From Zestosphaera tikiterensis (GTDB taxonomy: Archaea > Thermoproteota > Thermoprotei_A > Sulfolobales > NBVN01): 32,000 bases of DNA. The first letter of the stretch is position 1, and each line of letters opens with the position of its first letter. Location of the stretch: NCBI GenBank assembly GCA_003056265.1, contig NBVN01000004.1, positions 300,001 to 332,000 on the forward strand. The letters are read 5' to 3'. Shown here piece after piece: positions 1 to 32,000 of this stretch. A program made the translations under genes and the position numbers. The notes under the pieces are model-generated. The model was not told where the DNA came from. It ran no database searches and worked only from the letters and a program-made list of their open reading frames with translations.

Positions 1-150
1 GAGATCCCAAGCGCTGCTAACATACCAAGCGGTTGTAGACTCCACCCAAGATGTCCATACGCGATGGATATATGCAGTAAGGAAGAACCGCCTATGGTGG
101 AAGTTGAGAAAGACCACTACGTAAGTTGTTGGTTGCATACGAAGAAGTAA
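1..150 (+). CDS. Oligopeptide/dipeptide ABC transporter ATP-binding protein, C-terminal fragment (5' part outside window)
   Basis: Frame 1 is open from nt 1 to TAA at 148-150. It reads EIPSAANIPSGCRLHPRCPYAMDICSKEEPPMVEVEKDHYVSCWLHTKK. The GC-x-[FL]HPRCP...C...P...H-x-V-x-C pattern is the Cys-rich C-terminal extension of OppD/OppF-type ATPases. It is absent from the ORF track because the start lies outside the window. Confidence 0.7.
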   Translation, partial: EIPSAANIPSGCRLHPRCPYAMDICSKEEPPMVEVEKDHYVSCWLHTKK

Positions 151-302
151 CTCTAAATCATATAGGAAGTTTTCTTCAGTAAGGTATGGAAAGCTCTTAA
201 CCCTGAATCCCTAAATCCTCACATTATTCACGGATATAATCTTAACATCCTTAACTTAATCAACAATAAAAGCTTAACCTACTTTAATTTTTGGGTTTAA
301 AA

Positions 303-1367
303 ATGAGTCGATGTTGCGTTAAGACGGGTGTCGTTGGTTGGGGTGCGTACATCCCCCTCTACCGGTTGAGGTCTAAGGAGATAGCTAGCTTGTGGGGTTT
401 CGACCCAAACGTGGCTGACTCTATATGGATTGAGGAGAAGTCTGTAGCTTCAGTAGATGAAGACGCGATAACTATGGGGTGGTACGCAGCTAAATACGCT
501 TTAGTTAGGGGTGGGGTTAACCCTGAAGACGTAGGTGCTGTTTTCGTAGGTACTGAATCCAAGCCGTATGCGGTTAAACCATCCTCAACAGTTATAGCGG
601 ATGCTTTAGGGATTTCCAGGAAGAAATTAGCTACGGATTTAGAGTTTGCGTGTAGAGCTGCTGCTGAGGGGATTAGGTTAGCAGTAGCTTTAGTTTCAAG
701 CGGTAGTATCAAATACGGTTTATCTATAGGTTCCGATACAGCTCAAGCAAGCCCTGGAGACGTGCTTGAGTTAACGGCTTCTTCAGGTGCTGTTGCGTTT
801 TTAATAGGTCCTGCCGAGGAATCGGTTGCGGTGTTTGAGGGGTTAACGACGTACGTTACTGACACACCGGATTTCTGGAGGAGGGAGGGTTCTAAATACC
901 CATCTCATGGCGAAGGATTTACAGGTGAGCCCGCGTACTTCCATCATATAATCTCTTCAGTGACTATGTTGCTGGAGGAGTTAGGTCTGAAGCCCTCGGA
1001 TTTCGACTACGCAATCTTTCACCAACCCAACGGTAAGTTCCCTCTTCAAGTGGGGAGGGCTTTAGGATTTCCTAAGGAGAAGATCACCCCAGGTTTAGTA
1101 ACGCCGTGGATTGGGAACACCTACAACGCTTCAGCTCTGTTAGGCTTAGCTAAAGTTTTAGAAATCGCTAAGCCGGGTCAGAGGATTTTAGTCGCTCCAT
1201 TCGGGTCTGGAGCCGGTAGCGATGCTATGAGCTTAGTAGTCACCGATAAAGTTTTAGATAGGGTTCATAAAGCACCTACTGTGGAGGAGTTAATTAATAG
1301 GAAGAAATACGTAAGTTATGCTGAATACGCTAAATCAAGAAACTTAATCTTACGGAATGTGGGGTGA
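303..1367 (+). CDS. Hydroxymethylglutaryl-CoA synthase (archaeal type)
   Basis: Motifs VFVGTESKPY (catalytic Glu), DLEFACRAAAEG (nucleophilic Cys), AIFHQPNGKFP (His) and PFGSGAGS. Length of about 350 aa is typical. It is first in an HMGCS/thiolase/DUF35 gene trio. ATG 303 is preferred over the track's TTG 291. Confidence 0.9.
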   Translation: MSRCCVKTGVVGWGAYIPLYRLRSKEIASLWGFDPNVADSIWIEEKSVASVDEDAITMGWYAAKYALVRGGVNPEDVGAVFVGTESKPYAVKPSSTVIADALGISRKKLATDLEFACRAAAEGIRLAVALVSSGSIKYGLSIGSDTAQASPGDVLELTASSGAVAFLIGPAEESVAVFEGLTTYVTDTPDFWRREGSKYPSHGEGFTGEPAYFHHIISSVTMLLEELGLKPSDFDYAIFHQPNGKFPLQVGRALGFPKEKITPGLVTPWIGNTYNASALLGLAKVLEIAKPGQRILVAPFGSGAGSDAMSLVVTDKVLDRVHKAPTVEELINRKKYVSYAEYAKSRNLILRNVG

Positions 1368-1371
1368 TGGA

Positions 1372-2511
1372 ATGTTGAAGGCTTACATAGCATCTGTTGA
1401 GATGCTTAAAATAGATAGACACTACGATAAAAGCTATGTAGACATGGCTTTAGAAGTTATTGACGCTGTGTTAAACGGTGTTGGCTTAACCCCCTCCGAA
1501 CTGGATTACATTATAGTATCTACAGCTTTCAACAGCTTATTAACACATCAGGTAGGGTCTTCCTACATCTTAGCTCAGTACTTAGGCGTTAAAAACGTTA
1601 ACGTAGCGTCTGTAGAGGCTGGTGAGGCTTCAGGCGCTGCCGCGTTAGATTACGCGGCAAGCCTGGTTAAGTCAGGCAAAGCAAGCAAAGTTTTAGTTGT
1701 TGGTTTTGAGAAGATGAGTGAATATCCCTCATGGATTGTAAATAGGGAATATTCGAAAATACTTAACTACATGGTTGAAGGTATTAAAGGTGTTACGCCA
1801 CCCGACTACGCCGCCATAATTATGAAGGAATATATGAGTAAATACAACGTTACGAGGGAAGACGTGTTTAAATGGAGTGTTAAAATGCATGAAAACGCTT
1901 CTAAAAACCCATACGCTCAACTGCCTTTCAAAATATCTAAAGACTCCTACGTAAAATCTTTAGTTATGTCAGACCCTATAACAATGCATGATTCGTTCCC
2001 CGTAGGTGATGGGGCGGCGGCAGCGTTAATTGTAGGGGATGGCTTCACAAACAACGCACCTAAAGAACTTGTTGAGTTAGTTGACGTTGAGTCAAGCGTG
2101 AATCTACCGCTGTATTTAAGGGAGGATCTTACAGTGTTTGAAGCTACGGCTAAATCCTTAAGCAAGTTAACAAGTAAGCATAGGGTAAGCGTAACTAAAG
2201 ACATGGCTTTAAACGTATATGACACGTATAACATCTACGGACTTATAACGTTAGAGTCTTTAGGTGTTGCCGAAAGAGGGAAAGCACATGAAGTCATAGA
2301 TGAGATGCCGTATTTAAACGTAGGTGGTGGTTTAAAAGCTAGAGGCCATCCCGTAGGCGCTACACCCTTATATCAATTAGGTGAGCTCTATAAGTTGATG
2401 ACCGAAGGTTTCGCCGGTATGAAATACGATGGGGAGTACGGCATAATTCATTCCATGTCCGGCCCCGATAATACTTCCTGGCTTGTTTTGCTTAGGAGGT
2501 GTGTGAGATGA
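1372..2511 (+). CDS. Thiolase-fold protein (acetyl-CoA acetyltransferase family) lacking the catalytic cysteine
   Basis: Thiolase-superfamily signatures GFEKMS, NPYAQ, PVGDGAAAALIV and NVGGGLKARGHPVGAT. It sits between HMGCS and DUF35. The nucleophile position reads VEAGEASG (GAG at 1624-1626), and the only Cys is three residues from the C-terminus. Start is ATG 1372 (track: ATG 1357). Confidence 0.85.
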   Translation: MLKAYIASVEMLKIDRHYDKSYVDMALEVIDAVLNGVGLTPSELDYIIVSTAFNSLLTHQVGSSYILAQYLGVKNVNVASVEAGEASGAAALDYAASLVKSGKASKVLVVGFEKMSEYPSWIVNREYSKILNYMVEGIKGVTPPDYAAIIMKEYMSKYNVTREDVFKWSVKMHENASKNPYAQLPFKISKDSYVKSLVMSDPITMHDSFPVGDGAAAALIVGDGFTNNAPKELVELVDVESSVNLPLYLREDLTVFEATAKSLSKLTSKHRVSVTKDMALNVYDTYNIYGLITLESLGVAERGKAHEVIDEMPYLNVGGGLKARGHPVGATPLYQLGELYKLMTEGFAGMKYDGEYGIIHSMSGPDNTSWLVLLRRCVR

Positions 2512-2921
2512 AGCACTCAATCTCTATATTCTGGAGAGATAGGGAAAACCATTACAAGCTGTTAATAACTAAATGCCGGAACTGCGGTAAGTCGTCGTAT
2601 CCGAAACTGAAGAGATGCCCATACTGCGGTTCAACCAATGTCGAGGTGGTTGAGTCTAAAGGGCGTGGTACTTTAGTGAATTACACTATAACGTACTTTA
2701 GAGTGGATGGTAGTGAAGCAATGCTTCCTAAAGTTATTGGCCTTGTAAAGTTAGATGAAGGGGTTAAAGTTCCGGCAGAGATAGTTGATGTACCAGATTT
2801 AAGTAGTTTAAAACCTGGTCTCGAGGTTGAGGCGGTTTTAAGGAAGTATTCAAGTGATGACCCGCATGGTTTAATATATTACGGGCTTAAGTTTATACCG
2901 AGTATAATTAAGAAGCAGTGA
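2508..2921 (+). CDS. DUF35 zinc-ribbon/OB-fold protein (scaffold subunit of the archaeal thiolase/HMGCS complex)
   Basis: CRNCGKSSYPKLKRCPYCGS is a four-Cys zinc ribbon, followed by an OB-fold-like C-terminal half. ATG 2508 overlaps the upstream TGA as ATGA and lies about 8 nt after AGGAGG. The track start is GTG 2499. Confidence 0.85.
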   Translation: MKHSISIFWRDRENHYKLLITKCRNCGKSSYPKLKRCPYCGSTNVEVVESKGRGTLVNYTITYFRVDGSEAMLPKVIGLVKLDEGVKVPAEIVDVPDLSSLKPGLEVEAVLRKYSSDDPHGLIYYGLKFIPSIIKKQ

Positions 2922-2979
2922 TTTTTATACTTGAAAGCAAAAGTTTAAATAGGTTTAAGCCTTTATTATTAGGGATAAA

Positions 2980-4236
2980 ATGGTAGATTTCGTGTCCTTA
3001 CTCTCCAGCAAGTTGGAAGTTTTCAAAGCCTCCGAGATTAGAGAGTTACTTAAGTTAACTGAGGGGAAGAACGTAATAAGCTTGGCTGGAGGCATGCCCG
3101 ACCCGCAGACATTTCCTAAGAAGGAATTAGCTGAGATAGCTAAGGAGGTAATCCTCGAAAGAGGTGAGAACGCTCTTCAATACGCCCCAACAGCTGGCGT
3201 AACTGAGTTTAGGAAGGAGTTAACCAGGTATTTAGAGCGTAAAGGAGTTAAAGTAAATCGTGAGGATAGCATTATAGTAACTACAGGATCGCAGCAAGCG
3301 CTTGACTTAATAAGTAGGGTTTTCATAGATCATAACGACGTGATAATAGTTGAATTACCTACTTATCTAGCGGCTTTAAACGCTTTCAACATCTCAAAAC
3401 CTGAGGTTGTGGGTATACCTATAGATGAGGACGGCATGAAGACAGACCTCCTAGCTAAAGAGCTTAAGAGGATCTACAGCGAAGGTAGGAAGGTTAAGTT
3501 TATATATACGATACCAGTAGCGCATAACCCAGCTGGAGTTACGATGAGTTTAGAAAGGAAGAAGGAACTTCTGGAGCTTGCTTCAAAATACGACATACCG
3601 ATAATTGAGGACGACCCCTACTCGTACTTCGTTTATGAAGATGGTGTCGACACAACACCTCTTAAAACACTGGATAGAGAGGGTAGGGTAGTATACTTAG
3701 GTACCTTTAGTAAGATATTATCGCCTGGTCTTAGGTTGGGTTGGGTTTTAGGCAATAGCTACGTTATTGACTTACTTGAAAGAGCTAAGCAGTCGGCAGA
3801 CCTCCACACGGCCACGTTATCGCAGTATATAGCTATGGAAGCGATACGGAGGGGCGTTGTTGACGCTACAATTGAGAAAGCTAAACAGATATACAGAGTT
3901 AAGAGAGACGTTATAATCGACGCATTAACGGATAACATGCCTGAAAACACTTGGTGGCCTAAGCCTGTGGGAGGGCTCTTCCTGATGGTGTTCTTACCCT
4001 CTCTAGAGATAGACACCAAGAAGATGTTGCCTGAAGCTATAGAGAGAGGCGTGGCTTACGTTCCCGGAGCCTCATTCTTTGCTAACGGAGGCGGTTGGAA
4101 CAGCATGAGGTTAAACTTCAGCTTCCCACCGCCGGAGAAACTCAATGAAGCCATCAAGATATTAGCGGATTTAGTTAAAGAGAAGATTAAAGGACCTACG
4201 GTTAAGATCACTCCGGAAACTTTCTATAGGGTTTAG
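2980..4236 (+). CDS. PLP-dependent class-I aminotransferase (2-aminoadipate/aromatic/kynurenine-type)
   Basis: Motifs HNPAG, EDDPYSYF, GTFSKILSPGLRLGW (Schiff-base Lys) and MRLNFS. 418 aa. Substrate cannot be assigned from sequence alone. Confidence 0.85.
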   Translation: MVDFVSLLSSKLEVFKASEIRELLKLTEGKNVISLAGGMPDPQTFPKKELAEIAKEVILERGENALQYAPTAGVTEFRKELTRYLERKGVKVNREDSIIVTTGSQQALDLISRVFIDHNDVIIVELPTYLAALNAFNISKPEVVGIPIDEDGMKTDLLAKELKRIYSEGRKVKFIYTIPVAHNPAGVTMSLERKKELLELASKYDIPIIEDDPYSYFVYEDGVDTTPLKTLDREGRVVYLGTFSKILSPGLRLGWVLGNSYVIDLLERAKQSADLHTATLSQYIAMEAIRRGVVDATIEKAKQIYRVKRDVIIDALTDNMPENTWWPKPVGGLFLMVFLPSLEIDTKKMLPEAIERGVAYVPGASFFANGGGWNSMRLNFSFPPPEKLNEAIKILADLVKEKIKGPTVKITPETFYRV

Positions 4237-4256
4237 CTTTAACGGTTTAACTTCAA

Positions 4257-5129
4257 CTACTGTTTAACGTTTGAAGCTACGTAAGATACGCGTGGGAAAA
4301 CCTCAACTAAGTTTTTAACTTCGTTGAAATCGTTGGTAAACGCTACGTTGGAGTCGAGTACATATTTAACTATACCGCTTAACGCCTTCCTACCTGAGCC
4401 GTAGTTAAACCTTGAAGGCCTCACTAAAGACACTTTCTTAGGTTGCCCGAAATATCTTAAAGTAATGTGAGGCTGTTTAGGCGTTAAGTAAATAATACCT
4501 GCGTTGGTTAAGTACTTAGTTATTTCGAAACGAGGGTTTTCCGTAACTATTGCTAAGTCGTAACTTCTTAACTCACTTAAGTCTTTCCTTACAGATATCC
4601 CGACCTCATGTAAAGGCTTGAAAACTTCATCGTTACAGAATGCCGTAACGTCTACTAAGGATTTGAGGGAGAGGCTTAACACATATGACGTGAAGTCACA
4701 TCCAACAATAATCGCTGAGTTTAACCTCCGAGCTATCTTAAGCAACTCTTCTACGTAGCTAAACTCTATGTATAGACTAGAGTACTTATCTATCGGCTCC
4801 CCTTTAAGCTCTATTAAACACGTTGATGGAATAACCGAATACTCACTTAATAAACCATCAACGTCTAAACCTAGGAAACCAACTCCACAGAATGGAACTA
4901 CGCCGTAGATCTTACCTACGACAACGTTGGACTCAACACCCGCTTCAACCACCCTAACTACTCCAAAACTTCCTAAAGTTACGTTACGTATCATCACCTC
5001 AGAAAAACCCGTCAACTTGGGTGAGTACGTCATAGCAGTTAAAACCTTACCTAAAACCCACCCCTGAGGTATCGGTGGTATAGGTACCTCCCTAACCTCA
5101 ACCCCTTCATACCACTTAACGCTTTTCAA
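4257..5129 (-). CDS. MDR (zinc alcohol dehydrogenase)-like protein with degenerate Zn and NAD(P) motifs
   Basis: The overall template matches: a GroES-like N-terminal half (VREVPIPP..GWVLGKV.., LGSFGVVRVVEAG, DGLLSEYSVIPSTCLIELKG), then a Rossmann-position segment AIIVGCDFTSYVL. The usual GxCxxD/GHE zinc ligands and GxGxxG are not present. The family call is tentative. Confidence 0.4.
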   Translation of the reverse strand: MKSVKWYEGVEVREVPIPPIPQGWVLGKVLTAMTYSPKLTGFSEVMIRNVTLGSFGVVRVVEAGVESNVVVGKIYGVVPFCGVGFLGLDVDGLLSEYSVIPSTCLIELKGEPIDKYSSLYIEFSYVEELLKIARRLNSAIIVGCDFTSYVLSLSLKSLVDVTAFCNDEVFKPLHEVGISVRKDLSELRSYDLAIVTENPRFEITKYLTNAGIIYLTPKQPHITLRYFGQPKKVSLVRPSRFNYGSGRKALSGIVKYVLDSNVAFTNDFNEVKNLVEVFPRVSYVASNVKQ

Positions 5130-5262
5130 AATCCCCTCGACTATAACTTATCCTAAACTTAAAAACATCAATACATTAAGTCTAGAAGTTTTCATCGATA
5201 CTCAAGAGTTAGCGAAACCCTCAGAGTTTATAAAAATTCCTGACGTTAGATAGGTTTAGGGA

Positions 5263-5679
5263 GTGATGGTGGAGGATCCTGTAATCGTTATCACAAGGTA
5301 TTTAGTACTTAAAAAGTTGGTTAACGACACTACGACCTTACTCGCTATTAAAGACTACTACGTCGATGGATTATCTCCAAGCACTATAGGATATAAATAC
5401 AAAATCTCTAAGTTTAGGGTTAGAGGCTATATTCAACGAATAACGGATAAGACCAGAAATCACTTAATAGCTACTAACATTATCAGGAGGGTCTTTCCAT
5501 CGATAATGAATATAGAGCCTGTCGTAATTAAAGTAAGTAATAAGTACTTATGTCTGTTATGCGATCAAACCTTCAGCACCGAGTTAATGGCTGAAAACCA
5601 CCTTAAGAAGAAACATAAAGACCTCCTTAATAACGTAGTTAATCAAATAGTTCAGTCCATTAGGAAGCAAGTGAGTTAA
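5263..5679 (+). CDS. C2H2 zinc-finger protein with an HTH-like N-terminal region
   Basis: CLLCDQTFSTELMAENHLKKKH fits C-x2-C-x3-F-x8-H-x4-H. An HTH-like stretch is LSPSTIGYKYKISKFRVRGYIQRI. Start is GTG 5263 or the adjacent ATG 5266. Confidence 0.55.
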   Translation: MMVEDPVIVITRYLVLKKLVNDTTTLLAIKDYYVDGLSPSTIGYKYKISKFRVRGYIQRITDKTRNHLIATNIIRRVFPSIMNIEPVVIKVSNKYLCLLCDQTFSTELMAENHLKKKHKDLLNNVVNQIVQSIRKQVS

Positions 5680-6376
5680 CGCTTGAGTTGATTTCCTGCA
5701 ACATATACGCTTTAAGCATCCCTATAACGTTTACATCCTCGGTTACGTTTATCTTCTCATTGTTTATGTAGATATCAACACCGCTTACCTCTCCGAACCT
5801 CCGCTTTAAAACTATCTTAATATTCACGTTTCGTAAAGCCTCCCTTAAATCTGAAGCCTTTAAAACATCGTTTAGTAACGCATCACTTAACAACCCTAGA
5901 GCTTTAGTCTTAACTATGTCACTACAGCTAGCTACGGTCAAACCTACCTTAACGTAAGCTTTAATGAATTCCCTCCCCTTATCTAAAGGTGTGTTGGCCA
6001 GCGTTACCAGATCCTCGCAACTTAAAGTTTTAAGTAGCTCTTCATAGACTTGAGAACTTAAAACCCCACGATCTTGCTTTAGTAGATACTCTGTAAGCTT
6101 AACGATGTCCACGTAACCCTTTAAAAGCGTTAAAACCTCAATCCACTCCTTAAAACATTCAACCTCGCAAGACCTAATCACGGCGTTTGCCAGAACCTCA
6201 TAACCTAAATCGCCGTTATCCAACAACGAACCTATTAAAACCAACAGCTTAAAAGGCTTTCTAAACCTTCTGAAATCCTCCAACGCCTTATAAAACACAT
6301 CAAAAACATTGCCACTATCAATTAGAGTTCGAACCTCACTACCACGCTTAAGCAACTTACCATCGCTAAATATCAC
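5660..6376 (-). CDS. Hypothetical protein (238 aa)
   Basis: Long ORF with a GTG start at 6376 and a TATA-like CTTTTAAAG about 30-38 nt upstream on the minus strand. No family motif recognised. Its 3' end overlaps the convergent zinc-finger ORF by 20 nt. Confidence 0.5.
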   Translation of the reverse strand: MIFSDGKLLKRGSEVRTLIDSGNVFDVFYKALEDFRRFRKPFKLLVLIGSLLDNGDLGYEVLANAVIRSCEVECFKEWIEVLTLLKGYVDIVKLTEYLLKQDRGVLSSQVYEELLKTLSCEDLVTLANTPLDKGREFIKAYVKVGLTVASCSDIVKTKALGLLSDALLNDVLKASDLREALRNVNIKIVLKRRFGEVSGVDIYINNEKINVTEDVNVIGMLKAYMLQEINSSVNSLAS

Positions 6377-6537
6377 TAACCCCTAATTAAGTCTTGACTC
6401 AAGGAAGCTTTAAAAGCGATTGCCCAAAGTTGAGGATGCTCCGCTAATCACTACATTCATCAGCTTAAATTTTACATAACCAGTAGCTTTAGCTTAAATT
6501 ATTTAGGGGTTAATGCCAGTATATAACCTATTCACTC

Positions 6538-6702
6538 TTAGATTTTATATCCTAACTTCCTTAGCTTATACATAATCGCTTCTCGAACAAATTCACTTCT
6601 ATTCCTGGAATACCCCTCCTCCACGAAGAAGTCTATTTGATCGAGCACATCCTCAGAAAGTTTAAAAGAGATAACTTTATCTGAAGCCACCCGATTCCCC
6701 AT
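6538..6702 (-). CDS. Ribbon-helix-helix (CopG/NikR-N-like) DNA-binding protein, 54 aa
   Basis: Not in the ORF track because it is too short. The minus-strand ORF reads MGNRVASDKVISFKLSEDVLDQIDFFVEEGYSRNRSEFVREAIMYKLRKLGYKI. It shows the beta-strand (VISFKL) plus G-Y-x-x-RSEFVREAI signature of RHH proteins. An alternative GTG start lies at 6690. Confidence 0.7.
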   Translation of the reverse strand: MGNRVASDKVISFKLSEDVLDQIDFFVEEGYSRNRSEFVREAIMYKLRKLGYKI

Positions 6703-6864
6703 GTGTTCTAGGTAATACTTATATTTAAGCTTTAGTAGTTAATATGCCTTATGTAATATTAATCAGTTATTTTTATAAGCTTTTTTAATCTCTCCATTCC
6801 CTAAATAGGAATTTTTAAACATAAATTTATTTGACACGTATAAGATAATGGCAGGCGTTGCTCG

Positions 6865-7170
6865 ATGAGTCTGTTTTGGGAGCCTAAGTGGGTTAGGATG
6901 AAGTTAACGGTGGATGACTTTATCATAGAGACGTGCGTGGATAAAACCACAAATTTAATAGCGTGTCCGTTATGTGTTGATATAGACCTCTTATGTCCTG
7001 AAGAGGGGGCCTCAACCACTACTGAAGTAAAGGGTTCGCTTTTCTTTACAGCTGTAGACCTAGTAAACCATATGAGGACGCATGCCTCCAAGATTTCCGA
7101 TAAGAAGATAAAAGTTTCTGAAGAGGAAGAAGAGGAGGAAGGTGAGGTACCTGAGGCTGAGGAAGGTTAA
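6865..7170 (+). CDS. Small zinc-finger-like protein with a poly-Glu C-terminal tail
   Basis: CPLC is followed, after 29 residues, by SLFFTAVDLVNHMRTH (Cys pair plus H-x3-H). Acidic tail [17 protein letters not shown]. An A/T-rich TATA-like tract lies at about 6823-6843. An alternative ATG lies at 6898. Confidence 0.5.
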   Translation: MSLFWEPKWVRMKLTVDDFIIETCVDKTTNLIACPLCVDIDLLCPEEGASTTTEVKGSLFFTAVDLVNHMRTHASKISDKKIKVSEEEEEEEGEVPEAEEG

Positions 7171-8125
7171 AACCGTCTACTTAGGTGAGTCTTTAACAAC
7201 GGTTCTCTCAAAGCCTAAAGATGAAGACCTGATAATGTCGTACACAGGAAGTGAAAGTACCCTCTCTGGATGGGTTTTAAGAGATTTAACAATAGATAAA
7301 GCACCGATTTTCGTTGAGAATCCGAAGTGTGTTGAATCGCTAGGGGGACATCCTGTAGAGTTAGACTATCACGTTGAAGTTCTAGGCACTGAAGAAGACT
7401 TAAGCAGGAAGTTTAATGGTGTGGAAAACCTTCGAATGTTTTGGCTACATAGATTCAAATCTAAAGCTTATATACCGCATGAGGGTTGGTCAACAGTATT
7501 TAAAGTTATGAAGTCTAAAATCAAGACTAGTAGGCTTTATACAAGCTTAAGTGAGGTTTCAGTAAGTGATAAAACCGTTAAGTTGGAAGGAGGTGTCTTC
7601 ATAAGCTACGAGAAACTCATTAATACAATACCGCAGAAACTGTTCTTAAGTATAGTTAAAAGTGATGACTTACCTAAAACCCCCTTAAACGATTACGTCC
7701 ACATACCGCTCCACATAACTGCAGTCGTAACTAAAAACACTTCATCTGTTAGGGAGGGTCTTGTTAAAGTATATTCGCTAGGTAAGAAGAGATATATACC
7801 CTCACATGTAGTCCTCTATAAAACATTCGATGTTGAATATACGTTAAATTACGTGATAACTCCATTAACGAGTGAAAGCATTAAAAGCGAGCTTTTATCT
7901 CAAGCGATTTCAACGCTTAAGAAGCTAGGCGTAGAAGTTAAACCTATATACGCTATACGTACTTACTTCGAACCTTATGGGGTTTTAGCGGGTAAACCTG
8001 AAAACGTTGTAAAATCGTTGGAGAAATACGATATAGAGTTCCGCGGCCGTTACGGTATGTGGTCTGAGTTGAGTATATGTGATATCTTAAGAGGTTTTGG
8101 ACTCACCACTACCGAGCTTACGTGA
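7142..8125 (+). CDS. Hypothetical protein, possibly a degenerate FAD/NAD(P)-binding (amine-oxidase/UGM-like) fold
   Basis: 327-aa ORF. The N-terminus [14 protein letters not shown] occupies the position of a beta1-GxGxxG-helix dinucleotide motif, but the glycines are lost. The C-terminal [17 protein letters not shown] resembles the GR-x-G-x-W-x-Y...D motif at the end of UDP-galactopyranose-mutase/amine-oxidase-type flavoproteins. Start is GTG 7142 or ATG 7235. Confidence 0.45.
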
Positions 8126-8944
8126 AATCACTTCCTTAAACTTCTTGAGTTCGTTTTCATCCATTAACCAAAACTCGCCTTCAGACGGGAAAGAACCTTT
8201 TTTAACGTCATCTAAGTACTTCTTTAAAGCGTTAACTACAACTTCACTTAAGTTACTATATCTCCTAGCGAAAGGAGGTGGTTCGGGGTTTACACCCAGT
8301 AAATCGTAAATCACAAGTATTTGACCATCGCACCAAGGACCGGCGCCTATACATATAGTAGGTATTTTAAGCAGTTTAGTTATTTCCTCAGCGACTTGTG
8401 CTGTAGTGTATTCAATGACTATAGAGAAAGCGCCCGCCTCCTCTAATGCTTTAGCTGATTCAACAATCTCTAAAGCGTCATCAACTTTCTTACCCCTAAG
8501 TTTATAACCGCCCAGCTCTAAATACCTCTGCGGGTTTAAACCTACGTGACCCATCACTGGAATTCCAGCTTTAATTAAAGCCTCTACTTTATCAACAACT
8601 TCTAAACCTCCTTCAAGTTTAACCGCGTCAGCACCTAGTTTCAACATCTTACCTGCGTTTCTTACGGCTTCAGACTTACTGACTTCATAACTTAGAAAAG
8701 GCATATCAGCAACGACTAAGGATTTAGGTTTAGCGTTAAGAACGGCTTTTAAGTGGTGAGCGATTTCATTTAAAGTGACGGGTAACGTTGATTTATAACC
8801 CATAACCACCATACCTAAAGAATCCCCAACGAGTATACCGTCAATGCCAGCTAAGTCAGCGAAAAGAGCTTCATAGTATGAATAAGCAGTAACCATAGCT
8901 ATTTTTTCACCAGCTTTCTTCTTCTTAATGAAATCGTAAGGCAT
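8087..8944 (-). CDS. panB: 3-methyl-2-oxobutanoate hydroxymethyltransferase (ketopantoate hydroxymethyltransferase)
   Basis: Motifs [39 protein letters not shown] and [27 protein letters not shown] 8944 (MPYDF...) is preferred because a TATA-like box lies about 30 nt upstream. The track start is GTG 8965. Confidence 0.92.
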
Positions 8945-8970
8945 TAACTTACCTACCAAGCTCACACCAC

Positions 8971-8978
8971 ATATAATA
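8971..8978 (-). promoter_or_regulatory. TATA-like box upstream of panB
   Basis: The minus strand reads TATTATAT, centred about 30 nt upstream of ATG 8944. This spacing fits an archaeal leaderless or short-leader promoter. Confidence 0.3.
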
Positions 8979-9054
8979 GGTGTGTTTAAACTATTTAACT
9001 TACTAGGTTGCTTATGAAGGTTTGTTCAGCAGGATAGGAAACTCATACTGTTGA

Positions 9055-9097
9055 CTGCCTGTTATTGTTCTGCGGTTATTGTTTGATATTTTGATAT
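9055..9097. repeat. Short tandem direct repeats in the panE-panB intergenic region
   Basis: CTGCCTGTTATTGTT (9055-9069) is followed by CTGCGGTTATTGTT (9070-9083). TTGATAT then occurs twice (9083-9089 and 9091-9097). The repeats lie just 3' of the panE stop and about 110-150 nt upstream of the panB start. Confidence 0.5.
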
Positions 9098-9103
9098 CTA
9101 GCT

Positions 9104-10036
9104 TTAGAGTCTATAGTGCTGTCTTTCCTTAGCCTTAACTAACATTAAGAGAGTTTCATTCACGGGCGTTTTAACATTTACCAGCCTGCCCTTCCTCACA
9201 ACCTCACCATTTATGAAGTCCACCTCAGTTTTACGTTTGTTGATGATGTCTTGAAGCATTGAGGAATAGTTATCGCCTGTGGACATGGCTATCTTAACGT
9301 ATTCTTCGTAGGGGTTTGACGGAAGCTTCACACCTAATGCGTTAGCTACCTCAACAACCTCATCCACTATTTTATCTGCTAAGTTGCGGAGGACTTCATC
9401 CTCAACTAAAGCTCTATTCTTAACACCTAAAACAGCTGTTAAAGGGTTTATAGCCGCATTAACAGCTAGCTTTAACCACATATAAGATTTAATGTCGTCA
9501 ACCACCTTAACGTTTAACAAGCTTAACTTGCCGGCTAGGTTACTAAGCACCTTCTTAGGGAGTCCTTCAGATCCAACGTAGCTTTCGGAACCCCCAACCC
9601 ATACGTAGTGGGTTGGTTTCTCTCTATACACGCCGTGAGAAAGCACTAAAGCCGCTACTCTCTCCTTACCTACTTCTTTAACGGCTTGCTCGTAAGCAAA
9701 TAAGCCGTTCTGACACGTAACTATAAAGCCTTTAGAACTTAAACTAGTTCTAACTCTAGAGAGCGCTTCAGGGAAGTCGTAATTCTTAGTCGTTATGAAG
9801 ATTAAATCAAAGACCACTCCCTTAGTAGATATTTCCTCATAACTTGTGTATGAAGCCGCTAAAGTGACTACGTCGCCTACAGGCGTTTGAAGTTTAATAC
9901 CTCCCTCCCTCAAAACGGCTTCCGCCCTCCTAGAGTCTTTAAAGATTAGATATGGTTTCATACCGGCTTTGTTTAACGCGTGCGATAACAACGCACCTAT
10001 AGCTCCCGGACCCACTACAGCTACATTATCTGTCAT
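9104..10036 (-). CDS. panE: 2-dehydropantoate 2-reductase (ketopantoate reductase)
   Basis: Motifs VAVVGPGAIGALL (Rossmann), MWLKLAVNAAINPLTAVLG (catalytic Lys region) and SMLQDIINKRKTEVDFINGEVV. ATG 10036 is preferred. The track start is TTG 10054. Confidence 0.9.
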   Translation of the reverse strand: MTDNVAVVGPGAIGALLSHALNKAGMKPYLIFKDSRRAEAVLREGGIKLQTPVGDVVTLAASYTSYEEISTKGVVFDLIFITTKNYDFPEALSRVRTSLSSKGFIVTCQNGLFAYEQAVKEVGKERVAALVLSHGVYREKPTHYVWVGGSESYVGSEGLPKKVLSNLAGKLSLLNVKVVDDIKSYMWLKLAVNAAINPLTAVLGVKNRALVEDEVLRNLADKIVDEVVEVANALGVKLPSNPYEEYVKIAMSTGDNYSSMLQDIINKRKTEVDFINGEVVRKGRLVNVKTPVNETLLMLVKAKERQHYRL

Positions 10037-10060
10037 GATAAACCCTTCCCACAATCATTA

Positions 10061-10081
10061 CTTAATTAAGCTTTTATTAAT
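10061..10081. promoter_or_regulatory. Divergent promoter region between panE and aglB
   Basis: CTTAATTAAG (10061-10070) lies about 29 nt from panE ATG 10036. TTTTATTAA (10073-10081) lies about 33 nt from aglB ATG 10110. Confidence 0.3.
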
Positions 10082-10109
10082 CCTGCGTAGATCTTCTTAG
10101 GTGTAGATA

Positions 10110-12287
10110 ATGGGTTTAAGAGTTAAGGTAGGGGCATTTGACAAAACTAAGGTGCTTACGGTAATTTCTGTAGTTGCTTTCCTTATAAGTGCTTTTGTAG
10201 GGAGTTACCTAAGGCTTTACCCAGTGATCAATTCGGAGTCGTTGGGTTACGAACCACTACTTAACGAGTTAGATCCCTACTCTGAGTATTGGGTTGCTGA
10301 GAAAATGCTTGAGAAAGGTTTAACATACTATTTTAGCTTAACTAGGGATAACAACGAAACACATATCTTCTGGTATCCGTGGGGTCGTGACTTCGTTAAG
10401 TCCTCCTTACCTATGCTACCCTTCTTTTCTGTACTCACGTACCAGATAGCTAAGCTCTTCAATCAAGGACTAACGCTTTTTGAATGGATGGTTTACCTAC
10501 CCATACTTTTTTACTTAATGTCCTTAACGGGTATCTACTTAAGCGCTAGAGAGTTATGGGGTGATATCCCAGCAGCAACATCAGCCGTTATAACAGCTTT
10601 AATCTTTAACAGTAGGCAAATCGCGGGATTTACGGTTAAGTATTCAGTAGGCCTCGCGTTCTTCTTCATAGCTATTTACTTCTACGTTAGAACTTTAAAA
10701 CATGGTAGGTATTTAGATGCCTTACTTACAGGCGTGTTCCTCGCCGCTACCGCTGCTGGTTGGGCAGGGTTTAACCTACTGCTTGCCGCTATGTTCCTAC
10801 ACACAGTTCTCCTTCCATTAATTAAAGAGAAAATAACGTATAAGGATGTGATCCTGTGGGCTTTAGAAACTCTACCTCTAGCTTTAACCATATCTGTAAC
10901 TCCGTTTTACGGGGTCTTATACTTAATTAAAAGTGTAGGTGTAATTATACCGTTGGGTTTCGCGACTTTAGCTATTGCTTTAGGGGTATTAAAGTTAGCT
11001 TCATCGAGGACTGTCCGCCTTAAATACCCGTTACTCACTAAGTACAAGGTAATTTACCTCCTGCTTATAGCGTTGATCGGCGTCGGAGGCCTTTTAGGCT
11101 TAGTAAGCGGTGCAATAAGCGTTAAGGGTAAGGGCTTAGCGGCTATGGGTTTAAAGGAATTAACGCATGTATTGGTTGGGACTGTTCAGGAATACGCCCC
11201 AGGGGATGCGCAAACATTCATCACAAGTGCTGGGGCGCCGTTAATCGTGTCATTACTTATGCTGATATACTTCGCTTATAGAGCTTTACTTAAGAAAGAC
11301 CAACTTAATCTATTCGTGGGTATTCTACTGCTGGTTATATTCTACGCAACAGTAAATCTCTCCTACTTCTACCCATTGCTTAATTACACAGTGGCTTTAA
11401 CTCAAGCTGGGTTCGTTGCTTTACTGCTTAATCCGTTGATTAAACGCGGTGTTAGGAGGGATTGGTTCACTACGTTGTTAGCGTTGGTACTGCTTATATC
11501 GTATGTTGGAGTTACGTTAGCTCAAGGCGCCTTACTTTGGGTTAATGCTTACAGATCGCAAACACCGTTAATACTTGATTCAGGACTTGGTGTTGGAGTT
11601 GAAGCCCCTGCGTGGTTAGACACCCTCAACTGGTTAAGGACTAACACACCTAAGGATAGTGTGGTCGTGTCTTGGTGGGACTACGGTTATTGGATATCGG
11701 TTGTTGGTGAGAGGGCCTCCGTTGCGGATGGTGCTACTTTAAACACCACGCAGATTGAGCTTCTAGCTAAAGCTTTAACTAGTGATGAGCGTGAAGCTTA
11801 TAAGATATTCACGCAGGACTTCAGGATACCTCCGGAGAAGCTTTACGTAGTCGTATATGATGTAGTCTTAGTGAGTGATTACTACTTAGCTGTCTTCCCA
11901 GGGCCTTTAGCGTTTCAAAACGCTTACTTGGGAGCCGACGCTGCTAAAGGTATTTCAGCTATTTACAGGATAGCTAATAAAACACCACCAACGGCTGTGG
12001 CGCAAGTAAGTCAATACGTGGCTTACAGCGTTCCTGACTGGACAAGCAACGAGTTGAGGAACGCTACGCTTTACAAGATTTTACTAGACTCGATATATGA
12101 AGTCTTCGGTAGGGAAGGCTATACTGTAAGATTCCTCTACACCTCAGGTGGTTACTGGCCTGAAATACCTAGACCTAAAATGGAGGTGTTTAAACCGGCT
12201 TACATAGCCGTTAGTAAGATGTTTCAAAACCCACCGGTATATGTCATTGTTGCCGTTTATAAGGTAGGGGACTTAAGTAATGCCTGA
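10110..12287 (+). CDS. aglB: Archaeal oligosaccharyltransferase AglB (STT3 family)
   Basis: 725 aa. The N-terminal two-thirds is multi-pass hydrophobic, with an acidic first-loop motif (ELDPYSEYW). The hallmark WWDYGYW motif is present (VVVSWWDYGYWISV). Confidence 0.9.
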   Translation: MGLRVKVGAFDKTKVLTVISVVAFLISAFVGSYLRLYPVINSESLGYEPLLNELDPYSEYWVAEKMLEKGLTYYFSLTRDNNETHIFWYPWGRDFVKSSLPMLPFFSVLTYQIAKLFNQGLTLFEWMVYLPILFYLMSLTGIYLSARELWGDIPAATSAVITALIFNSRQIAGFTVKYSVGLAFFFIAIYFYVRTLKHGRYLDALLTGVFLAATAAGWAGFNLLLAAMFLHTVLLPLIKEKITYKDVILWALETLPLALTISVTPFYGVLYLIKSVGVIIPLGFATLAIALGVLKLASSRTVRLKYPLLTKYKVIYLLLIALIGVGGLLGLVSGAISVKGKGLAAMGLKELTHVLVGTVQEYAPGDAQTFITSAGAPLIVSLLMLIYFAYRALLKKDQLNLFVGILLLVIFYATVNLSYFYPLLNYTVALTQAGFVALLLNPLIKRGVRRDWFTTLLALVLLISYVGVTLAQGALLWVNAYRSQTPLILDSGLGVGVEAPAWLDTLNWLRTNTPKDSVVVSWWDYGYWISVVGERASVADGATLNTTQIELLAKALTSDEREAYKIFTQDFRIPPEKLYVVVYDVVLVSDYYLAVFPGPLAFQNAYLGADAAKGISAIYRIANKTPPTAVAQVSQYVAYSVPDWTSNELRNATLYKILLDSIYEVFGREGYTVRFLYTSGGYWPEIPRPKMEVFKPAYIAVSKMFQNPPVYVIVAVYKVGDLSNA

Positions 12288-13527
12288 GGTGTGCGGTAAT
12301 TACGTGGTTTTAAACCCTTACGTATGGCTTAAGAACGCCTGCGTGGTTTTTAAGGAGAGGATAGAGGATATTTACCCGTTAGGTTCTGAGGTGGGGGAAG
12401 GCCTTAAAAACACTGTAGTTACGCATGGCTTAGCTTCAACACATACGCATTTAGGGCTGTATCAAATACGTTTAAGTGTTTCCGAAGGCTTACCGCTTGA
12501 TGAGTGGGTTAAGCTTAGGGCGTGGCCCTGGGAAAAGTTTTTAAGGAGTAACCCGCAACTTACGTATTATGTTGCTTTAAACGCTTTGAAAGAGCTTCTT
12601 AAATCCGGTGTTACGTTAGTTGCTGACATGCACTTTAACGAGTTTTGGGTTTATAAGGCGTTAATTGACGTTGGAGTTAAAGGGGATTTAAGCGTAGCTA
12701 TAATGGACGGCGGCGTTTTCGAGAATTTCGAAGAGGGGCTTGAGGAGAACTTAGATCTTTCTAGGAGGGCTTCCGATCCTAAGGTAAGGGTTAGGTTAGG
12801 CCCGTGCACACCTAGGCTTCTAACTCCACTACAGTATAAGGAAGTTGTAGAGACAGCTGAAGAGTTAGGTTTAGGGATACACACCCACATAGCTGAAGTT
12901 CTAGATGATGAGTTATGGTTAAAAAGCAGGTATGGAATGAGCCTTAGAGATTTCGCGCATTACGTAGGTTTAGGTAATGTAGATACCTTAGCTGCTCACG
13001 TTGTTTGGGGTGAAAGCCTTATAGAATTCCTTTCTTCGAAAGGGGTTAAAGTTTCCCACCCACCTAGGTCAAACACCTTATTAGGTGATGGTAGAGCACC
13101 GATTAAAAGCTATTTAAAGAATGGCGTAAGAGTAAGCTTAGGTGTGGACGTAGCTCCAACATATAGCTTAGTTGACGACATGAAATCCTACCTAGTTCTT
13201 CATTACGAAGGGGAAGGCATACCTCAAACACATGAAGCTTTCAAGATCGCGACGGTTAACGGCTATCAAGACCTAGGCTTCGGTTCCGGTGAGTTAACAC
13301 TTAAAGAACCTGCTGATGTAGTTGTGTGGGAATTACCTAAGGACGTTAGTAAGGTTGGGTTAAACCCCATATCCAGCATTGTTTGGGGCGGTGCTAAAGT
13401 TAAGGAGGTTTATGTTAATGGTGTTAAAGTGTTTGAAGAAGGTAATTTAATTAATGTTCATGTGTCGGCAGACTCCATCAACGCTAAAATCGAGGAATAT
13501 CTAAAGGACTTTAAGCGTGAGGATTAA
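12280..13527 (+). CDS. Metal-dependent amidohydrolase, nucleoside/MTA-SAH deaminase (chlorohydrolase) family
   Basis: Motifs STHTHLG (HxH), GIHTHIAEVLDDE, LAAHVVW and LGVDVAP. 415 aa. Exact substrate unknown. Confidence 0.75.
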   Translation: MPEVCGNYVVLNPYVWLKNACVVFKERIEDIYPLGSEVGEGLKNTVVTHGLASTHTHLGLYQIRLSVSEGLPLDEWVKLRAWPWEKFLRSNPQLTYYVALNALKELLKSGVTLVADMHFNEFWVYKALIDVGVKGDLSVAIMDGGVFENFEEGLEENLDLSRRASDPKVRVRLGPCTPRLLTPLQYKEVVETAEELGLGIHTHIAEVLDDELWLKSRYGMSLRDFAHYVGLGNVDTLAAHVVWGESLIEFLSSKGVKVSHPPRSNTLLGDGRAPIKSYLKNGVRVSLGVDVAPTYSLVDDMKSYLVLHYEGEGIPQTHEAFKIATVNGYQDLGFGSGELTLKEPADVVVWELPKDVSKVGLNPISSIVWGGAKVKEVYVNGVKVFEEGNLINVHVSADSINAKIEEYLKDFKRED

Positions 13528-14234
13528 TACTTAGTGGATTCGAGTTTGCTACGTTGTTTTAAGATAAGTGTTTTTATGCGGGAGCTTATATAGACAGTTA
13601 CGTTACGTATCTCAGACAATAGAGCTTTTACAGAACCTTTTAATCCATGTGTTATATGTTCGTCAACAACTTTAGCCCAATTGATGTTTAATATATAGTA
13701 CGCTATTACTAAAGTCACTAATACCATGGCTGGTATCACATAACTGTTCACACCCTCCAGTTCCTGAGCGAATAAACTACCGTAGAAAACAGTAATAGAC
13801 GTTAGCACTAACTTACCCATTAAAACAGCTATGAAATACGCTGGAAGCGAGTATTTAACCATCCCAGTAGGTAAGTATAGCACATCATCTGGGAGGGGAA
13901 GTGCCGCAAACACGAAAATCGCTATAAACAGAGATTTACTAGCCAACTTCCTAAACAACTCTATGTTTTCCTTTGTATGCTCGCTTACTTTTAAGGTTAA
14001 AGCCCTGCCAACGGAGTAGATTATCAACTTACCTAAAGTAGCCCCTAAAGCAGACGAAGCAATTATAGCTACTTTAGCGAGCGGGTCTTTATAATACGTA
14101 GCGTAGCCTATTATAGCCAGCAAATACGGAAGTGAGACGAAAGGTATTGAGTTACTTATTAAACTAATGATGAAAGGCCCTAACGGAGGCGCTATCAACA
14201 CATGCAGTAGCCTAGCCCAAATCATGAACGTCAT
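13524..14234 (-). CDS. DedA/VTT-domain-like membrane protein
   Basis: Multi-pass hydrophobic 236-aa ORF. FAALPLPDDVLYLPTGMVKYSLPAYFIAVLMGKL resembles the P-x-P-[DE]...G...G core of DedA/SNARE-associated proteins. Confidence 0.45.
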   Translation of the reverse strand: MTFMIWARLLHVLIAPPLGPFIISLISNSIPFVSLPYLLAIIGYATYYKDPLAKVAIIASSALGATLGKLIIYSVGRALTLKVSEHTKENIELFRKLASKSLFIAIFVFAALPLPDDVLYLPTGMVKYSLPAYFIAVLMGKLVLTSITVFYGSLFAQELEGVNSYVIPAMVLVTLVIAYYILNINWAKVVDEHITHGLKGSVKALLSEIRNVTVYISSRIKTLILKQRSKLESTKY

Positions 14235-14359
14235 CCACGCTTAACAGACTTTTAACCCCGCTATTTCTTTTAATTGTTACTTAATTAAACGCATTTAAGC
14301 TTTATTAAACGGGGCTTAATCCACCTAGATTGCTTAAGGTCTTCAAACCAATCGATGAC

Positions 14360-14914
14360 TTAAGTAAGAGGTTCCTCAACTATAGGTACGTTCTCCCCTA
14401 CTAAAGCACTTCTACCTAACGGGTCTTCTAATATTAGAGTAAACTTCAGTTTAGCGTTCATAGCATCAACGATCTTAACCACTACGTTATGACATTCATG
14501 GCTTTCGTTAAAGCATTCTGACGGCATATTATCTAAGATCTTTTCTAAAACACCCTCAACAGTTGTTATATATCCTTCAGCTGCAGGCCCAGGAACTACC
14601 TCAATACCTAACTCCGGTATTTCAATTCTAGCTGTTGAGGACTTAATAACTAAAGCCCTTAACTCCCTATCCGTGTTTACACTTATCTTCAACCTCTTAG
14701 CTTTCCCAACCCCCGCTAAACCCACGTTAGACTTTCTATAACCGCAAACACCGCATTTCCATACCTCCATAACTACCTCACCCGCTAAAGGAACTACGTA
14801 CGTGTAGACACTATATTTAAGAGTCTTACCACCACATACAGGACATTCAACTTCGTCTTCGTAGATGGGCTTTAACTCCTCCACAGCTTCCCACCGCCAT
14901 ATAATATTTACCAT
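14360..14914 (-). CDS. ZPR1-type zinc-finger protein
   Basis: ECPVCGGKTLKY..VVPLAGEVVMEVWKCGVCGYRKSNV is the C4 ZPR1 zinc ribbon, followed by the A-domain-like beta-rich region. Confidence 0.75.
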   Translation of the reverse strand: MVNIIWRWEAVEELKPIYEDEVECPVCGGKTLKYSVYTYVVPLAGEVVMEVWKCGVCGYRKSNVGLAGVGKAKRLKISVNTDRELRALVIKSSTARIEIPELGIEVVPGPAAEGYITTVEGVLEKILDNMPSECFNESHECHNVVVKIVDAMNAKLKFTLILEDPLGRSALVGENVPIVEEPLT

Positions 14915-15192
14915 AGCAGGTTATTCTATTTAGCGATTTCTACAATACATTATATACTATTCCCTTCCACCTCTGAGTTATTTGACTTTGTATCGGGTTT
15001 AAAGCCTTCAAGACCTCTTAAGACTGAGATCAGTTAGTGATGTCTAAGGGTAGGGGGCTTAGAACCGACGGAAACATAGGTGACTCGTACTTAATTATTA
15101 CTACTTATTTTTAAATATTCCTACGTCAAATAATAACTTGAAAAAACAATAGAAAAGAAAAAGACTGAAAGTAAGGTTTTGGGTGAGTTAGG

Positions 15193-15438
15193 TTGTGGTT
15201 TGCTTTTTTGACTTCGCCGTTGGGTCCTAACTTACGAATTCTTAAGAAGCTCGTCTTAGCTAATGTTCACGAACGAAGCGAGTTTGAAGCCTTGAAGAGT
15301 AGGGTATCTGGGGTTTTAGATCTTACGGAGGTCTCAGTAGAGGATGTTGATATGCTTTACTTAGTTAGTTCTGTAGATCCGGATACGGCTGATTTGATAA
15401 AGTTAGGTTTTAAAGGGTTTATAATAGCTGAGCTATAG
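15193..15438 (+). CDS. Hypothetical small protein (81 aa, TTG start)
   Basis: ORF only. No motif recognised and the start codon is non-ATG. It lies upstream of hsp20 on the same strand. Whether it is coding is uncertain. Confidence 0.25.
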   Translation: MWFAFLTSPLGPNLRILKKLVLANVHERSEFEALKSRVSGVLDLTEVSVEDVDMLYLVSSVDPDTADLIKLGFKGFIIAEL

Positions 15439-15492
15439 CTGAGCTTAAGTGAATTTTAAAGCTCTGAAAAAATCTTTAAATGGGGATTAAGG

Positions 15493-16029
15493 ATGTCCGA
15501 CAGAAGAAGGAGGAAGTCGATATTCGATATCTTCGATGAACTCTTTAGAGAGTTGGATGAGGAGATGCGTGAATTCCTAGAGGAGAGCGAGAGATTTTGG
15601 CGTATGAGACCTGAAGACTTTGAAGAACTACAACGTAAGGGTTTAGGACCCTATGTTTACGGCTTTAGAATACATATAGGGCCAGACGGTAAAATCAAAG
15701 TAGACGAGTTTGGCAACGTTAGGAGGGAGGGACCTAAGCCTAAGATAGCTGAGGAGATAGAACCTTTAGTTGATGTTATAGATGAGGGAGATAAGGTTAG
15801 GATCATAGCTGAAGTTCCAGGTGTTGAAAAGGATAAGATAAAGCTTAAAGCCGTTGGTAAAGAACTCATTATCCAAGCAAGCAACGGTAAGAAATACTAT
15901 AAGAAAGTTCAACTACCTGATGAGGTAGATGTTAAAACAGCTAAGGCGCAGTATAGAAACGGCGTCTTAGAAGTAGAGTTAAAGAAGTCAAAGAAGGAAT
16001 CTGGAGAGTATGAAATAAAAATTGAATAA
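15493..16029 (+). CDS. hsp20: Small heat-shock protein (Hsp20/alpha-crystallin family) with a charged N-terminal extension
   Basis: Alpha-crystallin domain: PLVDVIDEGDKVRIIAEVPGVEKDKIKLKAVGKELIIQA ... AKAQYRNGVLEVELKK. Confidence 0.88.
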   Translation: MSDRRRRKSIFDIFDELFRELDEEMREFLEESERFWRMRPEDFEELQRKGLGPYVYGFRIHIGPDGKIKVDEFGNVRREGPKPKIAEEIEPLVDVIDEGDKVRIIAEVPGVEKDKIKLKAVGKELIIQASNGKKYYKKVQLPDEVDVKTAKAQYRNGVLEVELKKSKKESGEYEIKIE

Positions 16030-16050
16030 ATAAATACGTGGAGATAGGAA

Positions 16051-16863
16051 TTGAGTGCCTGCGAGGATAGGGAAGAAAAAGATAAAAACGTTTTTAAAGC
16101 TTTAATACCTAAGAACCACCCACGTTATGAATCCCTACTTTTAAGGGAGAAGATAATCGAAGGTCTTAATGAAGGCTATGTTGCTCAAGCTGGGTTAATA
16201 GCTCATGGGAGGGGGGAATGCTTTGATTACTTAATAGGTGAGAAGACCATAGACCCAGCTTTAAAGGCTATAGACGCTGCTGCCGCTGCTTTAATCTTAG
16301 CTAAGCATCCAGTGATTTCAGTAAACGGTAACGTAGCTGCTTTAGTCCCTAAGGAAATAGTTGAATTAGCTAAGAAAGTCAACGCTAAGTTAGAAGTTAA
16401 TTTATTCTATAGAACCGAAGAAAGAGTTAGAAAAATAGCTGATATACTTAGAAGATGCGGTGCTGACGAAGTTTTAGGGGTTGATGACGCTACGGCTTCT
16501 ATCCCAGAGTTATTTAGTGAGAGGAGGAAAGTCAGCCCTAAAGGAATATATATAGCAGATGTTGTTTTAGTTCCTTTAGAGGATGGGGATAGGACGGAAG
16601 CTTTAAGGAAGATGGGGAAAACCGTAATAGCTATAGACCTTAATCCGTTATCAAGAACCTCTAGATCAGCAAACATAACTATAGTGGATAACGTGGTTAG
16701 AGCCATACCTAAACTTACTGAACGCGTCGAAGAACTTAAAAAACTTGATAGGGAGGTGTTGCGGGACATATTAAGGAACTACGACAACGATAGGGTTTTA
16801 GCTGAAGTCATAACATACATAATGAATAGATTGAAAGACCTAAGTAAGGAGTTAACTAAGTAA
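16051..16863 (+). CDS. 4-phosphopantoate--beta-alanine ligase (archaeal phosphopantothenate synthetase)
   Basis: [16 protein letters not shown] and the overall 270-aa pattern match the archaeal PPS family. It lies close to pantoate kinase and CoaBC. TTG start, with no early in-frame ATG. Confidence 0.8.
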
Positions 16864-16895
16864 AGCCATGCTTAAATTAACGTAATCCCCATCCC

Positions 16896-17219
16896 TTAAT
16901 ATATTAAAACTCCTTCGCAGAAGTCGTTATCGTCATGTAGAGTTAAACCTAAACTACTTACCTCCTGAGTTTTAGGGCTTTCATTACCTAAAGCTGAAAG
17001 TATTAAGTCCGTTAACTCTTCAGGCGTTAACTTCTTATTTACTGTAAACTCTATGTCGTTAATAATCAACGAAACCCTAGAGTCTTTCGAATAGTATGGT
17101 ATTACGTAAACCTCAACCCCATATTCATGAAATAGCTTCTGAGCCGTATACCACGTTAACTTAAGGAGTTCCTCACCCAACAAGCTTCCATTAGTAACTA
17201 CTATCACGTCAACAGGCAC
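16896..17219 (-). CDS. Hypothetical small protein, thioredoxin-like beta-alpha-beta pattern without CxxC (paralogue of 22643-22927)
   Basis: 107 aa with a GTG start. TATA-like TTAAAAACAATATT lies about 35 nt upstream. It shares W23 and E-x-G-[VI]-E-[VI]-x-V-I (residues 32-40) with the 94-aa ORF at 22643-22927. Confidence 0.5.
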   Translation of the reverse strand: MPVDVIVVTNGSLLGEELLKLTWYTAQKLFHEYGVEVYVIPYYSKDSRVSLIINDIEFTVNKKLTPEELTDLILSALGNESPKTQEVSSLGLTLHDDNDFCEGVLIY

Positions 17220-17596
17220 TTTCTAACCCATGTAAAACCTGGTCTCAATATTGTTTTTAAGAACTCACTCTTAATTAAGATTGGATCTTAACGCTATCGT
17301 AAACATGTAGGATTTTTAATGTTTGCGCAGGATTAAGTAAAGACCTTAGCTCTTAGTAATGAGTGAAACTTTAGATAGTAGCTTTATATAGCAAGCCATC
17401 CTTTCTATACCAGAAAGTAGGGTTTGCTCTGTTGTTTAAACTTAGTGAGTAAGCAGGTATGGTAAACCCTTAAATGTTCTCGATTAATTGAGGAGAGTTA
17501 GCTCCCGTAGAGTAATTAAGAGGTAAATAACCGTTATGAGCCTAGTTATGACAGACACGAAATGAAGACATAGCTAAGACAAACGAGATTTTTACT

Positions 17597-18490
17597 TCAT
17601 GAACTAAATAGAGTTCCATGTCGGCATATTTTAAACACGCCTAGAGGTTCACTAATCTTCTTTAAAACTTCGTAGGTTTCGTTGATGTAGTTCGCCTGAG
17701 TTAATACTGCGATAGTGCCTTTCTTTACGAAATACCCTAAGACCGCACCTTTGCTTAGGAGAGTTCGTAGGGAATCATCCACTTTATCTTTTAATGTATT
17801 TTCCAGCATCCCCGTCTTAACGCTAAACTCATGCGCTTGCTCTATGAACGTATCCAACGAAGGATTTCTTAAAAACTTTAAATAAGACTCTAGCCCATAC
17901 TTCCGTATTTTACCGGCATAGAGCTTAAGCATTTCAGGCGTTGTTAAGCCTTTCCTAACCAATCCAACACATACAGCCACATTTTCCTTTACAGGTACGA
18001 CGTCAACCTCACCTACCCCAGGAGGGCCCGGTTTTAAACGTATGACTAAACCCCCGCCAATTAATTCAGCTATAACGTCGCCAAGGCCTGTTCTTAAAGT
18101 TACCTCCGCCATGTGAGCCAATACCCCAACTTTTTTCAACGTTATAGGTATGGCTCTTTTAATTAGAGCTGATGTGGCTAACGTAATAGATAGAGCAGCG
18201 CTTAAACCAAGTCCCTGACCTAAACCTACGGGACTCGCTACAAAAGCTCCTAAATCCTTAACTCCTGCTAAGCTCTCCATAACTTGCTTTAAATCCTGAC
18301 CTACCTCAACCAAGTTTAACTTAAGAGTTTTTTCGCTGAAGTTTTTAGAAGTCACCACAGGTTCGAGGGTTAACCCAACGCCTAGGGAACCTGTGGTTAT
18401 GGGGTCTGAAGTATAGTGTGGTATCCAAAACCCCGTTATGTGGAGAGGTATTTTAAGCTCTCTTACCATATGCGAGTTCATCTCTAACAA
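17597..18490 (-). CDS. Pantoate kinase (GHMP-kinase family, archaeal CoA pathway)
   Basis: GHMP motif PVGLGQGLGLSAALSITLA and N-terminal PLHITGFWIP. It overlaps the 3' end of coaBC, so the two are probably co-transcribed. Alternative in-frame ATG starts lie at 18481 and 18469. Confidence 0.8.
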   Translation of the reverse strand: MLEMNSHMVRELKIPLHITGFWIPHYTSDPITTGSLGVGLTLEPVVTSKNFSEKTLKLNLVEVGQDLKQVMESLAGVKDLGAFVASPVGLGQGLGLSAALSITLATSALIKRAIPITLKKVGVLAHMAEVTLRTGLGDVIAELIGGGLVIRLKPGPPGVGEVDVVPVKENVAVCVGLVRKGLTTPEMLKLYAGKIRKYGLESYLKFLRNPSLDTFIEQAHEFSVKTGMLENTLKDKVDDSLRTLLSKGAVLGYFVKKGTIAVLTQANYINETYEVLKKISEPLGVFKICRHGTLFSS

Positions 18491-19712
18491 TGTCTAATAT
18501 CCTCCGTGCTACAACCTCCTTCAAAGACTTAGGTATGTGTTCTTTAAAGCCGTTCTTACCGACCACCACTACCTCATTATAATCTGAGGCGAAGCCTATC
18601 TCAGGGTTGCTAACATCGTTAGCTACTATGTAATCAAACCCTCTGCTAATTAACTTATGTTGTGCTAACTCTATGAGCTTATTTAAATCGTTAAACACGG
18701 TTTCGGCAGCAAAACCTATAAGCAGGCCTTTGTAAACTTCCCTAACCTTAGCGGAGATCTTAGGGGTGGTTTCAAGAACTATTTGAAGTTCGTTTATGTC
18801 TGACTTTATCTTCTCCTTATAAACAGTCCTAAACCTAAAGTCTGAAGGCGCTGCCGCCATTATCACAGCGTCATATTTACGACTTCTAACCTCATTTAAA
18901 ACAGCTTCCAACATCTCTTCAGTTGATTCAACAGCTATGTTCCTAGTGTAATACGGTTTAGACACAGATAAAGGTCCGTGAATTAAAGTCACGTTAGCCC
19001 CTCTGAAGTAAGCTTCTCTAGCTATAGCAACACCCATCTTACCAGAGCTTGAATTCGTTATATATCTAACGCTATCTAACCTTTCACGCGTAGGTCCTGA
19101 AGTCACTAAGATGTTTAACCCACGTAGATCCTTACCCCTTAAAGTGACCGCTTCAACCGCTGCTATGACGTCCTCCGCATCTGGGAATTTCGCACGGCCC
19201 TCAACTAAGTTAGGCCATAAAACCGTAACGCCTAAGCTCGTTAGAAACTCAAGTGCTTTAACTATTGGTGGGGACTTCCATAGGCCTTCATGCATAGTAG
19301 GAACTAATATTAACGGCTTTCCTAAACCAAGCATGTTAACCGCTGTTAACGTTACTGGATTATCGCCGATGCCTGCCGCTATCTTAGCTATGGCGTCAGC
19401 ACTAGCTGGAGCAACTGTAAACGAACTGCCTTCAAAACTTAACGCAACATGTCCTGTCTCACCTTTAAACTCCGTGAAAACCTTAGTTCCAGTAGCCCAC
19501 TCAATAAGCGTTGGGTTTATAAGTTCTGTTGCTGCTTTACTCATCACAACGTATACGTCGGCACCTCTCCTAATAAGCTCTCTCATGATGTCGATTACTC
19601 TATATATAGAGACGGAACCCGTCAAACCAAAAACTAGCTTAACCCCTTCAAGATGCTTAGATTTAGTGCTTTTAATCTCGTCGGCAGGATGTCGTAAAGG
19701 TTCCTTCAGCAT
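18453..19712 (-). CDS. coaBC: Bifunctional phosphopantothenoylcysteine decarboxylase / phosphopantothenate--cysteine ligase
   Basis: CoaC half: GLTGSVSIYRV, APASADAIAKIAAGIGDNP. CoaB half: VTSGPTRERLDSVRYITNSSSGKMG, MAAAPSDFRF, KIKSD, VANDV. Confidence 0.92.
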   Translation of the reverse strand: MLKEPLRHPADEIKSTKSKHLEGVKLVFGLTGSVSIYRVIDIMRELIRRGADVYVVMSKAATELINPTLIEWATGTKVFTEFKGETGHVALSFEGSSFTVAPASADAIAKIAAGIGDNPVTLTAVNMLGLGKPLILVPTMHEGLWKSPPIVKALEFLTSLGVTVLWPNLVEGRAKFPDAEDVIAAVEAVTLRGKDLRGLNILVTSGPTRERLDSVRYITNSSSGKMGVAIAREAYFRGANVTLIHGPLSVSKPYYTRNIAVESTEEMLEAVLNEVRSRKYDAVIMAAAPSDFRFRTVYKEKIKSDINELQIVLETTPKISAKVREVYKGLLIGFAAETVFNDLNKLIELAQHKLISRGFDYIVANDVSNPEIGFASDYNEVVVVGKNGFKEHIPKSLKEVVARRILDIVRDELAYGKRA

Positions 19713-19853
19713 TTTATCACCGTCTTACTTATCTTCTTTTTACTATAAAAACTAACCATCACTTTCCACTCAAGTTTAAAGAGTTAATTATTTAAGCATA
19801 GGCGGTTTAATTCAAATTGGCCCTAATGTAGAAGGGGATGTGAGGTAAGCTCT

Positions 19854-20333
19854 ATGGCGGGATTTACGATAAGGAAAGCCAGGCTTGAAGACCTCCCTCA
19901 AGTCATCAACATTAATTTGATTTCTTTAAGGGAACACTACCCTGAAGATTTTTGGAGGCAACACCTTGAGATGTGGGGGGAGGCGTTCTTAGTTGCTGAA
20001 GCAGACTCTAAAATTGTTGGTTACGTCATGAGTAGAGTGGAGAGGGGTTTTGGCTACTTGCGTAAATCGCTATATAAGAAGCTAGGTCACATAGTAAGCA
20101 TAGCGGTGATGCCTGAATATAGAGGACGTGGGATAGGCTACGCTTTAATGACGGAAGCTTTAAAAAAGCTTAAGGAGGTTTACGATGTTAAGGAAGTTTA
20201 CTTAGAAGTTAGAGTAAGTAACGAGCCAGCCATAAGACTTTATGAAAAATTAGGTTTTAAGAAAGTACAGAGGATTAAATACTACTATCTCGACGGTGAA
20301 GACGCGTGGTTAATGTCTATAGAGTTAAGTTAA
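19854..20333 (+). CDS. GNAT N-acetyltransferase (RimI / archaeal Ard1-type N-alpha-acetyltransferase)
   Basis: IAVMPEYRGRGIGYALM (acetyl-CoA binding R-x-x-G-x-G) and NEPAIRLYEKLGF. 159 aa. Confidence 0.8.
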   Translation: MAGFTIRKARLEDLPQVININLISLREHYPEDFWRQHLEMWGEAFLVAEADSKIVGYVMSRVERGFGYLRKSLYKKLGHIVSIAVMPEYRGRGIGYALMTEALKKLKEVYDVKEVYLEVRVSNEPAIRLYEKLGFKKVQRIKYYYLDGEDAWLMSIELS

Positions 20334-20883
20334 GCGATGTGGTAAAGACCTTCCTCTCGTTTAAGATTATTGCTGTAGACGTGTTTATCATGCCTACGTA
20401 GTCTTCAAGACCTAAAGATATGAAGTAAGAGGGCTTCACCTCATATATTACTTGAGTGATTTCCGGTAATCCAACCCTTACATTAAGACTTCTTAAGCGA
20501 TCTCCAAACCCTTTAGGTGGGAAGTAAGACGTTATTATAGCCTTAGATTTCCCTAAGGTAGTGTGGAGTTGGATTAAACGGGCTATGTTTTGATACGTTT
20601 CAATACCGCCAATGCCTCCTAAGCTTACATTACCTAAATCTACGAACGTACCATCAAGTAAGATACCTAATGAACGACTTAACTTAGATATGTATATATC
20701 GTCGAACTTACTCGTAACTAAGTATACAGGTTCTTTAAATGCTTTAATTAATTCAGGCAGGGGTATTTTCGGCCCACTTAAAAGCAACGTTAAATCGTAG
20801 TTCGTGTCATCTTCAGTAAGTTTCATTAAGTCTTTCCTAGACTTAACACGTCTACCTAAAACAACCCTTACCAACATATTCAA
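20317..20883 (-). CDS. Metallophosphoesterase-like protein with all metal-ligand motifs substituted (probable pseudoenzyme)
   Basis: It threads onto the calcineurin-like phosphoesterase template. LLLSGPK stands for D-x-H, YLVTSKFDD for GNHD, SLGGIGG is present, AIITSYFPPKGFGD stands for H-x-PP-x-G-x-x-D, and FISLGLED for GHxH. It overlaps the upstream CitG-like ORF by 32 nt. Confidence 0.45.
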   Translation of the reverse strand: MNMLVRVVLGRRVKSRKDLMKLTEDDTNYDLTLLLSGPKIPLPELIKAFKEPVYLVTSKFDDIYISKLSRSLGILLDGTFVDLGNVSLGGIGGIETYQNIARLIQLHTTLGKSKAIITSYFPPKGFGDRLRSLNVRVGLPEITQVIYEVKPSYFISLGLEDYVGMINTSTAIILNERKVFTTSLNLTL

Positions 20884-21775
20884 ACACCTTATACATGGCT
20901 ACAGCAGTAGCTACGATATCTGAGGTGCTTCCTGGGTTTACGCCTTGACGTCTAACCCACAGATCTAACTCTTCTTTTTCAGAGGCGTTGAAAAAACTCC
21001 ATTTAGAAGCTATACTCTTAAAGAATACGGCGGTACTTAAATTCCTAGCTTTAACGATTAACGTATCTAAATACTTCGAGAGCATGTAGGTATGTACGTC
21101 TCTCAAAACTTCATAGAAATCCTCTACGGGACTTAACTCAGCGATTCTTTCGTATGCTTCAAGGGTTTTCCTATATCCGTTGATGAGTTCATACGTAACC
21201 ATGTCCGTATAGCTTGAGTTTAAGAAAACGTCCCACAACGTTAACTTACTTAAATTGCTGTAGTCATTAATTGTTACTGAAGGTATCCTACCTACATACT
21301 TACCTAGGTGTTTGATAGAGGCTTTCTTTAACGCTTCATAAAAATCTACTGGATCCTCATCCTTCAGCTCCTTAATTAAATAGGGCGAGTATGTCTTAAC
21401 TAAATCAACGGGTGATTGAATTGGCTTACCATCTCTTAACATGAGGGCGGTCATGAAAGTTAATGGTATAGTAAGTATTAAAAAACCTAATGAAGTGTTT
21501 GTCTTTATGTATGGGTGAGCCATTAAATCTGAGATAATATTTCTTAAGTTACGACCTAATTCTAACTTACTGCTTTTTAAGAACTTAATGAGCATCTCAA
21601 CGTAATGTTTCTTAAGCGTTAACGAGGTGTATATAAACTGGTTTATGTTTAAGTCTTTAACGCCTTTAAGGTTGCTTACGGTACTTATTTTGTTCGGTGC
21701 TAAAGCTTCAATAAGTATAGATGCCGATATTAAATCAGCTATTACATATATTGATTTAGTGTTAACATTAATCAC
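20852..21775 (-). CDS. CitG-family (triphosphoribosyl-dephospho-CoA synthase-like) protein
   Basis: EALAPNKISTVSN..KDLNINQFIYTS, KTNTSLGFLIL, DTLIVKARN and VNPGSTSDIVA line up with the CitG motifs SPKPGLVD..HKDM..F..SA, NTHKGSIF, DTNVASRGG and SPGGSADLL. Several conserved residues differ. Confidence 0.65.
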   Translation of the reverse strand: MINVNTKSIYVIADLISASILIEALAPNKISTVSNLKGVKDLNINQFIYTSLTLKKHYVEMLIKFLKSSKLELGRNLRNIISDLMAHPYIKTNTSLGFLILTIPLTFMTALMLRDGKPIQSPVDLVKTYSPYLIKELKDEDPVDFYEALKKASIKHLGKYVGRIPSVTINDYSNLSKLTLWDVFLNSSYTDMVTYELINGYRKTLEAYERIAELSPVEDFYEVLRDVHTYMLSKYLDTLIVKARNLSTAVFFKSIASKWSFFNASEKEELDLWVRRQGVNPGSTSDIVATAVAMYKVFEYVGKGCFR

Positions 21776-22490
21776 CTTTTAAGTTCATAACGACGTAGAT
21801 CTTCTCTACGCTATCACCTATTAACTCACGCCAAGCATTACCTAAAGCTATTATAGAGAAGAGACCCACCGTTAAAGCACCGCTCATTCTAACGAGCTTT
21901 ATTAAAGCCAGCGATGTCCTCCCAGTACTTAATAAATCATCAACTATAAGTACGCGATCATTAACTCCTAAGGCCGTTGTTGGCAGGAATAGATGCATAA
22001 TGGCTGGAGGGTCTCTAGCTAGGTAGCTTGTTTGATAGTAGTCTTTAACCCCTACTTCAGGTCTTCTTCTCGCCACAACTAACTTAGCGTTTAAGACTTC
22101 CGCCACCGCCACTCCTAAAGGTATGCCATCAACTTCAACTGTAGCTACGGCTGTTATGTTGTACTTCTGAAACTCCCTAAGAGCTATGAAGGACAATATC
22201 TTAAGCATTGGTATGTCGTAGATAATCCTCGACAAGTTATATATGTTTTTACCCGCTTCAACTATCCTCTCAGAAAGCAGCTTCTCAACTACGGTTGGGT
22301 TAAGTAGTTTCTCAACAAGCTCAGCTGCCCTCTCATGACTAGGCCTTATCCTCTTATTTATATATCTCCAAAGACCCGGAGCTGGAAGGCCTGTAAGCTT
22401 CTCAAGATCTCTATACTTCATTACTTTCTTGTAAGCTTTAAGTAACTCTACAGCTATAGTCCTTACATCTACGTCCATATTGACTACCAT
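21768..22490 (-). CDS. Winged-HTH + type-I phosphoribosyltransferase-domain protein (PurR/GfcR-like putative regulator)
   Basis: N-terminal HTH-like segment YRDLEKLTGLPAPGLWRYINK. PRPP-binding loop RVLIVDDLLSTGRTS. It overlaps the downstream CitG-like ORF by 8 nt. Confidence 0.75.
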   Translation of the reverse strand: MVVNMDVDVRTIAVELLKAYKKVMKYRDLEKLTGLPAPGLWRYINKRIRPSHERAAELVEKLLNPTVVEKLLSERIVEAGKNIYNLSRIIYDIPMLKILSFIALREFQKYNITAVATVEVDGIPLGVAVAEVLNAKLVVARRRPEVGVKDYYQTSYLARDPPAIMHLFLPTTALGVNDRVLIVDDLLSTGRTSLALIKLVRMSGALTVGLFSIIALGNAWRELIGDSVEKIYVVMNLKGD

Positions 22491-22642
22491 TACTAACTAC
22501 CTTTTCAAGTTTATGTTAATTTAGAGTTAATAAATTTACATTAAGCTATGTAAAAAGTAGTTCACACATATATAACGTTTTTCTGATAACAGCATCTTAA
22601 AGGAAAAACCGTTATTCGTTTTAAAGTTAGTTTGAGAGTGCG

Positions 22643-22927
22643 CTATACCTCCTCTATACCTCCAACTACTTTCTCTATGAAGTCAGGGTCTGAAACCTCA
22701 TCCACAAGTACCGAGGCTATCTTCCTAACTATGTTTTGAATGCTGTCCCTTAAGTCGATTATCTCGTCTAAAGCTATGAGTCGAGGCTCTCCATTATCTG
22801 AAATAACTATCACAGATATCTCTATACCTACTTCCTCCATTAAGTAGTTTTTTAAACGCCATATCTTCCTTAGATACTCATGGTTTGAGGTCGGAGGTAT
22901 TGCCGCCACTATAGTTAGGTGTTTCAA
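22643..22927 (-). CDS. Hypothetical small protein, paralogue of 16896-17219
   Basis: 94 aa with a TTG start. It shares W23 and EEVGIEISVI with EYGVEVYVI of the 107-aa ORF. No Cys. Confidence 0.45.
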   Translation of the reverse strand: MKHLTIVAAIPPTSNHEYLRKIWRLKNYLMEEVGIEISVIVISDNGEPRLIALDEIIDLRDSIQNIVRKIASVLVDEVSDPDFIEKVVGGIEEV

Positions 22928-23039
22928 CGAGTACCACTTGCGAATCTTAGAATGGGAAAGTTTTTAAGACTTAATCTATATTAACGCCGTTTAAACATGT
23001 TTCACATAAAGATTTATATGCAACAAAACATATTAATAA

Positions 23040-23501
23040 ATGGGGGTGAGGATTGAGTTGAGACTCAATTCAGTTAGCGGTAAAAGTAAGAAGGTTAAAG
23101 TGATTTACGAAGACGAGGATATAGTAGTCGTTAGAGCTCCTGACGACGAGGAACTTAGCGAGTTAGTTATAAACACCATTAAGAACGCTGGAAGACCTCT
23201 AACTTGGAAGGAACTAAGGAAAGAGTTAAGCGGCTTAGTAGGTGAGGATAGACTTAGGAAGGCCGTAATTAAGCTTATAGAGCAAGACGTCGTTGTTGAG
23301 ATGATTGACGGCACCTTCGGACTCAAAGGTATGGAGTTGACTTACGTCCCTAGGAAGTTGAAGAAGAGGGTTAGGCCTTTAGTTCCTAGGAAATTTAGAG
23401 TTAGGTGGGGTCCGTTAATAGAGGCTAGAGGCTCTATATCCGCTGCGATACAGTATTTAAGGGAAACCAGAGCTAAAGAAAAACCTAGAGCAGTTAATTA
23501 A
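23040..23501 (+). CDS. Hypothetical winged-helix-like protein with a basic C-terminal region
   Basis: INTIKNAGRPLTWKELRKELSGLVGEDRLRKAVIKLIEQDVVVEM looks like a wHTH. The C-terminus is rich in K/R (PRKLKKRVRPLVPRKFRVRW). Confidence 0.5.
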   Translation: MGVRIELRLNSVSGKSKKVKVIYEDEDIVVVRAPDDEELSELVINTIKNAGRPLTWKELRKELSGLVGEDRLRKAVIKLIEQDVVVEMIDGTFGLKGMELTYVPRKLKKRVRPLVPRKFRVRWGPLIEARGSISAAIQYLRETRAKEKPRAVN

Positions 23502-23536
23502 ATAAATGTTTTCCGAACATACTTAAGGAGTAAGTG

Positions 23537-23689
23537 ATGTGTGAGGAAGCAGAGTTTAAGATCGTTGGGAAGTCAGTCTTCGTTAAGTTAAGGTCTGGAG
23601 CAACTGCTTTCATCCCTTTAGAGCAGATATGCAACGCCATAGTAGCTTACAACATATGCCCTCCAAAATCTGAAAGAATTAAATGTTAA
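23537..23689 (+). CDS. Possible small Cys-containing protein (50 aa)
   Basis: Below the track's size cutoff. The ATG is preceded by AAGGAG about 7 nt upstream. It reads MCEEAEFKIVGKSVFVKLRSGATAFIPLEQICNAIVAYNICPPKSERIKC (4 Cys). No family recognised. Confidence 0.3.
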   Translation: MCEEAEFKIVGKSVFVKLRSGATAFIPLEQICNAIVAYNICPPKSERIKC

Positions 23690-23739
23690 GATTAAGTTGA
23701 GATACTCCTTAATTGACGTCCTTACGTTAAGCTTAACAA

Positions 23740-24588
23740 CTAAGTTGAGAGAGCATTTATTTTTTCTTTAATTATTAAAGCATCGTATTCCAAACTTGGG
23801 GACTCACATATAATCACTCCAGCTATTTTAAAGTCTTTAAGGGCTTTAAGCACTTCAACCCAGTTGAATCTAGACTCCTTTAAATTCAGATGTTTTTTCT
23901 CACCTCTAACCCCGTATTCAATGCCTGACATATGTATGTGCATGTTATTAAGGGCTTCCCTACCCAGCCTTTCCTCAATGAGGCTTAAAATCCTAACGTA
24001 CTCTTCGTAACTATTAACTTTTCCTAAGCTCCTAGCATATATATGCGCGAAATCCACTACAGGAAGGCTTAACTCAACACCCTCCACTATAGAGATTACC
24101 TCTTCTAACGAACCCACCTCAGCTAAGCCGCCCATAGTCTCAGGCCTGACCCAAATCTTAATCCCTTCGTTGATTAGCTCTTTAACGATGTTTATTAAGT
24201 GTTTTCTAACGACCTCTACAGCTTTTTCTGAGTTAAGCTTACCGTAGTAACCGGGGTGGAAAGCCACAGACCAAGCACCGGCTAAATATCCCACCCTAGC
24301 AGAATCGAGGACTCTTTTTATTGACGCTTCAACTTTGGCGGGATCTTCCGAAAGTAGGTTTACGTAATATGGTGCGTGAACCGTTAGAACAACACCTAAC
24401 TCTCGAGATACGTATCTAGTCTCACTAGCTACCTCGGCACTCATCCTAACACCCCTTACGAACTCTATCTCCATAGCGTCTAGGCCTAACTCAGCAACTC
24501 TTTTAACTCCCTCAGGGGTTGATTGCTTCTTAGAAGTTAACGGTATTCCAGCAGGGCCTACGTAAATTTTATTGAGAACTTCAAGCAC
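23740..24588 (-). CDS. nfo: Endonuclease IV-family AP endonuclease (xylose-isomerase-like TIM barrel)
   Basis: Metal-ligand motifs VHAPYYVNL, AFHPGYY, RPETMGG, VDFAHIYA and HIHMSGIEYG..GEKKHL. Confidence 0.82.
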   Translation of the reverse strand: MLEVLNKIYVGPAGIPLTSKKQSTPEGVKRVAELGLDAMEIEFVRGVRMSAEVASETRYVSRELGVVLTVHAPYYVNLLSEDPAKVEASIKRVLDSARVGYLAGAWSVAFHPGYYGKLNSEKAVEVVRKHLINIVKELINEGIKIWVRPETMGGLAEVGSLEEVISIVEGVELSLPVVDFAHIYARSLGKVNSYEEYVRILSLIEERLGREALNNMHIHMSGIEYGVRGEKKHLNLKESRFNWVEVLKALKDFKIAGVIICESPSLEYDALIIKEKINALST

Positions 24589-24671
24589 GTTATATACCCT
24601 ATTAATATACGTTACTTAAAATAAATTAACTTCTTTAAAGTTCTTCAATAAAGTTTATAGGGCTGAATCAT

Positions 24672-25736
24672 TTGAATGAATACGTGAATCCTAACGAAGG
24701 CTTAAAAGAAGTCAATCATTGGGTAGTTAAACTCAGGAATTCTAAACCTATAGTTTTAGGTGCTGGTGGTGCTGGAGACGTAATATCTGCTTATATATTC
24801 TGTGAAGTTCTTAAAGACTTCTTCAACGTGTTGGAGTGCTTACCCGTAGGTGTTTTATGGGAGAGATGGGTTTTAGACCCTTACCCGGGACCTATACCTA
24901 AGTCCCTAGTTAGAAACGCTAGAGTAGGTAATTGCGTGTGGGTAAATCGGGACAGCTATGTAGAGAGGCCTAACTACGTCTTCAAGCCTCAAGCATCGTC
25001 TATATCAGAAGTTTTAAGTAGGGAAATCCCTACGTTAACCCTCGAATATGGTGTTGAGGGGTGTGTAAAATGTTTAGACGAGTTGACAGGATTGGGTTAC
25101 GGACCTGTAGTAGTTTTAGACGTTGGTGGAGACATACTTGCTGAAGGGCATGAAGAAAATCTCTGGTCTCCGTTAGCTGACGCAATAAGTTTGGCGGCGG
25201 CAAGCCATTATGACTCCATAACAGCTGTCTTAGCTCCTGGCGCCGACGGAGAATTAACGCAGGACGAAGTCCTTAAGAAAGTTGAGAAGCTTTTAAAGTT
25301 GGGAGGATACGTTGGAATTCTCGGCTTATGGAATCACCATGTCAAGGCATATGAGGAGATATTAGATAAGACAGTTACTGAAGCTAGTAAAGCCCCGTAC
25401 AAAGTCCTTAAGGGTGTTTTAGGCGTTGAGAGAATAAGAGGAGGTAGTAGGGAGGTAACCCTCAACCCAATAACTTTAGTAGCTTTTATATTCAAGACGC
25501 ATGAAGTCCTTAAGTTAAATAAGCTAGCGGCAAGCATAACAACAACAAAAAGCTTAGCTGAAGTCGTTAAAATAGCTAAACAGCTTAACATATCTACAGA
25601 ACTAGATATAGAGTTAACGATAGCCAAGCTATATGGCGTAGGTCCGCATGTAAAACCCGATTGGAAATTAATAAAACGCTTAAAAACCGCAAACACCACA
25701 TATCTAACGGGGGGTCGAAGCAGCGGGGTGGGGTAG
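24672..25736 (+). CDS. DUF1152-like archaeal protein of unknown function
   Basis: Gly-rich GAGGAGDVISAY near the N-terminus, WERWVLDPYPGP, and LDVGGDILAEG. I associate this pattern with DUF1152 from memory. TTG start (or GTG 24684). The last 15 nt overlap the tRNA gene. Confidence 0.5.
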   Translation: MNEYVNPNEGLKEVNHWVVKLRNSKPIVLGAGGAGDVISAYIFCEVLKDFFNVLECLPVGVLWERWVLDPYPGPIPKSLVRNARVGNCVWVNRDSYVERPNYVFKPQASSISEVLSREIPTLTLEYGVEGCVKCLDELTGLGYGPVVVLDVGGDILAEGHEENLWSPLADAISLAAASHYDSITAVLAPGADGELTQDEVLKKVEKLLKLGGYVGILGLWNHHVKAYEEILDKTVTEASKAPYKVLKGVLGVERIRGGSREVTLNPITLVAFIFKTHEVLKLNKLAASITTTKSLAEVVKIAKQLNISTELDIELTIAKLYGVGPHVKPDWKLIKRLKTANTTYLTGGRSSGVG

Positions 25737-25799
25737 CCAGGTTAGCCCGCGGGGCTCATAACCCCGAGGTCGGTGGTTCAAATCCACCCCCCGCTACCA
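25722..25799 (+). tRNA. Initiator tRNA-Met (anticodon CAT) with encoded CCA
   Basis: Cloverleaf by hand: acceptor AGCGGGG/CCCCGCT, D stem GGGT/GCCC, anticodon stem CGGGG/CCCCG with loop CTCATAA, T arm GGTGG-TTCAAAT-CCACC, discriminator A, CCA. The A1:U72 pair and three consecutive G:C pairs closing the anticodon stem are initiator hallmarks. Confidence 0.92.
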
Positions 25800-25973
25800 C
25801 AATAATAACGTTATCAAACTTAAGGGAAAGCTGAAAACCGTAGGTGGAAATCAGGCGAGGAACTAACTTTTTAAGTGTTTAATTAAAAACCACGTTAGCT
25901 TTTTAGACGGGGACGTCAGGAAAGGTACTGTAGCTGATGCTATCATCACCGATAACTAGTCCTTCCAACCGTT

Positions 25974-25997
25974 AAGTAGGTTATAGCCCTACTTTTT
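25974..25997 (+). terminator. Hairpin followed by a T-run (terminator-like)
   Basis: AAGTAGG (25974-25980) pairs with CCTACTT (25988-25994) around a 7-nt loop and runs into TTTTT (25993-25997). No annotated plus-strand gene ends here. Confidence 0.3.
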
Positions 25998-26040
25998 AGG
26001 TTTAGAAGAGGTTATGTAAACGCGGTCTTCCCTTAAGGTA

Positions 26041-26050
26041 TTTAAATTTA
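26041..26050 (+). promoter_or_regulatory. TATA-like box upstream of psmA
   Basis: TTTAAATTTA lies about 40 nt upstream of ATG 26086, leaving a short leader that contains AAGGG. Confidence 0.3.
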
Positions 26051-26085
26051 TATTAGTTGAGCGTATATGAGATTAAGGGTTGAGT

Positions 26086-26817
26086 ATGGCGTTCGGTCCT
26101 CCAGCTATGGGTTACGATAGAGCTATTACGGTGTTCTCACCTGATGGTAAGCTCTATCAGGTTGAATACGCAGCTGAAAACGTTCGGAAGGGTTGGACAA
26201 CTATAGCTTTAAAGACTAGGGACTTTGGGGTTTTGCTTGCTGAGAAGAGGAAGATATCGTCTTTGATTGATATGAATTCCATAGCTAAGATATTCTTAGT
26301 TGATTCACATATAGGTGCTTCCTTCGCTGGCTTAGCTGCGGATGGGAGGATTCTCATAGATTACGCGAGGAGAACGGCTTTAAACTATAGATTCATATAC
26401 GACGAACCTTCAGACGTGGAGTATGTTGTTAGGTCTGTATGCGACGTTAAACAGCTATATACGCAACACGCAGGTGTACGACCATTCGGAGTTTCGTTGA
26501 TTTTCGTGGGTTATGATAAGAAGGGAGTGCAGGTATACAAGACTGAGATAAACGGTTATTACTTCGCCTACTTAGCTATCGCGGTAGGTTCTGGGGAGCA
26601 AGCAGCTGGTGAGTATTTAGAGAAGAACTACAATCCAAACATGTCTAGAGATGAAGCGATTGAGCTAGCTCTTAAGGCTTTAAGAGCGTCTCTAGAGAAC
26701 CCATTAACTCCAGAGCTAGTTGAGATGGGTGTTGTTTCTAGTGACGACGGCCTTTTCAGAAAGCTAACTGTTGATGAAATAGCTAAATACATACGTGAGT
26801 CAGGGGTCAATAAATAA
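26086..26817 (+). CDS. psmA: Proteasome subunit alpha
   Basis: GYDRAITVFSPDGKLYQVEYA is the canonical alpha-subunit N-terminus. ATG 26086 is preferred over the track's TTG 26080. Confidence 0.95.
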   Translation: MAFGPPAMGYDRAITVFSPDGKLYQVEYAAENVRKGWTTIALKTRDFGVLLAEKRKISSLIDMNSIAKIFLVDSHIGASFAGLAADGRILIDYARRTALNYRFIYDEPSDVEYVVRSVCDVKQLYTQHAGVRPFGVSLIFVGYDKKGVQVYKTEINGYYFAYLAIAVGSGEQAAGEYLEKNYNPNMSRDEAIELALKALRASLENPLTPELVEMGVVSSDDGLFRKLTVDEIAKYIRESGVNK

Positions 26818-27512
26818 TGAGTAGTAGGGATTATGTAATCGCTAGATATGAGAAAGGAGGTCATAAATTCGAGATATTAGTGAACCCTGATAAAGCGTTG
26901 AAGTACCGTGAGGGAAGCATTAAAGACTTAAGCGAAGTAGTTGTTGGGGATTACATATATAAAGACGTACGTAAAGGGGATAAAGCATCGCCGGAGGAGA
27001 TAGTTAAAACTTTTGGAACGGCAGATTTTAAAGCTGTTGCTGAGGTGATATTAAAGAACGGTGAGTTACAGCTTACAACAGATCAGAGGAGGAAGTTGCT
27101 TGATCAGAAGAGGAAGTTAATCATTAACTACATAGCTAAGTCTGTAGTAGATCCTAAGACTAAAGCGCCGATCCCACCGCAGAGAATTGAGAAAGCTATG
27201 GAGGAAGCTAAAATAACTGTAGATCTTTATAAATCAGTTGAGGAGCAAGCCGCTAAGATAGTTAAAGAGCTTACTAAGGTATTACCGCTTAAAGTAGCTA
27301 AGGCTTTAGTTACGATTAAAATACCGCCTGAGGTTGCTGGGAGAGCTTATCAGGAGGTTCGGAGGTTAGGTGAGTTGAAGAACGAGAGATGGTTGAATGA
27401 CGGCTCACTCCACGTCGAACTTGAAATACCTGCTGGTATGCAGGCTGAAGTTATAGATGCTGTGAATAGAGCCACTAAAGGGACGGCTGAAGTTAATATA
27501 AAGGTGATTTAA
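26817..27512 (+). CDS. Ribosome maturation protein SBDS/Sdo1 homologue
   Basis: ARYEKGGHKFEILVNPDKALKYREG is the FYSH-domain signature. Its ATG shares one base with the psmA stop. Confidence 0.9.
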   Translation: MSSRDYVIARYEKGGHKFEILVNPDKALKYREGSIKDLSEVVVGDYIYKDVRKGDKASPEEIVKTFGTADFKAVAEVILKNGELQLTTDQRRKLLDQKRKLIINYIAKSVVDPKTKAPIPPQRIEKAMEEAKITVDLYKSVEEQAAKIVKELTKVLPLKVAKALVTIKIPPEVAGRAYQEVRRLGELKNERWLNDGSLHVELEIPAGMQAEVIDAVNRATKGTAEVNIKVI

Positions 27513-28262
27513 TTGACGCAAGCCGAGCAAGAACAGAAACAGCAGAGTAGGTTTTTAGTAACTCCTGGGGATAAGGTAGTGGAAGGTGAGTATAAGCTAT
27601 TATCACCTCTAACAGCCTATAGGTTGGGCAACGCTTACTACGCCTCAGTTGTAGGATTAGCTGAAGTAAACGACGCCGAGAAAACGTTGAGGGTAATACC
27701 CTTAGAAGGTTTCTACTACCCTAAAGTAGGAGATTTAGTTATAGGGATAGTTGAGAACGTCGGGGTAACTAACTGGGAGGTAGATATTAAAGCTCCCTTC
27801 CCCGGCGTGCTTTACGCAGTTGATTTTCTTGGGAGGCCTGTAAACACAGCCAAAGAAAGTTTGAAAGACTATCTTGACGTCGGCGACGTAGTAATCTGCA
27901 AGATAGAAGCTTTCGATAGAACTAGAGACCCTGTGTTAACAGCTAAGGGTAAGGACTTAGGTAAGGTAGTTAAGGGAGCTTTAGTGGAGATAAACCCCGT
28001 TAAAATTCCTAGGGTTATCGGTAAGAAGGGATCCATGCAGTCAATGATAGAGAATGAGACAGGTTGTAAGTTAGTGGTGGCTAACAACGGCAGGATATTA
28101 ATTAATTGCGAGGATAGGGCGTATGAGGATATAGTAGTTTTAGCTATTAGGAAAATAGAAAAGGAAGCACATACTTCAGGGCTTACGGATAGGATAAAAG
28201 AGTTTATTGCGTTGGAAAAAGTTAGGAGGGGGTTGATAGGTGGTAAAGAAAGGGAAGCCTAA
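27513..28262 (+). CDS. rrp4: Exosome complex RNA-binding subunit Rrp4 (S1 + KH)
   Basis: [25 protein letters not shown] (S1) and [14 protein letters not shown] (KH GxxG). The TTG start directly follows the SBDS stop. Confidence 0.9.
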
Positions 28263-28968
28263 ACTAATAGATGAGAACGGATTAAGACATGATGGGAGGA
28301 AACCCGACGAGTTAAGACCTGTTAAGATGGAGGTAGGTATTTTAAACAACGCTAACGGATCAGCGTACGTTGAATTCGGCAAGACGAGAGTGATAGCCGC
28401 CGTATACGGGCCTCGAGAACCGCCGCAAAAACATATCGTCTTACCGCATAGGGCTGTGTTAAGGTGTAGGTACCATATGGCTCCGTTCTCAACTGAGGAA
28501 CGTAAAAGTCCAGCCCCTTCAAGAAGGGAGATAGAGCTCTCTAAAGTGGTTAGGGAGGCTTTAGAGCCGATAGTTATGTCTGAACTATATCCGAGGACCT
28601 CCATAGACATATTCGTTGAGGTGATAAGTGCCGACGGCGGTACTAGGACCGCAGCCGTTAACGCCGCATCATTAGCTTTAGCGGACGCTGGGATACCCAT
28701 GAGGGATTTAGTAGCGGCTGTAGCGGTAGGTAAAGTTGACGGCGTTCTTGTCCTAGATATCGACGAAACTGAAGACAACTATGGTGAGGCTGACATGCCT
28801 ATAGCTTTAGCACCTTCTTTAAATGCTATAACGTTACTCCAATTAAACGGCGTTTTAACACCGTCTGAATTTAATGAAGCTCTCAAACTAGGGTTGAAAG
28901 GCATAAACGAGATATATAAGCTTCAGAAAGAGGTACTACGTAATAAGTACTTAGTTAAGGTGGAGTGA
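28240..28968 (+). CDS. rrp41: Exosome complex exonuclease Rrp41 (RNase PH domain, catalytic)
   Basis: [62 protein letters not shown] and [18 protein letters not shown] start, overlapping rrp4 by 23 nt. Confidence 0.93.
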
Positions 28969-28969
28969 T

Positions 28970-29863
28970 ATGTCTGTAACACCTTCGTCACCGGATGTAA
29001 TCATACCAAAGCTTAAGGCTGAAACTCTCTCGTCAATAATTAAGAAGGGGGTAAGACCTGACGGTAGAGGTTTGGAGGACTTTAGGCAAATAGAGATAAT
29101 CACGAACTACCTACCTAAAGCTGAAGGATCGGCTTTAGTTAAGTTAGGTGAAACGCAAGTTTTAGTTGGTGTTAAACTCGACGTTGGGACCCCATATAGT
29201 GATGCACCAGATGAAGGAGTTATCGTGGTTTCAGCTGAGTTTGTCCCAACGGCGTCACCGGCTTTCGAGCCCGGACCACCTGATGAAAACGCTATCGAAT
29301 TAGCTAGAGTTGTAGATAGAGTTATCCGTGAATGCAGAGCTATAGACTTAAGCCAGTTGGTTTTAATACCTGGTAAGAAGGTCTGGACTGTTTGGATAGA
29401 CATCTATGTTTTAGATCATGACGGCAACTTAATCGACGCTTCTGCCATAGCTACTTTAGCAGCTCTACTCACTACTAAAATGCCTAAAGCAGAGGTAACA
29501 GGCGATCAAGTAGTTGTGGACAAGAGCGCTTATGTTGGAACCTTACCTATAAGCAGAAAAGCATTAACCGTAACCTTAGGTAAGATAAACGACGCGTTAC
29601 TTGTCGATCCAACCTTAGAAGAAGAATCTGTAATCTCATCTAAACTCATAGTTGGCGTTACAGAAGATGGTTTAATAGCCGGTCTTCAAAAATCTGGAAT
29701 GGGCTTTATGGATGTTAATGAAGTCGGTAAAGCTTTAGATATAGCGTTAAGGAAAGGCCTTGAATTGATATCGAAGGTGCAGGAAGCCATCAAAGAACAT
29801 ACTAACACTTCAAACTCAGAAAATAAGGTGCGGGAAGAAAACGTAAGTGATGAAAGTAAGTGA
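28970..29863 (+). CDS. rrp42: Exosome complex subunit Rrp42 (RNase PH domain, non-catalytic)
   Basis: RPDGRGLEDFRQIEI..AEGSALVKLGETQVLVGVK and LDHDGNLIDASAIATLAAL. It starts 1 nt after the rrp41 stop. Confidence 0.9.
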   Translation: MSVTPSSPDVIIPKLKAETLSSIIKKGVRPDGRGLEDFRQIEIITNYLPKAEGSALVKLGETQVLVGVKLDVGTPYSDAPDEGVIVVSAEFVPTASPAFEPGPPDENAIELARVVDRVIRECRAIDLSQLVLIPGKKVWTVWIDIYVLDHDGNLIDASAIATLAALLTTKMPKAEVTGDQVVVDKSAYVGTLPISRKALTVTLGKINDALLVDPTLEEESVISSKLIVGVTEDGLIAGLQKSGMGFMDVNEVGKALDIALRKGLELISKVQEAIKEHTNTSNSENKVREENVSDESK

Positions 29864-29920
29864 TGTGCTTCTTTAAAAGCTTAAAACCTTGAAGTCCCTA
29901 ACAATATAGAGGGTTGGGCG

Positions 29921-30187
29921 ATGGGTAGAACTAAAGTCGTTGGTATTGCCGGTAGGTTCGGACCTAGGTACGGATCCTCCCTAAGGTTTAAGTGGAAGGA
30001 GGTTATGGATAGAAGATACGCTAGATATACATGTCCTTTCTGTAAAGCTAGGGTGAGGATGAAACGCTTAAGCGTTGGTTTATGGCAATGCCCTAAGTGC
30101 CACACAGTCTTCACAGGCGGTGCTTACGTCCCAGTAACTGAAGTCGCTGGAGTTACGTCGAAGCAAGTACCGTCGACTCCGCAGTGA
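29921..30187 (+). CDS. rpl37ae: Large-subunit ribosomal protein L37Ae (eL43)
   Basis: MGRTKVVGIAGRFGPRYG.. with the zinc ribbon CPFC...CPKC. Confidence 0.93.
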   Translation: MGRTKVVGIAGRFGPRYGSSLRFKWKEVMDRRYARYTCPFCKARVRMKRLSVGLWQCPKCHTVFTGGAYVPVTEVAGVTSKQVPSTPQ

Positions 30188-30193
30188 GTTTTT

Positions 30194-30760
30194 GTGATAG
30201 GGACCTACTTAATAATAACTACGTCGCGAGAACCTTCTAGAAGAAGTAGATCCTTCATTAAAGACTTAGCTAGAGTTATCCCTAATTCCTTAAAGCTTAA
30301 TCGAGGTAAGGCAACATATGAAGACCTTGCTCGTATAGCCATAAATAAAAACGCGTATGGAGTTTTAATGACTTTAGAGATGAAGGGTAATCCCTCAGCT
30401 TTAAGTTTCTGGTCTTTAAATGGAGACTCTAACACGCTTGTTAAACGTATATTAATTCAAATAAAATCCGTTAAGTTACTTAGAGAGATTCCAAGCTCTC
30501 AACAACCGCTGAATATAAAGTTTTTAAGGGTGTCATCCCCTAACGTAGGGTCTGGACTACCTTACGAAACTTTAAACGCTTTAATAGAGATTCTTAAGCC
30601 TAAGATAACCGCAGACCTTGAGGAAAACACCGTCAATAGCGTCGACTTAATCGTAGGCGGTGATTCTAAAGAAGCTTCAGTACTGTTTTTATGCTCATCT
30701 ACTGGTAGACCATGCGGTCCTCAATTTAAAGTAGTTAAGGTAGTAAGGTATGGAACGTAA
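30194..30760 (+). CDS. Brix/Imp4-domain ribosome-biogenesis protein
   Basis: LIITTSREPSRRSRSFIKDLARVIPNS..NRGK...MKGNPSAL is the archaeal Brix pattern. Its position after L37Ae is conserved in the archaeal superoperon. GTG start. Confidence 0.8.
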   Translation: MIGTYLIITTSREPSRRSRSFIKDLARVIPNSLKLNRGKATYEDLARIAINKNAYGVLMTLEMKGNPSALSFWSLNGDSNTLVKRILIQIKSVKLLREIPSSQQPLNIKFLRVSSPNVGSGLPYETLNALIEILKPKITADLEENTVNSVDLIVGGDSKEASVLFLCSSTGRPCGPQFKVVKVVRYGT

Positions 30761-31025
30761 GGTCCGCATAACCGTTGAAATAGAGGTGCGAGACGTAGGA
30801 TGTCGTTTAGCTAACGCACTATATAGCGCTGTAAAGCCTGAAGAGTCCCTTAAGCTTAGAGGTGTTAATATGAGTGTTGTTAGGAAGGACTGCTCAGTTA
30901 TTATAGATATAAACGCGCCTGAAGTAGCGTCGGCCCTACCCGTAGTTAATAACATCCTCAAGCTAATGGCTACGTCTATAGATGTGATACAGACATCACA
31001 AGACAGAAATAAACGTGTGGTTTAA
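30750..31025 (+). CDS. pcc1: KEOPS complex subunit Pcc1-like protein
   Basis: 91 aa. A..ALYSAVKPEE....R....V......V.I.I.A.....L..V.N.ILKLM fits the Pcc1/CTAG pattern. It lies immediately upstream of prefoldin beta, as in other archaea. Confidence 0.55.
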   Translation: MERKVRITVEIEVRDVGCRLANALYSAVKPEESLKLRGVNMSVVRKDCSVIIDINAPEVASALPVVNNILKLMATSIDVIQTSQDRNKRVV

Positions 31026-31077
31026 TTACTTTAATTCTTATTAACGTTAGTTAGAATTGATTAAGGTGTTGAAGAAC

Positions 31078-31446
31078 ATGGCTCAGAAAATACCTCCTGA
31101 GTTGGAGCAGACGTTAATAAAGTATCAGCAAATAGAGTCTCAACTAGCTTCAGTAATAACTCAAAAGTCTGTTGTGTCTTCAGAGCTTAAAGACATTGAA
31201 AGAGCTTTAAACGTGCTTCAAAGCATAAGTGCGGAAACCCCAGTATATAAAAACACAGGCTTTGTGTTGGTTAAAGTTGGGAAGGATGAAGTCATTAAAG
31301 AACTTCAGGAAAGGAAGGAAGAACTGGAGGTAAGGCTTACAAGCTTTGAAAAGATTGAGGAGACTTTACGTAAGCAGTTCGAAGCCGTAAAGAAAGAACT
31401 GGAAAAGTATAGAGTTGTACCAAGCACTGCTTCAGAAGGTGGATGA
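31078..31446 (+). CDS. pfdB: Prefoldin subunit beta
   Basis: About 120-aa coiled coil - beta hairpin - coiled coil: PPELEQTLIKYQQIESQL...VYKNTGFVLVKV...ELEVRLTSFEK. ATG 31078 is preferred over the track's TTG 31057. Confidence 0.85.
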   Translation: MAQKIPPELEQTLIKYQQIESQLASVITQKSVVSSELKDIERALNVLQSISAETPVYKNTGFVLVKVGKDEVIKELQERKEELEVRLTSFEKIEETLRKQFEAVKKELEKYRVVPSTASEGG

Positions 31447-31756
31447 ACGTATAGGTAAGGTTTACGTTAAGAACTTAGGGCTTGACTTAAGCAGGGTAAC
31501 GGCTGAAGATCTGGAATCCATAGCGACGTTTTTAGAGGATGTTATTGGGTTGGAGTTACGTAAGAGGTTAGGGAATATAGACTACGACCTAACTGTTAAT
31601 GTGTGGTTATCGGAGAACACGTTAAACATAGAGGTGGACGTTGAGGTATACGCTCACGAAGGGTTTAAAGCCGAGGGTGAAGTTTTAATAGATGAAGCCC
31701 TAGATAAAGGATTGGAGAAGCTGGAAAATGAACTTACGAGAAGATTTAGCGCTTAA
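31415..31756 (+). CDS. Small conserved archaeal protein downstream of prefoldin beta (DUF3194-like?)
   Basis: ORF with a TTG 31415 or GTG 31439 start. Acidic, about 105-113 aa. The family assignment rests only on its position in the superoperon and on memory. Confidence 0.35.
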   Translation: MYQALLQKVDERIGKVYVKNLGLDLSRVTAEDLESIATFLEDVIGLELRKRLGNIDYDLTVNVWLSENTLNIEVDVEVYAHEGFKAEGEVLIDEALDKGLEKLENELTRRFSA

Positions 31757-32000
31757 GGTAAAGAGTTTAACTCAACTCTTAGCCAACGTGAGAAACGTTT
31801 GTTTCTTAACGCATAGGGACGCTGATCCAGACGCCATAGCTAGCTTGCTAGCTTTAAAATACGTCTTTGAACATCTTAAGGCAGACTTGACGACAGCCGT
31901 ATATCTACCTGAGGGATTGAGTAGAGAGTCTAAGAAACTCTTAAGTAGCTTGAACTATGTTTTAAACCCTGTAAGTTATCTAAAACAATGCGATATTAAG
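31728..32000 (+). CDS. DHH-family phosphoesterase (NrnA/RecJ-like), N-terminal fragment running off the window
   Basis: ATG 31728 opens a frame with no stop to nt 32000: MNLREDLALKVKSLTQLLANVRNVCFLTHRDADPDAIASLLALKYV... H-x-D-x-DPDAI-x-S is DHH motif I/II. It is absent from the track because the stop lies outside the window. Confidence 0.7.
   Translation, partial: MNLREDLALKVKSLTQLLANVRNVCFLTHRDADPDAIASLLALKYVFEHLKADLTTAVYLPEGLSRESKKLLSSLNYVLNPVSYLKQCDIK

Follow-up and report, generated by a model that had tools for sequence, protein, structure and literature searches.

A thiolase-fold subunit without the nucleophilic cysteine in the HMG-CoA synthase operon of Zestosphaera tikiterensis and related archaea

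The thiolase-fold protein encoded between the genes for HMG-CoA synthase (HMGCS) and a DUF35 protein in the hot-spring archaeon Zestosphaera tikiterensis has glutamate at the position of the nucleophilic cysteine. As this state is common to an entire clade and four relatives retain a cysteine thiolase in a second operon, the protein is most likely a structural subunit rather than the enzyme of the first step towards isoprenoid lipids. Specifically, it is probable that Glu-type proteins are non-catalytic structural subunits of the HMGCS complex, and that they arose by reciprocal degeneration after duplication of the operon. Formation of acetoacetyl-CoA is the first and thermodynamically the hardest step of archaeal membrane-lipid synthesis, and the complex of thiolase, HMGCS and DUF35 is the accepted solution for it in archaea. 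In a large hyperthermophilic group of Thermoprotei, including the cultured Acidilobus saccharovorans, the thiolase position of this operon is held by a protein lacking this cysteine. No earlier description of Glu-type thiolases or of mirror-image operons was found in the searchable literature.

The operon and its active sites

The thiolase-fold ORF occupies positions 1372-2511 of the forward strand of the window, the 32-kb stretch of DNA analysed here, and ends with the TGA codon at 2509-2511. It encodes 379 amino acids from ATG 1372 and 384 from the in-frame ATG 1357, which overlaps the HMGCS stop codon and is the start chosen by gene callers. As the upstream start is also possible, the number 85 given to the unusual residue by the first-pass annotation is valid for the 1372 start only; it is retained below. 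Pfam domains Thiolase_N (5e-18) and Thiolase_C_1 (1.5e-9) were observed, and the ORF contains all thiolase motifs listed in that annotation (GFEKMS, NPYAQ, PVGDGAAA, GGGLKARGHPVGAT) together with the drifted motifs GATP and HSMSGP. The AlphaFold2 model is confident (pLDDT 96) and superimposes on 6ET9_C with TM 0.94 and rmsd 1.7 A. The gene lies between HMGCS and DUF35, as does that of the mevalonate thiolase. Two NCBIfam models were taken for the archaeal mevalonate-pathway SCP2-type acetoacetyl-CoA thiolase, and the ORF scores below the cut-offs of both, NF004720 (252 bits, cut-off 420) and NF053570 (181 bits, cut-off 600). The cut-off of NF004720 is exceeded by the Cys paralogue P0206 (435 bits) and by the H. 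butylicus thiolase P0068 (431 bits).

The HMGCS gene (303-1367, forward strand; alternative TTG start at 291) was identified by NCBIfam (NF003274, 538 bits, cut-off 244; TIGR00748, 464 bits, cut-off 353) and by phmmer against the HMGCS of structure 6ESQ (E 6.6e-118). Its catalytic Glu/Cys/His triad had been noted before; in the phmmer alignment a complete tetrad is paired, and its codons were checked: Glu85 (555-557), Cys117 (651-653), His240 (1020-1022) and Asn272 (1116-1118). HMGCS is thus predicted to be catalytically intact. The DUF35 gene (2508-2921, forward strand; 137 amino acids; E 1.1e-20 with the DUF35 protein of 6ESQ) encodes an OB fold (OB_ChsH2_C, 1.2e-14) and a zinc ribbon (zf-ChsH2, 2.8e-11), whose four cysteines 23, 26, 37 and 40 are present, as claimed earlier. 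Its ATG overlaps the thiolase stop codon (ATGA), and thus translation of the two genes is likely to be coupled. Operon order, this overlap and the very close match of its fold to the 6ET9 subunit suggest that the thiolase-fold protein may be a member of the complex.

The same three genes encode the complex of M. thermolithotrophicus (6ESQ/6ET9), to whose thiolase the window protein is similar with E 4.4e-41. However, the window thiolase has diverged much more strongly than the two other proteins (144 bits, compared with 397 for HMGCS), and it has Glu for Cys85 and Tyr for His284. Given these two substitutions and the strong divergence, channelled conversion of acetyl-CoA to HMG-CoA is not expected.

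Glu85 is encoded by GAG at 1624-1626 (forward strand) in the context VEAGEASG. In phmmer alignments it pairs with the nucleophilic cysteine of the P. furiosus thiolase 7YVY (iEAaCASG) and with Cys85 of the complex thiolase 6ESQ (vEAaCASG), in agreement with the first-pass annotation. The latter also gave a single cysteine for the whole protein, and indeed the only one is residue 377, three residues before the C-terminus. Many members of the clade have no cysteine at all, and a nucleophile elsewhere in the protein is excluded.

A second lesion had been overlooked. The histidine of the HDxF loop, equivalent to H284 of 6ESQ, is replaced by Tyr283 (TAT, 2218-2220, forward strand), so that the loop reads YDTY. 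The canonical ping-pong thiolase reaction requires both the cysteine and the HDxF histidine; the earlier claim that this protein cannot run it is upheld, as both residues are lost. The corresponding substitutions are known to be severe: with H284A the archaeal complex no longer forms HMG-CoA, and with H294Y thiolysis by PfACAT is almost gone (PMC12960953).

Other parts of the site are retained. His326 of the GHP motif (CAT, 2347-2349, forward strand; GHPVGAT) probably pairs with Glu85; of the 112 Glu-type sequences covering this position, 110 have the histidine, and His173 is invariant among Glu-type sequences. The flanking changes A84G and N147A were fixed along with C85E.

Distribution and evolution of the Glu state

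Glutamate occupies the nucleophile site in 113 of 241 unique homologues. In neighbour-joining (NJ) trees the Glu-type sequences form one clade of HMGCS-linked thiolases from Desulfurococcales/Acidilobales-type archaea. Thus the glutamate reported by the first-pass annotation, which had proposed looking for it in related genomes, is real, but it is not a peculiarity of one protein. The codon is GAG in 31 relatives and GAA in 6; relatives with 90% identity encode the same glutamate by GAA, and the clade is otherwise only about 44% identical. C85E is an ancient, clade-wide state of the positional orthologue in this operon.

Both Asp and Gln are found near the base of the Glu clade; Gln occurs in four sequences that branch there. 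In some sister lineages the site is occupied by Asp, Gly, His or Leu, and the GHP histidine is missing as well in three of these. In about 19 loci of Desulfurococcaceae the thiolase gene is absent and HMGCS directly adjoins DUF35. A pair of genes for a Cys-type thiolase and DUF35 is located elsewhere in Ignisphaera; among Thermogladius, Desulfurococcus and Ignisphaera, it was shown for Ignisphaera only. The Glu state is one step in a series leading via other substitutions to gene loss.

The gene order in A. saccharovorans is HMGCS, Glu-type thiolase, DUF35, HMGR. The same order, with a Cys-type thiolase, was found in H. butylicus and two more lineages, and the upstream ABC-transporter synteny is common to the compared loci. 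All ORFs in the flanks of 82 loci were grouped into clusters, and we judged the recurrent neighbours by reading their sequences, without a Pfam scan. They resemble ABC-transporter, aminotransferase, HMG-CoA reductase, radical-SAM and TBP proteins; one further recurrent neighbour is a 290-residue protein without recognised likeness. No other acetoacetyl-CoA-forming enzyme, such as an NphT7-like KAS III, was seen among these inspected recurrent neighbours.

Four relatives with the Glu operon (operon A) also have a second one (operon B), encoding an HMGCS-like protein X, a Cys-type thiolase and a separate DUF35 protein. In contig CAZXJO010000003.1, operon A is located at 129-138 kb (locus L024) and operon B at 170-183 kb (L085). 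Both operons also reside on contig JAWBQY010000005.1 (L023 and L094). In the two other relatives they were assigned to one genome indirectly, in one case by a shared locus-tag prefix. The distance between the operons in the same genomes is about 40 kb. In X, the tetrad of HMGCS is destroyed: Glu is replaced by Asp, His by Asn and Asn by Tyr, and the segment with Cys is deleted. X is thus predicted to be a degenerate, catalytically dead HMGCS-like protein. Compared with the operon of H. butylicus, operon A has the more similar HMGCS (62% identity; thiolase 41%), whereas operon B has the more similar thiolase (58%; X 25%). Such a genome, with two half-dead mirror-image operons, seems to be a natural example of reciprocal degeneration by which a channelling complex was divided.

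Half-dead complexes have precedents. The bacterial PhlACB (5M3K), MucABC (9VBO) and P. fluorescens PfACAT/HMGS-DUF35 are likewise tripartite, with one dead thiolase-superfamily subunit kept for assembly. Operon B matches this pattern, as in the described bacterial cases the HMGS-like subunit is dead and the ACAT-like subunit is live. In the window operon the situation is reversed, with HMGCS predicted to be live and the ACAT-like subunit dead, and, unlike the bacterial complexes, this operon serves archaeal primary lipid metabolism.

One possibility is that the two modules co-assemble, so that the Glu-type subunit, or the whole module encoded by operon A, joins the module of operon B that contains the Cys thiolase, in one form as a Cys/Glu heterodimer. 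Channelling from the live thiolase to the live HMGCS would then be preserved, with the dead subunits as adaptors or regulators. Such live/dead heterodimers of thiolase-fold proteins are established elsewhere (KS/CLF, PqsBC). The proximity of both operons in the same genomes and the persistence of both dead subunits as intact ORFs are consistent with co-assembly, and the strong purifying selection on the Glu-type protein fits a specific interaction role. However, a separate DUF35 gene and tight translational coupling in either operon suggest self-contained complexes, and the DUF35 proteins of A and B are only 32-41% identical. We consider this arrangement unlikely.

The first-pass annotation had suggested a search for a Cys-type paralogue. 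It exists in the four relatives, but was found neither in the 32-kb window nor in 5 kb of upstream sequence on the matching Logan contig. None of the best 120 Cys-type matches is on the 757-kb Zestosphaera contig JAVYVJ010000001.1 or any other Zestosphaera-like contig, and none of the 13 proteins retrieved in the search for the X family is from the Zestosphaera-like sublineage.

The dN/dS ratio is 0.073 for the Glu-type thiolase and 0.034 for HMGCS. At 62-70% HMGCS identity, pairs of Cys-type thiolases are 65.6% identical and pairs of Glu-type thiolases 40.8%; the rate of the latter, relative to the HMGCS partner, is roughly double that of Cys-type thiolases. Thirty-seven sites conserved in the Cys type are relaxed in the Glu type, compared with one in the reverse direction. 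Nineteen of 112 Glu-type sequences lack the HDxF histidine, and all 112 Cys-type sequences have it. Thus the Glu type is under purifying selection, with constraint relaxed but not abolished. The unusual residue by itself might suggest an error of sequencing or assembly, or a pseudogene in decay. However, an identical protein is present in an independent Logan assembly and a 99% copy in JGI data, and 113 homologues share the glutamate. Given also the low dN/dS over the full-length ORF and the confident structure model, this explanation can be practically dismissed.

Role of the Glu-type subunit

As would be expected of a non-catalytic subunit of a complex, catalytic residues are lost in one protein with the partner HMGCS intact, and purifying selection is relaxed relative to active homologues yet persistent. 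In the most probable scenario, an ancestral operon with all activities was duplicated and each copy retained one of them. The ORF in the window would be the positional orthologue of the archaeal complex thiolase, whose chemistry was lost through the replacement of Cys85 by Glu and of the histidine at position 283 by Tyr. The subunit would still be folded and co-translated, leaving HMGCS as the sole catalytic member of the complex. Its retention could serve assembly and the CoA-binding site, to which all three proteins contribute in 6ESQ. The carboxylate of Glu85 may stand in for the thiolate as a buried partner of the GHP histidine, and this would explain the retention of an acidic residue. 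Acetoacetyl-CoA would come from a complex with a Cys-type thiolase or from other acyl-CoA metabolism, and would reach HMGCS by diffusion. This raises the questions of which contribution other than catalysis HMGCS receives from the thiolase subunit, and how the uphill condensation is driven without channelling.

A scaffold with the real thiolase encoded elsewhere was the first of three options offered by the first-pass annotation. It is favoured by the Cys thiolase and DUF35 genes of the four relatives and by the relaxed constraint, although no such thiolase was found in the sublineage of the window among the matches searched. Several observations do not fit it easily. Among the matches searched, the Zestosphaera-like sublineage has neither a Cys paralogue nor X. 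Conservation of Glu in a clade with about 44% identity, with synonymous codon turnover and with His173 and His326 kept, would also fit a catalytic Glu/His pair, and a dN/dS of 0.07 seems strong selection for a mere spacer. Moreover, the Desulfurococcaceae loci with no thiolase gene adjacent to HMGCS suggest that HMGCS may not strictly require this subunit.

Alternatively, Glu85 may be catalytic, with acetoacetyl-CoA still made without a Cys acyl-enzyme, either via an acetyl-glutamyl mixed anhydride or with Glu as the base in a direct Claisen condensation of two acetyl-CoA molecules. The mixed-anhydride route is used by class I CoA-transferases. The site is occupied by Glu, or by Asp and Gln near the base of the clade, rather than by random residues, and both Glu codons are used; both histidines are retained, and A84G and N147A were fixed with C85E, as might be expected of a remodelled site. 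As the matches searched contain no Cys paralogue from the sublineage of the window, some room is left for Glu-based chemistry. On the other hand, the window protein also lacks the HDxF histidine, essential in the archaeal complex; the Glu clade shows a net loss of conserved sites and a doubled rate; and four related genomes have Cys paralogues. At high temperature an anhydride would probably be disfavoured both energetically and by its hydrolysis. Catalysis by Glu is quite unlikely, and the unconventional route to acetoacetyl-CoA offered earlier as the third option gains no support. In its strongest form, the Zestosphaera-like lineage would have no Cys thiolase whatever, and a site formed by Glu85, His326 and Tyr283 may make or process acetoacetyl-CoA without a cysteine, for instance by way of an acyl-glutamyl anhydride or in a direct, base-catalysed reaction of the Claisen or aldol type. 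This is very improbable; if true, no earlier condensing enzyme of the thiolase superfamily would have dispensed with a Cys acyl-enzyme, and this one would act at the entry to archaeal lipids.

The protein may also have become an enzyme of another class: a retro-aldolase or lyase similar to Ltp2 and Sal, with Tyr283 as the base; a malonyl-CoA decarboxylase similar to KSQ or TbSLP; or a thioesterase acting on a substrate or product of HMGCS. The steroid side-chain aldolases Ltp2 (6OK1) and Sal (9MYR) combine a Cys-less thiolase fold with DUF35, as in the window, and TbSLP also acts with a DUF35 domain. The YDTY loop resembles YDHF, YDCY and YDCF of Ltp2, Sal and TbSLP, where the tyrosine is the catalytic base (PMC12329534), and Tyr283 is fixed in the sequences nearest to the window (P0001-P0014), being present in 18 unique sequences of the 241-homologue set. 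However, YDTY is restricted to this Zestosphaera-like subclade, whereas the remaining Glu clade reads HDS[FY], and the third loop residue is Thr rather than the Cys or His of Sal and Ltp2. The second acid/base residue is Cys304 in Sal and Tyr344 in Ltp2 (PMC12329534). The nucleophile site of Sal is reported to be Gly, and that of the window protein is Glu. In Ltp2 and Sal the DUF35 domain is fused to a MaoC-type hydratase in a steroid operon, whereas in the window DUF35 is free-standing, with HMGCS and an aminotransferase as neighbours in the context of a mevalonate operon, and the 32 kb encode no hydratase. Alignment with both families, proposed earlier, places Glu85 at Cys85 and the window protein closer to the complex thiolase (TM 0.94 to 6ET9, 0.83 to Ltp2 and 0.85 to Sal; E 1.8e-8 for 6OK1 and about 1e-41 for the complex thiolase). 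Thus a new function is distinctly unlikely. Of the earlier Ltp2-like option, only the local loop likeness in one sublineage stands, and an aldolase of the Ltp2/Sal type is rejected on context and similarity.

KSQ/CLF-type proteins have Gln for Cys, a His-His pair and malonyl-ACP as the substrate, whereas the window protein has Glu and an SCP2-type rather than KS I/II fold. Another crenarchaeal protein of the SCP2-type thiolase fold, ST0096 of Sulfolobus tokodaii (4YZO), also lacks the nucleophilic cysteine (E 4.6e-35; TM 0.83-0.91 to the window protein). A passage on it in PMC6392133 gives no function. ST0096 keeps the HD and GHP motifs and has Ser where the window protein has Glu85.

Some pipelines label Glu-type proteins as 'acetyl-CoA C-acetyltransferase' or '3-ketoacyl-CoA thiolase'. 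Since these proteins lack the catalytic cysteine, pathway reconstructions relying on the Glu-type gene are probably wrong.

The HMG-CoA synthase operon and its thiolase-fold subunit

The genes of HMG-CoA synthase (HMGCS, 303-1367), a thiolase-fold protein (1372-2511, or from an in-frame ATG at 1357) and a DUF35 protein (2508-2921, its ATG overlapping the thiolase stop codon in ATGA) are tightly packed on the forward strand, with the architecture of the archaeal thiolase/HMGCS/DUF35 complex. The first-pass annotation had noticed glutamate at the site of the nucleophilic cysteine. Indeed, in phmmer alignments the residue encoded by GAG at 1624-1626 matches exactly the nucleophilic cysteine of the Pyrococcus furiosus enzyme (7YVY) and of the complex subunit of Methanothermococcus thermolithotrophicus (6ESQ, Cys85). 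Every thiolase motif quoted there is present in the ORF, and the only cysteine is residue 377 of 379. The partners are intact, as had also been stated: HMGCS retains the tetrad Glu85/Cys117/His240/Asn272, scores above both NCBIfam HMGCS equivalog cut-offs and matches the 6ESQ HMGCS with E 6.6e-118, and DUF35 retains its four-Cys ribbon. The thiolase-fold protein misses the NCBIfam thiolase cut-offs (252 vs 420; 181 vs 600).

A second lesion had been overlooked. The HDxF loop reads YDTY, with Tyr283 (TAT 2218-2220) at the position of H284 in 6ESQ. This histidine is required, since published mutants lose activity: the M. thermolithotrophicus complex with H284A no longer forms HMG-CoA from acetyl-CoA, and thiolysis by a Pseudomonas ACAT is almost lost with H294Y (PMC12960953).

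The glutamate is neither an artefact nor a one-off. An identical protein is present in an independent Logan assembly, JGI data contain a 99% copy, and 90% relatives encode the same residue as GAA. As to whether orthologues share it, G-E-x-S-G occurs in 76 of the 120 best database homologues, many of them entirely without cysteine. Among 241 pooled unique proteins the residue is Glu in 113 (Glu-type) and Cys in 112 (Cys-type); the few others carry Gln, Asp, Gly, Ala, Phe, His or Leu. The three active-site histidines are kept in all 112 Cys-type sequences. The GHP histidine is absent from two Glu-type sequences and the HDxF histidine from 19, in two events, one subclade including the window protein and one singleton. 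Database names of Glu-type proteins are inconsistent: "acetyl-CoA C-acetyltransferase" (JGI), "Putative 3-ketoacyl-CoA thiolase" (Acidilobus saccharovorans), "thiolase family protein" or "hypothetical protein" (NCBI). For such genomes, automated annotation of the mevalonate pathway likely counts a dead enzyme.

A pseudogene is ruled out by dN/dS of 0.073 against a 90% relative and by a confident AlphaFold2 model (pLDDT 96, pTM 0.95). For HMGCS, DUF35 and the adjacent aminotransferase the corresponding dN/dS values are 0.034, 0.047 and 0.054. Though the gene is not a pseudogene, its constraint is relaxed. Where HMGCS identity is comparable (62-70%), thiolases share 65.6% identity in Cys-Cys pairs but 40.8% in Glu-Glu pairs. 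Of the sites conserved to 90% or more in Cys-type sequences, 37 are relaxed in Glu-type ones, and a single site shows the reverse. Only three conserved residues are switched from Cys-type to Glu-type, A84G, C85E and N147A.

The best PDB match of the model is 6ET9_C, the thiolase subunit of the archaeal complex (TM 0.94, rmsd 1.7 A), followed at lower rank by ST0096, Ltp2 (TM 0.83) and Sal (TM 0.85). Among possible new functions, that of an Ltp2/Sal-like aldolase with Tyr283 in its mechanism is suggested only by the YDTY loop of this subclade; it is contradicted by the similarity ranking, the genomic context and the free-standing DUF35. We regard a new function as improbable. ST0096 (4YZO), which has been crystallised, is likewise a Cys-less crenarchaeal thiolase-like protein, with Ser at the nucleophile site; the passage on it in PMC6392133 assigns no function.

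Loss of the nucleophile among related loci

Related loci were collected by an HMGCS-alignment scan of one genome per GTDB species. The closest 80 all come from archaea of the orders Desulfurococcales and Sulfolobales. In A. saccharovorans the gene order is HMGCS, Glu-type thiolase, DUF35, HMG-CoA reductase; Hyperthermus butylicus and two other lineages have the same arrangement with a Cys-type thiolase. Oligopeptide ABC-transporter genes lie upstream of both Cys-type and Glu-type loci, including that of the window. By position, the Glu-type gene of the window is orthologous to the mevalonate thiolase.

In the 80 loci together with those of A. saccharovorans and H. butylicus, the HMGCS-adjacent thiolase has Glu at 38 (the window being additional), Cys at five (four in a Pyrodictiaceae cluster, plus L054), Asp at three, Gly at two, and His and Leu at one each. 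At about 19 loci, forming a monophyletic Desulfurococcaceae group, no thiolase gene separates HMGCS from DUF35, which follows within a few bases; two complete Thermogladius chromosomes (L037, L061), Desulfurococcus (L074) and Staphylothermus (L021) are among them. Ignisphaera and a further clade have HMGCS by itself. On the neighbour-joining HMGCS tree, the different states fall on coherent clades.

The nucleophile-less thiolases form one clade by neighbour joining, sister to the Pyrodictiaceae Cys-type and with visibly longer branches. Near its base are Gln (P0061, P0072, P0160, P0162), Asp (L057/P0159, L039, L070) and Ala (P0177) variants, followed by all Glu types. Several of them retain 59-62% identity to Cys-type thiolases, and the variants may be intermediates of the transition from Cys to Glu. 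The Gln variants are reminiscent of KSQ/CLF. The active sites of L052, L069 and L080, from Pyrolobus-like and other MAGs, are fully degenerate: Leu, Gly or His stands at the nucleophile position, and neither the HDxF nor the GHP histidine is left (GEV, GFV), although the ORFs are otherwise intact.

The GHP histidine is retained where the nucleophile site has an acidic or amide residue, and is mostly missing where it has Gly, His or Leu. Judged from sequence, the carboxylate would most simply be retained as a replacement partner of this buried histidine.

A second operon with the opposite lesion

Querying with the Cys-type thiolase of H. butylicus revealed Cys-type proteins, 57-59% identical to it, encoded away from HMGCS. 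Contig CAZXJO010000003.1 (206 kb) carries the Glu operon at 129-138 kb (L024) and a second operon at 170-183 kb (L085), the latter encoding a protein X of about 290 residues, a Cys thiolase (IEAACGSGG) and a DUF35 of its own. The same pair is found in JAWBQY010000005.1 (L023 and L094), and two further co-occurrences are putative (L040 with P0219; P0034 with P0227, sharing the locus-tag prefix J7J20). The Cys paralogue of the second operon passes the NCBIfam NF004720 cut-off.

X is encoded upstream of unlinked Cys thiolase/DUF35 genes (L085 5141-6001, L089 2075-2986, L097 2121-2984, L101 3180-3989). It matches HMGCS by BLASTP (E 4e-15 to 7e-9 across about 290 residues), scores only 31.6 bits with NCBIfam HMGCS, and has no Pfam family above threshold. 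At the catalytic positions Glu is replaced by Asp, His by Asn and Asn by Tyr, and the Cys segment is deleted. By its sequence, X is a degenerate, shortened HMGCS homologue without the entire catalytic tetrad. Only 13 family members were recovered from 5.8 billion proteins.

Relative to the all-active H. butylicus operon, the window-type operon is 62% identical in HMGCS and 41% in the thiolase, the second operon 25% in X and 58% in the thiolase, and a single-operon Cys lineage 64% and 62%. Therefore one enzyme was kept and the other decayed in each operon copy. Ignisphaera has a Cys thiolase-DUF35 pair away from its lone HMGCS, apparently a split but all-active set.

The reading we favour, with moderate confidence, is that of a catalytically dead thiolase subunit kept in the HMGCS/DUF35 complex. 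An ancestral operon would have been duplicated and its copies would have degenerated reciprocally. A structural role of the dead subunit is best supported, and it probably helps to form the CoA site. The supplier of acetoacetyl-CoA would then be either the Cys-thiolase/DUF35 complex or some other part of acyl-CoA metabolism. KT/DUF35 pairs are capable of efficient condensation by themselves; that of Sulfolobus acidocaldarius was 60-fold more efficient than a stand-alone thiolase (bioRxiv 2024.07.05.601840). The scaffold suggested by the first-pass annotation, with the real thiolase elsewhere, agrees with the relatives; no Cys paralogue or X of the Zestosphaera-like sublineage was found among the top 120 Cys-type hits and the 13 X proteins, and no other thiolase in the 32-kb window. 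We do not hold the dead-subunit reading more firmly because of this gap, and because the gene is under strong selection and its Glu strictly conserved throughout a deep clade. That the glutamate itself is the basis of catalysis seems quite unlikely. Mixed assembly of modules from the two operons, which do co-occur on one contig, we consider unlikely.

Bacteria too have known half-dead complexes (PhlACB, MucABC, PfACAT/HMGS-DUF35), in which the dead subunit is HMGS-like. The second operon of the relatives is of the same kind, whereas the window operon is their mirror image, within primary metabolism. No description of the Glu-type clade or of paired reciprocal operons was found in the literature searched.

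Genomic surroundings

The class I/II aminotransferase gene (2980-4236) is a conserved downstream neighbour of Glu-type operons and of those that lack a thiolase; among the related loci none was seen adjoining Cys-type operons. The next ORF (4257-5129, reverse strand, 290 aa) matches no Pfam or NCBIfam family and is a conserved neighbour, with homologues downstream in 30 of 82 related loci.

Five coenzyme A biosynthesis genes are clustered within 17 kb of this CoA-thioester operon: ketopantoate hydroxymethyltransferase (panB, 8087-8965), ketopantoate reductase (9104-10054), a pantoate-kinase-like ORF (17597-18490; NCBIfam E 1.7e-26, below cut-off) and PPCS/PPCDC (18453-19712) on the reverse strand, and phosphopantothenate synthetase (16051-16863) on the forward strand. 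The HMGCS operon of H. butylicus likewise has panB and the reductase gene directly upstream (locus L002, 1649-3423). A CoA-related CitG-like triphosphoribosyl-dephospho-CoA synthase homologue (20852-21775) overlaps a phosphoribosyltransferase-domain protein (21768-22490), both on the reverse strand.

The window (GC content 41%) also contains the AglB gene and a typical archaeal proteasome/exosome block on the forward strand (proteasome-alpha, SBDS, Rrp4, Rrp41, Rrp42; 26080-29863). A single tRNA-Met gene (25722-25799) overlaps the last 15 nt of a DUF1152 ORF (24672-25736).

Follow-up and report, generated by a model that had tools for sequence, protein, structure and literature searches.

The synthesis of triphosphoribosyl-dephospho-CoA is the only proven reaction of the CitG family (CitG/MdcB, EC 2.4.2.52; PF01874), whose described members are accompanied by CitX or MdcG. 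The family also has uncharacterized archaeal members, which we take to be COG1767 and "Orf7" of the methylotroph H4MPT clusters. Type I PRTases yield beta-ribosides, whereas the tail ribose of methanopterin is alpha. HTH-PRT proteins such as PurR of Bacillus and GfcR of Haloferax have been characterized as regulators, with GfcR being devoid of PRT activity (PMC10838023). Finally, Icc-like metallophosphoesterases (Metallophos_2/_3) are represented by aq_1956 (2yvt) and TT1561 (1uf3). In the hot-spring archaeon Zestosphaera tikiterensis (contig NBVN01000004.1), relatives of these proteins are encoded by three overlapping minus-strand ORFs. The features are given in coordinates of the window, meaning the whole 32,000-nucleotide stretch of DNA that was analyzed:

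22513..22554, minus strand: putative operon promoter, tentatively placed by sequence inspection and recurrence in relatives
21768..22490, minus strand: ORF1, HTH plus type I PRTase, PRK08558-like (PF00156, PRK08558; HTH_3 in homologues)
20852..21775, minus strand: ORF2, divergent archaeal CitG-family protein (PF01874, fold, invariant residues)
20317..20877, minus strand: ORF3, Icc-like calcineurin-fold pseudo-phosphoesterase and predicted ORF2 subunit (fold, 0/7 ligands, Metallophos_2 in homologues)
19854..20333, plus strand: Ard1/RimI-type N-acetyltransferase gene, context outside the operon (TIGR01575)
18453-19712, minus strand: coaBC (TIGR00521, 342 bits)
17597-18490, minus strand: pantoate kinase (pantoate-kinase models matched below cut-off)

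The locus and its neighbors

The three ORFs (21768-22490, 20852-21775, and 20317-20883) and the end-to-start overlaps described for them in a sequence-only reading of this DNA were confirmed. The second overlap stands, but its extent, given as 20852-20883, falls to 26 nt with the likelier start of ORF3. This start is more probably ATG 20877 (186 aa), which the databases use and which a ribosome-binding-like site precedes by 7 nt, than TTG 20883 (188 aa). ORF1 (240 aa) possibly starts at Met5 (22478). ORF2 (307 aa) starts with GTG; its closest relative keeps this codon, which rules out the out-of-frame ATG 21768 plus a frameshift as the true start.

Word-indexed protein searches returned just 2 and 3 close relatives, and genome searches were therefore used instead. 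In 28 of 37 genomes from the host's family, the three genes lie side by side, which is more than chance, and overlapping or near-abutting junctions are seen again in relatives. Among 24 sampled genomes of 12 other families, none carries the complete trio and only pairs occur: ORF1-phosphoesterase in family f4, ORF1-CitG in f6, and CitG-phosphoesterase in f13 and, in divergent orientation, in one f12 genome. The trio is best explained as an operon at the family level, assembled from three older archaeal genes. It is confined to a single archaeal family whose members are mostly uncultured, and each component gene is common separately.

The region ahead of ORF1 holds a TATA-like box (22527-22534), a 7-nt element downstream of it (22513-22519), and, directly upstream of the box, an inverted repeat whose 7-bp arms flank a 6-nt spacer (22535-22554). 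The box and downstream element recur in several relatives, and 22513..22554 is a likely, if tentative, archaeal-type operon promoter. In its exact form, the inverted repeat occurs nowhere else in the genome; it is only partly conserved and is a tentative candidate operator for ORF1. Within 150 AT-rich bp, a repeat of this kind could well arise by chance. A regulon search with the promoter element gave eight matches and nothing coherent, and a sigma-70 scan, whose model is unsuited to archaea, found fewer sites than shuffles.

The operon had also been placed about 0.6 kb from coaBC, pantoate kinase, and PPS. That distance is correct for coaBC (605 bp), whereas pantoate kinase and PPS lie 1.8 kb and 3.5 kb away. 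The gap to coaBC is filled by a gene absent from that reading, the N-acetyltransferase gene (TIGR01575, 102 bits; cut-off 86.4), which is convergent with ORF3 and overlaps its end by 17 nt. This gene adjoins ORF3 orthologues in several families. Because the ORF3-Ard1-coaBC block stays together in genomes that have lost CitG (genus g5, L070) or carry it at another site (L053, L059), the CoA linkage is independent of CitG; coaBC and pantoate kinase are inherited neighbors of the ORF3-Ard1 block.

The HTH-PRTase and the ligand-less phosphoesterase

ORF1 resembles PurR and GfcR in its HTH plus PRT architecture and in an intact PRPP loop, whose acidic pair and G-x-T are nearly invariant. Its PRTase domain, already recognized in the sequence-only reading, matches PF00156 (36.5 bits, E 3.8e-9). 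The nearest curated model is the archaeal family PRK08558 (173.8 bits, cut-off 184, model positions 7-224 of 238). By comparison, ORF1 falls far under the cut-offs of the PurR model TIGR01743 (70.5 versus 258.7 bits) and of PRK02277, with which we equate GfcR (27.6 versus 115 bits). The label "winged" is ruled out, since HTH_3 is matched by 8 of 22 homologues and a winged HTH by one; thus, where PurR has a winged helix, the HTH of ORF1 is of the Cro/C1 type. The N-terminal HTH is conserved, and dN/dS is 0.00-0.09. ORF1 is a general archaeal gene and not a dedicated CitG regulator, because its family extends far beyond CitG: it is present in 119 of 151 phylum genomes, many of them lacking CitG, and in three families it occurs in 41/41 genomes with CitG in none. 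ORF1 is probably a ligand-sensing regulator responding to a phospho-sugar or PRPP, and could also have enzyme activity.

ORF3 follows the calcineurin-like template, as had been proposed, with an Atlas TM of 0.84, an AF2 model of pLDDT 96.7, Foldseek matches to 2yvt/1uf3 (E 2e-7 to 1e-6), and Metallophos_2 matches in 21 of 47 homologues. None of the seven metal ligands is retained (G8, R10, G35, K57, Y118, G156, and E158 occupy their positions), so that motif I is lost in addition to motifs II-V listed earlier. Orthologues in seven other families keep all seven, and within the family the ligands were lost stepwise, in the series 7, 6, 3-4, 0. With 0/7 ligands, no binuclear metal hydrolysis is expected, in contrast to the Icc-like enzymes with which ORF3 shares its fold; judged by these residues, it is a fold member of the calcineurin-like metallophosphoesterases and not an active one. 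A decaying pseudogene is ruled out, as the frame is open in all examined relatives and dN/dS (0.12-0.25) indicates purifying selection.

ORF3 is predicted to be a subunit binding ORF2. The modeled ORF2-ORF3 complex scored 0.61 versus 0.00 for the best of three controls, against a mark reached by 58/80 solved complexes and 2/110 mismatched pairs, which is only roughly valid with our own alignments; at least 88% of contacts agree between runs, with partner pLDDT of at least 89. The columns at the interface show higher hydrophobicity in CitGs of the operon (+0.19) than in stand-alone CitGs (+0.01; permutation p 0.004), a test not independent of the complex model, since the same alignment lies behind both. 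In family f1, CitG is adjacent in 16/16 sampled members of the clade of phosphoesterases with 0-1 ligands, and in a second family the two genes adjoin inside a DUF1464-nucleotidyltransferase-CitG-phosphoesterase operon (L042, L044). Against a subunit role, g5, G003, G024, and family f4 retain the phosphoesterase with no working CitG next to it; in f4, it too has no ligands and adjoins ORF1. Likewise, the same hydrophobic patch occurs in CitGs of family f6, whose genomes are without a clear ORF3 orthologue.

CitG without an acyl carrier

The assignment of ORF2 to the CitG family was upheld by PF01874 (86.9 bits, cut-off 27, model positions 1-283 of 284) and by the fold: its structure model (pLDDT 93) has 3h9p of A. 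fulgidus as sole significant Foldseek match (TM 0.79 by target). All chains of 3h9p are CitG, and it is the only solved relative found. By profile and fold, ORF2 thus belongs with the uncharacterized archaeal CitGs, with which it shares a carrier-less genome context and a co-occurring gene set. It differs from them in its long-branch clade and in its operon with an HTH-PRTase and a phosphoesterase. In the tree, operon CitGs fall into a single clade, which has 29 rows (support 98/95) and is limited to one family.

The CitG motifs had been called recognizable but partly substituted. The substitution is real for the Pro-Gly after K29 in the first motif, mostly replaced in operon copies, but the invariant polar residues are all kept: 29/29 copies retain E23, K29, N93, G97, D191, D237, N280, G282, and D286, as well as K/R242. 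These residues, with a dN/dS of 0.11-0.20 in intact pairs, rule out a dead CitG, and ORF2, the sole CitG found in the genome, is probably active as an ATP:acceptor triphosphoribosyl transferase. The equivalog models TIGR03125, TIGR03132, PRK10096, and PRK01237 do not match ORF2 at E<0.1, and the scores of canonical archaeal CitGs with these bacterial models do not exceed 65 bits (cut-offs 272-477). Fused CitG forms were not seen among 8000 longer candidates, which is weak evidence.

Unlike the setting of CitG/MdcB, the 93%-complete genome gave no family match for ACP, CitF, MdcA, CitX, or MdcG, each of which was matched in control genomes, in keeping with the earlier statement that citrate lyase and malonate decarboxylase genes are lacking in the window. 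This is no peculiarity of Z. tikiterensis: ACP occurs in 0/151 phylum genomes and CitG in 65/151, and CitG lacks a carrier in every one of the 65, as it does in each of the four CitG-bearing archaeal control genomes. CitG without an acyl carrier is the normal state in archaea.

CitG does have constant company. A Pol-beta nucleotidyltransferase is found in 65/65 CitG-positive genomes and in 75/151 overall, leaving 76 with neither gene. The two lie within 2.5 kb of each other in at least 23 of the 65, in Sulfolobales and other orders of the phylum. In Z. tikiterensis, by contrast, the nucleotidyltransferase (contig C14, 525585-526628) is unlinked to the operon. No sequence-level link to CitX/MdcG or a solved structure was found for it, and the analogy extends no further than fold class. 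Strict coupling fails inside the family, since g5 has the nucleotidyltransferase and no CitG was found there.

The neighbors of canonical archaeal CitG are MptG-, MptE-, and DHPS-like, flavoprotein, DUF1464, and DUF447 genes (L028, L036, L038, L114, and seven DUF447 loci). Across 30 loci of other orders, pterin-pathway genes and the nucleotidyltransferase recur, and no match to coaBC, PoK, or PPS was seen within 1.5 kb. CitG is present in 31/33 genomes with TIGR00284 and in 38/40 with DUF1464. All such co-occurrence counts, those with the nucleotidyltransferase included, overstate independence because the genomes are kin. Z. tikiterensis itself has, outside the operon, TIGR00284 over cut-off, MptE-like, DUF447, and DUF1464 genes, and an MptG-like gene at 79 bits, under the cut-off of 113.5. 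Genome G003 carries the operon CitG as a frameshifted pseudogene and a canonical CitG within an MptG cluster, which suggests that the two forms are redundant.

Proposed substrate and partners of the archaeal CitG

Our leading explanation, held tentatively, is a CitG acting on a modified-folate precursor, with a dead phosphoesterase as subunit, behind a general HTH-PRTase. It agrees with the part of the sequence-only reading in which a ribosyl-transfer module acts on a ribosylated cofactor other than a CoA intermediate. ORF2 would apply CitG chemistry to a non-CoA acceptor, transferring 5'-triphosphoribosyl from ATP with release of adenine and forming an alpha-riboside at the ribitol end of a methanopterin-type precursor. 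The next step, by analogy with CitX/MdcG, would be the release of pyrophosphate and construction of the phosphodiester tail by the C14 nucleotidyltransferase. The ancestor of ORF3 would have been an active Icc-like phosphoesterase, probably trimming phosphates in the modified-folate pathway; after losing all ligands in the present lineage, it would have been retained as a non-catalytic CitG subunit, its dead active-site face predicted to dock on CitG near conserved D191, D237, and K242. As the weakest step, ORF1, probably sensing a phospho-sugar or PRPP, would lead the transcript and may regulate the operon.

Several observations run against modified folate. TIGR00284 is absent from 35/65 CitG genomes, and no CitG was found in g5, which keeps an MptG-like gene, the nucleotidyltransferase, and ORF3. 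Haloferax has CitG yet uses tetrahydrofolate (PMC8305020). Literature searches found no biochemistry on any archaeal CitG and nothing tying CitG to methanopterin, and a review states that the second methanopterin ribose derives from PRPP (PMC3334880), which counts against an ATP-based tail.

Inherited synteny offers a somewhat unlikely alternative. CitG would act by itself, probably still within modified-folate synthesis, the jobs of ORF1 and ORF3 would be unrelated, and the transcript would be shared because CitG sits in an old neighborhood of endonuclease IV, an HTH gene, a thioredoxin-like gene, ORF1, the phosphoesterase, Ard1, and coaBC. The pairs-only distribution outside the family, the occurrence of ORF1 irrespective of CitG, and the tolerated loss of CitG in g5 and split in G024 all fit such a history. 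It does not account for the complex prediction that passes its controls, for the 16/16 adjacency in f1, or for the CitG-phosphoesterase adjacency seen again in f13.

A CoA-based reading, in which ORF2 produces triphosphoribosyl-dephospho-CoA or some other derivative of CoA and the nucleotidyltransferase loads it onto an unrecognized archaeal carrier protein, is improbable. This would match the only proven CitG reaction, the kept invariant residues, the CoA genes close by in f1 and f13, and the co-occurring CitX-like partner fold. However, ORF2 has no CitG/MdcB equivalog match, and the neighbors of CitG in other orders are pterin-pathway genes. The suggestion that CitG uses a CoA intermediate is unsupported, as the CoA linkage tracks the N-acetyltransferase and ORF3; together with the absence of a carrier, its persistence without CitG rules out a CoA substrate as the leading reading. 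Even less probable is an enzymatic ORF1, salvaging CitG-released adenine as an adenine phosphoribosyltransferase (the annotation of PRK08558) or ribosylating with PRPP, with CitG and ORF3 as accessories: the intact loop, very low dN/dS, and second PRPP of the published scheme are set against the conserved HTH, the regulatory roles of PurR and GfcR, the uncoupling from CitG, and the beta-riboside expected of a type I PRTase.

Returning to the modified-folate explanation, we know of no enzymes assigned to the tail-building steps of methanopterin-type cofactors. A broader proposal, possible if doubtful, is that archaeal CitG and the Pol-beta nucleotidyltransferase are the alpha-ribose-phosphodiester tail enzymes of methanopterin-type folates, using ATP and not a second PRPP, and that in this family CitG became heteromeric with a phosphoesterase decayed stepwise from seven ligands to none into a structural or regulatory subunit. 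Archaeal CitG that lacks a carrier is routinely given the bacterial annotation although the partners for that function are absent, and its co-occurrence with the nucleotidyltransferase is directly testable in genetically tractable Sulfolobus. ORF2 has family, fold, and invariant polar residues in common with CitG/MdcB and, in the chemistry proposed here, would likewise work with a partner of nucleotidyltransferase fold; it differs by its predicted pseudo-phosphoesterase subunit. The operon adds a decay series from enzyme to pseudoenzyme (7, 6, 3-4, 0 ligands), for which a specific binding partner is predicted.

Conservation of the gene trio

The overall anatomy proposed by the sequence-only reading is mostly correct, and the three overlapping minus-strand reading frames and their overlaps match its description. 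The operon and two genes upstream of it are:

20317-20877, minus strand: ORF3, a calcineurin-like phosphoesterase homolog (start more likely ATG 20877, giving 186 aa)
20852-21775, minus strand: ORF2, a CitG protein
21768-22490, minus strand: ORF1, an HTH-PRTase
22643-22927, minus strand: a small 94-aa gene
23040-23501, plus strand: a 153-aa HTH-like gene

The trio is real and conserved. It is contiguous in 28 of 37 genomes of its family (f1), with CitG broken in one of the 28; contig ends interrupt it in 3/37, and ORF3 has been relocated away from it in 1/37. CitG was not found in any of the five genomes of genus g5, also among the 37, and in four of these five ORF1 directly adjoins ORF3. In 12 further families of this order, 24 genomes were sampled and the trio occurs in none (0/24); ORF1 is paired there with a phosphoesterase in family f4 and with CitG in f6. 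CitG is paired with a phosphoesterase in f13 (and, with the two genes divergently oriented, in one f12 genome), and a Pol-beta family nucleotidyltransferase is paired with CitG in f9 and f13 and with a phosphoesterase in f10. The 94-aa and 153-aa genes, neither of which matches any Pfam family, are also kept in the f1 neighborhood and have counterparts in f3, f4, and f11.

The earlier suggestion that CitG acts on a CoA intermediate is probably wrong. A convergent Ard1/RimI acetyltransferase gene occupies the gap between ORF3 and coaBC, and the phosphoesterase-Ard1-coaBC block, which predates the trio, persists where CitG is missing or located elsewhere (loci L053, L059, and L070), uncoupling the CoA genes from CitG. 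Several relatives carry a PA14-domain gene between the phosphoesterase and Ard1 (L045:6352-7077, L050:3660-4418, L053:4225-5001), which was not found in the present genome. By eye, window positions 291-2921 and 8087-19712 hold a set of three genes for HMG-CoA synthase, thiolase, and DUF35, plus PanB/PanE genes, which together with PPS, PoK, and coaBC form an ordinary archaeal CoA and mevalonate neighborhood.

CitG and its proposed modified-folate chemistry

Profile match and fold both identify ORF2 as CitG, as first proposed. The Pro-Gly following K29 is mostly replaced in the operon copies, and the invariant polar residues are all kept in 29 of 29. These copies form a single long-branch clade (support 98/95) in a midpoint-rooted tree that gives no direction of change, and intact pairs have dN/dS values of 0.11-0.20. 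ORF2 is the sole CitG found in the genome (1,808,184 bp, 19 contigs, 93% complete, with the window at positions 300001-332000 of contig C2). The reported absence of citrate lyase and malonate decarboxylase genes extends to this whole assembly, in which no ACP, CitF, MdcA, CitX, or MdcG was found. ACP was found in 0 of 151 genomes sampled across the phylum, CitG in 65; among control genomes, CitG was present in four archaeal controls and ACP in E. coli only. CitG without an acyl carrier is the norm in archaea. In genome G003, the operon CitG (L045:4817-5714) carries a frameshift and a stop, and a canonical CitG, outside the trio operon, lies in an MptG/pterin-pathway cluster; its sister G015 keeps both copies, and therefore the apparent redundancy in G003 is one case. 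Some f1 genomes have a third, very divergent CitG-like paralog (PF01874, 31.8 bits; L078:3211-4050, L079:3224-4081, L080:3625-4488), whose gene converges on one for another type of metallophosphoesterase (PF00149, 52.4 bits).

Canonical CitG copies adjoin MptG-, MptE-, DHPS-like, flavoprotein, DUF447, and DUF1464 genes. In co-occurrence counts that were taken among kin, so that tests are not independent, the nucleotidyltransferase family is present in 65/65 CitG genomes (75/151 overall, with neither gene in 76/151), and CitG is present in 31 of 33 genomes carrying DHPS-like TIGR00284 and 38 of 40 carrying DUF1464. The nucleotidyltransferase lies ≤2.5 kb from CitG in at least 23 of the 65. The present genome has DUF447-MptE-MptG-like genes and the nucleotidyltransferase on contig C14, TIGR00284 on C2, and DUF1464 on C8. 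Its nucleotidyltransferase family comprises two paralogs (C14:525585-526628, L095; C14:544402-545133); 60 of 61 relatives have the family, mostly in two copies. Tandem pairs of its genes frequently adjoin CitG in other orders, where a hydrophobic gene predicted to resemble an ECF transporter S component, without a match in one NCBIfam scan, often adjoins both (L098, L102-L106, L112, L119, L123); it may import a cofactor precursor.

In the CitG reaction the beta-N-riboside of ATP is turned, with inversion, into the triphosphate of an alpha-O-riboside, and in the next step CitX/MdcG, of nucleotidyltransferase fold, releases pyrophosphate and forms a phosphodiester. The tail of methanopterin consists of an alpha-ribofuranosyl phosphate diester; CitG and a nucleotidyltransferase would make such a product, and a PRTase would not. 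A folate analog sharing features of methanopterin has been reported in Sulfolobales (PMC3261824). Contrary to this proposal, a review names a second PRPP as the source of the tail ribose (PMC3334880), and our literature search found nothing tying CitG to the tail step. Haloferax, which has CitG and uses tetrahydrofolate (PMC8305020), is a counterexample, and genus g5 is a second. Taken alone, the claim that CitG performs a modified-folate step seems to us reasonably probable.

ORF3 and its predicted complex with CitG

ORF3 has a calcineurin-like fold, closest to aq_1956 and TT1561; a search among 50% clusters returned 48 matches, one spurious. Its orthologs in seven families keep 7/7 metal ligands. 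Within f1, the ligands number 6/7 in three genera, 3-4/7 in four, and 0-1/7 in six, including that of the present genome, in agreement with the earlier description of ORF3 as inactivated. Since its dN/dS is 0.12-0.25, the dead protein is maintained. Ligand-less phosphoesterases adjoining ORF1 are also kept in f4.

An ESMFold2 model of ORF2 with ORF3 scored 0.61 versus 0.00 for the best control; 58 of 80 solved complexes attained the score mark, as did 2 of 110 mismatched pairs, rates that are only approximate with the alignments used. Runs share at least 88% of contacts, with partner pLDDT of at least 89. The predicted interface joins former active-site loops of ORF3 (57-61, 90-103, 119, 137-142) to CitG residues 185-202 and 235-253, adjoining D191, D237, and K242. 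The CitG interface columns are more hydrophobic in operon than in stand-alone copies (p 0.004), in a test whose alignment the complex model also used. The f6 CitGs share this patch though they have no clear ORF3 ortholog, and the sole solved ORF2 relative found is a structure containing CitG only. The model supports ORF2-ORF3 binding, toward which, as a separate claim, we lean slightly.

ORF1 and the operon as a whole

ORF1 joins an N-terminal HTH to PF00156, and its closest model, PRK08558, scores slightly below cut-off. The proposed fusion to a type I PRTase stands; the winged assignment does not, because ORF1 homologs match HTH_3, making the HTH Cro/C1-type. The family is present in 119/151 phylum genomes and in 41/41 genomes of three families in which CitG was not found. 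Such an architecture can serve as a regulator without PRT activity, as in PurR and GfcR (PMC10838023). A TATA-like box and a nearby inverted repeat lie upstream of ORF1; no regulon was found for this putative promoter element. A second HTH-PRTase paralog (C14:577947-578672, L096) has a substituted PRPP loop and adjoins polyamine-pathway-like genes.

Our best explanation, held tentatively and at slightly less than an even chance for its parts jointly, is that the operon may encode a ribosyltransferase for the tail of a modified folate, with a pseudo-phosphoesterase as its subunit, placed behind a general HTH-PRT regulator.
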